Positions 1-59,403 of a stretch of 59,403 nucleotides of DNA are shown in pieces. A program made the position numbers and the translations under genes. The notes below the pieces were generated by a model. The model saw nothing but the letters and a program-made list of their open reading frames with translations. It ran no database searches and was not told the DNA's origin. How positions within the stretch are numbered: the first letter of the stretch is position 1; the number at the start of each line of letters is the position of its first letter. The DNA lies in IMG/VR virus record IMGVR_UViG_3300032297_000320, positions 1 to 59,403 of that record; one strand, given 5' to 3'. The stretch comes from a virus (Duplodnaviria; Caudoviricetes).

Positions 1-1
1 A

Positions 2-376
2 ATGACAACAGGAGAACTATTTCTAGCCATCGAAGAGTGGGCAGAACAACGCAACATCATCAGCCCAGAGAACCGCGGCCGTCAGGCACTGAAGGTTATG
101 GAAGAGGTTGGAGAGACTATGGCCGCACTAGCACGTGGTAAGCAGGACGAACTGAAGGACGGCATCGGTGACTCGATTGTTACTCTGATCATCCTTGCGG
201 CTCAGTCAGGGTTCAGCGCACACGATTGCCTCCAGTCTGCATACAACGAGATCAAGGACCGTAAGGGTAAGACCGTTGACGGCGTATTCATCAAGGAGCT
301 ATGTAGAGTTGGTAGCAGTATGGTGTTAACCACACCGAGTACGACCGCGTTGGTTCGTACGCCATCGTCACGATGA
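2..376 (+). CDS. MazG-like nucleotide pyrophosphohydrolase
   Basis: EEWAEQRNI...KVMEEVGE...DGIGDSIVTL...AYNEIKDRKGK..DGVFIKE, typical of phage MazG-like proteins. Confidence 0.9.
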   Translation: MTTGELFLAIEEWAEQRNIISPENRGRQALKVMEEVGETMAALARGKQDELKDGIGDSIVTLIILAAQSGFSAHDCLQSAYNEIKDRKGKTVDGVFIKELCRVGSSMVLTTPSTTALVRTPSSR

Positions 377-454
377 GCTTTGACCAACCCAATTGTCCTT
401 TCTATCTAGGGCTTTTCGGGGTCGCAAAGTCAGGTAGATATAATTTCATTTGCA

Positions 455-487
455 ACTTGCGTATCTCGGAGGGTTGGAATACTTTTG
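455..487 (+). promoter_or_regulatory. Bacteroidota-type promoter (ACTTG-N20-TACTTTTG)
   Basis: -33 TTG and -7 TAnnTTTG elements upstream of the methyltransferase ATG at 530. Confidence 0.7.
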
Positions 488-529
488 ATGAGGCTAAAAC
501 CCAACTTTGCAACAAAGCAATTAAACTCA

Positions 530-1813
530 ATGAAAATAAACCAACTAGACCTGTTTAGCGGAATCGGTGGATTCCACTTAGGCTTTGAACGAGCAGGCTA
601 TAAGGTGAACTCTTTCTTCTCGGAGATAGACCCACACGCTATTGCTGTCTACAAACACAAATTCCCAAAATCAACTTATGTCGGATCAGTTACAGATGTT
701 CGAGGAGCAGACCTCCCACGCATCGACCTTATCACCTTTGGAAGTCCTTGCCAAGACTTCAGCCTTGCTGGAAAACGTAAAGGAATGGATGGAGACAGAT
801 CAAGCCTTATCCTTGAAGCAATTCGCCTCATTGGGGAATGCCGACCAAGAGTATTTGTCTGGGAAAATGTTAAAGGAACTTTCTCCTCAAACTCTGGCGA
901 AGACTTTGCGGCAATCCTCCAAGCGTTTGCCAACATTGGGGGCTATCGACTTGAATGGCAACTGCTTAATACATCGTGGTTTCTACCCCAAAACAGAGAG
1001 CGCATTTACCTTGTCGGATATTCTGCAGAACCCAAGCGAAATTGGAGAGGAGTTTTTCCTATCGAAGTTGAGTCAGGAAAGAATTATGGGGTATCGGGAC
1101 AACAAGCAAACACCAATACAATCCTACAGCGATACGGAAACGACGCACAAGGAAGCTATATTATTGAACGTAAACTCAATGCACAAGTAAAGCAGGTTGG
1201 TACTCGTCTTGATTCCAATGGCGGTACCCAGCCATACCAACAAGACAGAGTCTACGATGCTGAAGGAATTGCTCCTGCGCTCAACCAAGGAAAGAGCGAC
1301 CTAATTCTACGAGTTAAGTCTGCAACATCTGTTGGCTATGAGGAGGCTACATATGGTGACAGCGTAAACCTAGCACAGCCTAACAGCGACACACGTCGTG
1401 GACGAGTTTGTAAACAGAAGGCTCAAACGCTAGAGACTAGTTGCAACCAAGGCGTAATAGAGCCAATCTTTACCTACGAAGCAGCTAACGAAACCGTGCG
1501 GAGAAATACCTTCATTGAGGGAGAAATCAAAGCACTTGACTTCTACAACAAAGCTGTTCGTGATGAGTCTCCAACACTGACTGATCCAAAGCACAACAGC
1601 GTAGGGTTATTTGATGGATACCGAATCCGTAGGCTTACTCCCATTGAGTGTGAACGACTCCAGGGATTTCCTGATGACCATACATCATTCGGCAACTACG
1701 ATGGAGAAGTCAAGTCTATGAGCAGAAACCAACGCTACAAGCAGTGCGGCAACGCGGTAACTGTAGATGTAGTTCAGGCTGTAGCAGAACAAGTAAAACC
1801 ACTATTCAAATGA
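530..1813 (+). CDS. dcm: C5 cytosine DNA methyltransferase (alpha polypeptide)
   Basis: Motifs I (DLFSGIGG), IV (GSPCQDFS), VI (WENVKG), VIII (QNRERIY), RRLTPIECERLQGFPD and X (YKQCGNAV); ATG at 530. Confidence 0.95.
   Translation: MKINQLDLFSGIGGFHLGFERAGYKVNSFFSEIDPHAIAVYKHKFPKSTYVGSVTDVRGADLPRIDLITFGSPCQDFSLAGKRKGMDGDRSSLILEAIRLIGECRPRVFVWENVKGTFSSNSGEDFAAILQAFANIGGYRLEWQLLNTSWFLPQNRERIYLVGYSAEPKRNWRGVFPIEVESGKNYGVSGQQANTNTILQRYGNDAQGSYIIERKLNAQVKQVGTRLDSNGGTQPYQQDRVYDAEGIAPALNQGKSDLILRVKSATSVGYEEATYGDSVNLAQPNSDTRRGRVCKQKAQTLETSCNQGVIEPIFTYEAANETVRRNTFIEGEIKALDFYNKAVRDESPTLTDPKHNSVGLFDGYRIRRLTPIECERLQGFPDDHTSFGNYDGEVKSMSRNQRYKQCGNAVTVDVVQAVAEQVKPLFK
678..1190 (+). CDS. Alternative-frame beta polypeptide of the C5 methyltransferase (M.EcoHK31I beta-like)
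   Basis: Stop-free +1-frame ORF nested in dcm, containing PKTESAFTLSDILQ..EIGEEFFLS; ATG at 678. Confidence 0.7.
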   Translation: MSDQLQMFEEQTSHASTLSPLEVLAKTSALLENVKEWMETDQALSLKQFASLGNADQEYLSGKMLKELSPQTLAKTLRQSSKRLPTLGAIDLNGNCLIHRGFYPKTESAFTLSDILQNPSEIGEEFFLSKLSQERIMGYRDNKQTPIQSYSDTETTHKEAILLNVNSMHK

Positions 1814-2256
1814 AAGACTCAGCAAATAAAATAACTAGAACAGCAAACGCAGTACGCGACCTTCTACTTGAGAAGAATGCAGCATACGGAGACTCAGCAC
1901 TTAAGCCATCAAACATCTTTGCTCGTGGCTCTGCTGTTGACAACATCGCCTGCCGTATCGACGACAAGCTGATGCGCATCAAGAACAAAGGGTTAAACGA
2001 TGCAACAGAAGACACACTACAAGACCTTATAGGTTACTTAATCCTACTTAAAATCGCAATTGAAGATGAGCGTGCTCAGCCAACCAATAACAATCTTTCC
2101 GAGCGTAACACAAACGGATACCCCAACGTACATAACAGTAGCTTCAGCGCTCCAAAGAATCTCGACTGGTGGGAAACACCTAGCGTTGGTAGAACAAGTA
2201 AGGCAAGGACAGAAGGAAGCAAAGAAGAAGCTTCCGGTGATCCTATGGGCAGGTGA
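1810..2256 (+). CDS. DUF1599/nucleotide-modification-associated domain 1-like protein
   Basis: KNAAYGDS...RIDDKLMRI...EDTLQDLIGYLIL; ATGA coupling to the dcm stop. Confidence 0.75.
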   Translation: MKDSANKITRTANAVRDLLLEKNAAYGDSALKPSNIFARGSAVDNIACRIDDKLMRIKNKGLNDATEDTLQDLIGYLILLKIAIEDERAQPTNNNLSERNTNGYPNVHNSSFSAPKNLDWWETPSVGRTSKARTEGSKEEASGDPMGR

Positions 2257-3892
2257 GTTTGAGTCGCGTCGTGACGACGCAATAAAGAACCATAGCGGAC
2301 TGATTGTCCTTGACTTCGACCACATCGACGTTGAGGGTAGCAAGAACGTTCTATCTACAGACAAGTTCGTGTTTGCCTGTTGGATATCACCTTCAGGAGA
2401 AGGCCTCAAGGCGCTTGTCCGCATCTCAAACCCCAGCCTACACCGAGACCACTTCCGTGCGCTTCAAGCCTACTTCGATAAAGAGTACGGACTTGAGGTA
2501 GACCCATCGGGAATCAACGAGTCTCGTGCCTGCTTCGATAGCTACGACCCAGAGATTGTCGTCAACGAAGACTCGCTAATCTTTGGGCAGATGCTGTCGG
2601 AGAAAGCCATCTCACAGAAGGCTGAGCAGAAGGACCACTACACCGACTACAACAAGTTAGCTATTGTCTCTTCAATGGTCCGCCGTGCAGAGGATGGGGA
2701 GAAGCACGCCACACTACTGAAGGCTGCAATGTTGTGCGGTGGTTATATTGCTGTTGGAAGAATAGAGGAGGATGAAGCCTTCCACGTACTTGAGCGTGAG
2801 ATACTACGTCGTGATGTAGACTCTATCGAGACAGCAAGGAACACCATCCGTGATGGTATCGAAAAGGGCAAGACAATGCCCATCCGGGAGGTACTCGAGA
2901 ACGAGAATGCTGTCAAGCTAGAGATGATGATTAACGATGGCGATATGTCGTTTATCTCATCCGATGACGAAGACTATCGTTGGATTCAGGACTACATCGA
3001 TGGTAAGCTACAAGTAGGTCTAAGCACTGGTTGTGTAAACCTAGACAAACACTTCTTATTTAAGCGTGACTTTACCATTATCAATGGTATCTCAAACATC
3101 GGTAAGTCTACCTTCGCCCTCTATATGATTGCATCTTCTGCGGTCCGCCACAATTGGCGGTGGATTATCTACTCTGCTGAAAACAAAACAGCATCAGTGA
3201 AGATGAAGCTTATCCAGTTCGCATCCAATATGCAGATTAAGGATATGAACCAAGTGCAACTCAAGAAGGCATACCAATGGGTGAACGAACACTTTACTAT
3301 TATCAGTAACAAGAACACCTATTCGTACACCGACCTTATGGTCTTTGCTGAGAAGCTTATCCGCCAAGGAAACTACGATGGGTACTTCATTGATCCATAC
3401 AACAGCCTTAAGATTCAGATGAGCAGTGGTACACCATTGTCCACCCACGACTACCACTACGAGGCAGCATCCGAGTTCCTTACCTTTAGTCAGTCCCACA
3501 ATATGGCGCTATGGTTATCTACCCACGCCATCACAGAAGCCCAACGCCGCAAGGGTATGGATGGCTTACCTCAGGCTCCGTTTGCAGAAGACACTGAAGG
3601 TGGGGGTAAGTTCGTCAACAAGAGCGATAACTTTTTAACGTTTCACCGGAAGATTCAGCATCCAGAAGCAGATATGAGAAGGACGGTAGAAATCCACGTT
3701 CGTAAGGTTCGTGAGGTAGAGTCAGGCGGTGAGCCAACAAGCCTTGACTTCCCTGTTCTATTTGAGATGAACAGACAGAATGTAGGATTCCTAAATAAGT
3801 TCACTGGTAAGCATATGTTTCAATCCATACTCAAGGACGAGCCTGTGCAAAAGTTTGTCTTTGAACCAAGTGATATCCACGATATCTTCTAA
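2066..3892 (+). CDS. Primase-helicase (BT4734/VirE-N-like primase fused to a DnaB-like SF4 helicase)
   Basis: HSGLIVLDFDH, WISPSGEGLK, Walker A GISNIGKS, FIDPYN, VRKVR. Confidence 0.85.
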   Translation: MSVLSQPITIFPSVTQTDTPTYITVASALQRISTGGKHLALVEQVRQGQKEAKKKLPVILWAGEFESRRDDAIKNHSGLIVLDFDHIDVEGSKNVLSTDKFVFACWISPSGEGLKALVRISNPSLHRDHFRALQAYFDKEYGLEVDPSGINESRACFDSYDPEIVVNEDSLIFGQMLSEKAISQKAEQKDHYTDYNKLAIVSSMVRRAEDGEKHATLLKAAMLCGGYIAVGRIEEDEAFHVLEREILRRDVDSIETARNTIRDGIEKGKTMPIREVLENENAVKLEMMINDGDMSFISSDDEDYRWIQDYIDGKLQVGLSTGCVNLDKHFLFKRDFTIINGISNIGKSTFALYMIASSAVRHNWRWIIYSAENKTASVKMKLIQFASNMQIKDMNQVQLKKAYQWVNEHFTIISNKNTYSYTDLMVFAEKLIRQGNYDGYFIDPYNSLKIQMSSGTPLSTHDYHYEAASEFLTFSQSHNMALWLSTHAITEAQRRKGMDGLPQAPFAEDTEGGGKFVNKSDNFLTFHRKIQHPEADMRRTVEIHVRKVREVESGGEPTSLDFPVLFEMNRQNVGFLNKFTGKHMFQSILKDEPVQKFVFEPSDIHDIF

Positions 3893-3904
3893 TATCTTTG
3901 GTTA

Positions 3905-4423
3905 ATGACAATTGATTGTAATGAAATTGAAGTATCAATACCAAAGCCTCCGTCACTTAATCAGCTCTACGCTGGCAAGTTTTGGACGTATCGCCACGGG
4001 CAAAAAGAAAAGTACTTTTCGGGTATTACCAGAGCGCTTGAAGGATATGATAAATGGACTATGGACCGCTTTGCTATCCATCTACGCTACAACTCTAGGT
4101 ATGATCTTGACAACTCTATTGTTGCTATTAAGTTTCTTGCAGATTATCTACGGTATAATGGATACGTTCACGACGATACTCCTAAATATTTCGTGGACCT
4201 TAGAATCACGTATGATGGAAACCTTAAGAAGGATCAGTACCTTGCTAAAATAATTTGTTACAACTATACTTTAATTGAAAATGACTCTAGAACAACTGAG
4301 CCGAATCTACTTCATAGCGACGAACCGAATCTCGGTAGCAAGCGCGGAACTGTACGAAGACCTACACGACGAAAAGGGAAGCCCGCTGCTCGACCAAAAG
4401 CAAGTAAGCGAAGTAACAAATAA
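3905..4423 (+). CDS. RusA-like Holliday junction resolvase
   Basis: PKPPSLN, RYDLDN, ADYL..GYVHDD acidic catalytic pattern. Confidence 0.75.
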   Translation: MTIDCNEIEVSIPKPPSLNQLYAGKFWTYRHGQKEKYFSGITRALEGYDKWTMDRFAIHLRYNSRYDLDNSIVAIKFLADYLRYNGYVHDDTPKYFVDLRITYDGNLKKDQYLAKIICYNYTLIENDSRTTEPNLLHSDEPNLGSKRGTVRRPTRRKGKPAARPKASKRSNK

Positions 4424-4499
4424 GTACTCACGCTCATTCCGTATCGAGCTTGATATGATTCGTGCGGCTCTGACAGAGTACAACGAGCAACACGGATGA
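4281..4499 (+). CDS. hypothetical protein
   Basis: ATG 4281; ATGA coupling to the next gene; phage-like codon use. Confidence 0.65.
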   Translation: MTLEQLSRIYFIATNRISVASAELYEDLHDEKGSPLLDQKQVSEVTNKYSRSFRIELDMIRAALTEYNEQHG

Positions 4500-5458
4500 T
4501 AACCATCGTACATATTGATGGCCTAAATGGTATCAACTACCACAGGCTTATCGTGCCCCTTCGTCGTCTTCAGGCGCAAGGGGTAAACCTGCATTGGATT
4601 GAGAACTTAGAACAGCTAAAGGAGATTAACCTTGATCCTGTAACTAATCTTATCATCTCAAGGAAGGCATCGATCAACAATCACCAGAAGTTTAGCCAAA
4701 TGCTTAAGAGCAATGGCGTCAAACTGATTCTTGACAATGACGACTACTGGACCCTTAATCCAGAGAATCCAGCCAAGGCTTTGTACGAAGTATACTACGG
4801 ACCAGATATCAAGAAAACCATTAGGATTGCTGACGTCATTTGGACTCCTTCAACGTACTTGGCAAAGCAGATGGCTGCAGTAAATCCAAAAGCTGTTATC
4901 GAATTCATAAACAACGCTATCGATGAAACGGAAGATCAGTGGAGAAACCATCGTAAATATAGTTCTAGTGATGTGCGCTTTGGGTACGTGGGTGCTCTTG
5001 GTCACATTAATGACATAAAGGAAATCGGATACGACTTCTCTAAAGTATACACGTTTGGTGTAGAAGGTATGGACTACGAAGAGATTCTTAAGTACGACAA
5101 GACTATGCCACCTCGTGACATATGGAACTACGGTAAGTTCTACAAGAACTTTGATGTAAGTCTAGTGCCACTTTCTGGTAACCGATTCAACTGGTGCAAG
5201 AGTGACCTTAAGGTTACAGAAGCGGCTTGGACAAAGACAGCTGTCATTGCTTCAAACACCAAACCCTACAGCAAGGTCATCCGCCACGGAGAGACTGGAC
5301 TTCTGTGCCGAACTAGAGAAGAGTGGGCTGAGGCTATCGAGTCTATGGACAAGAAGCTAGCCAAGACACTTGCGCGCAACTTGTTCGATGACCTTCGTGA
5401 TCACGAGGACTACAACCTCGACAAGATAAACCTTAAGCGGTTAAAGCACTTGTTTTGA
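4496..5458 (+). CDS. Glycosyltransferase (GT-B/GT4-like)
   Basis: YHRLIVP, DNDDYW, DVSLVPL..NRFNWCKSDLK..EA, VIASN..PY. Confidence 0.8.
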   Translation: MITIVHIDGLNGINYHRLIVPLRRLQAQGVNLHWIENLEQLKEINLDPVTNLIISRKASINNHQKFSQMLKSNGVKLILDNDDYWTLNPENPAKALYEVYYGPDIKKTIRIADVIWTPSTYLAKQMAAVNPKAVIEFINNAIDETEDQWRNHRKYSSSDVRFGYVGALGHINDIKEIGYDFSKVYTFGVEGMDYEEILKYDKTMPPRDIWNYGKFYKNFDVSLVPLSGNRFNWCKSDLKVTEAAWTKTAVIASNTKPYSKVIRHGETGLLCRTREEWAEAIESMDKKLAKTLARNLFDDLRDHEDYNLDKINLKRLKHLF

Positions 5459-5862
5459 TTAAGTACGAGAGAGAGCTGTTCAGGTTAATCAAGGAGCGAC
5501 TAGCTCCCGACTTAGAGTTAAGTGAGCATCAGATGTCTAAATATGATTGTTACTCAATTAGTTACAACGCAGACATCGAACTCAAGTGCAGGAACCGCCA
5601 CTATAACGATTTAGTTATAGAGAAGATTAAGTACGATGCTCTTGTCGCCCGGGCTTCTATGTTTGGAACGGTCCCGGTATATATCAACTCAACTCCCATC
5701 GGGGTGTGGTCGTTCCGTTTGACGGAGCTTCCAGAGCCATCGTGGGAGGAGCGTCGTATGCCAAAGACTACCCACTTCTCTAACAACAATATGATTGTCA
5801 AGGTGGTAGGATACTACAATATTTCTTTAGGAAAAAACATAACGGACTTGCTAGGTTTGTAG
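5455..5862 (+). CDS. PD-(D/E)XK-like nuclease
   Basis: SKYDC...IELKCR...IEKIKY. Confidence 0.6.
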   Translation: MIKYERELFRLIKERLAPDLELSEHQMSKYDCYSISYNADIELKCRNRHYNDLVIEKIKYDALVARASMFGTVPVYINSTPIGVWSFRLTELPEPSWEERRMPKTTHFSNNNMIVKVVGYYNISLGKNITDLLGL

Positions 5863-5878
5863 CCTATTCATATCTTCG
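5846..5878 (+). promoter_or_regulatory. Promoter upstream of nrdB (ACTTG-N20-TATCTTCG)
   Basis: Same spacing as four other + strand promoters. Confidence 0.6.
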
Positions 5879-5888
5879 CATTCCGTTT

Positions 5889-5912
5889 GGGTCACAGCTG
5901 TGGCCCTTTTTT
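5889..5912 (+). terminator. Intrinsic terminator-like hairpin
   Basis: gggtcacagctgtggccc followed by T6. Confidence 0.55.
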
Positions 5913-5934
5913 GTCTAATCTAAAACCAATCAAT

Positions 5935-6930
5935 ATGGGACTGTTCGACGAACGAATCCATTATAAGCCATTCGAGTACAACGTGTACTTCACAGATGGG
6001 TGGCTTCCTCAGGCACAAGCCTTCTGGCTTCACACTGAAATCCCAATGCAGGGTGACGTCAAGGACTTCCGAGAGAACCTTACGGACGCTGAACGCAATC
6101 TAGTTGGTAACATCCTACTTGGCTTTGCTCAAACAGAAACTGCTGTTGGTGATTACTGGACTAGTATGGTAACCAAGTGGTTTCCCAAGCACGAGATTAA
6201 GCAGATGGCTATGATGTTCGGATCACAGGAGACCATCCACGCTGCAGCATACAGCTACCTCAACGAGACACTCGGCCTTGAAGACTTCGAGGCATTCCTT
6301 CACGAGCCTTCTACCGCGGCACGCTTTGAGAACCTCGTAAACACTAAGGCAGGATATGATCATAACGTTCTGAAGATTAGCCCAGTAGGACGCAAAGACA
6401 TTGCTCGTTCTATCGCTGTGTTCTCTGCGTTTGCAGAAGGAGTAGCTCTGTACTCATCCTTTGCTGTTCTCTACTCGTTCCAGATGCGTAACCTACTTAA
6501 AGGTATTGGACAGCAAATGAAGTGGAGCGTACGTGACGAGAGCCTCCATAGTAAGATGGGTTGCGTTCTGTTCAACCACGTATGCCAAGAGTATCCTACC
6601 ATCCGTGCCGAGGTACGCAAAGAAGTAGAGGAGGCCGCACGTATTGCTGTTGATCTAGAGGTAAACTTCATCGACAAGATGTTTGAGATGGGGGACCTTG
6701 AGAACCTGAAGGCAGACGACCTTAAGGAGTTCATCAAGATGCGTGCAAACGAGAAGCTTGTTGAGCTTGGCTACGAAGCAATCATCCCATACGATGCTGA
6801 GAAAGCTGCTGAACTTGAGTGGTTCAACCACTTATCTGGAGGAGTAACACACACCGACTTCTTTGCTGTTCGCCCCACGGACTACAGCAAGGCAGGAGAA
6901 GGAGAAGACTTTGAGGACATATGGACGTAA
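5935..6930 (+). CDS. nrdB: Ribonucleotide reductase class Ia beta subunit
   Basis: ETIHAAAY, EGVALYSSF, RDESLH and TDFF diiron/radical motifs. Confidence 0.97.
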   Translation: MGLFDERIHYKPFEYNVYFTDGWLPQAQAFWLHTEIPMQGDVKDFRENLTDAERNLVGNILLGFAQTETAVGDYWTSMVTKWFPKHEIKQMAMMFGSQETIHAAAYSYLNETLGLEDFEAFLHEPSTAARFENLVNTKAGYDHNVLKISPVGRKDIARSIAVFSAFAEGVALYSSFAVLYSFQMRNLLKGIGQQMKWSVRDESLHSKMGCVLFNHVCQEYPTIRAEVRKEVEEAARIAVDLEVNFIDKMFEMGDLENLKADDLKEFIKMRANEKLVELGYEAIIPYDAEKAAELEWFNHLSGGVTHTDFFAVRPTDYSKAGEGEDFEDIWT

Positions 6931-7226
6931 TAGATAAAATCGAAATCATTCTCAATACTGTTTGCTACGGGTACGAAATCAAACCTATAGCAATCAGAGC
7001 AAAGAATAGGCAATCTAACATTCGTGAGGCAAGACAACTAGTTGCCTACCTCGTTAGAGAATACACAGAGTTATCTCTACCTAAAGTTGGATTTGTAATC
7101 AACAGAGACCACACAACAGTAATCCACTCAATAAAGGTGGTACGAAACGAAATCGAGTTCAACAAGGACTATCGACGCAAGTACGAACTCATTAACGAAA
7201 TAATCAAAACTAGAATCTATGGCTAA
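6921..7226 (+). CDS. Stand-alone DnaA C-terminal (domain IV) HTH protein
   Basis: EARQLVAYL.RE.T.LSLPKVG...NRDHTTVIHS. Confidence 0.85.
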   Translation: MDVIDKIEIILNTVCYGYEIKPIAIRAKNRQSNIREARQLVAYLVREYTELSLPKVGFVINRDHTTVIHSIKVVRNEIEFNKDYRRKYELINEIIKTRIYG

Positions 7227-8997
7227 GAACTACGGAGACGACTACGGATGGGTACTCGGAGTAGACTACCCGGAATGGGGCAACACTGATGTGTACTGCA
7301 AGACAATCTCAAAGGGATACCTGCTTCCGGGCGAAACACCGCGTGATGCCTACTGGCGTGCAGCTAACGCTGCGGCTAAGCGCCTCTACAAGCCTGAGCT
7401 TGCGGAGAAGTTCTTTGAGTACATCTGGAACAACTGGCTTGGCCTCGCTACACCAGTGCTAGCAAATATGGGTACCGACCGCGGCCTGCCCATCAGCTGT
7501 TTTGGTATTGACGTTGCTGACAGTGTTCACGACATCGGGGCTAAGAACCTCGAGATGATGATGCTAGCCAAACACGGAGGCGGCGTAGGTATCGGAGTCA
7601 ATATGCTTCGTCCATCGGGGTCACCTATCTCCAACAGCAATGGTACTACCGATGGCGTGGTTCCGTTCTGTAAGATCTACGACTCAACTATCCTTGCTAC
7701 TTCTCAGGGTAACGTACGTCGCGGTGCCGCATCTGTCAACCTCAACATCGAGCACGGAGACTTTTGGGATTGGATTGAAATTCGCGAGCCTAAGGGTGAC
7801 GTGAACCGCCAGTCACTGAACCTACACCAGTGTGTAGTTGTGTCAGATAAGTTTATGCGTAAGCTGGAGGATGGCGATGACGAGGCCCGTAAGCGTTGGT
7901 CTAAAGTTATCCAAAAGCGCAAGGCCACTGGTGAGCCTTACATTATGTACCGCGGCAACGTAAACAAGCAGAACCCTGAGCCGTACAAGCACAACGGCCT
8001 GAAGGTTTATATGACCAACATCTGTTCGGAAATCACACTCCACACAGACGAGTCACACAGTTTTGTCTGCTGTCTTTCTTCACTCAACCTCGCTAAGTAC
8101 GACGAGTGGAAGGACACAGATCTAGTCTACTACTCCACGTTCTTCTTGGACGGGGTGCTAGAGGAGTTCATCCAGAAAGCCAAGAATATGAAGGGCTTCG
8201 AAAATTCGGTTCGCTCCGCTGAAAAGGGACGGGCACTTGGACTGGGCGTACTCGGATGGCACACCTACCTGCAGCAACGTGGAGTACCTTTTGAGGGCCT
8301 ACAAGCCCAGCTCGAGACCCGTAAGATTTTCTCCCACATTAAGATGGAGAGCGATCGTGCGAGTCGTGATATGGCACGCATCTACGGCGAGCCTTTGTGG
8401 TGCCGTGGGTTCGGTGTTCGTAACACCCACCTGCGTGCAATCGCACCAACTGTCTCCAACAGCAAACTAAGCGGTAACGTAAGTGCAGGCATTGAGCCGT
8501 GGGCAGCGAATGTGTTTACCGAGCAGTCAGCTAAGGGTACGTTCATTCGTAAAAACCCCACATTGGAGCGCTTACTGAAGAAGATTGGTGCCAACACTAA
8601 AGAGGTGTGGGATCAGATCCTTGCCGACGGAGGTTCTGTTCAGGAGCTTGCTGCGCTTGAGCCTTGGTTCTACCAACGTGGTAAGCTTGTACACCAAGAC
8701 GAACTTGATGCTATGATTGATAGCGTTCCAGTAAAGGATGTGTTCAAGACCTTCAAGGAGATCAACCAGCTTGACCTTGTAATCCAAGCAGGTCTACGTC
8801 AGCAGTACATTGACCAAGCTGTTAGTCTTAACCTTGCGTTTCCATCGGAGGCAACTCCGAAGTGGATCAACCAAGTCCATATGGAGGCTTGGCGTCAAGG
8901 AGTAAAGACGCTGTACTATATGCGAACTGAGTCAGTGCTACGTGGAGATATCGCTAGTAAGGCGATGAACCCCGACTGCTTGAGCTGCGACGGTTAG
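7219..8997 (+). CDS. nrdA: Ribonucleotide reductase class Ia alpha subunit
   Basis: ISCF, TNICSEI, VCCLSSLN, AIAPT, KTLYYMR, C-terminal CLSC. Confidence 0.97.
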   Translation: MAKNYGDDYGWVLGVDYPEWGNTDVYCKTISKGYLLPGETPRDAYWRAANAAAKRLYKPELAEKFFEYIWNNWLGLATPVLANMGTDRGLPISCFGIDVADSVHDIGAKNLEMMMLAKHGGGVGIGVNMLRPSGSPISNSNGTTDGVVPFCKIYDSTILATSQGNVRRGAASVNLNIEHGDFWDWIEIREPKGDVNRQSLNLHQCVVVSDKFMRKLEDGDDEARKRWSKVIQKRKATGEPYIMYRGNVNKQNPEPYKHNGLKVYMTNICSEITLHTDESHSFVCCLSSLNLAKYDEWKDTDLVYYSTFFLDGVLEEFIQKAKNMKGFENSVRSAEKGRALGLGVLGWHTYLQQRGVPFEGLQAQLETRKIFSHIKMESDRASRDMARIYGEPLWCRGFGVRNTHLRAIAPTVSNSKLSGNVSAGIEPWAANVFTEQSAKGTFIRKNPTLERLLKKIGANTKEVWDQILADGGSVQELAALEPWFYQRGKLVHQDELDAMIDSVPVKDVFKTFKEINQLDLVIQAGLRQQYIDQAVSLNLAFPSEATPKWINQVHMEAWRQGVKTLYYMRTESVLRGDIASKAMNPDCLSCDG

Positions 8998-9073
8998 AGC
9001 ACTTAGCATACTCGCAGTTACCATCACAAGCTGTTGGTCTAGTTTCACACCAGCCTACCACAGCAGGATCGAG

Positions 9074-9099
9074 AGGCTCGTCGTAAGACGGGCCTTTTT
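9074..9099 (+). terminator. Intrinsic terminator ending the + strand module
   Basis: aggctcgtc-GTAA-gacgggcct followed by a T-run, at the strand convergence. Confidence 0.8.
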
Positions 9100-9101
9100 C
9101 T

Positions 9102-9242
9102 TTAGCCCTGCCCAACGCTTAGCTTACGATAAAGCTTTGACGTTTTGAGCTGTGATGTCTTGGTCTTTGCGTGAACGCCCGGACGCTTTTGCTTGGGCTT
9201 AGCCTTGTAGGTAGAGGCTGTTTGGGTTTTAGTCTTTGCCAT
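9102..9242 (-). CDS. Small basic protein (46 aa, KRPGVHAK...GQG)
   Basis: Hand-translated MAKTKTQTASTYKAKPKQKRPGVHAKTKTSQLKTSKLYRKLSVGQG; TAATG-coupled to the upstream gene. Confidence 0.7.
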   Translation of the reverse strand: MAKTKTQTASTYKAKPKQKRPGVHAKTKTSQLKTSKLYRKLSVGQG

Positions 9243-9655
9243 TACTTAAATCGATATAGAAACATCATCAGGACAAGTGCCCCTCCTAAAAACAAAAGTA
9301 AATAATTCTTTACCTTTTCTGTTTTACTTTCAGGCTGAACAAGTTGTGGAGGACACTCCGCCTGTACGCTCACGGGGTAGGGAACCTCCTTTACCTGAGT
9401 CTTCACTATCATCTTATCTTTATACTTTGTGATGACAATGCGCACTGTGTCGTTGTCAATCACTGAGGAATCGCCTTCAGTAGGCACGCTGACGGTGTCA
9501 ACCAAATAAACTGGAGGAGTCACAATCGTATCCCATATCGTAACAACCGTGGGCTTCAAGATGGAAGGGTCCTTCTTGGCTGCTTGATTCAGGTGCCAAG
9601 TTGCGCTGCAGCCAGTAAGTAATCCAGCTGCTAATAGAATCGATATGTGTTTCAT
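9242..9655 (-). CDS. Putative unimolecular spanin
   Basis: N-terminal lipobox (LLTG/C), beta-rich middle, C-terminal transmembrane helix. Confidence 0.65.
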   Translation of the reverse strand: MKHISILLAAGLLTGCSATWHLNQAAKKDPSILKPTVVTIWDTIVTPPVYLVDTVSVPTEGDSSVIDNDTVRIVITKYKDKMIVKTQVKEVPYPVSVQAECPPQLVQPESKTEKVKNYLLLFLGGALVLMMFLYRFK

Positions 9656-12600
9656 TAGAGTTCATTTATTTTATAGTTTTCATATGCTTTCTGGAACTTA
9701 GCTAGTTGTGCGTAGCGCATACGCTCCAATTCTAGTAACCTATCCTCCTTAGTGTTTTCGTCCTTAATGTTTTCTGCAGCCTTCTCCATCTTTCTGATAT
9801 TACGAAGAGCCTTGTCTACAGACTTAGATACCACATACATAGAGCGAACCTTTGATGCATCCTTAGGCTCTAGTTTGTTTGCCTTGGCCTCGTCCATAAA
9901 CTGATTGACCTCAATGCGCCTATCAAAGTAAGACTGAAGGTCTACAAACTTACGGGGCTGTCCATAGAATACACGAGCAAAGGGAACTTGATTTGATTCC
10001 ATCTGATCCCAATTGCCAGTGACAACATTAGAAACAGATTCTGTAGTGCGCAATCCAAATCGTCCTGCACCACCGCTAAGCGTCTCAATTACAAAGTCAA
10101 TCTTATCAGGATTGATGTCAACGATTCCACTCCTAAACTCAGATCCACCAGTCAATTTATTGAGCTGCTTAGCAATCCAAACACTTTGAGGTGTAGCACC
10201 CTTACGACCTAGTTCTGACTCTGGCTTAGGTGTTGGGTCAGTTGGGAAGTTCTCATTATAAATCGTACGCCCGAAGTAGTCTTCGTTAAGTGCAAGAGAC
10301 AACGGAATCTGTCCAATTGTTGGCGTAACAAACTTGATGAGCCAAGAGGATAAGTCCTCGCTAGATGGGAAGTTAATCGGTGAGAACGAACCAATGGCGG
10401 CCTCAAAGATGTTTGATGCAACCTCGCCCACAGACTTGATTCCCTGTCCTGCGTCAGCCATTGCATTTCCTGCAACGTAAAAGACGTTAAGACCATATGG
10501 AAGAGGAATCTTAATATAGTCCTTTCCGTTCGGAGCCATAATGATTATGTTACGCTCCTTCTCAAAGTCTGGAATCTTAGAGTAGAATGACTTGTCATCC
10601 TCATCGTCATCACTAATAAGTTCGTTGATGATTGACATAATGCTTCCAGCCACAAACATTGAGATAGCAATCTTCTGTGCGTTAGTAACCTGAAGCGAAC
10701 GAGTTCCGTCGTCGTTCTTCTTGAATTGAGGCTTAAGGCTTCGAACCAAGCGGGATGTACCCTGAACAGACGCGTTGAAGAACAGATACAAAGAGTTAGC
10801 AACGGGACCAATTGATCCGCTCTTATTGAAGTTAACAGTCAAGCCCTTCGCTAGCTCTGCTGCCTTTTCTCTTGCTAGACCTGCCTTTCGAGACTCAATG
10901 TATGCAGCTAAACGAACACCATTCTCTACAGAAGTGTTGATGCGCTCGACAAAGTTTCCAGCAGCCTGAAGAGCACCATCGCCCTTGCCGCTCATAAGCT
11001 TGTCTACATCCTTACGGAGTTCATCCACAGATTTGCTGTAGAACCACTCCGTCTTAGCGCCATCTTCAATAAACTCGCTATAGTAACGCTCAAATTCATT
11101 GGTTGCCTGAGCATCTTTACCAGACATCTTAAAGATTGCCTTGATTGAAGGGAATACAGACTTTACAATCTTACTAGTAATGTTCTTGCCTTTAAGTAGG
11201 CCACCCTCAATCTCTTGTTCGCTCACAGCATTAACAACAGCAACCTGAATGTCTCGAGAGAAGTTGCGAAGTACAAACTCAGGGTCGTACGTAGTGATGA
11301 ATGAACTCAACAATCGGTTGAATCTACCCAATGACTTCACTAGGAAGTCTGCCTTTACCACATTCGCACCCCGAAGTGCCTCTGCAAGTTTAGGGTCTGC
11401 AAACTGAACAAACTTATATTCGCCATCAATACGAACAGCAAAATTTCTGTCGTCAAGTACGTAGTCCGATATCGTCTTTGCTACATCCTTGATTCCTTTT
11501 GTTGTGGCCTTCTTCTTATACTCCTTGTTTACAGATGGGTCAATAACCTTCCAGATGTCATCGTTGGGGTTCTCCTTGGCAAGTTTGTACAACTTCTGAG
11601 CAACCTCATTCTTACGAGCACGAATAATCGTAGATTGATTCTGAGCAACAGCATTTAAGAATGGAGAGTCCGCCTTAGACTTACGGCCCATTGCACGCTT
11701 CTCCCGACCGCGAACCTCAAGCCCACGACCTCCACCAATTATCTCACTTGCTGAATCCTCTCCCTCAAACCCACGTAGTGGTACGTAGTATTTATACGTA
11801 TCCTCAAAAGCAAGTAGGGTATCAAATGTTTCAAGGCCAAAGTCAAACATACGACTACGTGTGTCTGCGATGATTTCTTGCGTTCCCTTTACTGCATCGC
11901 GAAGTGCAGGTTTTAGGGAGTTAATGTTTGGATTGTATGAGTCGAGCCCATATGAGTTAAGAATAGCTTGAGCCTCAGCATCGGTCATACCAGAGCCAGC
12001 ATTCTCTCGGGTGTACTGAGTAAAGAATTGGTTTGGAGTGAGTCCGTATATTGATAGTATATCGTTCAACTCCTTTGTGCTGATACCTCCCTTTGCTGTT
12101 CCTGCCTCTAGCTCTCGATAAGTTTCTGGGTCTATGCCAGCTAACTGAGCAGCCTCTGACGGCTTTAGATTGTTCTTTTTACGTAGGTCAGTAATAGATT
12201 CTGCAATGTCAGTACGCTGTACTCGGATGTATCTGTTACGCTCTTGAGCGTGAAGAGCATAAAGAAGATCATCAAACTCTTCAAGAGTTACTCCTGCTTT
12301 CTTGACATTAGCAACGACATCCTCTGCTTTCTTCGTTGACTCTGCAATGTCATTCGCTGCCTTTCCGTGCATCAAAATCTCAGCATTACGGAAGTCTTGG
12401 TCAAGACCTACTGGCTTACTAGTTGAATACTCAACATCTTCCTGAAGCTGTATTACACCATAAAGTCGGTCCTGAATTGCAATGCGAGCAAGGTCAGTAT
12501 AGCGCTCCATAGGAGTTCTGTCTCGCTGCTGCCAAGACTTAGAGTCCGCTAGTTGGTCCTCAATGTCGTAGTTTATCTGTGAGGCTTGGAAACCAAGCTG

Positions 12601-15600
12601 CACCTTCTCTTTCGATGAGCTGTCTAATAGTTCATCGTATGGCTTGTTTGCCCGACGAGAAGATGACTCTGATAGTTCTGAGTCTAGAGCGTTATTACGC
12701 TCATCAAGAATTTCTAAGGCTTGGTTGAGAAGCTTAAGCGCACCTTCCCTTCCATCTCCTTCGTAGCGTTTGGAATCCCGCGCTTCTTGAAGAATTCGTC
12801 CATAATAGTCCTCGGACTCTCTGTCTGAGTTGGGGAACTTGATTTCTGCTTCATAGTACTTGATTGATTTTTCATCGATTAGGTTGTTTTCTTGAGCAAA
12901 TGTAAGTAGATTATCTAAATTATCACGCAACTGATCCATAGAAGTTTCTTCGCTAGGAATCATTGCAAGGCTAAATGACTTCTCAGATACCACATACGTG
13001 AATCCACCACCAAATCCGTAATCGTTAAGTGCGTTGATAATTTGCTTTGCAGATGCGTCGCTATTAGCGTTAAATGTTACCTCACTTCCTTCTGCTCCAG
13101 ACTTGTATTCCACAAGCATAACTCCGTTTTGGAAGTCTTCCTTCTTTACGGGTGCCATAATACCCGCAACAGCAGACATAGCAAGGATGTCTTCCTTGTT
13201 GCCAGCAATAGCAGGGCGCATTGATACCTCCTGAGTAACAGAGTTTAACTCGGAGTCGTACCAGCCGCCAATAGTCTTTTCGATTCCGTATACTTGAACA
13301 TCAAACTTTTTTGCGATGTCCCTAAATCCCTTAACAAAGCGCTCAAATGATGGCTTCTTATACTCATCGCGAGCTTCAGATATCTCGTTAACGTACTTAG
13401 CACGATATGGGGCAATGCCTACAATAGACTTGACAATATTGTTGTTAATCTCAAGGTTGTTTGCTGATGCACCACCAGTGACGACAGCACGAGCGGCACG
13501 AATCTTAATTCGCTTCTTAAGCTCTGGGTCGCCCTTCTCTTCAGCCATCTTAGAACGATAATCGCCAAAGACATTTCGTACGTCTACGAACTCATTAAGA
13601 ATCTTTAGGTCCTTGAATCCAGTGATAATCCAAGGGTATGCGGGGTGAATCTTAGCGCCTTCAATTGTACGAGAATCTTTGACCTCCATCTTCTTTGGGT
13701 CAAACTCAAGGACAGCAACAATGTCACCGTACTGAGCATTTGCAAGCAGGGGCTCATTGACGTAGTCTAGGATAGTTTCAATTCTAGGCAAACCAAATCG
13801 CTTGTTGGCCTCCGCAGAAAACAGAGCCTCATTAAACTCTGCACGAACTTCATATCCAACCTTCTTTGGGCCATCGTTTGGCATAAGGTTCTTAAGTTCG
13901 GACAGCTTCTTGATTTGAAGTGGCAAACCTTTCTCCTCTAGCGCTGACTCAATTGGTTTCTTCTTTAACTTGGAGTTGATATACTCAACAAGTTCAGCCT
14001 CAGTAGCACGCTTGTCCTTAACAGCCTTATTAACTTCCTCAAGCATATAGCCCCAAAACTGAAAGTTGCCACGGATTCCACGGCTGTCCTGAGACATAAG
14101 CAATACTCGTCCATCAAACTTCTTGAGCTTGCTCAATATCTTCTTTGCTGTTTTTTCGTCGGTGAATGCCCAACCTCCTTCTCCGAGGAGCGGGTAAAAC
14201 ACACCACCATCAAAGGTATATGTAACCCCCGTTGGTGACTTCACAGTGCCTGTAACAGCAAGGTCCATAGCATATGTTATTGCTGGCTTGCCCACATATT
14301 CGCTAAGGTCTGCAAATTGTATTTTTTCCTTATTAAATGTGCGATTAACATACGAATCATCCTTGCCTTGCCTAGAGCTAGACTCTGAAACAGAAGGTAT
14401 AGATGTAGTCGCCTCAGACTCTAGTCCAGTGTATGTTTGATCGTCAATTGATGAGTCAAACAATGCCCCAGAGAACGAGTTCATAAAGTCAATAAACTCA
14501 CCACGAGTATTCAACTTTAGGGCAGGTGATATTTTACCAATGAAGTTGTTTAACCACTGAATAAGCTTGTCCATAGTGGACTTACTGATGCGATTACCGC
14601 TAAGGGCAATCATTCCAGCAGTTTGTGCTATGAACTCTTCAGGACTCTCTTTTGCTGTGTATTCGCCATCATTTACGAACTGCTCTACCTCATCTGCTAA
14701 CTGCTTATCTTGAGCAGAACCAGTGCGCAATACACGCAGGATTCCATCTTTAAATTCAGATGCTACCTTCTCCCTTGTTTGTTGGTTACCTTTAGAGAAT
14801 CTAGATACAAATGCCGCGTGGAATACTTCGTGGAATGGGTCCGACAGAAGCATATCCTCGAGGTTAATATGTATTTCATTACGGCTAGGAATAAACCTTC
14901 CGCCATCTCTTGCGGCATCAGAAGCCCCACTTGCAGAAACTTCATTCATTGCAGCATCAAACTCTTCTCTGCTGTTATGTACGACAACCTTGGTCTTTAG
15001 TCCTAAACGAGCAAGTAACTTCTTAGCCATAGATACAGCTGCTGTTGCTTGATCCTTAGATACAATGCCTTTGGGTGTCTCCTTTTCCGCGGCGGGTTGT
15101 TTCTCAGCCTCCTCTGTTGTTGGTTCGGCTACAGGTTCGGCTACGGGTTCGGCAACGGGGCGCTCTTTTGCGGGTACCTTTTCTTTGGTTGTTACCTCAC
15201 GAGTAATAGTCTCGTACTCCTGAAGCCAGATTACTTCTGGAACATCTCCAATCTGTTTTTTGCGAGCATCAATAGCGATGTCCATCGCAAGTTCTGGGCG
15301 GTTTATCACACTGATGCGGACTGAAGAAATATCCTGTCCCTTTGGCGTCTTTGGACGCATCACAACACCAGTGAGATTTCCGTCTGCGTCAAATATTGAC
15401 TCTACGTATTCAAGACCTAAGATGTTATCAGCAACACGAGCCTGACGACCAACCTCTTGTTTGGTTGCTTTATCGTATGTTACAACATCAATCGAACCGT
15501 CTTCTTGAGTTTCGATTACTGATGTTTGACCATCGGTTTCTGTGCCAACAGCAACCTCAAGGTTATTTAACCTTTCGAAGAGGCGGAACTTCCCGCGTCG

Positions 15601-17595
15601 GACTTCTGGCTCGACAACCGTGCGGCTACCCGCTCGAGGAGCTCCAACTGGGACTTCTTCGGTAACTTGTTCAGTTGTAGTAATTGTTTTGTTGTCATAG
15701 TACTCTAGTTCGTCAAATTTATCTTCTAGTGTTTGGATGTACGCCTGCTTTGCGTCTGCAGGAATGTCAGACTTGTCTATGTCCTCAATAAGCTGAAGGA
15801 TGCGCTCCTGCGCTGCCTCAGCGTCTGATTGTTCTACCTCATCTCCTCGCTCTACAGCTTGGAGTGTGGCATCCATACCAATGGACTCAAGTATTAGTTT
15901 TTCACGTGCTTGAAGTACTCGATCTGCTGGAGTCGCTTCTTTGCCTGCTCCTTCGATAGGTTGGGCTTCGATAGCGGCTTCCCCTTCTGCGATAGGACTT
16001 GGTATCCCTGTTTCTTTTTGACTATCATACTCGTAGACTTTAATGTTGGGGTCGTACTTAGATTCAATCTTTGTCTTCTCGGAGTAAATTTGTTTTACTT
16101 TCTCCTGAAGCGCATCTTTTGATTGCTCATTCTTGAGTTCTGGATAAATCAACTGAGCCATAGAAAGCTCTTGATTCAATGAAATAACATTGTTGCGATC
16201 TTCTTCACTGAACTCCTCGTAAAAAGATGCAAGATTATTTTCTACCTGCTTAAGTTCTGCAAGTTTATTGATGATTTGACCCTTAACTACAGCCTTTTCT
16301 GATGCGCTAGTATTGGGGTCTTGGTGAACATCATACAAATCATTTATCTCTTCTGAGATATTACGACGCTTGTTAATGTTATTTGCTGTTCCTATTGCAC
16401 TAGGCCCCTTTGATAAAAGAGTAATTGGAGAACCAATTGCAGAGCCAAGAATGAATGCGTCCGCCATCCCATAGACGTTACTCTTGGAAAACATATCTTC
16501 TCCAAAAACGAGTGCATCCATAGCATTGCTAGAAATCTCAACAGCAAGCTCTTCGAGACCCTCTTGAAAACCTTCGGTTGCTACATCTTTGCCTACTTGC
16601 TTAGCGGCTTGAAGTGTTGGGCGAGTTGATTTAGCAATATCAGACACTAACCCTTTACGGAACCCACCGCGGATCAAGTCATCAACGCTAGTGCGGAACA
16701 TAAGCTCAGATGCAATCTCACCAGTGCCCTTGTATGTGGCAACAGCTAAATTAGTAACTGCATCAATAAAGTCATCCTCAGGATTCTTTTCAGCAGCATC
16801 AAGATACGCTTGACCAGCTGACGACATACCGAGAGGGACCATAGGCGCTACATCCTCAGCAATCTTTTTAACCAACTTTGTACGTGGCGCAAGTATAGAA
16901 CCAGTTCTTAGTCCTGCAGCGGTTGCTCCTTCAGCAGCCATCGTAGCACGACCAATAGCTCCCATAGCATACATCTGAGGTATTTGACGACCAGCCTCAA
17001 ACGCAATAAGTTTAGCTCCAATTAAAGGGTTCTCTTGAAATGTTTCTACGATACCCTTTCCAATTGTTTCCTCTCCAACATATTCCGACTGAAGTCGTTC
17101 TTTTTCTTGGTTTAGTGGCTCAAGAAGTTTTGCTGAGTTTGAGGAAAAGTAGTTTGTGTTGTTACCAAGAAGTAATGTCTCTACAGCTCTGTTCAAAAAC
17201 GTGTTTGCAGAAACAACACCTTCGGCAATAGATTGACCAACGTATGAGCCAATGTCGGCAAACTTTTGTGCTTGTGCAGCACGCTGTTCTTCAATTACTT
17301 GCTGTCGAGTTTTTTGTGGCTCTTTATCCTTAGTTCCTTCAAACTTGGGAACTTCACCGAAAGGAGCAGGGACTTCAGCTAATGTAGCCGAAGCAGAAAG
17401 TTCTTCCGAAAAGAGTGAATCGGATGCCTCGGAAGATTCTTTTTTTTTTACGTCAAGATTTACCTGATCAGCATACACTGGGTACTTTTCAACCATCTTA
17501 CCAACCAATAGCGAGTCGTCAACGTCAGCATATTGTGGATACTTTGACTTTACCTTAGCCGCAAATTCAGCTACTGATAACTTAGGTTCTGGCAT
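9655..17595 (-). CDS. Large polyvalent internal virion/ejection protein (HExxH zincin-like motif, XRE HTH, C-terminal LPD38-like region)
   Basis: N-terminal KYPQY module, FHEVFH, LRKKNNLKPSEAAQLAGI, NFNKSG..ANSLYLFFNASVQG, YIKIPLPYG. Confidence 0.75.
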   Translation of the reverse strand: MPEPKLSVAEFAAKVKSKYPQYADVDDSLLVGKMVEKYPVYADQVNLDVKKKESSEASDSLFSEELSASATLAEVPAPFGEVPKFEGTKDKEPQKTRQQVIEEQRAAQAQKFADIGSYVGQSIAEGVVSANTFLNRAVETLLLGNNTNYFSSNSAKLLEPLNQEKERLQSEYVGEETIGKGIVETFQENPLIGAKLIAFEAGRQIPQMYAMGAIGRATMAAEGATAAGLRTGSILAPRTKLVKKIAEDVAPMVPLGMSSAGQAYLDAAEKNPEDDFIDAVTNLAVATYKGTGEIASELMFRTSVDDLIRGGFRKGLVSDIAKSTRPTLQAAKQVGKDVATEGFQEGLEELAVEISSNAMDALVFGEDMFSKSNVYGMADAFILGSAIGSPITLLSKGPSAIGTANNINKRRNISEEINDLYDVHQDPNTSASEKAVVKGQIINKLAELKQVENNLASFYEEFSEEDRNNVISLNQELSMAQLIYPELKNEQSKDALQEKVKQIYSEKTKIESKYDPNIKVYEYDSQKETGIPSPIAEGEAAIEAQPIEGAGKEATPADRVLQAREKLILESIGMDATLQAVERGDEVEQSDAEAAQERILQLIEDIDKSDIPADAKQAYIQTLEDKFDELEYYDNKTITTTEQVTEEVPVGAPRAGSRTVVEPEVRRGKFRLFERLNNLEVAVGTETDGQTSVIETQEDGSIDVVTYDKATKQEVGRQARVADNILGLEYVESIFDADGNLTGVVMRPKTPKGQDISSVRISVINRPELAMDIAIDARKKQIGDVPEVIWLQEYETITREVTTKEKVPAKERPVAEPVAEPVAEPTTEEAEKQPAAEKETPKGIVSKDQATAAVSMAKKLLARLGLKTKVVVHNSREEFDAAMNEVSASGASDAARDGGRFIPSRNEIHINLEDMLLSDPFHEVFHAAFVSRFSKGNQQTREKVASEFKDGILRVLRTGSAQDKQLADEVEQFVNDGEYTAKESPEEFIAQTAGMIALSGNRISKSTMDKLIQWLNNFIGKISPALKLNTRGEFIDFMNSFSGALFDSSIDDQTYTGLESEATTSIPSVSESSSRQGKDDSYVNRTFNKEKIQFADLSEYVGKPAITYAMDLAVTGTVKSPTGVTYTFDGGVFYPLLGEGGWAFTDEKTAKKILSKLKKFDGRVLLMSQDSRGIRGNFQFWGYMLEEVNKAVKDKRATEAELVEYINSKLKKKPIESALEEKGLPLQIKKLSELKNLMPNDGPKKVGYEVRAEFNEALFSAEANKRFGLPRIETILDYVNEPLLANAQYGDIVAVLEFDPKKMEVKDSRTIEGAKIHPAYPWIITGFKDLKILNEFVDVRNVFGDYRSKMAEEKGDPELKKRIKIRAARAVVTGGASANNLEINNNIVKSIVGIAPYRAKYVNEISEARDEYKKPSFERFVKGFRDIAKKFDVQVYGIEKTIGGWYDSELNSVTQEVSMRPAIAGNKEDILAMSAVAGIMAPVKKEDFQNGVMLVEYKSGAEGSEVTFNANSDASAKQIINALNDYGFGGGFTYVVSEKSFSLAMIPSEETSMDQLRDNLDNLLTFAQENNLIDEKSIKYYEAEIKFPNSDRESEDYYGRILQEARDSKRYEGDGREGALKLLNQALEILDERNNALDSELSESSSRRANKPYDELLDSSSKEKVQLGFQASQINYDIEDQLADSKSWQQRDRTPMERYTDLARIAIQDRLYGVIQLQEDVEYSTSKPVGLDQDFRNAEILMHGKAANDIAESTKKAEDVVANVKKAGVTLEEFDDLLYALHAQERNRYIRVQRTDIAESITDLRKKNNLKPSEAAQLAGIDPETYRELEAGTAKGGISTKELNDILSIYGLTPNQFFTQYTRENAGSGMTDAEAQAILNSYGLDSYNPNINSLKPALRDAVKGTQEIIADTRSRMFDFGLETFDTLLAFEDTYKYYVPLRGFEGEDSASEIIGGGRGLEVRGREKRAMGRKSKADSPFLNAVAQNQSTIIRARKNEVAQKLYKLAKENPNDDIWKVIDPSVNKEYKKKATTKGIKDVAKTISDYVLDDRNFAVRIDGEYKFVQFADPKLAEALRGANVVKADFLVKSLGRFNRLLSSFITTYDPEFVLRNFSRDIQVAVVNAVSEQEIEGGLLKGKNITSKIVKSVFPSIKAIFKMSGKDAQATNEFERYYSEFIEDGAKTEWFYSKSVDELRKDVDKLMSGKGDGALQAAGNFVERINTSVENGVRLAAYIESRKAGLAREKAAELAKGLTVNFNKSGSIGPVANSLYLFFNASVQGTSRLVRSLKPQFKKNDDGTRSLQVTNAQKIAISMFVAGSIMSIINELISDDDEDDKSFYSKIPDFEKERNIIIMAPNGKDYIKIPLPYGLNVFYVAGNAMADAGQGIKSVGEVASNIFEAAIGSFSPINFPSSEDLSSWLIKFVTPTIGQIPLSLALNEDYFGRTIYNENFPTDPTPKPESELGRKGATPQSVWIAKQLNKLTGGSEFRSGIVDINPDKIDFVIETLSGGAGRFGLRTTESVSNVVTGNWDQMESNQVPFARVFYGQPRKFVDLQSYFDRRIEVNQFMDEAKANKLEPKDASKVRSMYVVSKSVDKALRNIRKMEKAAENIKDENTKEDRLLELERMRYAQLAKFQKAYENYKINEL

Positions 17596-17605
17596 ATCTT
17601 AACGT

Positions 17606-18895
17606 TTAAAGGCCGAGTCCAAGAGGATCACTTCCTGATTGCGAAGGTACGGCATTTTGCGAAGTGCCTGCTGAGCGCTGAGACGATGGAAGTATCTTAA
17701 AGTACTCATCTGACAGCCCATCAGTTGCCTTGCGAAGTAATGAAAGGTCGCTATCTTTAGCGGGACGAGCAACTTCTCTGATAGTGGTAACCTCGTTACC
17801 TAATTCATCGAGAGATTTCTCCTTCACCTCAAGTATAACTTGTGGCTTTCCGTTTAGCTTTCCAAAGCGAACAATGTTACCTCGTGTAGTGTTCACTGGG
17901 GCAAAGTCAATAGGGACCATATAGCCACTAGCGATAACTTTATCTCCAACACGCTGAGTGTAAGGAGCAGGGTCTATTCCAAAGTATTTGTTTCCACGCT
18001 GAGCTTCGTTTGCTTTTTGATTAAGCTTAGCATACTCAAGATTAATCTTCTGCTGTTGGAGATTCATCTCGGCAGGGTTCACGGCAACCTTAGGGATGAC
18101 AGCCATAAATGAATTAACAACGTCGTCCTTGAATTTATTAGCAAGACGATCGCGTTGTGGAGCGAACTGCTCAGTGTCAATTACGTCAAGATCAGCACGA
18201 CTTGTAATTTCACCATTACGACCAATTACTCCTTCACGTACACCTGAATATATAATTGAGTTCTTCAATTGATTTGGGTCAATGTACCTAGCATCAATAG
18301 CGTTTGTAATAAACTCACGAGCCTTATCTAGGTCAACACTGCCATCTTTTTTTGTGTAGTCGTTGATGTTCTTACGGAACAAATCCTCGTACTCCTTAGA
18401 TACTTGAGTAGGGGCCTGCATATCGTACTTATACTTTGGCATAAGCGTAAACGGATTTGCCGCTAGCGACATAATCTGATTAGCATCACGCTTTGTAGAA
18501 CGTTCACGATTGAATAAGTCAATTGCTTCTTGACCGCTTACACCAAACTTATCTGGGTCCGAGTTCCAAGACGACCATTGCTGTCTGTAGTTGTCAGCCA
18601 AAAACCGAGCGGTACCCGCTACTTCGTTGTATGAAGCATTAGCCTCACGAACCTTACGGCGTAGCTCTACGCTATCTGGGTCACGTGCAAGTTCTTTTAG
18701 TGCCTTCTCTACCTCAGCATATGACGTCTGAACAGCTTCCTTGTCTCCGTCGAGGTATGTGCCAGCCTTCTTGTCAAACTGAGACGACCACTCGTCAAAC
18801 TGCAGTTGCTTCTGGCGCTCACGCTCGTTGAGATTATACTGAAGCTCTGCGAAGTTTGGTAGGTTTACTACGCCACTCGGTATTAGTTTCGCCAT
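17606..18895 (-). CDS. Putative internal virion/ejection protein
   Basis: Helical 429-aa ORF in the ejection-protein position, ending DPLGLGL. Confidence 0.55.
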   Translation of the reverse strand: MAKLIPSGVVNLPNFAELQYNLNERERQKQLQFDEWSSQFDKKAGTYLDGDKEAVQTSYAEVEKALKELARDPDSVELRRKVREANASYNEVAGTARFLADNYRQQWSSWNSDPDKFGVSGQEAIDLFNRERSTKRDANQIMSLAANPFTLMPKYKYDMQAPTQVSKEYEDLFRKNINDYTKKDGSVDLDKAREFITNAIDARYIDPNQLKNSIIYSGVREGVIGRNGEITSRADLDVIDTEQFAPQRDRLANKFKDDVVNSFMAVIPKVAVNPAEMNLQQQKINLEYAKLNQKANEAQRGNKYFGIDPAPYTQRVGDKVIASGYMVPIDFAPVNTTRGNIVRFGKLNGKPQVILEVKEKSLDELGNEVTTIREVARPAKDSDLSLLRKATDGLSDEYFKILPSSQRSAGTSQNAVPSQSGSDPLGLGL

Positions 18896-19809
18896 TACTT
18901 CTGCTTATTGAATTTCTTTAACAAGGTACGGAAGTAAGCACTCTCCTTGCTGAGTTTCTTTTGCTGTGAAGGGTTAAGAATAACCTCACCACCAGTCATC
19001 TCACCAACCTTGCGTCCAGCGTGGATGATATCGATAGGGTTAGTCTTGTGATCAAACTTACCGCCAGTAATCATACCGCCTTCCTGAAGTCGGATTGGCT
19101 CCATCATAAAGTCTTCTTCTGCAAGTAGAGCTTGTGCATCAGCTTCACGCTGACGACGAGCTGCTTCACGAAGTACTGCTTCTGTATCAGATTCAGCAAT
19201 CATAGCTGGTTGCTGTCCAACAGCAGCCGTTTCCTGTGTTGCGACTGGGGTAGTGTCTTCAGTCACGTCCTTCTTTCCCATCAGGCCAAAAATGGCCGAC
19301 GAACCAACTTGGCTAAGTCCTCCAGCAATGTTCTGAAGTCCACCTTCAAGTGCAGCCTGAGCAGCACCACGCTCCATCATCTCACGATTAATCTCACGAC
19401 CAATCTCACGCTCAGCGCCTTGAGCACCAAACTGAAGAGCCTGCATTGTATCAGAGCGGCGTTGTCCTAAAATGTCAAGTGCACCAGCATCTCCAGCTTG
19501 CACCATTTTGGGAAGCACACCAAGTAAGGTGCGCCCACCTGCGCCTTGGGCGGCAGCAATTCCGGTGGAAATTGAACGATTAAGTTCTTCTAGACGTCGT
19601 TGCTCCAGCTCAGCATTACGTGCCTGCTTTAGCAGCTCTGCGTACTCAGATGGACGGGCAGTTGATGCTTCCTTAATTCGTTTAGCAGCTTGCTGTCCTT
19701 GAATCACTTGGTAGATGCCAAGACCTGCCTGACCTGCGCCAAGCAGTGCTCCGGCAACCATACCGCCTACAGCATACTTTTTTGGTTCTTTACTCTTCTT
19801 TGGTCGCAT
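18895..19809 (-). CDS. Putative internal virion/pilot protein
   Basis: Gly/Ala/Gln-rich with a hydrophobic N-terminal segment; lies downstream of the tail nozzle gene. Confidence 0.55.
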   Translation of the reverse strand: MRPKKSKEPKKYAVGGMVAGALLGAGQAGLGIYQVIQGQQAAKRIKEASTARPSEYAELLKQARNAELEQRRLEELNRSISTGIAAAQGAGGRTLLGVLPKMVQAGDAGALDILGQRRSDTMQALQFGAQGAEREIGREINREMMERGAAQAALEGGLQNIAGGLSQVGSSAIFGLMGKKDVTEDTTPVATQETAAVGQQPAMIAESDTEAVLREAARRQREADAQALLAEEDFMMEPIRLQEGGMITGGKFDHKTNPIDIIHAGRKVGEMTGGEVILNPSQQKKLSKESAYFRTLLKKFNKQK

Positions 19810-19825
19810 ATTACAAAGGTACTAA

Positions 19826-22800
19826 TTATTGTCCCAGTTCGTTGTGTAGATTACTTTTTGCGTATACTGCGTTGACAGCATACAGCTCGATTTCAGACGT
19901 GCTGCTGTTGGTTAAGTTGATTTTAGCGTAGTAGTCACGCAGTTGGTCACCTTCGATTCCAGCATTTGCGAGTACCACAATAGTGTCTCCGTCGTTCACT
20001 CCAGTCACACTACCGCTAGCAGTGATCTGTTTATCACCACTAATTGCAGTAACAGTTAGACTAAGTGTTACAAATGTAGATCCACTTACTTTGTACAGCG
20101 TACCGCCAATCGGGAACGCTACGTCGCCAACAGGAGTGGTGAATGTAATGGTTGAACCACTTACACCGCTAGTTGCTATATTGCCCAACACAAACATCTC
20201 AGAACTTCCGCTTAGTGAAGTGATTGTAGTAGTTCCTGTGTTAGCACTAGTGTCGCGAGGTATGTAGGCAAAGTACTCACGCTCACGCTGAATAAAGTCA
20301 GTAGACAAAATAGAGGTGGACTGGTCTGTGTTATTGACAGTTGCCGCCCAAGCTGAGGTGCCCTCAAGACTAAGCGATTCATAAGCCTTAACTAGAGAAG
20401 CATTGTTGTTGCTGATTACCTCTACAGTAGCGCCATATCCCGTTCCGTAGTACGTAGCTCGGTTAGCGGTAGAGTCGTGAACGTACATTGTGCCATTCTT
20501 AAATGTGTACAAGGTGTCATCAAGTGAAGCAATGCGCTCTGGGAAGTATGAGTAGCGAGTATTCCAAACTTTATCTTCGGTGTCGTATGCTACGGTAAAT
20601 CCACCAGTAGTAGCTGTTGGAGATGCTATCGTTCCATTGTAGTTACCACAAGTGTTTATAAACGTAAATGTTCCTTCCGCTAAATTGATTGAAATACCTA
20701 CAAAGAAATCATACGTAGAGTTGGTTGCAACGCCATAAATTGTACTGTTGGTTCCTTGAAACTCTTCGCCTACAATAATTGGTTGTCCTGCGCTTAATCT
20801 GTCAAGGTATACTACTGCATTAATGCTGTTGTCAAACGTGTCACAGATGTCTTGGAAGTCACGAACGTCAGTGTTGAACTGAAGTAACTTGTCATCGTTG
20901 TACTCAATGTCTGAGAAGATGACAGATCCAGCAGTATCGGTCTGAAGTTGGAATGTAAAATCTCCAAGCAGTACTTCAATAGCCGCATCAAAACAAAGAG
21001 CTCCCTCAAATGTTCCCCCATCTGATTCACAACGAGCCTGAAAAGCCGCAGTAATGTCAACTCCGTCACCATCAATTGTGATGGTAGATGTGTAGATAGG
21101 AGTGGATGATATGATGTACTCTCCAGCCTCGTCGTCAACACCAGCTACAACTCGCTTTACTGATGCGAACTGAACAATGTCACGGAAGTTATCCTTGAAG
21201 TAAGAGTCCATCTTGACCTCGCTAATAGGAGTGATTCCGTCTTGTGAGATGCGAATAACCTTACCGTTACGAATGTCGGCAAAGTACACACGACCACTCT
21301 CAACAGCAACTGACTCTGGATTGTTACCTACTCCGTATTCTCCAGCATAGTAGTTTGGAGTCCCAACAACAGATGTTGAAACGGTTACTCCCTGCTGTCC
21401 GTTTACGTACTCAATAAGGTTGCGGTTCACTGGGAATAGACCACACTTCTTGTCCTGAAGAAAGATGACGCTGTCGTCACGGTTGACCATATAGCGAATC
21501 GAACCGTGGATGTAGTTCAGGTCGTAGAATGGAGCAAGCGATGGATTGAATGATGACAATCCCATATGGGTGTTGTCAATAATAAATGGGTCAGAGTAGG
21601 TTACTGATCCAGTACGGAACACCGTTTGAGCATCTGGAAGAACAGCAAATGGACGACCGATAGAAGTGTTCTTTGACTCATAGAAGTCGCTTACCTCGTC
21701 AGACTCTACATACTCAACAAAGTAGTTGTATGAATCTGGGTTGTTACCATAGCGAAGCTGACGCAATCGGAAGTAGGTGTCACCCTCTGTTAGTTCAACA
21801 GCTACAAGGCTGCTGTTGGTAATGTTTAACGTGTAAGTAGAGCCAGCAACAAATAGTCCAGTCCCGAATGTTCCATCTACAAAGTAATTGTATCCGCCAC
21901 TGACTTCTGGGTACACATTCTGTACCTCAAATGTGCGTCCGCTTCCATCGCTAAGTACATCTCCAGCATACAATTGAACATCAGTTCGGAACTGAAGTGG
22001 TCTTACATTGGTACATAACGCAGCAACTTGAGAAACTACAGTGCGATCTCCAGAAAGAACACCATTAGTCACATCGTATGACTTACCTATTTCGTAGTAT
22101 ACCTCTTCGTCTTGTGACTTACGCTTTCTGTAGATTTCTACCAAGCATTTCTTCGACCAGAGATCTACTCCATTTACGATTGCATTCTTGTCAAACGCTG
22201 GTATGTTTTTGTCTTTAAGTACTAAGAATTTTCCAGTAGTATTATAGATAGTATCATCAGTAGATCTGTCTAGAACTGGGTTTGTGTCTAAGTCATCAAC
22301 AAACTCTTCGTATCCAACAACATCAAACTCAATGTTCGACGGGTAAACTTTAGATTCAGATAGCGCAAATGAGCTGTATGCCACTAATGCGCCACTAACA
22401 ATGTTAGCCAATGATCCAGACGCCTGTGGCGCTGGCGCACCAGATGACAAAACAGCTGTTATGATTCCAGCTCCAGCAACTAAACTAACACTTGTAACCT
22501 GAAGTACAGACACACCAGATATATTAAACTGAAGTAGTACATCTCCAACGTTTATCGTGCCAGTAGTTGAGCTAACTGTAAAGCTGTATTGACCGTCTTC
22601 CTCTTGGTATGAAACGATACGAAGTCGATCACCTTCTACGAAGTTGTACTCTAGATTCGCACCCTTTGACTCTTTGTATGAGTCGTCCTTTCCCTCAAGA
22701 GATCGGAAAGACAAGAAGATGTAGTCGTTATTTGCAAGGCTAGACGGAGAGTTGATTGCTTCAACGTTGGTTGCGGCAAATCCATCTATTACGCTGTACT

Positions 22801-25012
22801 GAACAAAGCTTTCAATAGATCCCTTCTTCGTGTATACTGGTGCCCAACTTTTTGCCCACGTTGGTACTGTTCCAGCCAATCGCATAACGATAGAGTTCTT
22901 GCCTCGGTAGTTGCGGCTTCCGTACCAATCGATGTATGTCTTTCCTGCCTTCTGTACTCCAGTTGGACGTCCACGATCGTCAAACAAAACAAAGCCAAGC
23001 TCGTGAGTAGCGCCAGACTTAAACTGTTTGTATCCTTCAATCTCATCAGCGACAAAGCTTGAACTTTCTAACAGCTCGTAAGTCTTTGTGAAGTTGTTGA
23101 GGTTTGATGCACTTGATGGCTTGTATCCGAGTATGTAGAACGCATTAGCTGTTGCTCCGCTTCCTACTGGTACTACGTATGGATCTTCATTGTTTCCCCC
23201 AGTTGGAGCGACACCAAGTACATACTTAGTGTACGACATATTGGTAATCGTAAGCGTACCAGATGTGTCTACGTTGTACTGCTTCTGAAGGTTTGGACTG
23301 TTTGGTCCTCCACCTGCAACGCTAGAAAGATTTAAGCTTACAGTAGGAATAGATGACACTACAAACTTTAAGTTGTTTGTTGTCGTGTTTAAGCCACCAG
23401 AAGATAAGTTAAACTTCCAAGTTCCCTGAAAGAATCCCCAACGATAAATGGTTGGGTCTCCGTCAAGTACGATGTTTCCAATCGGAGGAGCAATATTGTT
23501 TCTGAATCTGGTAGCATACAGGAAGTCAGAAGTGTTTGAACTTAATGTTGAAGAGTATGTCTTCTGAACCAAGGAAACAATAGCGTCTGCTACATCTGTA
23601 ATTGTAGAGCCAGCAGGTACAACGATGTTTGAGTTTATAGATATGGGTGCTGGCTGTACTCGTATTCCATCTCCAGCTAATATGCCACCAGCATTGTGAC
23701 GAACAAGATCTTCGTCTAGCTCAACCCAATCAATAAAGGCATCTGGTGCGTCAATAACCAAATCATTAAACGCAAATGCAATGTCTACGTGAAGGATTGC
23801 ATCGGAAGAAAATGTAACAGCTGAAACGCTGGACAAATCAAAAGATATTCCATCAACTGTATACTGCGTATTTCCATTAATAAACGTTGTGGTTTCATCA
23901 ATCGTAACTGGGATGTTGTACACCGAAGACTCCTTGTCGTAGTTCGGGTATAAACTAACCTTAAGGTTTACGTTTGGGTATCCTTCACTGTAGTTTCCAA
24001 GAAACAATCGTGAGCCAGAAATCGTCTGCGATTGAGCCGCAAGTGGAACAGCATCATAAATTTTGTTTGCCTCATCCTGTGAGATGAACCGATACAGCTC
24101 ATCATTACGGAACTCAGTTGACAAAGTGGCGGGGCTTGACAGGGCGGGGTTTTGAATCTCGTTTACAATAAACCACGGACCAGCATTACCGCGACGACCC
24201 AAGACTCTGATGGTCTTAACGTCTGCTGTTGAGGTTTCTACAAACACACGGATTGCATTGTACTCATTGCGCTGAGCATCTTCAAGGAATCCGTCAAGGT
24301 ATTGGTTTGATGCAATAGCTAAGTCAGTATACTTTGAAATAGCAGAGTATTCTCCATCAAGGTATACGTACTGATACGAAAACTGGAAGTTGCTTTCGTA
24401 GATGTTGTTGTCATCATACGCAGCATCGGTAAAGAACTCGTACGTAGGAGGGTCCAATGGTGGCTTTTTAGCCAATGTAAGGAACTCTAGCTTCTGAGCG
24501 TCTGTTCCGCTAGTAATAACGTCTGAATACCCACCAATGATGGCTCTGGTTACGTTAATCTTTTTTGGGTCACTAATTCCATCAGTGAAGTACAAGAGCA
24601 CTTCGTTGTAAAGATTATTTATGATGTCACCCTTTACAAAGCTGTCGGCTTGGAATGCCAATACGCTATCGCGGTAAACCAACTCAACAACATCTTGTGA
24701 CGTGGTGTATCGGTAGATCGAGTGGTCAGCATTACTATTGTAAACAAAGTAGATGATGACGCCATTCTTAAGGTCACTTACTGATCCTACAACTTTGTTC
24801 GTACCAGTTGGCAGTGCGTGAGGCAAACCTTGCCAGTTGTTGCCAGTGCGAAAAGAAACAGCAGAGTTACCAAACGCATTCTTAATGACTCCGCCATCGC
24901 CATCTGTCTCAGAAGAAAGTCGCACATTGAGTGCGTCCGTCATCTCTACGCTCTTAACTAGCCGAGCATCATCGTCCTTATTCAGGTATCGTGGTACGAG
25001 TTTATCAATCAT
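19826..25012 (-). CDS. Tail stabilization/nozzle (muzzle) protein
   Basis: LNKDDDARL..DALNV N-terminus, FQFSYQYVYLDGEYS, YGVGNNPES; size and position as in crAss-like podoviruses. Confidence 0.8.
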   Translation of the reverse strand: MIDKLVPRYLNKDDDARLVKSVEMTDALNVRLSSETDGDGGVIKNAFGNSAVSFRTGNNWQGLPHALPTGTNKVVGSVSDLKNGVIIYFVYNSNADHSIYRYTTSQDVVELVYRDSVLAFQADSFVKGDIINNLYNEVLLYFTDGISDPKKINVTRAIIGGYSDVITSGTDAQKLEFLTLAKKPPLDPPTYEFFTDAAYDDNNIYESNFQFSYQYVYLDGEYSAISKYTDLAIASNQYLDGFLEDAQRNEYNAIRVFVETSTADVKTIRVLGRRGNAGPWFIVNEIQNPALSSPATLSTEFRNDELYRFISQDEANKIYDAVPLAAQSQTISGSRLFLGNYSEGYPNVNLKVSLYPNYDKESSVYNIPVTIDETTTFINGNTQYTVDGISFDLSSVSAVTFSSDAILHVDIAFAFNDLVIDAPDAFIDWVELDEDLVRHNAGGILAGDGIRVQPAPISINSNIVVPAGSTITDVADAIVSLVQKTYSSTLSSNTSDFLYATRFRNNIAPPIGNIVLDGDPTIYRWGFFQGTWKFNLSSGGLNTTTNNLKFVVSSIPTVSLNLSSVAGGGPNSPNLQKQYNVDTSGTLTITNMSYTKYVLGVAPTGGNNEDPYVVPVGSGATANAFYILGYKPSSASNLNNFTKTYELLESSSFVADEIEGYKQFKSGATHELGFVLFDDRGRPTGVQKAGKTYIDWYGSRNYRGKNSIVMRLAGTVPTWAKSWAPVYTKKGSIESFVQYSVIDGFAATNVEAINSPSSLANNDYIFLSFRSLEGKDDSYKESKGANLEYNFVEGDRLRIVSYQEEDGQYSFTVSSTTGTINVGDVLLQFNISGVSVLQVTSVSLVAGAGIITAVLSSGAPAPQASGSLANIVSGALVAYSSFALSESKVYPSNIEFDVVGYEEFVDDLDTNPVLDRSTDDTIYNTTGKFLVLKDKNIPAFDKNAIVNGVDLWSKKCLVEIYRKRKSQDEEVYYEIGKSYDVTNGVLSGDRTVVSQVAALCTNVRPLQFRTDVQLYAGDVLSDGSGRTFEVQNVYPEVSGGYNYFVDGTFGTGLFVAGSTYTLNITNSSLVAVELTEGDTYFRLRQLRYGNNPDSYNYFVEYVESDEVSDFYESKNTSIGRPFAVLPDAQTVFRTGSVTYSDPFIIDNTHMGLSSFNPSLAPFYDLNYIHGSIRYMVNRDDSVIFLQDKKCGLFPVNRNLIEYVNGQQGVTVSTSVVGTPNYYAGEYGVGNNPESVAVESGRVYFADIRNGKVIRISQDGITPISEVKMDSYFKDNFRDIVQFASVKRVVAGVDDEAGEYIISSTPIYTSTITIDGDGVDITAAFQARCESDGGTFEGALCFDAAIEVLLGDFTFQLQTDTAGSVIFSDIEYNDDKLLQFNTDVRDFQDICDTFDNSINAVVYLDRLSAGQPIIVGEEFQGTNSTIYGVATNSTYDFFVGISINLAEGTFTFINTCGNYNGTIASPTATTGGFTVAYDTEDKVWNTRYSYFPERIASLDDTLYTFKNGTMYVHDSTANRATYYGTGYGATVEVISNNNASLVKAYESLSLEGTSAWAATVNNTDQSTSILSTDFIQREREYFAYIPRDTSANTGTTTITSLSGSSEMFVLGNIATSGVSGSTITFTTPVGDVAFPIGGTLYKVSGSTFVTLSLTVTAISGDKQITASGSVTGVNDGDTIVVLANAGIEGDQLRDYYAKINLTNSSTSEIELYAVNAVYAKSNLHNELGQ

Positions 25013-25018
25013 AAGTGC

Positions 25019-25762
25019 TTAGTACTTAGGAGATTGCTTGAAATTTTTGCGAATCGTCTTAAGTGCTTCATCCTTGCTGAATGCCTTGAGACGTGAGTTA
25101 GCCAGACGGCGCTCGTTGAAGTACTCCTGACGAGCACGACCCTTCTCTCCTAATGGCACATTGCTCTTGCGTTCAATCAAGTGATAGTAGATGTACGAGC
25201 GAAGCGCCTGCTCAGCGTAGATATGAACAGTTGGGCTAGCAGCACGCGCTTCGTCCGCAATGTATTCGATGTAGACCGTATCAACACTAGTTCCGGTGGT
25301 CAGCTCAATGCGGTTCTGCTCTAGATTTATTCGGTATTCACCGCTGTAGTGTCCACCGCCGTACCCGTAAAGGCGACCATCGGTTGTGGCGTACACATAG
25401 TTACGATAAATAAAGTCATCAAAGCCCAACAGATAATCAGGTATCTGGTAAGGTTGCTGTTGGGGTAGTATATTTTTGTTCTTGTTCTCTCCGAAAATGT
25501 ATACAAGTCCATCTGATCCTACAATTCCGATCTTCACCAAGTCAACGTAGTCAGCAGGAAGCGTAACGGTGTTGGTGTTAAGATCAATGTTAAGTGAAGT
25601 CGCCTTTAGCCGTTTAAGAATGTCGAAACCCATCTCGCGGATTCCACGAAGTGCTAAGTTACGAATAAGTGTGTCTGATGCGGTATTTGCATAGTCATCA
25701 CTCTCCATCGAGATGACGAAGTCCGTAATAACCTGCTCGAGCGATACGGTATCCTGTGCCAT
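25019..25762 (-). CDS. Tail ring/adaptor protein
   Basis: VTLPADYVDLVKIG motif; position before the nozzle gene. Confidence 0.7.
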   Translation of the reverse strand: MAQDTVSLEQVITDFVISMESDDYANTASDTLIRNLALRGIREMGFDILKRLKATSLNIDLNTNTVTLPADYVDLVKIGIVGSDGLVYIFGENKNKNILPQQQPYQIPDYLLGFDDFIYRNYVYATTDGRLYGYGGGHYSGEYRINLEQNRIELTTGTSVDTVYIEYIADEARAASPTVHIYAEQALRSYIYYHLIERKSNVPLGEKGRARQEYFNERRLANSRLKAFSKDEALKTIRKNFKQSPKY

Positions 25763-26475
25763 TATTGCTGTTGAGTTTCTTGTTTAGCGTAGGCGTACAC
25801 ATCAGTGTCGCGAAGGTTGACCCCAATAAGCTTAGCAGTCTCCACCACAAGCTCAGCAAAGTAGTGTTCGGGTAGCTCGAAGTCTACGCTATTTGTTGCG
25901 TCGTAAACTTCCTTGCCTGCGACTACCGTGTAGCCAAAGCGAGGAGATGAAGTCGTGCGTGCTCCGGTAGATGGGACAAGTCCCTGTGGAAGTTTGTAGT
26001 AGCGCATATACACGCTAGCAATAGACACGGGGTACACGTAGATGCTGTCACCCACCATCGCAATAGGATACGTAGTTGTTGGTGCGCTGAGCGTAGAACG
26101 AAGGATGTACTCCAGCTTCTCCTCGTCGTAGATGAGCTCAAGGTTCTTTGCTGTTGCATCAGTGGTGAAGATAGAAATCACACGAGCCAAGTCGGTTGGC
26201 TTAGCTCCAACGCCACTAGTGAGGCTAATTGTCCCACGCTTAGAAAAATACGAAAGGTCTTCATTTGTCTGCTTCACACGAGACTTGTCACGTCCCGCAT
26301 CAATCTGCCCCTGACGTAGGCGCTTGTTGAGTGCGCCATCGCTGAACATCTTGTTGAATAGATTCATCTGCGCTACTTGAGCGAAGTTGTTGAAGACAGC
26401 AGGCGTAACAAAGCCACGCTGGTCTTTATTGACCAGATCCTTTAAGGCAGAATATACGCGGTTTACTGATGCCAT
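25762..26475 (-). CDS. Tail tubular/ring protein
   Basis: NKDQRGFVTPAVFN..AQ, PTDL, DFELPE; position in the tail module. Confidence 0.7.
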   Translation of the reverse strand: MASVNRVYSALKDLVNKDQRGFVTPAVFNNFAQVAQMNLFNKMFSDGALNKRLRQGQIDAGRDKSRVKQTNEDLSYFSKRGTISLTSGVGAKPTDLARVISIFTTDATAKNLELIYDEEKLEYILRSTLSAPTTTYPIAMVGDSIYVYPVSIASVYMRYYKLPQGLVPSTGARTTSSPRFGYTVVAGKEVYDATNSVDFELPEHYFAELVVETAKLIGVNLRDTDVYAYAKQETQQQ

Positions 26476-26510
26476 AGCTTAATATCTGTAGTTCGTACAA
26501 AAGTACAACA

Positions 26511-26540
26511 AAAGAAAAGGGCCACATTTCTGCAGCCCTC
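26511..26540 (-). terminator. Intrinsic terminator
   Basis: gggctgca-GAAA-tgtggccc followed by ttttcttt on the - strand. Confidence 0.75.
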
Positions 26541-26607
26541 TTTCCAACCAATCAAAACAATTCACCTATGAAAACGTAGGCACAACTATTATGACTGCAA
26601 ATATATG

Positions 26608-27375
26608 TTACAATTCTAACTTATGCAACTCTTCTTTCAAGGTTTCGTAAACGGTTCCACCCTTTTCAGTCAGACAAAACTGTGTTGTAACACTGATTGT
26701 GTCTTGGCCTACTGGAGTAGCTACGATAAGTCGGTTGCTGTCAAACCAGTACATACCATCCTCACGAGCATTGATGAGCTGGAAGTCTACAGCCTTCTTC
26801 ACAATTGCACGGGTGGCAACAGTAGGATTGTCGAACAACTCGATGAAGCGCTTTGGACGAGCCTTAGCCTCTAGCAACAGCTCACGCTTAATCTCTGCAT
26901 TCTTCTGGTTTGTGTCTACGCCGAGGTAGATAGCAACTGGCATCAGCTCGTCAATAGATTTGTTACGAACCAAACCAACAGCATCGTGAAGAACAAACTC
27001 TTCGTTGATGTCAAGCTCTGCCTTGTGCTCTGTGTTTACTTCCTCGAATAAACCACCTCCATTAGCCTTGTTGCCCGGATGGTATTCGAGGAACTTCTGA
27101 AGGCTTGGCTGGTCTGCGGGAACAGCAAGCAGTCCATTCTCAAACACCACGTGCTTACGAACAGCAAACTGCGACTGCTCATCAGAGAAGATGGAAGGTT
27201 CGTTGGGGCAGAAGCGAATCTGTCGGTTAGTATTTGTTTCGGGATCGTATACGATAGCCTCAGACTTAATGCTAGCAATAATGCCACCACCTTTAGGAAT
27301 CGAATAGATCTTTGTCTTGCGCTCAGATGCGCCTTCCGCTTTGGGAGCTGCGGTTGCTCTTGCTGGACGTGCCAT
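26608..27375 (-). CDS. Conserved protein downstream of the major capsid gene (function unknown)
   Basis: 255 aa, RQIRFCPNEPSIF.DEQ; flanked by its own promoter motif and terminator. Confidence 0.7.
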   Translation of the reverse strand: MARPARATAAPKAEGASERKTKIYSIPKGGGIIASIKSEAIVYDPETNTNRQIRFCPNEPSIFSDEQSQFAVRKHVVFENGLLAVPADQPSLQKFLEYHPGNKANGGGLFEEVNTEHKAELDINEEFVLHDAVGLVRNKSIDELMPVAIYLGVDTNQKNAEIKRELLLEAKARPKRFIELFDNPTVATRAIVKKAVDFQLINAREDGMYWFDSNRLIVATPVGQDTISVTTQFCLTEKGGTVYETLKEELHKLEL

Positions 27376-27442
27376 AGTTAAATAGAATTTAGTTAATAAC
27401 TACGCAAAATTACTAGTTGTATGAATGCGAATTTTTGCCAAT

Positions 27443-27465
27443 AAAAAAGGGGGCCGAAGCCCCCT
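27443..27465 (-). terminator. Strong intrinsic terminator after the major capsid gene
   Basis: aggggg-C(TTCG)G-ccccct followed by a T-run on the - strand. Confidence 0.9.
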
Positions 27466-27486
27466 CTGAATCAGCTGTTAGGCTAA

Positions 27487-28908
27487 TTACTTGGTCAAAA
27501 GCACGTGCTGGTTGGCAGCGCGAGTAACCAGTGCGAACTCCGAGCGGTAGTTAAACTGCAGGGCGTCCGTGTTGGTGTTGGTTACACCAAGGATAGAACC
27601 TGTCATCCAGTGCTCCATCTCGCGGTTGTAGCCATTCGTTGACTTGTAGTTGAGCTCCAAAGCAGGAGACTTCTCTCCGGTGCGAGGATCAGCAACATTA
27701 GTCAAAGGAATCATTACACCTTGGAAGTTGCTAGCGCCCAACAACGTAGGATCGTTGAGGAGCTTCCAGCTGTGCTTGTGGAAGGTGTAAGAGCCACGCA
27801 TAAATGAAGAGAAGCCAAGCTTCACCATATCTGCTGCGTTAGCGAACTGACCGAACTGAGTGGTAACACCAGCGGTGATGTTAGCAGCCGTAGACGTACC
27901 GTTGGCGATCAGATCGTCGATGGCGAGGTCTTGCAGGCGGTTAACGTACATAGCGTACTCAGGCATAGCACCTTGCTTGTCGAGGGCGGTGATGATAGCA
28001 TCAAGCTCGTCAAGGCTAGCGATAGCAGCAGTAGTAGTAGCACCAGAGTTAACTACGATACCACGATTCTGGATAGCAGAGAAGTAACCTTCAGAGCCAG
28101 CGATAGAACCAAGGGCAGTCAAGCCAGTGTTAGATACTTCTTCGCCCAAGAGCATCATCATCTCACGCTTGTCGAGGAAGCGCTGACGAGTGTCGTTCTC
28201 AGACTTGATGAACCAACGGTAGTCGCCGTTGCCCAAGTTGATCCAGCCGATGTTGGTAGCCTGTGAACCAGTAACCTTGTAAACCTCTTTGAGGATTTGG
28301 TATGGGTTCGTACGCTTAACAACGTTTGATTCGAGGTAGCCAGTGTTCTGGTCGGTACCTTGAGCAAACATATTACCAACGATGGGGAAGTTAGCTGAAG
28401 CTGCGGCGGCAGAAGCAGACAGACCAGCGCTAGACAGAGCAATAGCAGTAGCAGCGGCAGTAGCAGTCTGAGAGAATTCGCCAGAAGAAACAGCAGTGAT
28501 GATGAAACGGTCTACACCGCCAACCAAGATCACGTCGTTAACACGCAAGTACTTCTGAGCAGCAGCCTTGGTAGCACCAGTGGCTGAAGTAGCAGCAGAA
28601 GCAAGGTTCAACGTCAAGGTCGTAGCTCCAACAGCGCCAGAAGCGGCAGGAGTAGCAACCTGAAGTTGGTGCAGACGAGTCTCCTCCCAGTACTGAACCT
28701 CATCGGCAGCACCGTTAGACTTCACAGCTCCTACCATCTGGAGGAAGCCAGTGATGCCTTGGTTGCCGTAGGTCTTAACAAGAAGATCACGGTTGTCAGG
28801 CTTGTTTACTTCATTGATGAAGTCACCAAGTGAGGTGTATTTGGTCGGGTCTAACCGACGAAAGCTGTTGGGAGAAAAATCCAACGGCGTAGAAGTAGTA
28901 GATGCCAT
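27487..28908 (-). CDS. Major capsid protein
   Basis: 473 aa after the scaffold gene, strong codon bias and terminator; YKVTGSQ..NIGW and LGFSSF.RG.YTF motifs. Confidence 0.85.
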   Translation of the reverse strand: MASTTSTPLDFSPNSFRRLDPTKYTSLGDFINEVNKPDNRDLLVKTYGNQGITGFLQMVGAVKSNGAADEVQYWEETRLHQLQVATPAASGAVGATTLTLNLASAATSATGATKAAAQKYLRVNDVILVGGVDRFIITAVSSGEFSQTATAAATAIALSSAGLSASAAAASANFPIVGNMFAQGTDQNTGYLESNVVKRTNPYQILKEVYKVTGSQATNIGWINLGNGDYRWFIKSENDTRQRFLDKREMMMLLGEEVSNTGLTALGSIAGSEGYFSAIQNRGIVVNSGATTTAAIASLDELDAIITALDKQGAMPEYAMYVNRLQDLAIDDLIANGTSTAANITAGVTTQFGQFANAADMVKLGFSSFMRGSYTFHKHSWKLLNDPTLLGASNFQGVMIPLTNVADPRTGEKSPALELNYKSTNGYNREMEHWMTGSILGVTNTNTDALQFNYRSEFALVTRAANQHVLLTK

Positions 28909-28930
28909 TTTGTATTAAGTATTAGGCTTT

Positions 28931-30064
28931 TTAGATTTTGAGACGAAGACTGTCGTTGTTGCTCATATAGTTTAATATCTGAGCAGTGACAGAATCAGCA
29001 GCTTTTGACTGGGCGGGACGTGGACTAGAAACATCCACATTCGCAGCCGTCTCCACGAGCTTGCGCTGGCCATCACTGAGACCTTGCTTGTAGATTGAAT
29101 TAACAATTTCGTCAATGTTGTCTACCAAGGCTCGGTGAGAGTTCAGCAACTCGAAGTTCCAGCTTCCGCTGTCATCGACATACTGATCGAAGAACTCGTC
29201 AAGGCGGGCGTTCTTATCCTTTAGGCTCGACTTGTACTGGTCGTTGATACCGAAGTTGAACTCTTGGTCACCAAGCTGAAAGCTCAGTGCTTCAAGTGAA
29301 TCAACCTCTTGGCTCATCGTGCGAATCCAGTTCTCGTCAATGGGACTTTGAACTTCCTCTTGAGAGGCTTCTTGCTTCACGGGCATACGATAGTTTTCGC
29401 GCAACTTTTCGATGTCCCGTTTAGCTTTATCCGCATCAATCTTCAATTGAATCTTCGATAACCGAATCTCTTCATCACTGAATAGGTCCTCGTCAACTTT
29501 GTACTTGGACTTCACCAGCAAATCGACATCTTCGTTAGAGAGGTTAGGATAGTCAACAGCCATCTGTAGTTTCACAGCGCTGAGGTCATCCATCTCGGAC
29601 GGATTAATAGATTGGTAGCGAAACCAGTCGTACGGATCACGTCCCGTCTCTGCAACGAAGTCGGCAATCGCCTTGACTCGTTCGTCAATTGATGGGCTTT
29701 TTTGAGCTTCCAGAATCTTAGTAAGTTGTTCGATGCTATCGATGGAAACGCCGAGCTTTTCACTGACGTAACCTGCGATTGCAGCCTCGAACTCTTGCTC
29801 AGACATCTCTGGCTCAGGTTCATTTGTAAAAGAACTTTGAGCAATCTCTTGCTCAGGTTGCTGTACTGGCTCTGGAGTCTGGGTTGGTTCCAACGTTGCC
29901 TCTGGTTCAGGAGTAGGCTCAGCAGTCTGTCCGCTGAAGTCTAGCACTTCTGCACCTTCGGGCACCGAGAAGGTGGGGGCACTTAATTGCGTACCCTCTG
30001 GCACCTCTGAGTTGGTAACCTCAAATCCCATTGCTCCAAGAGCATCTTCAATGTCATTGTTCAT
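28931..30064 (-). CDS. Capsid scaffolding protein
   Basis: Acidic, EP-rich N-terminus; YKQGLSD motif; directly upstream of the capsid gene. Confidence 0.65.
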   Translation of the reverse strand: MNNDIEDALGAMGFEVTNSEVPEGTQLSAPTFSVPEGAEVLDFSGQTAEPTPEPEATLEPTQTPEPVQQPEQEIAQSSFTNEPEPEMSEQEFEAAIAGYVSEKLGVSIDSIEQLTKILEAQKSPSIDERVKAIADFVAETGRDPYDWFRYQSINPSEMDDLSAVKLQMAVDYPNLSNEDVDLLVKSKYKVDEDLFSDEEIRLSKIQLKIDADKAKRDIEKLRENYRMPVKQEASQEEVQSPIDENWIRTMSQEVDSLEALSFQLGDQEFNFGINDQYKSSLKDKNARLDEFFDQYVDDSGSWNFELLNSHRALVDNIDEIVNSIYKQGLSDGQRKLVETAANVDVSSPRPAQSKAADSVTAQILNYMSNNDSLRLKI

Positions 30065-30140
30065 ACTAAATAAATTTTAATTACAAAAGCAAAATTACTG
30101 CAAATTACTATTGCATATTTTGCAAGTGTTTCGTATGAGA

Positions 30141-30530
30141 CTACTTACGGAAGCGTGCTACCTTCTTGGCGATAGATTTGGGTTGGGCTACGAATTGTTT
30201 ACCCTTTGCTGTTCCCTCACGCTTGGCACGAGTTGTTGCTGCGTATTCTGCTGAGGATAAAGACTTTATTGCTTTTTCTGGTAGGTAGCGTTCACCTGTT
30301 TCACTTGATGGCTTACCACTCTTTGTGCGCCAGTTTTGCTGGGTCCACTTTGATAGAGATGTCGAACGCTTGGGGCCAACGAAAGAGCCTCCTGCTTTCT
30401 TGTATAACGAAACTGCTAATTGTGCTTTCCTCCCGCTCCACTCCCCAGAGTCCCCGCCCTTCGAGCCAGATTTCACTCGGGAAACTATCCGCTTCCACAG
30501 CTCTGGGTTCTTCTTTTTTGCTGTTGCCAT
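30141..30530 (-). CDS. Basic DUF5872-like protein
   Basis: SKGG..GEWSGRKAQL, SLSKWT.Q.W.TKSG, ERYLP. Confidence 0.7.
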   Translation of the reverse strand: MATAKKKNPELWKRIVSRVKSGSKGGDSGEWSGRKAQLAVSLYKKAGGSFVGPKRSTSLSKWTQQNWRTKSGKPSSETGERYLPEKAIKSLSSAEYAATTRAKREGTAKGKQFVAQPKSIAKKVARFRK

Positions 30531-30533
30531 CGC

Positions 30534-30821
30534 TCACCACTTTACTTTGTCAGCCCAATAAGCTGCACTCATTTTACCTTTAGCAATATTCTTTGCGTGG
30601 CGAGCCTTGAAGCTTGCACGCTTCTTTGCACGAGCAGGAGATGGATTGCTTTCCGTTACAGTGTCTGCACCTTTCTCTCCGAATCGGATAAGTCGAACTT
30701 TGTCACCGACCTTAGCCAAAACAATGTGTGACTTCTTAGGGTGCGAAGGCGTTGCCTTTGCCTTGTTGACCCCTGCAAGTCCGTGCTTTTTTAGAAGATT
30801 CTTTACTCGGTTGTCCATCAC
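30534..30821 (-). CDS. Small basic conserved phage protein
   Basis: IRFG...SFKARH...SAAYWADKVKW. Confidence 0.7.
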   Translation of the reverse strand: MMDNRVKNLLKKHGLAGVNKAKATPSHPKKSHIVLAKVGDKVRLIRFGEKGADTVTESNPSPARAKKRASFKARHAKNIAKGKMSAAYWADKVKW

Positions 30822-31180
30822 TGCTCAAATAATACGAAGAATACAAATCTACCCCATATATACAGGGCAATTCCACCAACCCATTGGTCGTTTACCTTTC
30901 TTACAGCAGCCTTAGGCTCCATAAGAGCTTTGCGTAGCATCTCAGTAGTTCTTACGTTCTGCGTAGCCAAAGAGTCAGCAACAGACTTTATACCACGATA
31001 GTCTACGCTTACAGAGTCAATGTCCTTCTTTAGCTTAACGAATCTGCTGTTCATTGCAGCAGCCTGAGACAGCTTAAGTACGACTACTGTATCACTTCCC
31101 TCCACCCGTTGAATCGGGTAGGATTGCGAGTACATCGAAAGGCTGAGCAGCAGGCTCAGACTTAATAGCAACAATCTCAT
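30818..31180 (-). CDS. Secreted/membrane protein (possible lysis accessory)
   Basis: Signal peptide (MRLLLL...YSQ) and C-terminal hydrophobic segment. Confidence 0.55.
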   Translation of the reverse strand: MRLLLLSLSLLLSLSMYSQSYPIQRVEGSDTVVVLKLSQAAAMNSRFVKLKKDIDSVSVDYRGIKSVADSLATQNVRTTEMLRKALMEPKAAVRKVNDQWVGGIALYIWGRFVFFVLFEQ

Positions 31181-31436
31181 CTTCCATTACTTTAACTTGT
31201 TCAACGAGCTGCTCGTTTTGCTCTTCCAGTACCTCGATGACTTGCTTCATCTTGCTTACGCTCTCGGATACTTGTTTGTCTGCCATAGCTGAAACAGCAC
31301 TTGCCTTACGCATTGTCTTCTTTGACTTCTCGATGATGATGTCGATGGGATCAGCCTGAACGTTCTGCTTTTTCTGGTCGGCTAAAACAGCGCCAACAGC
31401 AATACCAGTAATCAGGAGGAGAGTTATGTTTTTCAT
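31092..31436 (-). CDS. Membrane-anchored coiled-coil protein (possible spanin-like)
   Basis: N-terminal TM helix followed by a long coiled coil. Confidence 0.55.
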   Translation of the reverse strand: MKNITLLLITGIAVGAVLADQKKQNVQADPIDIIIEKSKKTMRKASAVSAMADKQVSESVSKMKQVIEVLEEQNEQLVEQVKVMEDEIVAIKSEPAAQPFDVLAILPDSTGGGK

Positions 31437-31684
31437 CGTGTCTGGATAAGCATTTCGTTCTTAGCACTTGTGTAGGCCAAAGCTGAGTCGAGTTTACGGA
31501 TGTGTTCCGTGTACTTGTCAACCTTTACCTCTAGCTCGTTGACACGAGTTTGGCATCGGTCGTCAATTGTTTCTGACGTCATCTTCTGGTCTACATAAAG
31601 ATAACCTATTGCGACAAGCGCAATAAACGCAATAGCGGCAACTGGGTTCTTCTGGAACTGATCGAAAGATACAGGTAGCTTCAT
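31433..31684 (-). CDS. Membrane protein with coiled coil (holin-like)
   Basis: One TM helix (AAIAFIALVAIGYLY). Confidence 0.55.
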   Translation of the reverse strand: MKLPVSFDQFQKNPVAAIAFIALVAIGYLYVDQKMTSETIDDRCQTRVNELEVKVDKYTEHIRKLDSALAYTSAKNEMLIQTR

Positions 31685-31935
31685 TTCTTGGCAAACTTCT
31701 CAAGTCCTGCGATTCCGAATGACCCAAGCGTAATTATAACGAAAGAGTTATATGTGAACTCGTTTATGACAAGATCTTTCCCCATAAGTCCAGATACAAC
31801 GTCTGCAATCATCACGATTACCATAACAGCAAAAGAGAAGAAACCAATGATGGTCTTTTCGTTCCAACTGTTGTCGTCCTTAAAGATAGAGGCGAAGCCC
31901 ATAAGTTTGCCTTTTATGTAGGTAAAGATTTTCAC
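31681..31935 (-). CDS. Two-TM holin-like membrane protein
   Basis: Two hydrophobic segments and a basic C-terminus. Confidence 0.55.
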   Translation of the reverse strand: MKIFTYIKGKLMGFASIFKDDNSWNEKTIIGFFSFAVMVIVMIADVVSGLMGKDLVINEFTYNSFVIITLGSFGIAGLEKFAKK

Positions 31936-31975
31936 TTGTCAACTAAATGGGTTTCAACTGGTGCAAATTTATGGC

Positions 31976-32003
31976 AAAAAGAAAGGGCCCATTTTAGGAC
32001 CCC
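31976..32003 (-). terminator. Intrinsic terminator
   Basis: gggtcctaaaatgggccc followed by tttcttttt on the - strand. Confidence 0.6.
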
Positions 32004-32029
32004 ATCTGCACTATATGTATGGCTGCTGA

Positions 32030-32281
32030 CTACTCAATCACCTCAGCACCAGTCGATGGCGTAAACTCACCAGTGGCGAGATCGATAGTGCCGTCGCCGT
32101 ACTTATCGTAGATTTTTGCACGTACGTCCTTCATTGAAGACTCAGCCTCTTCGTAGGAAGCGATAAGCTTAGCCTTGCGGGATTCGATAAGTGCGATGGT
32201 TCCAAGCTCTGTCTTGACCGACTCCATCAGTGACTGAAGCTGCTTGATGTTCTCTAAGAACTCTTTGTTTACTTGTGACAT
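32030..32281 (-). CDS. Small coiled-coil protein (possible fibre chaperone)
   Basis: KYGDGTIDLATGEF C-terminus; follows the fibre gene. Confidence 0.65.
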   Translation of the reverse strand: MSQVNKEFLENIKQLQSLMESVKTELGTIALIESRKAKLIASYEEAESSMKDVRAKIYDKYGDGTIDLATGEFTPSTGAEVIE

Positions 32282-32306
32282 AGATTAAATTATTTATGCA
32301 AATATA

Positions 32307-35300
32307 CTATACTGGACCAGATGTAGCGAGCAGAGAGAAGCTCGCGAAGTTTACTTCTGGACTGTTAGCATTTAAATCAATCATTTGTACACGAATAGTG
32401 TCACCAGTAGCAACATACTCTTCAATTGGTATGTGGTATGTGAATATGGTGTTCGCAGAATCGTTTCCTAATGAATTTAAATAACCAGTCCAAGTGTGTG
32501 TTGAATCGGTTATGATTGCGCTTTGAGTTTGATTGTATAAACGTATACCAACACAAACAAAATCTGCTGACTCTTTCTGATTTTCAATGCTTATCATTAC
32601 GGTAGCTAAGTTCTCAGTATAGACGCCATCGCTATCGACTGGTGCAGAAAGTTGAATGTTTGTTCCATCTATATTAACTACTGACCAACTTGAAGTGACT
32701 ACAAATGGAGTAGTCAAAGCACTTTGGTACATTGACGCAGCATACACAGGATATGGTATGAACTGTGATCCTATCGTGACAGTGTCAGTGGTGTCGTCCG
32801 TGGTAATTGAAACGCCATACCCAGCCGCAATATTTAGCGTGTCTTCAATCGCATCAGCAACAATCGTTGCCTGACCACTAACAGCAACATTCTTAAATGC
32901 AACCTGAGCATAACGTTCGTCAAGGTCTGTAGCGCCAACTCCCAATACGTGGCCAAACTCGTCAACAGCAATATTCTGTAAAACGAAACCATCGCTATAG
33001 TCAGTTGATGTAGGAGATGCTGCATCCTCAAGACTACCGATTGCAATAGCAACCTCACCAAGCGCCTCAAAGATTCCTCCATCAGCAATAACCCTATCTC
33101 TAAATGCTTCAGCTGTTGTGAAGTCAGCACCAGTTGCTGTTCCGTGAGTTACCGTTATAGAGCCACTAGACGTAATAGGGCCACCACTAACCTCAATCCT
33201 ATCTCCGGCAGTCAAATTAATGCTTGTTACCGTTCCAACACTCCAAGTCCTGTTTGCACTGAGGTCATATGATGTTCCGTTGATCGAAAGTGTTCTTGTT
33301 GTGGGAACCCCACCGAGGCCAGTAAGTGTGTACTCTGGTATGTTTAAAGTACTAGATACAAATGTTGCAGCACCAGAGTTACCAGTAGTGGTTAGCGTAA
33401 TAGCATTTTGCTTGCTGTTAAATGTAGTCCAGTCGGTAGAAGACAGCGCTCCACGATTTGTTGCAGAAGCTGTTGGGACATTTAATGTGATGACTGGCGT
33501 AGTACTACCATTAGCAACCGTACTGCTTAAGTCAGTACCTGTAGTGCCAAGGGTAAGGGCGGCAACACTAGTAACTGTGCCATCATATTGATCGTTAGAT
33601 GTGATGGTGAAGCTCGGGTATGTGCCAGTTACAACAGTGGTGCCAGCTCCCGTCAAAGAAACAACCTGATCTGGTGCGCTGTTGGTAATCGTGAGGGTGT
33701 CAGTTAGTGCTGCGGTTGTAAGCGTTATTCCGGTTCCCGCCGAAATAGTTAACGTATCATTAGCAGAGTCTGCAACAATGTCTGACTGTCCAGATACTGC
33801 AATGGTGGTAAACGAACTTCCAGCCTTTCCGTTAAATGTATTCCAATCAGTAGACGAAAGGTATCCATCTGCAGCAGCACCAGATTGAGTAATACCAATA
33901 GTACCAGTAGATGTAATCGTACCACCTGTAATTGGCGCAGTAGTAGCAATAGAAGTTACTGTACCTCCCGATGAAGGAGACGAGTTGGTAATCGTAAAGT
34001 TTGGATACGTACCAGTTACACTGATTCCAGTGCCCGCAGTCAGTGCAACTGTTTGGTCTGGAGCTGAGTTAGTTACCGTAAAGTTTGGATAAGTTCCACT
34101 TGTAGTTATTCCAGTTCCTGCCGTCAAGACCACAGTTTGATCTGGGGCACTATTGGTAATCGTAAAATTCGGGTAGGTTCCAGAAGTAGATATGCCTGTA
34201 CCAGCTGTTAATACTACGGTTTGGTCTGGAGCTGTATTCGTAACCGTAATGCTGCCACTAGACGTAATCGGACCTCCGCTTACACTGATTCCCGTACCCG
34301 CCGTCAGGTCAACGCTCGTTACCGTTCCGTCGTACTGATCGTCGCTATTTATGGTAAAGCTTGGGTAGGTCCCAGTGATGGTCGTGGTTCCGGTTCCAGT
34401 CAATACTACTGTTTGGTCTGGAGCTGAGTTCGTAATAATCCCAGTAGAATTATCGTAAGAAATTCCAGTGCCAGCGCTGAGTGCTGCGCGAGATCTGGCA
34501 TCTGTGTAGTACAGATTGGTTGATCCCTCTGTAATATCGTCCGTGTCAAGTGTGATTGCACCAATACCAAGAACGTGACCAAACTCATCAACAGCAAGAT
34601 TCTGAAGTACTGTTCCACCACTATAGTCTGTGGATGTTGGCGAGGCTGCATCTTCTAGTGAGCCAATGGCAATAGCAACTTCTCCAAGTGCTTCGAAGAT
34701 TCCTCCGTCTGCAATGACTCTGTCTCGGAATGCTTCTGCCGTTATAAAGTCAGCACCATCAGCTACGCCGTGGGTAACAGTAATTGATCCACTAGTTGTA
34801 ATCGGACCACCGCTAACATCGATGCGATCTCCTGCGGTTAGGTTTACACTAGTAACTGTTCCGTCGTATTGGTCGTCACTACTTATGGTGAAATTAGGGT
34901 AGGTTCCAGTAATTGTTGTTGTTCCTGCGCCCGTAAGAGAGACAATCTGATCTGGTGCTGTATTTGTAACAGTGATACTACCAGATGTAGTGATTGGTCC
35001 GCCGCTGACGCTAATGCCAGTTCCAGCCGTTAAGTCTACACTAGTTACGGTTCCGTCATACTGATCGTTTGAAGTAATCGTAAAACTCGGGTACGTTCCA
35101 GTAACAGAAGTTGTGCCAGCACCAGTGATAGATACCACTTGGTCTGGTGCGCTATTCGTAATCGTTAAAGTGTCAGTGCTAGCATCAGTTGTAATTGAAA
35201 CGCCAGTTCCAGAAACTATTGTTAATGTATCGCTTGCTGAGTCAGCTACAATGTTTGATTGACCACTTACTGAAATAGTGGTGAAAGAAGTTCCAGCTTT

Positions 35301-37742
35301 TCCATTGAATGTGTTCCAATCAGTAGAGCTTAAGTATCCGCTCGTCGTAGAACTAGATTGAGAAACAGCAATTGTAGTTCCTGACCCAATGACAGCATTG
35401 GTGCCACCAGTTATAGTAAGAACTGATGATGTTGTCTCTGTAAGGTTACCTTTTGCTAATGCAGGCTCTTTGCTGTTAAATGTATTCCAATCGGTAGAGC
35501 TTAGGTAGCCATCTGAAGCGGTTCCAGACTGAGTGATTCCGATAGTCCCAGTAGTGGTGATTGTCCCTCCAGTAATCGGAGCCGTAGTAGCTATAGATGT
35601 TACAGTTCCAACGTATTGATCGTTAGATGTAATAGTGAAGTTTGGATATGTCCCACTAACAGACGTCGTTCCGGCTCCCGTGAGTGATACTATTTGGTCG
35701 GGGGCTGTGTTTGTTACCGTTATGCTTCCAGAAGTGGTAATGGGTCCTCCGCTTACGCTAATCCCTGTTCCTGCAGTAAGGTCAACTGATGTAACGGTTC
35801 CACCAGTGCCTGTTGCGCTAATGGTAAAGTTTGGATAAGTCCCAGTTACTGATGTGCCTGTTCCTGCAGTAATAGCTACAATTTGATCGGGAGCCGAGTT
35901 GGTGATAACACCAGTAGAATTGTCATAAGATATTGCTGTGCCTGCACTGAGGCTTTGACGTGCACGAGTAGTGGTGAAGTACAGATTCGTTCCCTCAGTA
36001 AGGTTTGTTGTACTGAACGGCTGAAGAGTAACGGTAGCAGTTAGCGTTCCTGCGTCTTGCTGAGTCAACGTGAGTACTCCAGTAGAGGTGTTGTACGAGA
36101 ACGCAGTGATGCTGTCGTTGTATGCCGTGTTCCAGTTGGCTTGCGATGCAGTGGTAGGAAGTGAGTATCCACTAGCAAAAGCTAAAGCAAGAGTTCCACT
36201 TGTAGTAATTGGATTTCCAGAAATAGCGAACCCAGTAGGTACGCTCATATCAACACTAGTAACAGTTCCAACGTACTGATCAGTAGAGCTTATTGTAATT
36301 GTGTCAGCAACAGCGCTAGTAGTAATTGTTACGTTAGATCCAGCAACAAGAGTAAGTGTGTCATTATACGAATCAGCAACTACATCACTTTGGCTAGCAA
36401 CAGCAATAGTCTTGAAAGCTCCAACCGCAACATTCTGCCACTCCTGAGATGTTGAGTTGTAAAACAAAAAGTCTTGATTCTGAGGAGACGTTATAACAAC
36501 GTCTGACAAGTCCTCAAGCTTTAAGTTTGTCGTTGATCCTCCTCCAGAACCTAAGCCCCTGAATAGGCCAGCCTGAATAAACGTAGCATCACCCAATGAC
36601 GACAAGTTCGAAGCACCACCACGAGGAATTACGTATCCAAGGAAGATTGAGTTCAGCGCGGTAATCGGAGCCTCACTAAATGGTTCGTATGGGATGTTAT
36701 CAATAGCATCACCTTGGCTGTTGTAAATCTGAGTTCCGTAGTAACAGATAATATCGTCTGGAGCAGAAGGGAATGTATATAAGCGCTGAATTGTCCACTG
36801 ATTGTTGTTTACAGTCTGCAGCGTTCCGCTTCCATTGTCGTACTTAGTTGGATCTATGTTGTTATAGTAAGACCCGCCATTGTTGTCAAACACATATCCT
36901 CCACTTCCGTTCCTGTATATCCTACACAGCAAAGACGGTATTTTTGCTGAAATGATAATCTTGTCTGGGTCAAACTGATCAATTTGATAGTTAGATCCAA
37001 TAATAAATCCTTCTCCAGCTGACCTATTAATCCTTAAGTTTGATCCGTTTGCGCTGAGCGTCAGGCCCTGTTTCTTTATTGGCCCAAATGTCTGAATAAG
37101 TTCAAGCAGACGAGTAGGTGTTCCGTACGCTACGTTTTGGTCACCGGTAACAAGATTGATTGTAGCTAAATCAATATGGCATAGGTGACCTATGATAATG
37201 CTGCTCTTGTATTGAACATCAGTAAACGGAGTCGCTTGTTGCTGAAGGGCGCCTACTGAATCTATATACAGATATGTGAATGGCTGAGTAGTTAGATTCG
37301 TTGGAGTAATAGCGCTAAATGCGTCCCACGATATAGGTGTAACTATAGTAGACACACCAGATGATGTTGCCGCTTGAGACACAATTTGACCTACTCCAGC
37401 AGATATACTAAAAGTAGTTCCTCCAATAGATGCCGTTAACTCACCACCAACTAGTATTCCAGTTGATGCATTTTGGGTCTCGGTTGACGTAGATATAGTG
37501 TAGCTAGCTGTAACTTCTGATCCGTCTGCCTTTACAAGATGAAGCGTTTGGGTGCCTCCAACTGTGCTATAGTACGCTGATACAATGTCGTTAGGATCAT
37601 CCTCCTGTCCTACAGCTAAGATATCGCCACGTAGCTTCGAGAGCAACGTAAAGTAGGTAATGATTTTATCACTACGAGTCTGAGGACTGTATACGTTGAA
37701 CTGATCGCTTGGTAGGATCTTGAAGTCTACTTGGTTTGCCAT
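32307..37742 (-). CDS. Long repetitive tail/capsid fibre protein
   Basis: Repeats GTVTSV..TAGTGISVSGGPIT, NSAPDQ, GTYPNFTI and GYLSSTDWNTFN; ATG 37742 lies just after TACCTTTG. Confidence 0.8.
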   Translation of the reverse strand: MANQVDFKILPSDQFNVYSPQTRSDKIITYFTLLSKLRGDILAVGQEDDPNDIVSAYYSTVGGTQTLHLVKADGSEVTASYTISTSTETQNASTGILVGGELTASIGGTTFSISAGVGQIVSQAATSSGVSTIVTPISWDAFSAITPTNLTTQPFTYLYIDSVGALQQQATPFTDVQYKSSIIIGHLCHIDLATINLVTGDQNVAYGTPTRLLELIQTFGPIKKQGLTLSANGSNLRINRSAGEGFIIGSNYQIDQFDPDKIIISAKIPSLLCRIYRNGSGGYVFDNNGGSYYNNIDPTKYDNGSGTLQTVNNNQWTIQRLYTFPSAPDDIICYYGTQIYNSQGDAIDNIPYEPFSEAPITALNSIFLGYVIPRGGASNLSSLGDATFIQAGLFRGLGSGGGSTTNLKLEDLSDVVITSPQNQDFLFYNSTSQEWQNVAVGAFKTIAVASQSDVVADSYNDTLTLVAGSNVTITTSAVADTITISSTDQYVGTVTSVDMSVPTGFAISGNPITTSGTLALAFASGYSLPTTASQANWNTAYNDSITAFSYNTSTGVLTLTQQDAGTLTATVTLQPFSTTNLTEGTNLYFTTTRARQSLSAGTAISYDNSTGVITNSAPDQIVAITAGTGTSVTGTYPNFTISATGTGGTVTSVDLTAGTGISVSGGPITTSGSITVTNTAPDQIVSLTGAGTTSVSGTYPNFTITSNDQYVGTVTSIATTAPITGGTITTTGTIGITQSGTASDGYLSSTDWNTFNSKEPALAKGNLTETTSSVLTITGGTNAVIGSGTTIAVSQSSSTTSGYLSSTDWNTFNGKAGTSFTTISVSGQSNIVADSASDTLTIVSGTGVSITTDASTDTLTITNSAPDQVVSITGAGTTSVTGTYPSFTITSNDQYDGTVTSVDLTAGTGISVSGGPITTSGSITVTNTAPDQIVSLTGAGTTTITGTYPNFTISSDDQYDGTVTSVNLTAGDRIDVSGGPITTSGSITVTHGVADGADFITAEAFRDRVIADGGIFEALGEVAIAIGSLEDAASPTSTDYSGGTVLQNLAVDEFGHVLGIGAITLDTDDITEGSTNLYYTDARSRAALSAGTGISYDNSTGIITNSAPDQTVVLTGTGTTTITGTYPSFTINSDDQYDGTVTSVDLTAGTGISVSGGPITSSGSITVTNTAPDQTVVLTAGTGISTSGTYPNFTITNSAPDQTVVLTAGTGITTSGTYPNFTVTNSAPDQTVALTAGTGISVTGTYPNFTITNSSPSSGGTVTSIATTAPITGGTITSTGTIGITQSGAAADGYLSSTDWNTFNGKAGSSFTTIAVSGQSDIVADSANDTLTISAGTGITLTTAALTDTLTITNSAPDQVVSLTGAGTTVVTGTYPSFTITSNDQYDGTVTSVAALTLGTTGTDLSSTVANGSTTPVITLNVPTASATNRGALSSTDWTTFNSKQNAITLTTTGNSGAATFVSSTLNIPEYTLTGLGGVPTTRTLSINGTSYDLSANRTWSVGTVTSINLTAGDRIEVSGGPITSSGSITVTHGTATGADFTTAEAFRDRVIADGGIFEALGEVAIAIGSLEDAASPTSTDYSDGFVLQNIAVDEFGHVLGVGATDLDERYAQVAFKNVAVSGQATIVADAIEDTLNIAAGYGVSITTDDTTDTVTIGSQFIPYPVYAASMYQSALTTPFVVTSSWSVVNIDGTNIQLSAPVDSDGVYTENLATVMISIENQKESADFVCVGIRLYNQTQSAIITDSTHTWTGYLNSLGNDSANTIFTYHIPIEEYVATGDTIRVQMIDLNANSPEVNFASFSLLATSGPV

Positions 37743-37811
37743 ACAATTGCAAAGGTACAAAACGTCAAAGGGGCACGATTGGCCCCTGTAACGTATATAA
37801 AGATACGAACG

Positions 37812-38204
37812 TTATTTTAAGGTCGGAGGTACTGGAGGCAGACAGTACTCAGCTGTTGGATTAGCCACGCAGTATGCGGTAGCGTATTCCGTATCAAGGG
37901 TGTAGCCCATACTAGAAACACCAACTGGGAGTGGCCAGACCAAGTAAGGAACGAAGGCTGCAAGAACCTCGTCGTGCCATACAATGTCAACAGCATAGTT
38001 AGGGTCTGTCACCTCGCATACTTGGTTACCTTCTGCATCGGTTCCCCACTCAAGACAGAGATTCCCAAGCTCAACTACAACGTCTACGATTTCGTTGTTG
38101 TAGTAGGTTGTTTCACCTTCGGGACCTTCTGAGGTCTTTTCGATTAGTGGCTTTAGTTCTTCCCACTTACCTACTGGGAAAGAGAACTTGCGAAATTTTT
38201 GCAT
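37812..38204 (-). CDS. Hypothetical fibre-associated protein
   Basis: 130-aa ORF between fibre genes; YAVDIVW motif. Confidence 0.6.
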   Translation of the reverse strand: MQKFRKFSFPVGKWEELKPLIEKTSEGPEGETTYYNNEIVDVVVELGNLCLEWGTDAEGNQVCEVTDPNYAVDIVWHDEVLAAFVPYLVWPLPVGVSSMGYTLDTEYATAYCVANPTAEYCLPPVPPTLK

Positions 38205-38215
38205 CGTATGTTGAT

Positions 38216-39910
38216 TTAGGCGGTTAAGGAAGCGAGGTCAGCGTTTGAAAGGCGGGTCTTGAATAGTAGGGCTTGGTTAATCCTATCGCCATAAGTATAG
38301 GCGCTTGAATAAGAGAATTTGCCTAATGCTATTTCCGTCATCGTGGGAATGGTACACGATGTGTCTACGGAGCCCATTATTGTTCCATCAAGGTAGGCCA
38401 CCGTATTGTTTAACTCGTAGGATATGGCTAATTTATGGCGGCCGACTGTTAGCGTTCTGCTTTGCGAGAATTGGGCTACGCCATTGTCAAGCATAAAAAC
38501 ACCCACACTATTACTGCCAGCGCTACCATAAATCTCAATAAGTTCGGCAGAACTTGCGCCCATTACGGTCATAACTGGCCAAAATGAATCCTTTGAACCC
38601 GAAAATTCAAAATCCACGAATACGGTGCCAGCGGTCTGCCCAATCAAAGAGCTGATACCCGTTTTGCTGCACGCATCCGCCCCCCTTGTCACCGCTGCTC
38701 CCAATGTGGGGATGTACGAGGTGGCGTAGGCTCCTGCTTCTACCTGTGCGCCCCAAAAATATGACACCGAAGCAGCTGACAAAGTGCGGCTGCTGCTTGT
38801 ACTTGAAATGCCAAACTGAAAATAGTCAAGCGATTTGTTTGATGTATTGGTCAACGTACAGCGGAACCAGCCATTGCCGTAATTTTCAATAGCACCAGTA
38901 AAGCCGCTTATTTGGTTAGCAACAGTCCCAGCCTCAATGTCAAACCAAACTTTTGCGCTTTCGCTATTGGTTGGGCTGAAAATGTATAGATACTTTCCGC
39001 CACTAACGTACTTTGCAAAAATTGAAATAGAATATATTGCGCTTGAGCCGCTAACCGACTTATAACAAGACGAATCCGCAGAAGCATCAAAAGCGAACTT
39101 ATCTGCGTTTTGATATCCGTCTGGACTTGTGGTAAAATTTTGGGTTAGGGTAAAGTTAACGCTTACCCATTGACTAAACTGCTCCGAATAGTTTATAAGG
39201 TTTGTCCGCTGTGGTTCAAGCAACAGGCGAGGACAAGTACTATTCAAGTAGTCCAAACGGGGTAACCCACTAACAGGGCCAACGCTTACCGCTGCGGTGG
39301 TGGTGGCGATGTAGTCTGTTGCTACGTCACCAACTTCTACTTGGTATCCGTAAATAAGCACGTCAGTAGCAAGCTGCTTTGCATCAACGCCAACAAATAC
39401 AGAAGTAACTGAAGTTGTTTGTGTATAAGAAACACGAGTCCAAGAAGTAGTAGCCGTTACTGTTGCAACAGCACCACCTTGAAACTGAACATACAACTCT
39501 TGTGCGCTTGCAGTATTTGACTTAATCCAAAATGAAACATTGTACGGAATACCATTTGTAAGCGTTAAAAGTTGACGTACAAAAGCTCGGTCTGAAGTTG
39601 TAGCGATTGTTGCTAACCAACGCTGGGCATTACTGCCTCCCGTTGGGTCGGTGAAACCAGTAGTAACTGCACTTGTGTAAGTTCCTACACCGCCTTTAGT
39701 CCAAGCAGCATTATCAAACGCCTGCGAGTAGGTAATAAGGTTCGTACGCACCTTCTCAATAAGCCCATCGGGGCCGACTCGGGTGGCGGTGTCGTTTGAC
39801 CTTGAAAATGAAAGGTCCGCTGCCCCATCTGTAGGTACAGCGCAGTAGACTTTTGACGTCTTATACCCTGAGGGTATCATAACTACTGACGCATCACTGT
39901 AAAAACTCAT
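38216..39910 (-). CDS. Spike/fibre protein with carbohydrate-binding and LamG-like domains
   Basis: ATRV...GLIE, two RTNL..YS modules, G.QVE.G..AT.YI.T, PRLDY, LLLEPQRTN, C-terminal LamG-like region. Confidence 0.75.
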   Translation of the reverse strand: MSFYSDASVVMIPSGYKTSKVYCAVPTDGAADLSFSRSNDTATRVGPDGLIEKVRTNLITYSQAFDNAAWTKGGVGTYTSAVTTGFTDPTGGSNAQRWLATIATTSDRAFVRQLLTLTNGIPYNVSFWIKSNTASAQELYVQFQGGAVATVTATTSWTRVSYTQTTSVTSVFVGVDAKQLATDVLIYGYQVEVGDVATDYIATTTAAVSVGPVSGLPRLDYLNSTCPRLLLEPQRTNLINYSEQFSQWVSVNFTLTQNFTTSPDGYQNADKFAFDASADSSCYKSVSGSSAIYSISIFAKYVSGGKYLYIFSPTNSESAKVWFDIEAGTVANQISGFTGAIENYGNGWFRCTLTNTSNKSLDYFQFGISSTSSSRTLSAASVSYFWGAQVEAGAYATSYIPTLGAAVTRGADACSKTGISSLIGQTAGTVFVDFEFSGSKDSFWPVMTVMGASSAELIEIYGSAGSNSVGVFMLDNGVAQFSQSRTLTVGRHKLAISYELNNTVAYLDGTIMGSVDTSCTIPTMTEIALGKFSYSSAYTYGDRINQALLFKTRLSNADLASLTA

Positions 39911-40490
39911 AACTCCAAAAATAATTATTGTGACTCTTTATTACTCCCCTGCATACTTTTGATATTGCGTTTTCATCAGAGCCTGTGGCTAAGGCTGCGA
40001 TTCTTACACTGTTATACTGACGCAGTGGTTCTTTTTCTTTTGTGTATTGATAAACGATTTTTCCTTTTCCTTTTCTTGCTTCAACTGATGCAAAGATAGC
40101 CTTTGTAATATCAATCCTATTATTCTCGTAAGCGTGTTTAGAATTCTCACTATGAGTTACCCATTCTAAATTTTCAACATTATTGTTCCTTGGATTGGAA
40201 TCAATATGGTTTACGAGTTTTTTGTTTTCTGGATTTTGTATAAATGCTTTGGCGACTAAGCGATGAGCTTTATTGTAGTGTCTTTTACCGTCCTTCTTTA
40301 AATAGTAGACTACATATGGATAAACTAAGGATCCAAGTTCAGGAATTAAATTGCCTCCTTTTTTAAACACTAAAAATTCTTTTCCAAGCTTAGACTTGCT
40401 TTTTATGAATCTATCTAATGATCGAACATTACCATAGCTACTAACTTGGTATTCACTTTCGTATCCTTCTATGTCTCGCCAAACTTCCAT
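39894..40490 (-). mobile_element. Free-standing NUMOD4-HNH homing endonuclease with C-terminal NUMOD1-like HTH
   Basis: EVWRDIEGYE..YQVSSYGNVRS, HRLVAKAFI.NP...VNHID....NN.VENLEW; visibly AT-rich. Confidence 0.92.
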
Positions 40491-40765
40491 TACGCGTTAA
40501 TTGCAAAAAAGGAATTGTTAAAGCAAGACTCAGCCTCAACAGTAGCGCCATCAGCAGTCCAACGTTGGAAGATTAAGTCAGTATAGTTTATTGAGTTTCT
40601 TACGCCAAGCAAGAATACGGCACGTTCAAAGCAAGACTCTCCCTCTACCGTACCACCATCAGCCGTTACTCTGTTGTAGTAGTCGTTGAAGATTAACTGC
40701 GCTGCTCCACGTAGGAATCCAGCACCAGACGGAGTCAGGCTTACGCTTAGTCCGAGACCAATCAT
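40490..40765 (-). CDS. Small virion-associated protein with a duplicated RVxADGGxxE motif
   Basis: MIGLGL start; RVTADGGTVEGESC and RWTADGATVEAESC. Confidence 0.65.
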   Translation of the reverse strand: MIGLGLSVSLTPSGAGFLRGAAQLIFNDYYNRVTADGGTVEGESCFERAVFLLGVRNSINYTDLIFQRWTADGATVEAESCFNNSFFAINA

Positions 40766-40767
40766 AT

Positions 40768-41034
40768 TTAGGCGATGTAGGCGATTACCGTTCCTGAGCT
40801 AACGCTTACAGCACTAAACAATCCGTAGACTGTAGAGCCAGCAAGAAGCGTTACAGCGCTAAGGTTATCCCCCTCTTCTGAGGTGAGTGTTACGACAGCG
40901 TCTGCAAGCACAGTGATTGCACGGTAGTATTCTCCACTAACAGGAGAGAAGCTTGAGGTTACAACCCGAAAGCCCTTTTGACCAAAGGCTTGCAGTTGGT
41001 AGTTTACTGGGTTGGTAATGTTTGAATAGCTCAC
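40768..41034 (-). CDS. Small putative structural protein
   Basis: Beta-rich, C-terminal YGLF.AVSVSSG.VIAY; directly after the portal gene. Confidence 0.6.
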   Translation of the reverse strand: MSYSNITNPVNYQLQAFGQKGFRVVTSSFSPVSGEYYRAITVLADAVVTLTSEEGDNLSAVTLLAGSTVYGLFSAVSVSSGTVIAYIA

Positions 41035-41085
41035 AACGAAAAAGATTAAAGGTTAAAGAGCAACGCTATTGCCCTACAAAGATAG

Positions 41086-43542
41086 TTATTGATTTAAGAT
41101 GATGTCAACGATGTCTTCCTGAGCCTCGAGGTCTTCCTTCTTGAGTTCAGGACGCTCGCCTTTACGCTGAGCAATCAGTTTGCTCTGGGCTACGGCCTGC
41201 TCCTTGATGCGGTCATCCTTGCGGTCTTCCGCCTGCTGGTCGGCATTCTGACGTACACCAGATTCAATCTGCTGTTCGGCAATACCGAACTGACCTTGAA
41301 CCCTAGCTAGTTGCATCTTAAGGTCGTACTCCACCTGCAGCAGCTGAGCCTTAGCCTGTGCTTCAAGCTGAATCTTCTGTGCCTCGAGCTGTGCCTTCAT
41401 CTGCTCCTCCTGCATCTTGGCTTGACTGGTAACCTGAGCCACCTGAGCGTTAGCCTGTGCTTGGAACTGAGAGTTCTGCTGAGCCATCTCCTGACGCATT
41501 TTCATACGCTTCTTACGGCGTACGATAAGCAAGCGCTCGGCTTGGTCGATGTCACGCAGCTGACGGATGGCGATTGCATCTTCGATGTCTAGTTCTCCGT
41601 TAGCGATGGAAGCCTGAATGTTCTGCTCAAGGTACATCCGGTCAAGCTCACCCATATCGTTTACCACACGTACTCCGAAGTTATACATAGGAAGCGCTGA
41701 GAAACTCGACAATACCGCCATATTCTCGCGTCCAATTGCAGTTTCGTACGCTTGGTACAAAATAGATTTTGGAGGAAGAATCTGCAGACATTTCACCACG
41801 TCCTCACAGATCTTGCGGTACAGCACAATCGCTGCGTTGGTGATGTCGTAGAGTGCGTTATTGCCAGCGGCAAGCTGCTGCTGACGTACACCAACAAGCT
41901 GGTCTCCTTTAGGACTCGTTCCGTCCATCACCTCGTTGATACCCGTAGCGTCACGGATCATCCGTAGTGCGTGGTTGTAGATGGTGATGAGTTCGTTGAT
42001 GTTGCGGATGCTGTTGTCCAACGGACGGATGGGCGGGTTCTGGAAGCTTCCGTCTGCGTTCTTAGAACGGTAGTAGAAGATACCAGTCTGCTCGTAGATG
42101 TCTTGGATGTCAAGAGGCTGAAGCTCTCCACCGCGGCCGAGCTGTACGTTCTCCAGTCCTTCGATGTCTACAATCAATCCATCAGGCTTGGCCTTAGCGA
42201 TTGACTGCTGAAGCTTGAGGTGAGTGATCTGAAGTTGGTCAGCGAATCCAATGATAGAACTTACCATTGACTTAGGAATCATACGACGGATATTGCTAGC
42301 CATCACGCTGTAACTCATACGAGTACGGCTAAGGTCGTGTACGTTCTTAGGTATATTTTTCTTTACCCCGTAGTCGTAGATGTATTCCGTGCCAAGGATG
42401 TAGCAGCCTCCGTATAGCGTCTGGTTCTGCATATAAACAGCTTCACGATCGTATACACTCTGCTGTGGTGCATTGTACTTGTGGCCCTTGTAGTAAAATC
42501 CGATGTTGCCAAAGCGAGACTCCTTCTTCTCGAAGATGATGTTGTCAACGCTTACGAACTCGAAGTCAAGTACGTCAATGGTGTACTCGTCGTAGCCGTA
42601 GTAGTAGCGGTCCATACCTACGTCGTAACGCTGGTCCATAAAACGGTTAGCATCGTTACCGAATCGGTTCATCACCGTGCGCGCCATCTTCTCGTACTGG
42701 TCTTCAGTGAACTGATTACCCGCTACACGCTTAAGCTCAGAGATGCTCATACGCTTCATATGTCCTGCGTAGATGATGTCGCTGAACGTGGGGTCATCTG
42801 TGAAGCTGTGGACGAAGTATGCTGGGTCAACGTACTCCTCTACGATTCCGTAGTTGGGGTCGTTGCTGCGTTTGGTGACAGCCATACCGCAGGTAACGAG
42901 GTCCTCTACGTTACGACGGAACACACGCTCGTCAAAGTCGTTCCAGCTAAGGGTAAGGTTGATGCCAATCTGTGCAGCGATTTCTGCTGCAGTCTTGATG
43001 TTGGTCTCAAGGAATATTTCGGTTTCTTCTGCGGTATCGGGAAGTTGGTCGGGGTCTACCTCAGTACGCAGTCCAGACTCTTTGGCTTCCTTAAGTACGT
43101 CTTTGTTCTCGATGAAAATCTTCATCTTGTTCTTCTCGTAGTCCTTCTCACTGCGAGAGAGTGGATCTACGGCCTCTACGTTAGGGTAAAACTTAGACGA
43201 TAGGATCTTGTTTACTACAATCTTTACGAACTTAGGAACGATAGGTACTGGTGTCCAGTCAAGGTTTACCAGTGATCCGTCTCCGTTGTTTGGGTCTAGC
43301 GACGTAAGGATTTGCTTGTAGATTGAAGTGTCCTGTGTTCCGTTGGCATAGTCGCGAGAAATCTCAAACTCCTTCCAACGCTTACCATATAGTGAGCCTT
43401 CCCACTCTACACTACCCCATTGGCTGTAGATGGCCTTGGCGTATTGTAGGCCATAGGCTTTACTTACTTTGGCCTCGTGTGACGCAAGCGGATCAGGAAA
43501 CGTAGAGTCGTACCCGCTGCTTTTTACTGAGTATTGATCCAT
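41086..43542 (-). CDS. Portal protein
   Basis: 818 aa; LDWTPVPIVPKFVKIVVN, IRDATGINE..DG, Gln-rich C-terminal barrel; follows terminase. Confidence 0.9.
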   Translation of the reverse strand: MDQYSVKSSGYDSTFPDPLASHEAKVSKAYGLQYAKAIYSQWGSVEWEGSLYGKRWKEFEISRDYANGTQDTSIYKQILTSLDPNNGDGSLVNLDWTPVPIVPKFVKIVVNKILSSKFYPNVEAVDPLSRSEKDYEKNKMKIFIENKDVLKEAKESGLRTEVDPDQLPDTAEETEIFLETNIKTAAEIAAQIGINLTLSWNDFDERVFRRNVEDLVTCGMAVTKRSNDPNYGIVEEYVDPAYFVHSFTDDPTFSDIIYAGHMKRMSISELKRVAGNQFTEDQYEKMARTVMNRFGNDANRFMDQRYDVGMDRYYYGYDEYTIDVLDFEFVSVDNIIFEKKESRFGNIGFYYKGHKYNAPQQSVYDREAVYMQNQTLYGGCYILGTEYIYDYGVKKNIPKNVHDLSRTRMSYSVMASNIRRMIPKSMVSSIIGFADQLQITHLKLQQSIAKAKPDGLIVDIEGLENVQLGRGGELQPLDIQDIYEQTGIFYYRSKNADGSFQNPPIRPLDNSIRNINELITIYNHALRMIRDATGINEVMDGTSPKGDQLVGVRQQQLAAGNNALYDITNAAIVLYRKICEDVVKCLQILPPKSILYQAYETAIGRENMAVLSSFSALPMYNFGVRVVNDMGELDRMYLEQNIQASIANGELDIEDAIAIRQLRDIDQAERLLIVRRKKRMKMRQEMAQQNSQFQAQANAQVAQVTSQAKMQEEQMKAQLEAQKIQLEAQAKAQLLQVEYDLKMQLARVQGQFGIAEQQIESGVRQNADQQAEDRKDDRIKEQAVAQSKLIAQRKGERPELKKEDLEAQEDIVDIILNQ

Positions 43543-43576
43543 TTATCGCAGTTTATGTACAAAGGTACGTGTTATC

Positions 43577-45691
43577 TCAGCGCGTAATTTCCTTGCCTTT
43601 ACGAAAGAAAACCTTCTCGTTGAAGTTTGTCTTCTTTGTTTCCTTTACCTGCTTTTGTGCCCCAAGAAGTGCGAGTCCAGAGCTGATGGTTAAGTCAAAC
43701 TTTGTTCGGTCGTCAATCTTAAAGTTAATCCAATCCTCCAGCGTTCTTGTGAAGTACATCTTCCCGAAGTGTCCGGTCTCGTTGTGGAGACCTACGTGGT
43801 CGTGGATATACGCCTCGATAGCCTGAGCGTGGGCTTGGATCACGTCTTGGCTGTTGGATGGGATACCCTTTGTCTTTACGTTCACCTTTGCCGATGACGA
43901 CATAAGATGCGCTGGGCGGTCCATTAGGTACTCGTCATACCCTCGTGACTCAAAGTATCGTGCAATGCCGTACTTGTTGTTCTCTATCAGCACAGGGTAT
44001 CCGTAGAATACAGCAGCCATAAGGATGTCCTCGTAGAAGATTTTAGCAAGCGGTGGACGAGATGCATACTCAGCTACAAACATATTCGCTGGGTGCTCCA
44101 TCGAGAACTTGTTGTAGATATGACAGGCACCCTTAGATGCTCGATAGTCGATCGTAGTGTCAAGGTCATAGGAGTCAACTCCCATCACACCAAATGCTCC
44201 GTTGGGAGCAACCATCTTGTTGTTCTCTATCTTTCGTTTGTTTCGAATGTACTGTGGTGCTAGCCACGCCACTCGCCATCTTCCGTTAGGGTCTGGTGCA
44301 AAGACAACCTCTGTGTCCTGCTTGCCTTCCTTCCACTGGAAGTTGCCAATGATAACTGGATTGGGGTACAGCTCCTCGTTGTGCTGAATCTGTTCGTAGA
44401 TCTTTTGGATATTAAACAGCGAAGACTTGGTCGAATCACGGAACGCTTCGTCCTCAGTAAACGGGAACTGACGGATGATCTCGTTAAGCTCGTAGCTGTT
44501 GTTTTGCTGTCCTTTTCTCTCGTTCTTCAAGAACGTGCGTGCACCGATAGTGGTGAACGTTCCATCCTCAGTCATCACTGGCTGCTCTGGGTCATCAATG
44601 ATAGGCAAACCGTACTGGTCGAAGAATCCTTCTAGCGCATCGTAAGCCGGGATGAATATTTTGTACAGACCACTCTTGGTACGTCCGTTCTCGTTGCGGT
44701 CATTCGGGTCAGAGTCGTAGTACAAGTCTCGGAACTCTCGGCCTCCCTTGTCAAGTGGATTCACGGTAGAGCCTACCATCGCCTTGCCGATAACCCTACG
44801 TCCAACAAGCAAACACGTTCTATGGATACGCCACACCTCACGTATATCGTTAGGATTCAGCCATTTACCAGCCTCATCAAGAAACAACATATGGGTCTTG
44901 CTTCCGTCGTATGCGTTGTTGGTAGTATTCTTCCAGTTGATGATTGTGTCGAGTGCCTCTCCTCGTGAGGTAGTCTTATTCTTTTTAGTGATGCGCTTTG
45001 CAGGTTCACGGAACGCAAGCTCCATTCGTGGGTTGGTGGTACCGTCTAGGATTGGAGAAAAGAAGAATGGATAGCTCTTAAAGATTGGCACGATCTTGGA
45101 ACCGAACACCGCCTCCTGAGCGTCAGTACCTGTCTTGCTCATAATACCCAACAGCTTCTCTTTCACCTGCGAACCTTCGTTCACAAGCGTAGCTGCACTC
45201 ATATTGGTATACCCAGAACGTCGGCACTTGGTATAGATCTGTCCCAAGCAACGTGGGTCAGCCTCGCACGCAGCGAAGTGGGTGAACAGCTTTCTCTGGA
45301 AGTCTAGGTAGCCCGGGTAGCCAATGTCAATTTTGCTCCACTGAAGGAACATATAGTGGTGTCCAGTAATGTATGTTTGAACACCGTTATTCATAAACCA
45401 CACACCTTCTCTTCTGCGGCGGAACTCCTCCTCGATGTAGGGACTCCACTTCTGTTGGAACTCTCGTGGTGATTCGTACCAGTCGTCCATAGACTTAATC
45501 TGGGACAGCTCTCGTGGCAATTCTATTCTTTGCCACTTTTGGTTCACTACTGGTAAACTTTGGAATAGAACATTCGTTGGCTCTGGAAGCTGAATATTCA
45601 GCGACTCAATCTCAATGATCGGACCATCCGACCCATTGGGACAGATGTTGATCACCTCTTCGCCGTCTATCATCTTCAGACCTGCCATCAC
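43577..45691 (-). CDS. terL: Terminase large subunit
   Basis: KCRRSGYT (Walker A), LFLDEAGKW (Walker B), GVDSYD, LIENN, FDLTISSG nuclease motifs. Confidence 0.93.
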   Translation of the reverse strand: MMAGLKMIDGEEVINICPNGSDGPIIEIESLNIQLPEPTNVLFQSLPVVNQKWQRIELPRELSQIKSMDDWYESPREFQQKWSPYIEEEFRRRREGVWFMNNGVQTYITGHHYMFLQWSKIDIGYPGYLDFQRKLFTHFAACEADPRCLGQIYTKCRRSGYTNMSAATLVNEGSQVKEKLLGIMSKTGTDAQEAVFGSKIVPIFKSYPFFFSPILDGTTNPRMELAFREPAKRITKKNKTTSRGEALDTIINWKNTTNNAYDGSKTHMLFLDEAGKWLNPNDIREVWRIHRTCLLVGRRVIGKAMVGSTVNPLDKGGREFRDLYYDSDPNDRNENGRTKSGLYKIFIPAYDALEGFFDQYGLPIIDDPEQPVMTEDGTFTTIGARTFLKNERKGQQNNSYELNEIIRQFPFTEDEAFRDSTKSSLFNIQKIYEQIQHNEELYPNPVIIGNFQWKEGKQDTEVVFAPDPNGRWRVAWLAPQYIRNKRKIENNKMVAPNGAFGVMGVDSYDLDTTIDYRASKGACHIYNKFSMEHPANMFVAEYASRPPLAKIFYEDILMAAVFYGYPVLIENNKYGIARYFESRGYDEYLMDRPAHLMSSSAKVNVKTKGIPSNSQDVIQAHAQAIEAYIHDHVGLHNETGHFGKMYFTRTLEDWINFKIDDRTKFDLTISSGLALLGAQKQVKETKKTNFNEKVFFRKGKEITR

Positions 45692-45987
45692 TTACGTGCC
45701 ATTCGTTCTGCGAATCCTCCCTTGAAGTCTTTCTCCTCCTCGAAGCCACCAGACTCCTCGAGGTCTCCCACTAGCTGTTCTAGCTTCTGTCGCTCCACAA
45801 TCAGTTCCTTGCACGCTAGGGCTGTATCCTTGATGGCCTGAAGTTCCGCCTTACGAGCAGACCCCGTTAGGTCAGGGTCCACTGGCTTGCGAATCTCTTC
45901 GGTCATATTCTGGATGGCAGCCTCCATTGCGGAGATAAGATTGCGGGCTGCGTCAACAGTGGTGAACTTGCTTACTGCTTTGCGCAT
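45688..45987 (-). CDS. Putative terminase small subunit
   Basis: Helical protein ending GGFAERMARK, coupled to terL. Confidence 0.45.
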   Translation of the reverse strand: MRKAVSKFTTVDAARNLISAMEAAIQNMTEEIRKPVDPDLTGSARKAELQAIKDTALACKELIVERQKLEQLVGDLEESGGFEEEKDFKGGFAERMARK

Positions 45988-46550
45988 AGCAGGTGGTGGA
46001 TTTGCATACGCCACAGCTTGCGGCCATTGATGTCCATCTCGTAGTCTGCGTCTTTAGCGAAGAACACTACGTCCCCAACAGCAAGTCCTTCCGACTCCAA
46101 CCACTGGCTTCCGTATACGATACGTCCCCAACGCTTCTCGGGCTCCTTAAACGTAACTAATTCCAGAACATCGCTCTTGAGTTCAGGCTCCTGCTCTACT
46201 GGCTCTAGGAACACCCAGTCTGCAACAGCAAGCAAAGTTCCATCCGGTTTCTCAATCAGGTAGGCTTGGTTTGCGCTACCACCGAATGGGTCGTAGTTGA
46301 CGCGGTAGACCTTTTCGTTGACGTCAACAATTTGGTTATCGTTCAGCGCTACGTGGTGGTGGTGGAAGACATAGTCTCCAACCTCTACCTGAGATTCGAA
46401 CTTCGCTGGAATTCCAACAACCTTCGCCTTCATTGTGCGGTACTCAAACTCGTTGAACTTGGTGTCTACGTATATTTCAGTTTCACCCACTTTGATGGTG
46501 TCGTTTACAGCCGACGGGATATGTACAAGAATGTGGTACAATGGTTTCAT
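45972..46550 (-). CDS. GroES-like co-chaperonin with two tandem GroES-like repeats
   Basis: KAKVVGIP...VEVGDYVF and GRIVYG...LAVGDVVFF...YEMDING. Confidence 0.7.
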   Translation of the reverse strand: MKPLYHILVHIPSAVNDTIKVGETEIYVDTKFNEFEYRTMKAKVVGIPAKFESQVEVGDYVFHHHHVALNDNQIVDVNEKVYRVNYDPFGGSANQAYLIEKPDGTLLAVADWVFLEPVEQEPELKSDVLELVTFKEPEKRWGRIVYGSQWLESEGLAVGDVVFFAKDADYEMDINGRKLWRMQIHHLLCAKQ

Positions 46551-46583
46551 ATAAATTAAAGTAAAATTGTAAGTGGGTTACAA

Positions 46584-46817
46584 CTAGAAGTTGCAGTCGT
46601 ACTCTACAATGGTTGGCATACCCTCGATTGTCTTCCACAGCATAATGCTGTTGTTCTTGATGAGGTATACCATATACCTGCGCTCTCCGTGACGTACTAG
46701 GTACTGCCCGTCAAGCATAATGGCGTGGATTTCTCCGTCGCCAGCCTTCTGTCCTACATAGTAGGCGAGGGCCTTTAGCGGGTCGGTCCCCGCAATAATT
46801 TTTCTGATAATGTCCAT
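46584..46817 (-). CDS. hypothetical protein
   Basis: IRKI..G...ALAY.VGQ ... PTIVEYD; AT-rich leader. Confidence 0.7.
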   Translation of the reverse strand: MDIIRKIIAGTDPLKALAYYVGQKAGDGEIHAIMLDGQYLVRHGERRYMVYLIKNNSIMLWKTIEGMPTIVEYDCNF

Positions 46818-46827
46818 TTCATTTAAT

Positions 46828-47130
46828 TTACTTCAAATTTAGCCAGAAATCAGGATCAGACGGATCGGTATCCTCGTCGTCATCATCCATCTCCTGATAT
46901 GATGTAGCTAAGTACATCAATAATGAGTTCATTTCTTCAGTGTTGTCTACATCAATAGTCGATATAGACTCAACAACGTTCTTACCTTCTTGCTCCCCAG
47001 CTACAAGCCCAACGGTTGCAATCATCATAAAGTCATCATAGATGCCAAGATCCTTGGCCTTCTCCATAATCTCTTCGAAGTTATTACGAGCTAGAATAAA
47101 CAGCTCTACCCGTGCTTCTTCTTTAGTCAT
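46828..47130 (-). CDS. hypothetical acidic protein
   Basis: ATG 47130 immediately after the upstream stop. Confidence 0.6.
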   Translation of the reverse strand: MTKEEARVELFILARNNFEEIMEKAKDLGIYDDFMMIATVGLVAGEQEGKNVVESISTIDVDNTEEMNSLLMYLATSYQEMDDDDEDTDPSDPDFWLNLK

Positions 47131-47131
47131 A

Positions 47132-48109
47132 CTAGAACGCGTAGAAAGCTTTGCCGTTGACAAGTACGGTCATATTACTTCCTGTCGTGTTGCTTGCTCG
47201 AAGCTGAAGGGTGGTAGATAAGATTGTTGCGTTAAAAACAAACGTAGACGTGGTAGAAGATCCAATTGAAGTCTTGATTGAATCGATCATTACTGGTGAT
47301 GTAGCGAGGTTGTCTGGGTTCCAAGCCACGTGAATCTCTCCAACTCGTACAATCGTAGATCCAGAGTTATAGATCATATAGTCGATAATCCAGCCGCCAG
47401 CAAAAAGGTCAGCCTCAATAGTTGTTACTACACCATTGGTTACAGCGTTGTTGATTGTAGCACTATCTGAACGGCTAAAGAATGCACAGGTTCCGCTTGA
47501 TGCTTCGCGTTGTACGAAGTCAAGACCCATAAAGTTCAGCTGTTCAGCGCCCGGCGAGTCATTAAACACAAGACTTGAAGATCCTCCTGCTACACCTCCA
47601 TTGTTGTATGTAACCTGTCCGTTGCTTCCAGCAGCAGCAACTGAGATGTTGTTTCCTACGTAAGTTGTAAGGTCAGATAGTGTGACATACTTGTAGACAG
47701 TGGCTGTTGCGTCGTACACCATAAAGGTGTCTGCTGTTGCTAGTGTTGCTGAGGTCAGCTGCGAAAGCGTTGTTGGAGCATTGATTGAGATTACGTCACT
47801 AGCAATGTTGAGAGGAGCAACAGGAGTAAGGCTAGCACCAGAGGTAAATGCTGCTGTTCCGAGGTTGCGCTTAACAAGGTTATTACTCGCATCAAGAAAA
47901 AGAGCTGCAACTTCAGTAGATCCAGTAGTGGGAGCTTCACTAAAGCCAAGCGTTCCATTTACTTCAACCTTAGTAGTGGACAGCTTAAGGGCAGTGTCGT
48001 TTCCAGCTCCGTCCTCAATTACTTTGGTAGTAGACGTAGCCGTACCACTCTCAAGCTTAAGGAGAGAAGTATACGCATCTTTTACGCGTTGGCCGCTAAG
48101 TGTTCCCAT
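47132..48109 (-). CDS. Putative structural fibre/head protein
   Basis: MGTLSGQRVKDAYTSLLK..IEDGAGN start, Ser/Thr/Gly-rich. Confidence 0.6.
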   Translation of the reverse strand: MGTLSGQRVKDAYTSLLKLESGTATSTTKVIEDGAGNDTALKLSTTKVEVNGTLGFSEAPTTGSTEVAALFLDASNNLVKRNLGTAAFTSGASLTPVAPLNIASDVISINAPTTLSQLTSATLATADTFMVYDATATVYKYVTLSDLTTYVGNNISVAAAGSNGQVTYNNGGVAGGSSSLVFNDSPGAEQLNFMGLDFVQREASSGTCAFFSRSDSATINNAVTNGVVTTIEADLFAGGWIIDYMIYNSGSTIVRVGEIHVAWNPDNLATSPVMIDSIKTSIGSSTTSTFVFNATILSTTLQLRASNTTGSNMTVLVNGKAFYAF

Positions 48110-48146
48110 ATTCTGTACTTTTGCTACAAAGATACAATTTACTTCA

Positions 48147-48776
48147 TTGGCTAAAAAGTTCAAGAAAAAGGTAGACCTGAAGTTCAGGGACTTCGCCTAC
48201 CGAGACGATCGTAGTGCTCCCACATACAAGTATACGTGGCACGCCAATAAATACATCAAGGAAAAGTATGGGATGATCCCAATCCAAATACAATTCCTTC
48301 TGTTCGCATACGACCTTGAGTTCTTCACTATCGAATGGATGGCACAACAACTGTCCAAGTCATACAATCAAACCAAGGATTGGCTAACTGTTAAACTCCG
48401 AAAGAAAGGTTTCCTCTTTGACTACTTCTCCAAGGAAGACATCGACATCCACAAGGATGCGTCTATGTGGTTTCGGGAAGAGAATAAATGGAACTACCGC
48501 AAGCGTTACGCCCTGACTCAAGAAGGTCGACGTATTGTAGAGGAATGGGTGGCAATCACCAGTGGCCAGATGAAGATAGACCTAGAGTACGACTACAGAG
48601 CTGTCAATACAGAAATCAAAGACAGGGCAGAAGGTATACCTACAAAGCTGTTAGGTCGTAAGCTAAAAGGTCACGAGGACACTCCGCTAGGAAAGAAGAT
48701 TATCGAGCGTGCTAAGCTTGATGGGAAGGATATAAGCGGAATTTTGCCTCCTTCGAAGCCCCAGCGTGGGGAGTAA
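48147..48776 (+). CDS. Putative winged-helix DNA-binding protein
   Basis: Only + gene inside the late block; FLLFAYD...KLRKKGFL...YALTQEGRRIV; TTG start after TACTTTTG. Confidence 0.55.
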   Translation: MAKKFKKKVDLKFRDFAYRDDRSAPTYKYTWHANKYIKEKYGMIPIQIQFLLFAYDLEFFTIEWMAQQLSKSYNQTKDWLTVKLRKKGFLFDYFSKEDIDIHKDASMWFREENKWNYRKRYALTQEGRRIVEEWVAITSGQMKIDLEYDYRAVNTEIKDRAEGIPTKLLGRKLKGHEDTPLGKKIIERAKLDGKDISGILPPSKPQRGE

Positions 48777-48885
48777 ACTTCCCGTCTTTGTCTGGCATCA
48801 GGTAGTAACGACCTTTTTCCATCATCCAGTGATGACCTTCAGGTGCGGGCACCATTACGTGGGTCTGTTTCTTCTTGGCTTTCAT
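48712..48885 (-). CDS. Small protein (57 aa, APEGHHWM)
   Basis: Hand-translated MKAKKKQTHVMVPAPEGHHWMMEKGRYYLM...; ATGA-coupled. Confidence 0.6.
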   Translation of the reverse strand: MKAKKKQTHVMVPAPEGHHWMMEKGRYYLMPDKDGKFTPHAGASKEAKFRLYPSHQA

Positions 48886-49100
48886 TTCTTAGATCTGTTC
48901 TTTACAGCTGAAATAAACCTACGTTCGTCGTGGTCGTAGTCTTTGCCGTCGCCATTTCCGTATGTTCCGGCTTGACGGTTCTTTTTGTTCAAGAACGCAC
49001 GATACTTCTTTCGCTCCTCAGTAGAGTGGTACTCCTTGTCGTACTTCTTCTTCTTCTCGTACGCCTCTGGGTTGCTGGCGTAGTACTTCTTCGTTTTCAT
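48882..49100 (-). CDS. Small basic protein (degenerate HNH-like, GDGKDYDH)
   Basis: ATGA-coupled on both sides. Confidence 0.6.
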   Translation of the reverse strand: MKTKKYYASNPEAYEKKKKYDKEYHSTEERKKYRAFLNKKNRQAGTYGNGDGKDYDHDERRFISAVKNRSKK

Positions 49101-49678
49101 TTCTCTAACTCAAAGATTAAGTCGTCGTATCGTCCCTTGCTTTGTCGAAGATCAAAGGTCCGATATTTTTTGTAACCGAATTTTTTTGCGTGAGCAGCCA
49201 GCTCATCAAACCACTCTACGTGCTGAAGGTCTTCGATGATAAGCTTACCACCAACCTTAACCTTCGGCATCCACAGCTCAATAGCATCCTTCATACTCTC
49301 TAGCGTATGTGGTCCGTCGTCTATGATGTAGTCGTAGCTGTTGTCTTTATGTGTGTCTACCACCGACTTGTCGTAGCCGTCTGCAATAACGATTTCAATC
49401 CTTGGAAACTCACGACCTAGCGATGCTTCACGATAGTTGTTTAAACACGCATCTGTTACATCTATGCCAACAATCTTGGCATTTGTAAACCATTCGTGCC
49501 AGAGTATAAGGCTTCCTCCGTTCTGTACTCCGATTTCAAGTACAGCAGTAACCTTCTCTGGGATAGTGAACTCTTTGCTGTAGTATCCATCTAGATAGTC
49601 GTGGTACGAACCTTTGTCTGTGGTGTGCCATCCATTGGCATCAACGCAGTATTGCCCGTATATGTCCTTTAGTGTCAC
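49097..49678 (-). CDS. Class I SAM-dependent methyltransferase
   Basis: TDK...H.Y, VLEIGVQNGGSL, IVGID, DYIIDDGPH, GGKLIIED. Confidence 0.85.
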   Translation of the reverse strand: MTLKDIYGQYCVDANGWHTTDKGSYHDYLDGYYSKEFTIPEKVTAVLEIGVQNGGSLILWHEWFTNAKIVGIDVTDACLNNYREASLGREFPRIEIVIADGYDKSVVDTHKDNSYDYIIDDGPHTLESMKDAIELWMPKVKVGGKLIIEDLQHVEWFDELAAHAKKFGYKKYRTFDLRQSKGRYDDLIFELEK

Positions 49679-49851
49679 TTTAAGAGTTCAACGAAGTATT
49701 TGTCTACCTCTTTAAAGTCTGCTGCTCCAAAGAACGGAGAGTCCATCTCAAAGTTGCTCTTGAAGTAATCTTCTACTAAATTAATATGGATTACTAAGTA
49801 CTTGCCAACTTTCTCGTTGAAGTGAATGATGAAGTCAGAACGAACTTCCAT
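49675..49851 (-). CDS. hypothetical protein (58 aa)
   Basis: Hand-translated MEVRSDFIIHFNEK...; GTGA-coupled to the methyltransferase. Confidence 0.55.
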   Translation of the reverse strand: MEVRSDFIIHFNEKVGKYLVIHINLVEDYFKSNFEMDSPFFGAADFKEVDKYFVELLK

Positions 49852-49853
49852 AG

Positions 49854-49970
49854 CTATTGTTTTAATTTATTTAGTATTGCAGTATTATTAACGCCAACAG
49901 CAACTCGGTCTTTGCTTACGCGCTTGACTCCGTTGCTGTTCGCTACTCGTTTCTTGGACGACTTAGCCAC
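49854..49970 (-). CDS. Small basic protein (38 aa)
   Basis: Hand-translated, GTG start (MAKSSKKRVAN...); fills the gap between neighbours. Confidence 0.4.
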   Translation of the reverse strand: MAKSSKKRVANSNGVKRVSKDRVAVGVNNTAILNKLKQ

Positions 49971-50146
49971 TATTCCTCGTCCTCTTCGTAGTAACAGGCT
50001 TTGATCTTGTAGTGGGTTGGCATCATCTTGCCTGATTTTACAGCAGCCTTGATTTGAGCAACAGCTTCATCAAGAGACGGAGCCTTGACCATAGCCATCT
50101 GACCCATCTCCATTTCGCCTCCTTCGTTGTACTTCTTAATCTTCAT
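49970..50146 (-). CDS. hypothetical protein (58 aa, YNEGG)
   Basis: Hand-translated MKIKKYNEGGEMEM...; TAATG-coupled. Confidence 0.6.
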   Translation of the reverse strand: MKIKKYNEGGEMEMGQMAMVKAPSLDEAVAQIKAAVKSGKMMPTHYKIKACYYEEDEE

Positions 50147-50544
50147 TACTTCATCATCTTGAAGTCGACACCAGTGATCTTTCCGTCCATATTCTTGTCA
50201 AGCTTAACCTGACTGCCCTTTAGGTACTTCATCATTCCACCTTTTCCGTATTTAGGCATCTTACCGCCCTTTTCGTAGTATCCGTCAACGTTCATCTTGC
50301 CGCCACCCATCATCTTCTTGACGGGGCGCTTGACAACCTTGAAGCCCTTAGCCTTAAGCTCCTTGTCGAACTTAGCAAGCTCCTCAGGACCTTCAGCCTT
50401 CAATGCGTTACGCATCTCGGTAAGGTTCTCTGCCTCACGAGTGCGAGCAGCAGCGTTAAACTTCTGATCAGCTGGAGACATCTTCTTCTTAGGATCGATT
50501 GGCATCTTGCCACCCATCTGGTAAACGGTCATCTTTGGTTTCAT
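50146..50544 (-). CDS. Lys/Met/Gly-rich protein with YxxGG repeats and an EF-hand-like loop
   Basis: YQMGG, YEKGG, YGKGG; LDKNMDGKITGVDF. Confidence 0.65.
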   Translation of the reverse strand: MKPKMTVYQMGGKMPIDPKKKMSPADQKFNAAARTREAENLTEMRNALKAEGPEELAKFDKELKAKGFKVVKRPVKKMMGGGKMNVDGYYEKGGKMPKYGKGGMMKYLKGSQVKLDKNMDGKITGVDFKMMK

Positions 50545-50558
50545 AAGTGCAAAGTTAT

Positions 50559-51023
50559 CTATTTAAACGCTACGTATTTTGTCTTGCCACCCTCACGAAC
50601 AGCCTTCAAGATCTGCTTACGATTGGCACCCTTGCGGTATCCTACGTGTACCCAGTCAGGATTCTTGTCTGTCCCAAACTCCCATATCAATTGATCGAAG
50701 TCAAGGTTAGACTTGATGTAGTTAAACACATCAGCATTCGTTACACCATTGCCGTGACCGTCTTGATCCAAGTCAAGAGCCTTTCCAAGGTTATGGTCCG
50801 AAGTAGAGCTACCACCAATAGCCTTGTTCAAGGCAGCAGAGCGGTATCCGCTAGAGATAAAGATAGGAACACCAAAGTACTCACGTACCTTGTCGAACAC
50901 CTCCTCCGAAATAACCTTAAGGTTCTCCAGATGTTCTGCTGTTGGACTATTATCAATCCCCTTGCGCTTGGCAGTATCACTCCGTGTTACCTCAGCCAAC
51001 GATACGTACTTACTTAACTTCAT
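50559..51023 (-). CDS. Endolysin, peptidase M15 family
   Basis: ISSGYRS..LN.AIGG..TSDH..GKALD, WVHVGY. Confidence 0.88.
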   Translation of the reverse strand: MKLSKYVSLAEVTRSDTAKRKGIDNSPTAEHLENLKVISEEVFDKVREYFGVPIFISSGYRSAALNKAIGGSSTSDHNLGKALDLDQDGHGNGVTNADVFNYIKSNLDFDQLIWEFGTDKNPDWVHVGYRKGANRKQILKAVREGGKTKYVAFK

Positions 51024-51146
51024 ACGGCAAAGATAGTAACAGCAATAATAGCTGTTTTATGGACCCATAAGAAAAATAAACTCCTACTAATTTAGTAGAT
51101 ATTTATATAACTATCTGAAAGACACACCAATAAACTAACATCTACC

Positions 51147-51179
51147 ACTTGACTTTCTCGTTTTTCTTTTGTAACTTCG
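51147..51179 (+). promoter_or_regulatory. Promoter (ACTTG-N20-TAACTTCG) facing the non-coding region
   Basis: Same spacing and TCTCG element as the promoters at 455 and 56687. Confidence 0.6.
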
Positions 51180-51438
51180 CTAAGGCTAGAGCCGATAGAC
51201 AGAACGCAGACTAACTAAGCTCTCTTATCATCGAGAGCCTACTTAGCCTACCAAACAAAGAAGGGGCGGCGCCTCAGCAGAGCCCCCACCCCACCGCCGA
51301 GAGCAAACAAAGCTCAAGCTCCTAAGATCCGCTCAGCTACCCATAATACAGGCGTACTATACCCCAACCATAGCTGTTCAAATCATAACAGCAAATCAGT
51401 TGGCTCTAATAGTTTTTTCTTTTTATTACAGCCAACTT

Positions 51439-51538
51439 GTATCTAGGGACCACAAATAAGTATCTAGGGTTACAAATAAGTACCTAGGGTTAGATATAAG
51501 TATCTAGTGGTGCAAATAAGTACCTAGGGGATTATATA
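51439..51538. repeat. Five tandem ~20-bp imperfect repeats (GTAYCTAGGG..ACAAATAA)
   Basis: Units start at 51439, 51460, 51480, 51500 and 51520. Confidence 0.9.
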
Positions 51539-51970
51539 CATAATCGATCGTTCGCGCGCGCGTACGGAAACCGATTCCCAGACGTATGGGGTTGCGTTTG
51601 ACAGCATTTCGTTCGTAGGTTTCAGCGTTTTGCCCACGTGACTCTCGTGATGAACTGACTGATTTTGCTGAGGGTTTTGACTTGAGTTCCTAGGGAAAAA
51701 GGAGGAACAATCCCCCCCCTACTTCACCCCTTTCTGCCCACTATCTCCCACCCCTACCCACGTGCTATGCGCACTTGTGCACGTGCTCACGTGTGTGCGT
51801 TACGCGTGTGTGTGCGCGCATTATGCGCGTGCGCGAGCCAAAGGAATTCGGTTAGCTTTATCCATCATTTTGAGCAATGGATGTATAGTTTCGTTCAATT
51901 TGCGGTTTGCCTATTGTGGGTTCGTTTCGGCTAACTACATTCGCAGTGTTAAACCATTAAAACAATTGCT

Positions 51971-52285
51971 ATGACTCCTTCATCACTTTACAACACCCCC
52001 TCACTCGGAGACTTCATTAAGAGCACCTACGGCGAGATACCTTCGGTCGAGGTTTTGACTGAGCAGGTAGAGAACAACGTACGCCGCCTTGCTGAACTTG
52101 AGTCACGTGTTCCGAACTTCCTTAAGGAGAAAGAATTCGCCTTCGTTGACTTGCGTCGTGAGGTTATCACCTTGCAAGATATTGAGGACTACGAGTACGA
52201 CACTGCTGATGTGAACTACCACTGCAAACGTGCGAACGAACTGCTCACTAAGGTTGAGCAACGTGCGACTAAGTTAGGCTACTAA
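51971..52285 (+). CDS. Early hypothetical protein
   Basis: ATG after TACATTCG promoter-like motif and an A-rich leader. Confidence 0.7.
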   Translation: MTPSSLYNTPSLGDFIKSTYGEIPSVEVLTEQVENNVRRLAELESRVPNFLKEKEFAFVDLRREVITLQDIEDYEYDTADVNYHCKRANELLTKVEQRATKLGY

Positions 52286-52316
52286 AAATTTGAAAAACCG
52301 AAAAAACTGTTCTGCT

Positions 52317-52511
52317 ATGAAAACTAAAAAATCAAACCTATACTCATTCTTTGTCTTAATCGGAGGCGGAGTAGTTCACAAGGAGGTATACCGCCGTGAG
52401 ACTAAGTGTCCTAGTCGCACTAAGGAGTACAAGGTAGTTCGGTGTATGTTCGAGAACTTCAGTGGTGCTGAGGTGCCCATCGTGGGCTACGGATACGAAA
52501 TCGTTAAATAA
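52317..52511 (+). CDS. Early hypothetical protein
   Basis: ATG 52317. Confidence 0.6.
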   Translation: MKTKKSNLYSFFVLIGGGVVHKEVYRRETKCPSRTKEYKVVRCMFENFSGAEVPIVGYGYEIVK

Positions 52512-52529
52512 GTTAAAACTTTCTATGCT

Positions 52530-52727
52530 ATGAAAGTGCATACGTATTCCTTTGGGGGCCTTAAAATTAGGGTTTGCTACCATCGTGATGCCGAGGGTGC
52601 GCTGAAGTGGGCTGTGAGTTCTCCTGAGTTCGATGTGTGTGAATATACTGACGAACTATGGGCAACGAAGGGTGAGGCAATCGAGGCGGGTGTGTATGCC
52701 GCAAAGAGGTTAACTGAGGAGTCCTAG
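52530..52727 (+). CDS. Early hypothetical protein
   Basis: Stop codon lies inside hammerhead 1. Confidence 0.65.
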   Translation: MKVHTYSFGGLKIRVCYHRDAEGALKWAVSSPEFDVCEYTDELWATKGEAIEAGVYAAKRLTEES

Positions 52728-52757
52728 GTGGACGAAACGTCGCGAGACGTCTTAACC
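52708..52757 (+). ncRNA. Type I hammerhead ribozyme 1
   Basis: ggttaa-CTGAGGA-gtcc(taggt)ggac-GAAA-cgtc(gcga)gacg-TC-ttaacc: full core, three perfect stems, cleavage predicted after C52751. Confidence 0.93.
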
Positions 52758-52774
52758 ATAAAACAATCAAAACA

Positions 52775-53017
52775 ATGACTATTAAGGACTATTATCTGAA
52801 AAACTTTTCAACTGATGAATTAGGTTTGGAACTTAATTGCAAACCAACATTTGCAGGTCTTTTGCACCAACTTCTTATTGGTAAATGTGTTTACGAATAC
52901 ATTGGTGTATACGATTCAATTGTGCGAGAAATGTTATTTGAGGAACTTGCAAGAGAGATAGAAACACCTTATAAGTTTGTTTACGACCTATGGTTAAACA
53001 ATAGTGAAAAAGGTTAA
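52775..53017 (+). CDS. Early hypothetical protein bracketed by two hammerheads
   Basis: 80 aa, AT-rich; stop TAA is part of stem I of hammerhead 2. Confidence 0.75.
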   Translation: MTIKDYYLKNFSTDELGLELNCKPTFAGLLHQLLIGKCVYEYIGVYDSIVREMLFEELAREIETPYKFVYDLWLNNSEKG

Positions 53018-53065
53018 CTGATGAGGACTAAATGTCCGAAACAAGGAGCAATCCTTGTCTTAACC
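53012..53065 (+). ncRNA. Type I hammerhead ribozyme 2
   Basis: ggttaa-CTGATGA-ggac(taaat)gtcc-GAAA-caagga(gcaa)tccttg-TC-ttaacc; cleavage predicted after C53059. Confidence 0.95.
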
Positions 53066-53082
53066 ATAAAACAATCGAAACT

Positions 53083-53286
53083 ATGAACACTTCAATTGAA
53101 AGCATCGTTGCATACGAGAGCGGAGAGCTCACTGATCAGGAGGTCGTGTACTTCTTTGCCGAACTTGTGAAGAGCGGTCTAGCCTGGAATCTTCAGGGTC
53201 ACTACGGACGGACTGCGAGTGCGCTAATTGACCACGGACTAATTGACGAGCAAGGAAACGTTTCTCTTGCTGTTCTAGAACTTTAA
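53083..53286 (+). CDS. Early protein with LQGHYGRTA motif
   Basis: YESGEL...F..L..SGLAW.LQGHYGRTA; ATG 53083. Confidence 0.75.
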   Translation: MNTSIESIVAYESGELTDQEVVYFFAELVKSGLAWNLQGHYGRTASALIDHGLIDEQGNVSLAVLEL

Positions 53287-53309
53287 TAACCGCCAACGAA
53301 ATCTAACTT

Positions 53310-53519
53310 ATGAAAACTTATCAATTCATCGTGACTGTGAGCAACAGCACCATCGTCGAGGTTCAATCTGAAAACTACGAGGAGGCCGTCGGACTTGCGC
53401 TGAAGGAGTTCCACGAGAGTGAGGTCATCCACGATCTATGCGACCCACGCTCTATGGGTGTTGACATTGAGCTCGAAGAGGAGTTTGATGGTGAGGTACC
53501 AGAAATGTATCCACTTTGA
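53310..53519 (+). CDS. Early hypothetical acidic protein
   Basis: VEVQSENYEEAV motif; A-rich leader. Confidence 0.65.
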   Translation: MKTYQFIVTVSNSTIVEVQSENYEEAVGLALKEFHESEVIHDLCDPRSMGVDIELEEEFDGEVPEMYPL

Positions 53520-53584
53520 CCGAAAATGTGTTTTGCCGAACAAACAATTCTTTTAACCTTTGACTAACCAACGAAATAATTAAA
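53517..53584 (+). promoter_or_regulatory. Early promoter/leader cassette, copy 1
   Basis: tgac.gaaaatg.gttt..g...aattcttttaacctttga..aaccaac.aaa.aattaaa, repeated at 54058. Confidence 0.65.
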
Positions 53585-53587
53585 ACT

Positions 53588-53743
53588 ATGAAACAATTAG
53601 AATCAGGAGCGGCATCGCTCAAGGTGGAACTGCACAAGGGGGTGATTAGTGTCTACCACGGAACGGACGGCACTTTGCTGTTCACCCGCCCTGCCTTCGA
53701 GGGAGACTGGGGCAAACTTTTTAATCAACTTAAAAACAACTAA
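53588..53743 (+). CDS. Early hypothetical protein (51 aa)
   Basis: Hand-translated MKQLESGAASLKVELHKG... Confidence 0.6.
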   Translation: MKQLESGAASLKVELHKGVISVYHGTDGTLLFTRPAFEGDWGKLFNQLKNN

Positions 53744-53749
53744 GAAACT

Positions 53750-54064
53750 ATGGAACGCTTTAACAAATATCAATTCACTGCCGACCTAGAGGCAGAACTT
53801 CTAGAGGCTGTAAACAACGACCAAATCAGTGAGCTCGAAGAGGTCTTCGACTGGATGCATCAATCAATCGAGAACGCTGTGATCTATGCGGCGGACTGCT
53901 TCGAAATCATTCGGGAACTTCACTTCACGAACTTCAAGGACAGCGACTTTGAGATTACTGACATCTACCAGGCCGCTTATGCCGCCTTGTACGAGTACGC
54001 CAACGAAAACATTGACCTAAGTGATGTCGAGGAAGCGATTAAAAACAAGATAGAAAATGACTGA
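53750..54064 (+). CDS. Ocr (T7 gp0.3)-like acidic DNA mimic / antirestriction protein
   Basis: Highly acidic; DWMHQSIENAVIYAADCFEII resembles Ocr [21 protein letters not shown]. Confidence 0.55.
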   Translation: MERFNKYQFTADLEAELLEAVNNDQISELEEVFDWMHQSIENAVIYAADCFEIIRELHFTNFKDSDFEITDIYQAAYAALYEYANENIDLSDVEEAIKNKIEND

Positions 54065-54125
54065 AAATGGGTTTGTCTATCTAAGTAATTCTTTTAACCT
54101 TTGAAAAACCAACAAAACAATTAAA
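54058..54125 (+). promoter_or_regulatory. Early promoter/leader cassette, copy 2
   Basis: Imperfect direct repeat of 53517-53584. Confidence 0.65.
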
Positions 54126-54129
54126 CACA

Positions 54130-54513
54130 ATGAAAAACACAATGAGCCTTTTAGAAGCCGTAGAATTCCTGGTAGGACTTCAGGACGGTGAGAACGACCA
54201 ACTTGCTCAGGCAATAGATGTAGTCGTTGGCGGACTTAAGTTTGGCCACGAGGAATTCAATCAAGTAGAACTATCTTCCTTAGCCTGGACCGCAGAAGAC
54301 TTTGATAACCACGTTGAAGGGTTGTACGACCTAGGAAAGATTGACGAGTCAACAGCAAAGAAGCTTATGGCCTATCGTGAGTCTGAAAAGCTAGGTATTG
54401 TTTCGAACGCAATCGAAGATATCGAGGACTCAATTATGGAGAAAATAAATGACAGCATTTTCTTACGTGTTCGTATAGAAGCTAACCAAGTAAAAAATCA
54501 AAGCAATGCCTAA
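54130..54513 (+). CDS. Early hypothetical acidic protein
   Basis: ORF directly after the promoter cassette. Confidence 0.65.
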   Translation: MKNTMSLLEAVEFLVGLQDGENDQLAQAIDVVVGGLKFGHEEFNQVELSSLAWTAEDFDNHVEGLYDLGKIDESTAKKLMAYRESEKLGIVSNAIEDIEDSIMEKINDSIFLRVRIEANQVKNQSNA

Positions 54514-55054
54514 TTGGATGAGAACAGCCCTTGAAGTATCAGGCGATCAGAAACTACAGCAAGAATTCTTTGCCGCAATCGGCAACGGAATCGGGTCAGA
54601 ACAGCCAATCGATTTCGAGAAGCTAATACCACCACCTGCGAATATCTTCAGGGGTAACTTAGGAGATACCGAGAGAGTGTACTGCGAGGAGAACAACATA
54701 CCGAATTGGTACGACTGGAACCGCGAGAACTGGGGGACCAAGTGGAACGCGGCCTACGGAGAGCTTCGGCCCTCGAAGCAAGGGGACAGCACTGTGCTGT
54801 TCTTTGACACCGCGTGGAGCTTGCCTATGCCTGTCCTCGAGAAGATTGAGGAGATGCTGATGAATGAGTTCCTTGGCCTTGAAATCTACGGAGAGTTCAT
54901 TGAGGAGGGCTACGCAGTTGCGGGAGTTATCCTGATGGGCAAGGACGGCGGAGATATCCGGGAGATAGACATCGACTTCGACCAAGAGTCAGACCAACCA
55001 AAGATTAATTTCTTTGATCAGGACGGAACAGAATTTAAATTTAAAAACCTTTAA
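54506..55054 (+). CDS. DUF1281/YubB ferredoxin-like domain protein
   Basis: MPNW start, WYDWNRENWGTKWNA, FDTAWSLP. Confidence 0.8.
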   Translation: MPNWMRTALEVSGDQKLQQEFFAAIGNGIGSEQPIDFEKLIPPPANIFRGNLGDTERVYCEENNIPNWYDWNRENWGTKWNAAYGELRPSKQGDSTVLFFDTAWSLPMPVLEKIEEMLMNEFLGLEIYGEFIEEGYAVAGVILMGKDGGDIREIDIDFDQESDQPKINFFDQDGTEFKFKNL

Positions 55055-55057
55055 GCA

Positions 55058-55252
55058 ATGAAATCTTTCTTCGGACAAATCTTCACTCCACTGCGCCAAC
55101 CAAAGGTGTGCATTGAGTACGCAAACGGTGTGTTCATCCTGGTTGATGAGTCGGACCAAAGCTTGGGCTACGAGTTCAAGAACTTTAACGAGGCGTTTCG
55201 CTTCGCTAAGACAATGGGCTACGAGTTCAGTGATAACGACTATTTCGTCTGA
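55058..55252 (+). CDS. Early hypothetical protein
   Basis: Tightly packed ORF. Confidence 0.6.
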   Translation: MKSFFGQIFTPLRQPKVCIEYANGVFILVDESDQSLGYEFKNFNEAFRFAKTMGYEFSDNDYFV

Positions 55253-55253
55253 T

Positions 55254-55403
55254 ATGCCGTTCATCGTTTCGTATAACCCAGACAGCGAGACCTTTGATGT
55301 ACTTCAGAAGAGTCCGTTCCGACTGGTCCGATCCTTCACATACGAGGACGAAGCCTTCAACTACGCCAAGCAATTAGAATCTATTAAACAGCAAAAGAAA
55401 TGA
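55254..55403 (+). CDS. Early hypothetical protein
   Basis: ATG 55254; ATGA coupling downstream. Confidence 0.55.
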   Translation: MPFIVSYNPDSETFDVLQKSPFRLVRSFTYEDEAFNYAKQLESIKQQKK

Positions 55404-56005
55404 AAGACTACAGCGACAACCCAATCGATATCCGACTTCAGAACTGTACTGAGTGCGGACAAGAGTTCGATCAGGACAACGACTACTACGAGTACAACGC
55501 CAAGGATGAAATCATCTGCAGTGACTGCTACTCTTCTCACTGGGATAGTGCGGTGAGCGTATACGAATACGACCCTGAGTACGAGAACCTTAGCCGCATT
55601 GAGTACTCCTATACTCTAGAAAAGCACCGAGACTACGAGAACTACGACCCGTACGACGGCCCACCTCAGTGCATCAAGAAAGCCGAATGGAAGCGAATAG
55701 ACGGATGGAGAGGATACGTTGATGTAGAGATTGCCGATGGCTTCACCTGCGTTGCCGAAGGATGGTCTACCGATATGTACGATGATGTCAAGTGGAAGTG
55801 GGACTTCAACGAGTTTGTTGACAAAGTACACTCAGGAGAACTTGTACCGCCAGTCGAGACATTCTTCATCTTCGCTCAGACGAGCAACGTATTTTCTACT
55901 GCCGCACAGCTTGTGGTACGTACGCACCAAGAGAACACATTCCTGAACTGGTTGGCTGATCAGGCAGGGCTTACTAAAGAACAACTTCAAAACGCACTAC
56001 GATGA
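55400..56005 (+). CDS. Hypothetical protein with an N-terminal Zn-finger
   Basis: CTEC...CSDC; DGWRGY. Confidence 0.7.
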   Translation: MKDYSDNPIDIRLQNCTECGQEFDQDNDYYEYNAKDEIICSDCYSSHWDSAVSVYEYDPEYENLSRIEYSYTLEKHRDYENYDPYDGPPQCIKKAEWKRIDGWRGYVDVEIADGFTCVAEGWSTDMYDDVKWKWDFNEFVDKVHSGELVPPVETFFIFAQTSNVFSTAAQLVVRTHQENTFLNWLADQAGLTKEQLQNALR

Positions 56006-56208
56006 AAAACGGAATCTACATTGAACTAACTGAGTCGCTATCTTGGTCAGTTGACAACGACAACTATATGCTAACAGCAATGTTTTCGAGCTCGGAGGGG
56101 GACACAGTCATTGACTTCCCCCTTCACGAAGACTTCCTTGACTTTGCTTTGGCTTATGTCGAACAATACAAGAGACACATCAACAACAAAATCAACAATG
56201 AGTTATGA
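56002..56208 (+). CDS. hypothetical protein
   Basis: ATGA-coupled. Confidence 0.55.
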   Translation: MKNGIYIELTESLSWSVDNDNYMLTAMFSSSEGDTVIDFPLHEDFLDFALAYVEQYKRHINNKINNEL

Positions 56209-56342
56209 ATCGCAAGAAAACAAACGAGGAGTTCGGTGAGGTCTTTGACCTACTTGTTGAAAAAGCTATGTCGTTTCTGCAGGTGATTATTTTCGCTAAC
56301 ATTGTAGTGTTAATAGTGGCGCAGATACTCAAAGCATTATAA
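56205..56342 (+). CDS. Small membrane protein (45 aa)
   Basis: Hand-translated; C-terminal hydrophobic helix VIIFANIVVLIVAQIL. Confidence 0.5.
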   Translation: MNRKKTNEEFGEVFDLLVEKAMSFLQVIIFANIVVLIVAQILKAL

Positions 56343-56344
56343 TT

Positions 56345-56659
56345 ATGAAGATGACCTACGAATCATTCACCTCAACAACCTTCCGCATAAAGTTCTGCAT
56401 TGGCTCAGAGCGTGCGGAGGTAACGATCGAACCACTTGTCGATGACGAGTGGGTTACCACCTACGTGGGAAACGAGTGCTACGATGTTAACCTTTGGCTG
56501 GATGATAACGTAGGCAAGGATCAGGAAGGGCTTGTGCGCTTTGGTGTGTACCACGTCAAGCCCGACCCTGACAACTCCCCAGATGGGATGTGGATTACCG
56601 ACAGCAAGGTGGTCTGCAGTAGCGACTGTCCGGGATCTCAGATTGATATTTGCTGTTAA
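56345..56659 (+). CDS. hypothetical protein
   Basis: Tightly packed ORF. Confidence 0.6.
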   Translation: MKMTYESFTSTTFRIKFCIGSERAEVTIEPLVDDEWVTTYVGNECYDVNLWLDDNVGKDQEGLVRFGVYHVKPDPDNSPDGMWITDSKVVCSSDCPGSQIDICC

Positions 56660-56686
56660 TAACTTTATTTTTAATTCAACCAAAAA

Positions 56687-56719
56687 ACTTGCAAGTCTCG
56701 AGAACGAGCGCTAACTTCG
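56687..56719 (+). promoter_or_regulatory. Promoter (ACTTG-N20-TAACTTCG)
   Basis: Conserved spacing and TCTCG element. Confidence 0.6.
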
Positions 56720-56757
56720 CTTAGCTCAAGAGCGCAAGAGAAACCAAAATGATAACT

Positions 56758-56889
56758 ATGAGCGAGCACTTTCAGTCACTAGTAGAGTTCTACGTGCTAC
56801 GGATTAGCGCGATGGAGGCGGCCCTCAAAGCCGCCGAGTCAGAGCGCGATGCCCTGCTAGAACAGCTTATGGAGCGTAAGGCTTCCTGA
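56758..56889 (+). CDS. Small coiled-coil protein (43 aa)
   Basis: Hand-translated MSEHFQSLVEFYVLRISAMEAAL... Confidence 0.45.
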   Translation: MSEHFQSLVEFYVLRISAMEAALKAAESERDALLEQLMERKAS

Positions 56890-56950
56890 CGCTACGTTAC
56901 CGAGCGCAATCCAGGCGCACTATGTCCAACCCGAAACAACCAATGAAACA

Positions 56951-57073
56951 ATGAGAGAACAGTTTATGAGGATAGCTATGGCTAGATTACGTGCCGACTA
57001 TCCGTTCCGACTACAACGTATTGCTGTTGCCGCGAAGATGTGGAGCAGGTATGTTGAAAGAAAACAGCAATAA
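56951..57073 (+). CDS. Small basic protein (40 aa)
   Basis: Hand-translated MREQFMRIAMARLRADYPFRLQRIAVAAKMW... Confidence 0.55.
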   Translation: MREQFMRIAMARLRADYPFRLQRIAVAAKMWSRYVERKQQ

Positions 57074-57075
57074 AT

Positions 57076-57108
57076 ACTTGCATATCAGCAAGATTGCTGT
57101 TATATTTG
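57076..57108 (+). promoter_or_regulatory. Promoter of the recombination operon (ACTTG-N20-TATATTTG)
   Basis: Consensus Bacteroidota -33/-7 elements before the ERF gene. Confidence 0.75.
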
Positions 57109-57130
57109 TCCAACAATTCAATTCACTACA

Positions 57131-57733
57131 ATGAAAGAACAAACGTTCCAACAGCGACTGATTAATGTTCAGTCGCGACTGAAGGCTCACAAGTCTCAGT
57201 ACAATTCGTTTGGTAAGTACTCTTACCGCAACCAAGAGGATATCCTCGAGGCAGTCAAGCCTCTGCTCGCAGAGAACGGACTGACTATGACCATCTCAGA
57301 TGAAATCCTTGGCGATGCATTTGCTAACTCGATGTTGATTATCAAAGCTGTTGTTACCATCAGCGACGGAGAGAACAGCATTGCGGCTTCCGCTTGTGCA
57401 GGTATTGATCCGAACCGCAAGGGTATGGACATCGCCCAATCATTCGGTGCCTCTTCTTCGTATGCTCGTAAGTATGCGCTGAATGGTTTGCTGTTGATTG
57501 ACGATACCAAAGATGCTGATGCTACAAATACTCACGGCAAGGACGCTCCGGCTTCGATGCCTACGGCGAAGCCAGCGTCCGTTGCCCCACCAAAGGACGA
57601 TATGTTTCAGAAGGCTGTTGACCGAATGAAAGAGGTCGGGACGAAAGCCAAGTATGATGAGATTATTGCAGCTATCGGGACCCAGTTGTCTGAGGCACAG
57701 CGTAACGCGCTGAGCAAATTCATCAAGAAGTAA
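57131..57733 (+). CDS. erf: ERF-family single-strand annealing recombinase
   Basis: FGKYSYRNQEDILEAVKPLL, AQSFGASSSYARKYALNGLL. Confidence 0.9.
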   Translation: MKEQTFQQRLINVQSRLKAHKSQYNSFGKYSYRNQEDILEAVKPLLAENGLTMTISDEILGDAFANSMLIIKAVVTISDGENSIAASACAGIDPNRKGMDIAQSFGASSSYARKYALNGLLLIDDTKDADATNTHGKDAPASMPTAKPASVAPPKDDMFQKAVDRMKEVGTKAKYDEIIAAIGTQLSEAQRNALSKFIKK

Positions 57734-58521
57734 TGAGTGAGATTGTCTTACTTGACGGCACGTCGTGGGAGTTGCCCACGCTGTTGGATGCAATGATGGA
57801 TGATGACTTCTACTATGGGTACCTAGGTAGCGCTTCACTATCATCTTCTTCTGACAAGTTGCTGAACGCAAGCCCGAAGGAGTACGCAAAGTCTTTGCGT
57901 GGCCATCAGCTTGAAACGTCTGCGCTTTCCGTAGGTAAACTAATTCACACGGCAGTCCTTGAACCAGAGAAGGTCGATAGCCTTTTCGTTACTGTTGACG
58001 TATCCACGAAGTCTACCAAGGCTTACAAGGAAGCAAAGCAACAGCTAAGCAAAGGACAGACACTACTTACAGCAAACGAGTACGACTCAGCAATGTATGT
58101 TGTTGACGCACTATTACGCAACGAAATAGTAAAGAATATGCTCAAGGGTGCAGAGTTCGAGAAACCTGCAATTGGTCACGTCGAGGGACTGCCTCACCGA
58201 GCCAAGGCTGATATCCTACACCCAGGTGTTGCAGTTTACGATTTGAAGACAACTTCAGAGATTTCTGGATTTAACTACAGCGCACGAAAGTATGGTTATC
58301 CCGCTCAAGTGTACATCTACTGCACGCTGTTTGGAATTGGCTACGAGAACTTTAAGTTCATCGCAGTCGATAAAGGTAGCAAGGACATCGGGGTCTTCTC
58401 CGTCTCCGAATCCTTCTACCTCGAGGGTAAGCGCCTAGTTGAGAATGCTGTTCGTATTTATACGGACTACTTCATCAACGGCGAAGATCTCGACACTTAC
58501 ATCATTTACGGAGAACTTTAA
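57733..58521 (+). CDS. Exonuclease VIII (RecE C-terminal/DUF3799)-like PD-(D/E)XK nuclease
   Basis: LSSS...G.LIH.AVLEP, RAKADI, DLKTT, YGY.AQ.YIY, FIAVDK. Confidence 0.85.
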   Translation: MSEIVLLDGTSWELPTLLDAMMDDDFYYGYLGSASLSSSSDKLLNASPKEYAKSLRGHQLETSALSVGKLIHTAVLEPEKVDSLFVTVDVSTKSTKAYKEAKQQLSKGQTLLTANEYDSAMYVVDALLRNEIVKNMLKGAEFEKPAIGHVEGLPHRAKADILHPGVAVYDLKTTSEISGFNYSARKYGYPAQVYIYCTLFGIGYENFKFIAVDKGSKDIGVFSVSESFYLEGKRLVENAVRIYTDYFINGEDLDTYIIYGEL

Positions 58522-58531
58522 TTCTAATTTT

Positions 58532-58813
58532 ATGTCAGAGAAGAGTAAAATCAATTACTTCGGTAGCGCATATCACAATGACTACCAAGGTCAATTCACT
58601 GGATACTCATTGGTTGTTTCACTCACTCAACTTGAGGACGCAAAAGCATTTGCTGGTCCTGATGGTCGTGTGAAAATCACCATCCGTCCAGGTAAACAAG
58701 ATCCTACGAAGCCATACGCTTCTATTGCTCCGCACACGCCAAAGCAAGATGGTCAGTCACAGAATGCTCAGTACAGCAAGCCTCAGGCTCAGAAAAGCGA
58801 TCTGCCGTTCTAA
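58532..58813 (+). CDS. Putative single-stranded DNA-binding protein
   Basis: C-terminal SDLPF tail; follows ERF and the exonuclease. Confidence 0.65.
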   Translation: MSEKSKINYFGSAYHNDYQGQFTGYSLVVSLTQLEDAKAFAGPDGRVKITIRPGKQDPTKPYASIAPHTPKQDGQSQNAQYSKPQAQKSDLPF

Positions 58814-59184
58814 TGTTTGAGACCTCGATTGCATACCTGCTATCGATGGAGTGGGGGAGGGAGATTTCATCTCCCCCTACCTCCTCCTTCTCAGTGAAGA
58901 GCGACAGCGGACCAGATGTTACGTTCCTGATTACACAAGCCAAGCTTGTAGGGTCCGACATCAAGTTTGTTCCGTTCTCCACACGACAAGAGTTTGTTGT
59001 TCTGTTTATTTGGGGCAAAGACGGAGACAACTGCGTTACTATACCAACAGCTAAAGTTCAAGACGAGCTACCAACTGGCGTAATCAGCGCGAAGAAGGTC
59101 GCCGAATCACTAATCCACAAGATCCGCATCAATGCCTCGTCCGATTTTCTACCTTCAGGTACTGATATCCTACACAAAGGGTAA
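58813..59184 (+). CDS. hypothetical protein
   Basis: TAATG-coupled. Confidence 0.6.
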   Translation: MFETSIAYLLSMEWGREISSPPTSSFSVKSDSGPDVTFLITQAKLVGSDIKFVPFSTRQEFVVLFIWGKDGDNCVTIPTAKVQDELPTGVISAKKVAESLIHKIRINASSDFLPSGTDILHKG

Positions 59185-59374
59185 GCAGAAGTTTAAGAAG
59201 GAGGAATGGGTTGTCACCAAGTACGAAACCGCAAGGGAGATAATGGTGAATGATGTTAAGACTATGGACAGCCTGAGAGACCGCATCTACGGATCGAACT
59301 ACAAGGGAGAGAAGACCATCGTAATTGTAAAGATTAACTCAAGCAAAATCGTAGGCTATGAAAGCAGACAATAA
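59132..59374 (+). CDS. hypothetical protein
   Basis: 80-aa basic ORF. Confidence 0.55.
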   Translation: MPRPIFYLQVLISYTKGKQKFKKEEWVVTKYETAREIMVNDVKTMDSLRDRIYGSNYKGEKTIVIVKINSSKIVGYESRQ

Positions 59375-59403
59375 GGAAGCAGGAAGCGATATGAAGTTCC
59401 TGT

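Follow-up and report, generated by a model that had tools for sequence, protein, structure and literature searches.

Paired type I hammerhead elements at two gene junctions in the early region of a metagenomic phage

Results

Two hammerheads lie between small early genes

The window analysed here is a stretch of 59,403 nucleotides from a metagenomic virus (IMG/VR record IMGVR_UViG_3300032297_000320, positions 1 to 59,403). It contains phage portal, helicase and RNR genes. The phage is podovirus-like and its host probably belongs to the Bacteroidota, with the Flavobacteriia as the probable host group. No tRNA genes were found in the window. Within a block of early genes on the plus strand, ORF C (52530..52727, 65 aa), which is conserved in the related contig L120, is followed by ORF D (52775..53017, 80 aa) and ORF E (53083..53286, 67 aa). 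ORF D has no family match, a PDB sequence search returned no match for it, and three relatives of it were found in viral contigs. ORF E matches phrog_3908, a family of unknown function (E 2e-23; residues 5-61 align to profile positions 8-64 of 74). In a PHROG search with ten early ORFs, only ORF E and a 182-aa ORF were matched, and blastn of positions 50000-56000 against a phage collection gave no match.

The junctions on either side of ORF D carry two complete type I hammerheads, HH1 (52708..52757) and HH2 (53012..53065), both on the plus strand. Direct reading of the sequence bears out what the initial annotation had proposed. Their starts are 304 nt apart and their predicted cuts 308 nt apart. 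HH1 begins with the stem I 5' strand GGTTAA (52708-52713) and the core CTGAGGA (CUGAGGA in the RNA; 52714-52720). These are followed by the stem II hairpin GTCC-TAGGT-GGAC with the loop UAGGU (52721-52733), GAAA (52734-52737), the stem III hairpin CGTC-GCGA-GACG (52738-52749) and T-C (52750-52751). The predicted cut falls at 52751/52752, and the stem I 3' strand TTAACC (52752-52757) completes the element. HH2 is built in the same order, from GGTTAA (53012-53017), the core CTGATGA (CUGAUGA; 53018-53024), the stem II hairpin GGAC-TAAAT-GTCC with the loop UAAAU (53025-53037), GAAA (53038-53041), the stem III hairpin CAAGGA-GCAA-TCCTTG (53042-53057), T-C (53058-53059) and TTAACC (53060-53065), with the predicted cut at 53059/53060.

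In both copies all three stems are perfect and every base of the catalytic core is canonical. The stem III loops (GCGA in HH1, GCAA in HH2) are of the GNRA type, and all differences between the copies in stems II and III are compensatory, as first described. Both elements carry the core C3 U4 G5 A6 N7 G8 A9 as set out in PMC3088659, together with G12 A13 A14, an A15.1-U16.1 pair and H17 (not G) at the cut. The core-adjacent pairs 10.1-11.1, 1.1-2.1 and 15.1-16.1 are intact, with 10.1-11.1 being G-C in both. Stem I is open and loops close stems II and III, which is the type I topology. On the plus strand the two elements flank ORF D, an arrangement described for clustered phage hammerheads in the same source (PMC3088659). 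HH1 and HH2 are thus genuine hammerhead-class elements, located between cistrons on the coding strand. The cut positions and the expected ends (2',3'-cyclic phosphate and 5'-OH) are predicted from the established chemistry of this class.

HH1 and HH2 belong to a family of phage hammerheads

The bare core pattern is not significant, with 15 matches in the window against 14.3 expected. When the core and all three stems are required, two matches are left; one or more such matches occurred in 1 of 300 dinucleotide shuffles, and two occurred in none of the 300. Folded singly, each element has the hammerhead as its minimum-energy structure (z -4.1 for HH2).

In a check against the Rfam models, as suggested in the initial annotation, there is no match at the gathering level anywhere in the window. 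Below it, HH1 aligns end to end to RF00163 (Hammerhead_1; model positions 1-45 of 45), with 22.6 or 28.8 bits in two scans against a gathering score of 34, and HH2 aligns best to RF03152 (RAGATH-1 hammerhead), with 25.1 bits (HH1, 20.3 bits) against a gathering score of 56.3. No match of HH2 to RF00163 was reported. HH1 shares the type I topology and the catalytic core of RF00163. RF03152 is a type I model with a short AU-rich stem I, and its upstream hairpin is matched weakly or not at all by HH1 and HH2. Since sub-threshold RF00163 matches are also present in 13 of 14 control genomes, Rfam alone is insufficient as support for the two elements. As both lie under the gathering scores, they are missed by routine annotation. 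No further class of ribozyme emerged when the entire window was scanned with Rfam on the basis of E-values.

A pattern scan of viral contigs returned at least 118 loci. Among those listed, a stem-checking script identified at least 69 hammerheads in 49 loci, which together with the two in the window amount to 65 distinct sequences. From these we derived a family model, R1. Run over the whole window with filters off, R1 recovers only HH1 (65.9 bits, E 2.5e-13) and HH2 (68.9 bits, E 4.8e-14), with the next-best match at 15 bits. In the viral contigs it gives 93 matches in 66 of the at least 118 loci (for the matches listed, with loci counted from tables). Because the selecting script demands pairing, the 100% pairing in the 65 sequences is built in, and only two things count as evidence, the covariation and the low rate of false hits. 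Among the matches listed, both sides change in 12 of 15 pairs, and the covariation score is 0.678, against 0.147 after shuffling and at most 0.128 when partners are slid.

The family is uniform in its design. Among the matches listed, stem I has 6 bp in 60/65 and stem II has 4 bp in 53/65, while the 10.1-11.1 pair is G-C in all 65. A residues flank stem I, and the stem II loop is about 5 nt long. HH1 and HH2 share these family traits, including the spacing between cut and ATG, which is 23 nt in both. Among the matches listed, 55 of the 65 sequences have the next ATG (counting ORFs of 30 aa or more) at 18-27 nt past the cut, compared with 1095 of 19600 random positions (5.6%) in the same loci. 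Most upstream stop codons fall between -7 and +17 nt, counted from the start of the ribozyme, again among the matches listed. Within one genome, stem I and the leader are near-identical and stems II and III are different in every copy. Five whole records hold 1, 2, 2, 9 and 3 R1 matches, which share one strand in each of the four records with several. In the record with nine, the whole set fits into 4.3 kb, and every match adjoins a stop codon and has an ATG behind it. Many members of the family occur singly.

The genes downstream of the hammerheads are mutually unrelated (16 PHROG and 7 Pfam families, each matched once among 59 ORFs). An association of the ribozyme with ORF E or with ORF D was considered and rejected, as there is no R1 match within 3 kb in 16 of 18 loci with ORF E relatives and none in two of the three loci with ORF D relatives. 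This indicates that the ribozyme is not tied to a gene family.

Stop codons and leaders around the predicted cuts

Each ribozyme overlaps the stop codon of the preceding gene, and each predicted cut lies 23 nt before the next ATG (52775 and 53083), both as originally noted. HH1 contains the last six sense codons of ORF C together with its TAG (52725-52727), which is located in loop II. In HH2, the TAA of ORF D (53015-53017) forms the last three nucleotides of the stem I 5' strand. An in-frame ATG for ORF E is also present inside HH2 (53032), but the phrog_3908 match supports a start at ATG 53083. Ribosomes finishing ORF C and ORF D must traverse the 5' part of the ribozymes, which could hinder folding.

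After the predicted cut, the RNA downstream of HH1 would begin with an A-rich leader of 23 nt without a Shine-Dalgarno sequence (52752..52774, plus strand). This leader is predicted to be unstructured, with a minimum free energy of 0 kcal/mol for the fold of 52752-52800. The leader behind HH2 (53060..53082, plus strand) has the same length and is likewise predicted to be unstructured. Its first 17 nt are identical to those of the HH1 leader, which agrees with the claim that both cuts leave the same leader. This 17-mer has two matches in the window at up to three mismatches (0.18 expected), those at HH1 and HH2. The leader motif AACC-N1-6-RAAAYAAT occurs eight times on the plus strand against 0.2 expected, including at 51952, 52754, 53062, 53566 and 54107. 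The likeness to leaders near 51950, 53565 and 54105 that had been pointed out is therefore real, and the same sites were linked independently by a repeat search (families D2 and D4).

Two of these leaders stand behind Bacteroidetes-type promoter-like repeats (family D1), and the ribozyme leaders resemble them. The first copy (53517..53584, plus strand) consists of TTG, 19 nt and TAACCTTTG, followed by a leader like those behind the ribozymes, and lies ahead of ORF G (ATG 53588). The second (54058..54125, plus strand) is 78% identical to the first and lies ahead of ORF I (ATG 54130). With the Bacteroidetes promoter geometry that we assume, the promoter-derived leaders would be 22-23 nt long and start with AACC, whereas the ribozyme-derived leaders would be 23 nt long and start with UUAACC.

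A similar leader motif, TAACCGCCAACGAAA, is found at 53287-53301 ahead of ORF F, where neither a ribozyme nor a promoter-like motif was found upstream. The leader likeness may therefore just reflect the phage's usual translation-start region, and cleavage is clearly not required for internal gene expression. The proposal that the ribozymes act in place of promoters was thus too strong. A third ribozyme ahead of the leader at 51952 was considered and rejected, as there is no CUGANGA upstream and no R1 match. Most junctions in the early block have no ribozyme. Only two do, for which one would predict an RNA with ORFs A-B-C, another with ORF D and a third running from ORFs E-F onward, so that "gene-sized units", as the initial annotation put it, is an overstatement.

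A 308-bp cut-to-cut unit is missing from a relative

In an alignment with L120, which is about 95% identical in the flanks, a 308-bp unit is missing from the relative (52749..53056, plus strand). The unit contains a leader, ORF D as its sole gene and the second ribozyme. A 20-nt direct repeat, GTCTTAACCATAAAACAATC, occupies 52749-68 and 53057-76, so that a placement of the gap at 52752-53059 is just as valid. The unit matches the RNA that would be set free by cuts at both ribozymes. HH1 is kept in L120, and its sole change is at the free N7 position. The joint from 52748 to 53057, which skips the 308 bp, is also present in one contig of each of two lake-water runs. These runs are labelled RNA-Seq, but they are rated probably DNA or a guess. 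They contain 7-8% of the sampled words, and their contigs reach 51 kb. Compared with the window, they supply contigs and no molecule ends, and are used here only for this DNA-type joint. A search of sequencing runs brought up no RNA data set that contains the phage.

ORF B is replaced in L120 within the same 2 kb, with no ribozyme at its borders. In the contig L138, a relative of ORF D is followed by a hammerhead with different stems, and the junction ahead of it is plain. Among related but non-identical hammerhead junctions, both flanks are homologous in 0/8. Junctions that lack a ribozyme, taken from the same loci as controls, are mostly one-sided too (49 against 14 two-sided, counts that are inflated by duplicate records), and at a two-sided rate of 22% the probability of 0/8 is about 0.14. 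The result is thus not clearly above background. Hammerhead junctions as preferred mosaic breakpoints were tested and proved indistinguishable from it.

Discussion

A proposed model for ribozyme-mediated splitting of the early transcript

We consider it probable, with some reservation, that HH1 and HH2 are active type I self-cleaving ribozymes in the plus-strand early polycistronic RNA, which they would split in the following way. HH1 would fold and cut itself after C52751, and HH2 after C53059. Because of the type I topology, nearly the entire ribozyme would remain at the 3' end of the upstream RNA, which would keep its stop codon and have two hairpins at its end, with a terminal 2',3'-cyclic phosphate. 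The downstream RNA would retain only the 6-nt AU-rich strand of stem I, which would fall off. It would then carry a 5'-OH and the unstructured, A-rich leader of 23 nt without a Shine-Dalgarno sequence, as Bacteroidota ribosomes use. The transcript would thereby give three RNAs, one with ORFs A-B-C, one with ORF D and one from ORFs E-F onward. Each would have its own stability and a standard translation-start context independent of the upstream sequence. The stop codon in or beside the ribozyme, the cut 18-27 nt before the ATG and the unstructured leader, seen across the family, are consistent with ribozymes that create a fresh mRNA 5' end shortly before a translation start. We infer that cleavage takes place in infected cells and that the gain is an insulation or uncoupling of expression.

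The nearest functional analogues are the RNase III sites of T7 and the synthetic RiboJ insulator. In both, the RNA is cut between cistrons or in the 5'-UTR, the upstream RNA receives a 3' hairpin, and the downstream RNA receives a defined, context-free leader. T7 processing relies on a host protein enzyme and yields 5'-phosphate and 3'-OH ends, and RiboJ was engineered from a satellite-RNA hammerhead. The resemblance of HH1 and HH2 to these systems is one of function, not of family. The PeSL cassettes of T4-type phages are repeated regulatory modules that border small accessory genes and for which modular shuffling has been proposed. They are promoter-plus-terminator DNA modules rather than ribozymes, and a link to shuffling is not above background in our data.

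The arrangement of HH1 and HH2 has already been described in kind, and the window adds no new principle. Its novelty had been overstated in the initial annotation, as clustered hammerheads flanking single prophage genes were reported in 2011 (PMC3088659). In that work, Perreault et al. describe clustered prophage hammerheads that flank single genes or short, varying gene blocks on one strand. Native transcripts of ∼2 kb were cleaved in vitro at three loci and in E. coli at one, and cutting of long transcripts into gene-sized mRNAs was proposed and partly tested (PMC3088659). HH1 and HH2 resemble these clusters in that several hammerheads on the same strand surround single genes. The tested loci, however, are prophage regions of Agrobacterium, Azorhizobium and Clostridium (PMC3088659), whereas here the elements lie in a metagenomic, podovirus-like phage with a probable Flavobacteriia host. 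Unlike those clusters, the present family has a uniform type I design, with an open stem I of 6 bp, a stem II of 4 bp and a 5-nt loop. The regular start-codon spacing of 18-27 nt is not stated in the main text of that paper, in which the alignments are supplementary (PMC3088659).

Hammerheads close to start codons are also known from other viruses. In the haloviruses HF1/HF2, a start codon follows a hammerhead variant at a distance of 13 nt, and the 5' end mapped for the transcript lies no more than 3 nt from the cut (PMC3088659). As with HH1 and HH2, it lies in the early region just ahead of a start codon, but the virus is archaeal, and the ribozyme is a core variant that needs high Mg2+ and heads the transcript as a single copy (PMC3088659). 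Small ribozymes, hammerheads among them, are also reported from UTRs and intergenic regions of RNA viruses of fungi and plants (PMC13725137). Here too, the space between two genes is occupied by a type I hammerhead, which cuts a few nucleotides ahead of the next ORF; RACE confirmed the 5' end, and a contribution of the ribozymes to translation initiation was proposed (PMC13725137). These viruses differ in their RNA genomes and eukaryotic translation, and for DNA phages the paper only cites the existence of the motif (PMC13725137). Full-text searches within one library of papers brought up none that deals with hammerheads of Bacteroidetes, Flavobacterium or Cellulophaga phages. A 2019 review still called for work to define the biological role of phage hammerheads (PMC6765202).

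Alternative explanations

The repeated ribozyme-leader module might instead act at the DNA level, as a recombination site at the gene boundaries of co-infecting phages through which gene cassettes would be acquired, lost and shuffled, with cleavage being secondary or serving only to let a cassette be expressed at whatever place it reaches. The absence of exactly 308 bp from L120, bounded by the 20-nt repeat of HH1 and HH2 and with its joint recurring in two runs, would suit this explanation. So would the L138 arrangement, the near-identity of stem I and leader within a genome where stems II and III differ per copy, the 0/8 two-sided junctions and the unrelated downstream genes. However, the control junctions are mostly one-sided as well, ORF B was swapped in L120 without a border ribozyme, and one deletion between 20-nt repeats requires no special function. 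A purely DNA-level role would also not keep a full catalytic core and compensatory stems. We regard this explanation as unlikely.

Cleavage could also be conditional, so that upstream translation or competing pairings set the fraction of RNA that is cut and tune the ratio or timing of downstream expression. Regulated cutting of phage hammerheads was raised as a possibility by Perreault et al. (PMC3088659), and stop codons lie inside HH1 and HH2 and, among the matches listed, in or beside the ribozymes family-wide. The predicted folds change when more flanking sequence is included: within 121 nt, HH1 no longer has the hammerhead as its minimum-energy structure, and in HH2 a 9-bp pairing of 53060-68 with 52989-97 competes, both of which also speak against the self-cleavage model. 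The HH2 pairing is not seen in the counterpart hammerhead in L138, however. There is no evident ligand-binding or sensor element, and the family members look compact, fast and minimal-plus-tertiary, which makes conditional cleavage rather improbable.

We give little credence to a third scenario, in which the released 308-nt ORF D RNA is circularised, or its flanks are re-joined, through the reverse reaction or a host RtcB-type ligase. Since the two elements are identical in the 3' strand of stem I and in 17 leader nucleotides, either downstream end could dock on either ribozyme. A joined form that skips 308 nt occurs in two runs labelled RNA-Seq, and such products were considered in PMC3088659. 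Those runs are rated probably DNA or a guess, as noted above, and the same joined form is present in an IMG/VR viral contig, so that a DNA deletion explains it. Perreault et al. sought such products and report none detected (PMC3088659), and many family members occur as single copies.

That HH1 and HH2 are chance look-alikes or decayed, inactive relics is close to refuted: they do fall under the Rfam gathering scores, and the G at N7 of HH1 is found in only 2/65 among the matches listed, but shuffles produced a motif in only 1 of 300, the R1 scores reach 66-69 bits, the covariation far exceeds its shuffled value among the matches listed (0.678 against 0.147), and L120 has kept HH1 with only the free N7 changed.

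Implications of the self-cleavage model

If HH1 and HH2 are active ribozymes that split the early transcript, a wider reading may be offered tentatively, though we hold it doubtful. Hammerhead and short leader might together form a portable, promoter-independent expression module. As the module is repeated, it might also set the borders at which early-gene cassettes come and go. Any gene placed behind it would gain the 5' end and the translation-start context of a primary transcript, as is achieved artificially with engineered ribozyme insulators. RNA processing and gene exchange would in that case share one unit, for which the 308-bp unit missing from L120 may be compared, and arrays with as many as nine copies in 4.3 kb would represent operons that are punctuated by ribozymes and were assembled through such exchange.

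The fixed distance to the start codon, the stop codon in or beside the ribozyme, the arrays of up to nine and the cut-to-cut cassette indel are regularities of the family, as are the genome-specific leaders common to promoter-proximal genes. They turn a vague idea of a role into specific predictions. A laboratory system for these is provided by a related copy in the cultured Flavobacterium elemo phages, where R1 matches the minus strand of vB_FspP_elemoC_14-1A (NC_062743.1, 16948-17013). In one cultured phage, the annotation has a protein on the opposite strand at the ribozyme site.

Two complete type I hammerheads between small ORFs

The initial annotation proposed a pair of type I hammerhead ribozymes, and direct reading of the sequence bears this out. 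HH1 (52708-52757, + strand) and HH2 (53012-53065, + strand) are both complete, with all defining features. Their starts lie 304 nt apart and their predicted cuts (52751/52752 and 53059/53060) 308 nt apart. Both carry the GUC cleavage triplet and a GNRA loop on stem III (GCGA and GCAA, respectively), and all differences between them in stems II and III are compensatory. The stop codons of the upstream ORFs, C and D, fall within the ribozymes (TAG, 52725-52727; TAA, 53015-53017). From each cut it is 23 nt to the next ATG, and the two 5' leaders agree exactly over their first 17 nt.

With the loose core pattern alone, 15 matches were found against 14.3 expected, which is not significant. When the three stems were required, a single dinucleotide-shuffled window out of 300 contained any motif, and none of the 300 contained two. 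The hammerhead is the minimum-energy fold of HH1 and of HH2, each folded alone. When folded within 121 nt, HH1 is predicted to form another structure, and the HH2 hammerhead competes with a 9-bp pairing to 52989-52997. Here, UAUGGUUAA, within ORF D, can pair with 53060-53068, comprising the 3' strand of HH2 stem I and three leader nucleotides, and in the 121-nt fold it takes the place of the active stem I. This pairing is not conserved in the counterpart at L138, one of the viral loci compared. We consider it highly probable that HH1 and HH2 are real ribozymes.

A check against the Rfam hammerhead models, envisaged in the initial annotation, gave sub-threshold alignments, and neither site was called at the curated thresholds. 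These alignments were to Hammerhead_1 (RF00163), scoring 22.6 and 28.8 bits (cut-off 34), and to the RAGATH-1 hammerhead (RF03152), scoring 25.1 bits (cut-off 56.3). By Rfam's own thresholds, the sites thus fall outside both families. RF00163 matches of similar strength occur in 13 of 14 control genomes, so Rfam alone would not settle the case. By their defining features, HH1 and HH2 are hammerheads of the clustered-phage arrangement.

A covarying family of related hammerheads

Relatives were sought by an exact-pattern scan of IMG/VR contigs for the core together with a TTAA-containing stem I, which gave at least 118 loci. With all three stems demanded by script, 69 hammerheads were found in 49 of the at least 118 loci listed, and the matches listed include 65 distinct sequences, the window's two among them. 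At the shuffle rate, chance would yield well below one match in the ~1 Mb examined. In the alignment of these 65 listed sequences (A1), 12 of 15 base pairs vary on both sides, and the covariation score is 0.678, compared with 0.147 for shuffled and at most 0.128 for slid partners. The 100% pairing in A1 carries no weight, since members were selected for pairing. With filters off, a search of the complete window with R1, the covariance model of these 65 sequences, found the two sites alone (68.9 and 65.9 bits; next-best 15 bits). It gave 93 matches in 66 of the at least 118 loci listed (locus count from the match tables).

Among the matches listed, 60 of 65 members have a stem I of exactly 6 bp; an A stands before it in at least 90%, and AA comes after it in 51 of 65. 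In 53 of these 65, stem II has 4 bp, its loop being mostly of 5 nt with U first and last. All 65 have G-C as the 10.1-11.1 pair, and stem III is unconstrained in length and in sequence. The family geometry is as would be expected if loop II is touched by the unpaired sequence on either side of stem I, an interpretation from structural work on natural hammerheads. One hammerhead at L138 (2727-2787; R1, 58 bits) has an additional U between A9 and stem II (CUGAAGAU...) and may represent either a variant next to the core or a copy without activity.

In bacterial genomes, the strict GGUUAA form is rare: 185,579 species gave 6 loci. Of these, the two on long sequences (one a 460-kb scaffold, the other a complete chromosome) come from the Bacteroidota Niabella and Paraflavitalea, and a third is a Pedobacter MAG contig. 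R1 also matches the cultured Flavobacterium phage vB_FspP_elemoC_14-1A (L153/L156; NC_062743.1, 16948-17013, minus strand; 51.2 bits), in the gap between the minus-strand genes gp67 and gp69. Over this match the record annotates gp68 (16937-17044), a plus-strand 'hypothetical protein' of 35 aa; this gene call is probably an error. The elemoD and elemoF copies score 40.3 bits, with two stem II mismatches.

Position of the ribozymes relative to genes

Among the matches listed, the distance from the cut to the first ATG of an ORF of at least 30 aa is 18-27 nt in 55 of 65 (median 22); random positions in the same loci have this spacing in 1095 of 19600 cases (5.6%). The upstream stop codon usually lies just ahead of or within the ribozyme (65 members among the matches listed), the commonest offsets from the ribozyme start being +3 (the TAA of stem I, n=13), +7 (the TGA of CUGA, n=10) and -2/-3 (n=16). 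The downstream genes share nothing: their 59 ORFs match 16 PHROG and 7 Pfam families, one match each.

Five whole records contain 1, 2, 2, 9 and 3 R1 matches, placed on a single strand in all four multi-match records. At L147 (G004:C1:3000-10500; record coordinates 4444-8722), nine hammerheads occupy one strand over 4.3 kb of a 51-kb viral contig. Each adjoins a stop codon with an ATG next, and their cuts would divide the region into units holding between one and four small ORFs. All nine have the same stem I and leader, and stems II and III are different in each. In the early block of the window, ribozymes occur at two junctions only, and 16 of 18 loci with relatives of ORF E (53083-53286, phrog_3908) have no ribozyme within 3 kb. 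The ribosomes on ORFs C and D must pass the 5' part of each ribozyme before terminating.

Proposed intercistronic processing

A type I cut would leave nearly the whole ribozyme on the upstream RNA, which would retain its stop codon and carry two hairpins and a cyclic phosphate at its 3' end. The downstream RNA would start with the 6-nt AU-rich strand of stem I, followed by a leader predicted to be unstructured; the minimum free energy of the first 49 nt after the cut is 0 and -1.2 kcal/mol for the two leaders. From this post-cut topology, we read HH1 and HH2 as putative intercistronic processing sites, which would divide the first early transcript into three pieces (ORFs A-B-C; ORF D; ORFs E-F onward). 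The 'gene-sized units' initially suggested are an overstatement, ribozymes being present at two junctions only. Cut position and end chemistry would follow from the known chemistry of the hammerhead class. We infer cleavage in the cell, where the gain would be independent stability or a context-free translation start. Taken as a whole, this interpretation is the best available, and we regard it as moderately likely. Four observations speak against a simple version of it: ribozymes at no more than two junctions, their absence near most ORF E relatives, the passage of ribosomes through their 5' parts, and the competing folds in the longer sequence.

The ribozyme leaders also resemble those of genes behind two promoter-like repeats (53517-53584 and 54058-54125; 68 nt each, 78% identical), in agreement with the initial annotation. 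Both repeats contain TTG, 19-20 nt and then TAACCTTTG, which we take to be close to the Bacteroidetes -33/-7 promoter consensus. A weaker promoter look-alike lies at 52289-52307, upstream of ORF B. On the + strand, the leader motif AACC-N1-6-RAAAYAAT is present at 8 sites (0.2 expected), of which 6 lie upstream of early ORFs. ORF F, too, has a related motif ahead of it, although no ribozyme or promoter-like motif was found there, so the resemblance may be that of the phage's standard translation-start region. A Shine-Dalgarno-like 4-mer is present in 14 of 61 family leaders among the matches listed; the family is therefore not limited to hosts without Shine-Dalgarno sequences.

The processing interpretation is not new. 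Perreault et al. 2011 (PMC3088659) describe prophage genes or short gene blocks often flanked by multiple hammerheads, and HH1 and HH2 are a case of this clustered-phage arrangement. As related there, ~2-kb native transcripts of three loci were cleaved in vitro, the Agrobacterium locus showed transcript cleavage in E. coli, and a halovirus hammerhead 13 nt upstream of a start codon had a mapped 5' end at the cut; splicing or circles were considered and none detected. No statement of a cut-to-start-codon spacing rule was found in the main text of that paper. A 2019 review lists the role as undefined (PMC6765202), and a 2026 study on fungal RNA viruses argues for a translation-initiation role of type I hammerheads directly upstream of ORFs (PMC13725137). 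In the literature collection searched by full text, no paper on hammerheads in phages of Bacteroidetes, Flavobacterium or Cellulophaga was found. The follow-up value lies in the family-level regularities and in the related copy in cultured Flavobacterium elemo phages.

Possible cassette exchange at gene junctions

Alternatively, the repeated ribozyme module could mark borders of gene-cassette exchange, a live but unsupported idea. The locus L120, from a 55-kb contig with flanks ~95% identical to the window, has ORF C, an HH1-type ribozyme differing solely at the free N7 position, and then directly ORF E. It is without exactly 308 bp of the window. Bounding the gap is a 20-nt repeat that HH1 and HH2 share at their 3' ends and into the leaders, and the gap thus equals the RNA that two cuts would release. 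The skipping form exists as DNA, in an IMG/VR contig; the same joint is found in contigs from two lake-water runs, which are probably DNA. At L138, a relative of ORF D (52775-53017, 80 aa; 78% identical) has a hammerhead with different stems next downstream, a plain junction upstream and a second hammerhead one gene farther upstream.

We compared breakpoints at hammerhead and other junctions of the same loci in non-identical related pairs. Both flanks were homologous at 0 of 8 hammerhead junctions, and other junctions gave 14 two-sided and 49 one-sided cases. The difference is not convincing, and duplicate records inflate these counts. Moreover, ORF B (52317-52511) is exchanged in the 95%-identical L120 (2571-2750) for an unrelated 59-aa ORF with no ribozyme at either border. 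For these two reasons, cassette exchange remains an unsupported rival to intercistronic processing.

A run contig with a similar ORF B replacement skips 195 letters, with 167 others between. L021 has the order gene b, ribozyme, gene a, ribozyme, and L029/L030 the order ribozyme, gene a, gene b, ribozyme. The two ribozymes are the same and the two small genes homologous; these gene orders look like the outcome of a cassette moving past a ribozyme.

Probable host and putative early gene block

The window of 59,403 bp is the whole or nearly whole virus record (completeness estimate 98%). Its portal protein shares ~30% identity with the portal proteins of the Flavobacterium 'elemo' podophages and of Cellulophaga phages phi38:1 and phi40:1, and all 87 records matching it are Flavobacteriia phages or uncultured viruses. 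Start codons in the region read are without Shine-Dalgarno sequences and have A-rich leaders upstream, as expected of Bacteroidota, which fits a host from this phylum.

The + strand gene block runs from ~51,970 to the window end and continues at 485-8,997. It codes for both subunits of ribonucleotide reductase, a cytosine methylase and a DnaB-like helicase whose N-terminal domain is BT4734-like. Because these genes share the block, 'early' is a reasonable inference for the small ORFs heading it. Directly upstream of the first early ORF lies a GC-rich low-complexity stretch (51700-51840) of C runs followed by repeated GTGCGC/CACGTG-like words; the mechanical ORFs over it (51762-51974 and 51767-51934) are unlikely to be real genes. 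The divergent gene blocks are ~950 bp apart. In this interval, the 20-nt unit GTATCTAGGGTTACAAATAA is repeated 4.5 times (51439-51529) and looks like iterons. Its copy number varies among related-strain contigs, whose joints skip 55, 62 or 86 nt.

Follow-up and report, generated by a model that had tools for sequence, protein, structure and literature searches.

Two hammerhead ribozymes of the same polarity that enclose a single small gene raise the question of what the segment between them is: an mRNA that is cut out of a longer transcript, a circular RNA, or a piece of mobile DNA. Such a pair was found in the genome of an uncultured lake phage. The window that was analyzed is the entire virus record, i.e., 59,403 bp with an estimated completeness of 98%. 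The features of the locus are compiled in Table 1.

Table 1. Features of the ribozyme-bounded locus, given in window positions
Feature	Position	Strand	Remarks
Upstream 65-aa gene	52530..52727	+	TAG stop (52725-52727) inside loop II of HH1
HH1, type I hammerhead	52708..52757	+	predicted cut between 52751 and 52752
308-nt unit between the predicted cuts	52752..53059	+	GC 0.33; missing from G001
First leader, 23 nt	52752..52774	+	A-rich, without Shine-Dalgarno motif; starts with the stem I 3' strand TTAACC
Cargo ORF, 80 aa	52775..53017	+	TAA stop within stem I of HH2 (5' strand)
Alternative-helix segment TATGGTTAA	52990..52998	+	within the cargo ORF; 9-bp pairing with TTAACCATA at 52752-60 or 53060-68
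HH2, type I hammerhead	53012..53065	+	predicted cut between 53059 and 53060
Second leader, 23 nt	53060..53082	+	initial 17 nt identical to 52752-52768
Downstream 67-aa gene, DUF7417 / phrog_3908	53083..53286	+	E 4.8e-23 and 2e-23; 96% identical in G001

Judged by their sequence, both elements are genuine type I hammerhead ribozymes of the active type. Each carries CTGANGA, GAAA, the A..T pair that closes stem III, and C17, and in both copies three helices are arranged around the core, and no mispair adjoins it. Stem I is open and holds the 5' and 3' ends, whereas loops cap stems II and III. The order in HH1 is GGTTAA of stem I, the core segment CTGAGGA, a stem II of 4 bp with a 5-nt loop, GAAA, a stem III of 5 bp, C17, and TTAACC. 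HH2 has the same stem I and the core segment CTGATGA, and its stems II and III differ from those of HH1 through compensated changes. The pattern CTGANGA..CGAAAC occurs twice in the window, compared with 0.28 matches expected by chance. When the two elements were folded alone, the minimum-energy structure was a three-way junction in both cases, with z values of -1.33 (HH1) and -4.11 (HH2). A covariance model (R1) was built from 60 hammerheads, all of them from other viral contigs, and the whole window was searched with the filters off. HH2 was recovered with 66.1 bits (E 1.3e-14) and HH1 with 61.5 bits (E 1.9e-13), while the next best match had 12.6 bits, and therefore the genome contains exactly two ribozymes of this kind. 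A search of the window with Rfam at gathering thresholds yielded 0 matches. RF00163 gives HH1 22.6 bits versus a gathering value of 34, which is the curated cut-off of one model and no structural criterion. HH2 appears solely under RF03152 (RAGATH-1, an upstream hairpin plus a hammerhead), for which scores of 25.1 (HH2) and 20.3 bits were obtained versus the 56.3 bits required.

The alignment of the 60 relatives revealed that CTGA, GA, and CGAAA are invariant, and that C17 and its neighbors are conserved in at least 90% of the sequences. Eleven of the 15 base pairs vary on both sides, and 99.8% of the alignment cells are paired, versus 25-41% with slid partners; the rows of this alignment had been pre-selected by a scan that demanded pairing. 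Stem I is nearly fixed in the alignment, and the 5-nt loop II is conserved as U-N-A-N-U with an invariant first U, from which loop II of HH1 (TAGGT) deviates in its central base. It is likely that a tertiary contact exists. A pseudoknot between loop II and the leader was also considered by eye and was dropped, because the complementary partner is missing in HH2. An exact search of the viral collection with stem III of HH2 retrieved 0 stretches, and thus no donor of this copy could be identified.

The two copies belong to a subfamily with a stereotyped position relative to genes. The pattern with the stem I sequence GGTTAA/TTAACC was found in at least 120 stretches of viral contigs, many of which hold two to six copies on one strand. 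When stem I was left unconstrained, other compensated versions surfaced, e.g., GTAACA/TGTTAC and GTATTA/TAATAC. An ATG-initiated ORF of at least 30 aa starts 16-32 nt past the cut in 133 of 150 distinct contexts (median 22.5 nt), versus 505 of 5000 random positions on the same strands (10%); the loci were chosen for the stem I pattern, and as some contigs are near-duplicates, the counts for the subfamily are not independent. The control of this survey with reversed sequences gave 1 match. In the window, the DUF7417 gene starts 23 nt past the second predicted cut. The stop codon of the upstream ORF lies inside the ribozyme in 90 of the 140 contexts that have an upstream ORF, and in 46 more it lies within 30 nt before the ribozyme. 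These stop positions and the spacing of the start codons indicate that hammerhead plus leader form a compact intergenic module, which comprises stop codons together with a cleavage site and the leader of the next gene. Among 53 adjacent hammerhead pairs, many form units of 180-450 nt around one small ORF; at one locus (L011) two identical hammerheads, 363 nt apart, flank a single 96-aa ORF.

As an additional observation, the 5' half of the ribozyme contains stop codons in two frames, namely TAA within GGTTAA and TGA within CTGA, and in HH1 the TAG of loop II covers the third frame. As the ribozyme stops are invariant in two frames and HH1 adds the loop II TAG, the module can end any preceding ORF.

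The genes on the plus strand from position 51971 onward are tightly packed with tiny gaps. Five promoter-like sites were counted versus 8.2 in shuffled sequences, and five terminator-like sites versus 6.1, i.e., neither is in excess in a scan that did not extend to promoters of Bacteroidota. With the same scope, no sigma-70-like or terminator-like site was listed for positions 52700-53100. The packing of the genes and the lack of an excess of promoters or terminators would be compatible with one long transcript. A Shine-Dalgarno-like 4-mer precedes only 4 of the 66 ORFs, and the leaders are A-rich. In a collection of genomes from 185,579 species the ribozyme pattern was present in only seven stretches, and matches on chromosomes or large scaffolds were confined to the Chitinophagaceae (Paraflavitalea, Niabella); the host probably belongs to the Bacteroidota.

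Two contigs of 373 and 361 nt, which are about 92% alike, stem from two possible RNA sequencing runs with word shares of 0.05 and 0.04. They cover positions 52465-52777 and 52479-52762, respectively, and then depart from the window, and they are uninformative about expression, RNA ends, or circles. By eye, their loose ends would seem to represent HH1 and the leader with a DUF7417-like gene start right behind. A further observation concerns the plus-strand genes at 51971, 53310, 53588, 54130, and 54506, which have no hammerhead but a TAACC(A)-like motif some 20-25 nt upstream of the ATG. The motif resembles the start of a leader after cleavage, and it may represent either an element common to the leaders or a remnant of a ribozyme.

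The gene between the two ribozymes differs from the rest of the genome in composition. Its GC content is 0.33, its GC3 0.26, and its T3 0.40, compared with gene means of 0.463, 0.504, and 0.269. In all three measures it ranks first among 66 crudely called ORFs, with the lowest GC, the lowest GC3, and the highest T3, which bears out the preliminary description, according to which this ORF is more AT-rich than its neighbors and prefers codons ending in T. It can be argued from this foreign composition that the cargo was acquired at some point. The predicted product is a real, conserved, all-helical protein. It has 16 database homologues, with 25 invariant columns, and 370 stretches were retrieved from metagenomes; the closest homologues are P0001 (96% identity) and P0002 (91%). 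Neither a Pfam nor a PHROG family was found for it. The predicted structure is all-helical with a pLDDT of 93.7. With Foldseek, neither PDB nor BFVD yielded a match at E <= 0.001, and no fold match was assigned from the best Z of 4.5 in VIA-align or from the Atlas scores, which were at most 0.78. For the 65-aa product of the upstream gene, a weak match to DUF6566 (E 0.0083) stayed below the cut-off. A protein search with this product matched a single contig, that of the relative G001 described below, with a homologue of 92% identity.

To compare the contexts of the cargo gene, 83 loci with cargo relatives (80 metagenomic and three viral) were scanned with R1. A hammerhead within about 1.5 kb was detected at two of them (L159 and L003). 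In L159 it lies directly 3' of the cargo relative, and in L003 one lies directly 3' and a second one with a variant core is found farther upstream. These two loci are also the nearest contextual relatives (73-78% identity). The remoter homologues are native to AT-rich phages, where they are flanked by promoter-like repeats and lack ribozymes. The presence of the gene without flanking ribozymes, which is one half of what the preliminary description had named as a refutation of its own reading, was thus encountered at 81 of the 83 loci; L003 and L159 have kept the downstream hammerhead. In the L003 variant (2731-2783), the core region is enlarged by three bases (CTGAAGATGAG). This variant still scored 55.8 bits with R1, and its activity is uncertain.

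It had also been proposed that related phages might contain an empty site with one hammerhead. A distant-mode blastn search of the phage record collection with positions 52300-53600 yielded no match. Such a site was found in a relative of 92-95% identity, G001, the contig of locus L006; over the last 9.4 kb, its identity to the window ranges from 86 to 95%. G001 contains one hammerhead in the whole record, and the cargo gene occurs nowhere in it. The homologue of the upstream gene directly precedes this lone hammerhead, which combines an HH1-type body with an HH2-type leader variant at the aligned positions and lies directly before the DUF7417 gene. The difference between the two genomes amounts to about 304-308 nt. 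Both flanks align to one and the same 75-nt module, and the difference ends inside the repeated ribozyme/leader sequence; the longest exact repeats at the borders of the unit are 20 nt and 11 nt. As to the direction of the event, a deletion between repeats in G001 and an insertion in the lineage of the window would give the same picture. The more distant L003 has the cargo in the same neighborhood, and thus G001 may have lost it by a deletion between the repeats. A second clean case of an indel that comprises an ORF and a hammerhead was found in the comparison of L081 with L141.

The ribozymes probably punctuate a polycistronic early mRNA, and the genes that they enclose would be subject to ordinary cassette exchange at conserved intergenic modules. 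According to this proposal, the two type I hammerheads are embedded in an extended series of small early genes that all run in one direction, and each would cut the common RNA 23 nt ahead of the next start codon, during or after transcription. The downstream cistron would then begin with 5'-OH-UUAACC, in a short leader that is rich in A and has no Shine-Dalgarno motif, and the upstream cistron would end in the compactly folded ribozyme, which bears a 2',3'-cyclic phosphate; cleavage might influence translation or stability. The preliminary description had stated that double cleavage would release a 308-nt RNA with one leader and one ORF, and the predicted cut coordinates and the anatomy of the locus agree with this: the unit contains the 23-nt leader, the single 80-aa ORF, and the body of HH2. 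In view of the predicted cuts and the defined ends that they would give to both cistrons, the 308-nt product is most likely a linear single-gene mRNA for the 80-aa protein. On the DNA level, leader, ORF, and downstream hammerhead would together represent a compositionally foreign cassette that is present or absent, and exchange would take place through the usual recombination of phages, at intergenic sequences that are short and conserved; hammerhead plus leader would be one of these and not a special one. A functional parallel is provided by synthetic insulators of the RiboJ type, in which a ribozyme before the leader sets the 5' end regardless of the upstream sequence; RiboJ is an engineered part, and the likeness to the phage module is one of function only.

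The exchange of genes at this locus could alternatively be brought about by a dedicated ribozyme-based system, in which the hammerhead repeats are the preferred joints that mobilize ORF cassettes. A precedent for a modular exchange is known from the PeSL of T4-type phages (Arbiol et al., 2010, PMC2839356; Comeau et al., 2014, PMC4122927), which, as described in these sources, are likewise intergenic modules, of a mobile and regulatory kind, that accompany small, dispensable ORFs within an early region of variable content, and in which indels between close relatives also end. The same two properties were observed here, i.e., small ORFs stand between copies of an intergenic module, and the indels between close relatives end within this module, in the present case in its exact repeats of 20 and 11 nt. 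Like the PeSL regions, the region is hyperplastic. A further close relative, G003 (L132), has flanking genes that are 96% identical to those of the window and three hammerheads around different small genes. In contrast to the PeSL, which by their description consist of an early promoter and a stem-loop terminator, the module of this phage consists of a ribozyme and a translation leader. To characterize the breakpoints, the fetched loci were compared all against all. Among 148 indel or replacement events between related contigs, 120 had a hammerhead at no breakpoint, and in seven of 55 pure indels at least two breakpoints had one; the pairs depend on one another, the counts were taken without a formal null, and neither an enrichment nor a depletion is claimed. 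Of the three local differences between the window and G001, two occurred without a hammerhead. One of them is a small gene at 52333-52526, which is replaced in G001; the borders of the replacement are conserved and lie at the start codons. The other is located at the junction 54491-54508, where G001 has an extra 66-aa ORF that is bounded by a leader repeat of about 15 nt (AAAAAATCAAA..ATG).

Moreover, the genome contains only two hammerheads, and leaders of hammerhead-free genes share the TAACCA-type motif, so that the leader and not the ribozyme may be the common joint. A dedicated shuffling system thus appears unlikely, and the view of the hammerheads as joints of a gene-shuffling array, put forward in the preliminary description, was overstated. 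The more modest proposal that the cassette was gained by recombination between ribozyme repeats fared better in part: the foreign composition, the empty-site relative, and the recurrence of hammerhead-bounded indels (L081/L141) argue for it, but most indels and replacements took place without a hammerhead. It looks as if recombination acted on conserved leaders as a whole class. At one further locus (L075, about 5600-6020 on the minus strand, compared with L044) an inserted ORF was noticed, the right border of which consists of TTAACC and a hairpin that resembles stem III of the neighboring hammerhead, without a core. It may be a decayed hammerhead at the edge of a cassette.

Another fate of the 308-nt RNA would be the joining of its ends, by the host RtcB or by reversal of the hammerhead reaction, into a stable circular mRNA that contains an intact HH2. 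The ends produced by hammerheads have, in principle, the right chemistry for joining by RtcB. The stem I 3' strands of the two ribozymes and the following 11 nt are identical (52752-68 and 53060-76), and joining of 53059 to 52752 would therefore recreate HH2 exactly; the earlier statement that end-joining would rebuild an intact hammerhead from the common stem I was thus confirmed. Beyond the identical part, the two leaders can be told apart by A at 52769 and 52774 versus G at 53077 and T at 53082. In a wider sample, which has a bias from the pattern by which its loci had been chosen, the stem I ends are compatible in 40 of 49 distinct adjacent pairs and mismatched in nine. Pairs of type I hammerheads in animals have been described to yield circular RNAs (Cervera and de la Pena, 2020, PMC7229834). 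Nevertheless, the formation of a coding circle appears improbable. The ORF has a stop codon of its own and a normal leader, and nothing in the sequence demands a circle. Stem I consists of just 6 A/U-rich base pairs, the predicted fold pairs the 5' end of the unit with TATGGTTAA at 52990-52998 and thus away from the 3' end, and the rebuilt HH2 would cut itself again. Searches of the 98%-complete phage genome for RtcB, an RNA_ligase of the Rnl2 type, and RVT_1 gave no match, and the phage thus seems to lack a ligase of either kind. Circular or spliced products of hammerhead clusters in phages had been sought before, and none was detected according to a statement given as "data not shown" (Perreault et al., 2011, PMC3088659); searches of the literature yielded no report of circles from phage hammerheads.

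The resemblance to animal retrozymes (PMC7229834; reviewed in PMC7761336) comprises two hammerheads of the same sense, a unit of a few hundred nucleotides, and ends that could be ligated. As described in these sources, retrozymes are intermediates of non-coding retroelements of eukaryotes, whereas the present unit is coding and belongs to a dsDNA phage. It does not fit a definition of retrozymes as non-coding elements mobilized by reverse transcription, because it encodes the conserved 80-aa protein and the genome has no match to RVT_1. The boldest reading would unite the RNA and the DNA level: in this widespread group of phages without Shine-Dalgarno motifs, the stretch of about 75 nt of stop codon, hammerhead, and leader would be a portable cistron adaptor, which would set the RNA ends, permit translation of the following small gene, and act as DNA joint in the swapping of single-gene cassettes, and some of the excised RNAs would be circularized in the course of infection by the host RtcB into long-lived coding circles. 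Its chances are rated as low as those of the coding circle itself.

The efficiency of cleavage is uncertain, because competing folds were predicted for both ribozymes in their context. The minimum-energy folds of the 308-nt unit and of positions 52975-53085 adopt the 9-bp helix of TATGGTTAA and TTAACCATA, which displaces the 6-bp stem I, and about 35 nt upstream of HH2 are sufficient for this swap in the prediction. For HH1 in its context the hammerhead is likewise not the minimum-energy fold. Neither L003 nor L005 has kept the 9-bp pairing, which could damp the cleavage of HH2 or be due to chance. These competing folds could be taken to mean that the ribozymes are inactive relics, or RNA structures that only protect 3' ends or cause pausing without cleavage in vivo, but this is hardly credible, because all positions of the catalytic core are kept in both copies and in the 60 relatives while the stems covary, a pattern that is unexpected for a mere hairpin.

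The arrangement is of a kind that was published in 2011, and it is an ordinary instance and no new class. In that study, multiple hammerheads were reported to flank single genes of phages and prophages, the identity of which was not constant, in vitro cleavage was seen for every ribozyme of three tandem arrangements, circular and spliced products were already considered, and the cutting of long phage transcripts into gene-length mRNAs was proposed as the role (Perreault et al., 2011, PMC3088659). The locus shares with these clusters the presence of several hammerheads, uniform in polarity, on both sides of single genes or short gene blocks. Compared with the main-text description of the clusters, it differs in that it belongs to an uncultured lake phage with genes devoid of Shine-Dalgarno motifs, in the nearly fixed stem I GGTTAA/TTAACC, in the U-N-A-N-U loop II, and in the position of the cut 16-32 nt before the start codon. 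In addition, a nearly identical relative that lacks exactly one unit is documented here. The empty-site relative as well as the size and regularity of the subfamily make this instance more useful. A review of 2019 stated that the purpose of phage hammerheads needs additional work (PMC6765202). Genes without Shine-Dalgarno motif and with a fixed distance of about 23 nt from cut to start, nearly identical phages that differ by one ribozyme-bounded gene, and at least 120 related contigs constitute a natural test set. With this set it can be asked whether cleavage controls the translation or stability of the downstream cistron, and whether the ribozyme/leader modules promote gene exchange.

A comparison with RNA viruses is instructive in this respect, because hammerheads in their 5' UTRs were reported to enable the initiation of translation (Lopez-Galiano et al., 2026, PMC13725137), which makes the fixed spacing to the start codon worth testing. 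As described in that report, these hammerheads are also of type I and lie just before an ORF, and tandem pairs enclose segments of 186-399 nt. There, cleavage makes the 5' end that is translated, in a eukaryotic and cap-independent setting, whereas an effect in bacteria would have to be extrapolated from it.

Two minor observations were made elsewhere in the genome. An ORF of 198 aa on the minus strand (39894-40490) is a second compositional outlier, with a GC content of 0.34 and a GC3 of 0.27, and it may also have been acquired. In the non-coding region of about 950 nt between the divergent gene blocks (51024-51970), a 20-nt unit (GTATCTAGGGTTACAAATAA) is repeated in tandem at 51439-51529, with 4.5 copies. 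These repeats look like iterons, and they may represent an origin or an array of binding sites for a regulator.
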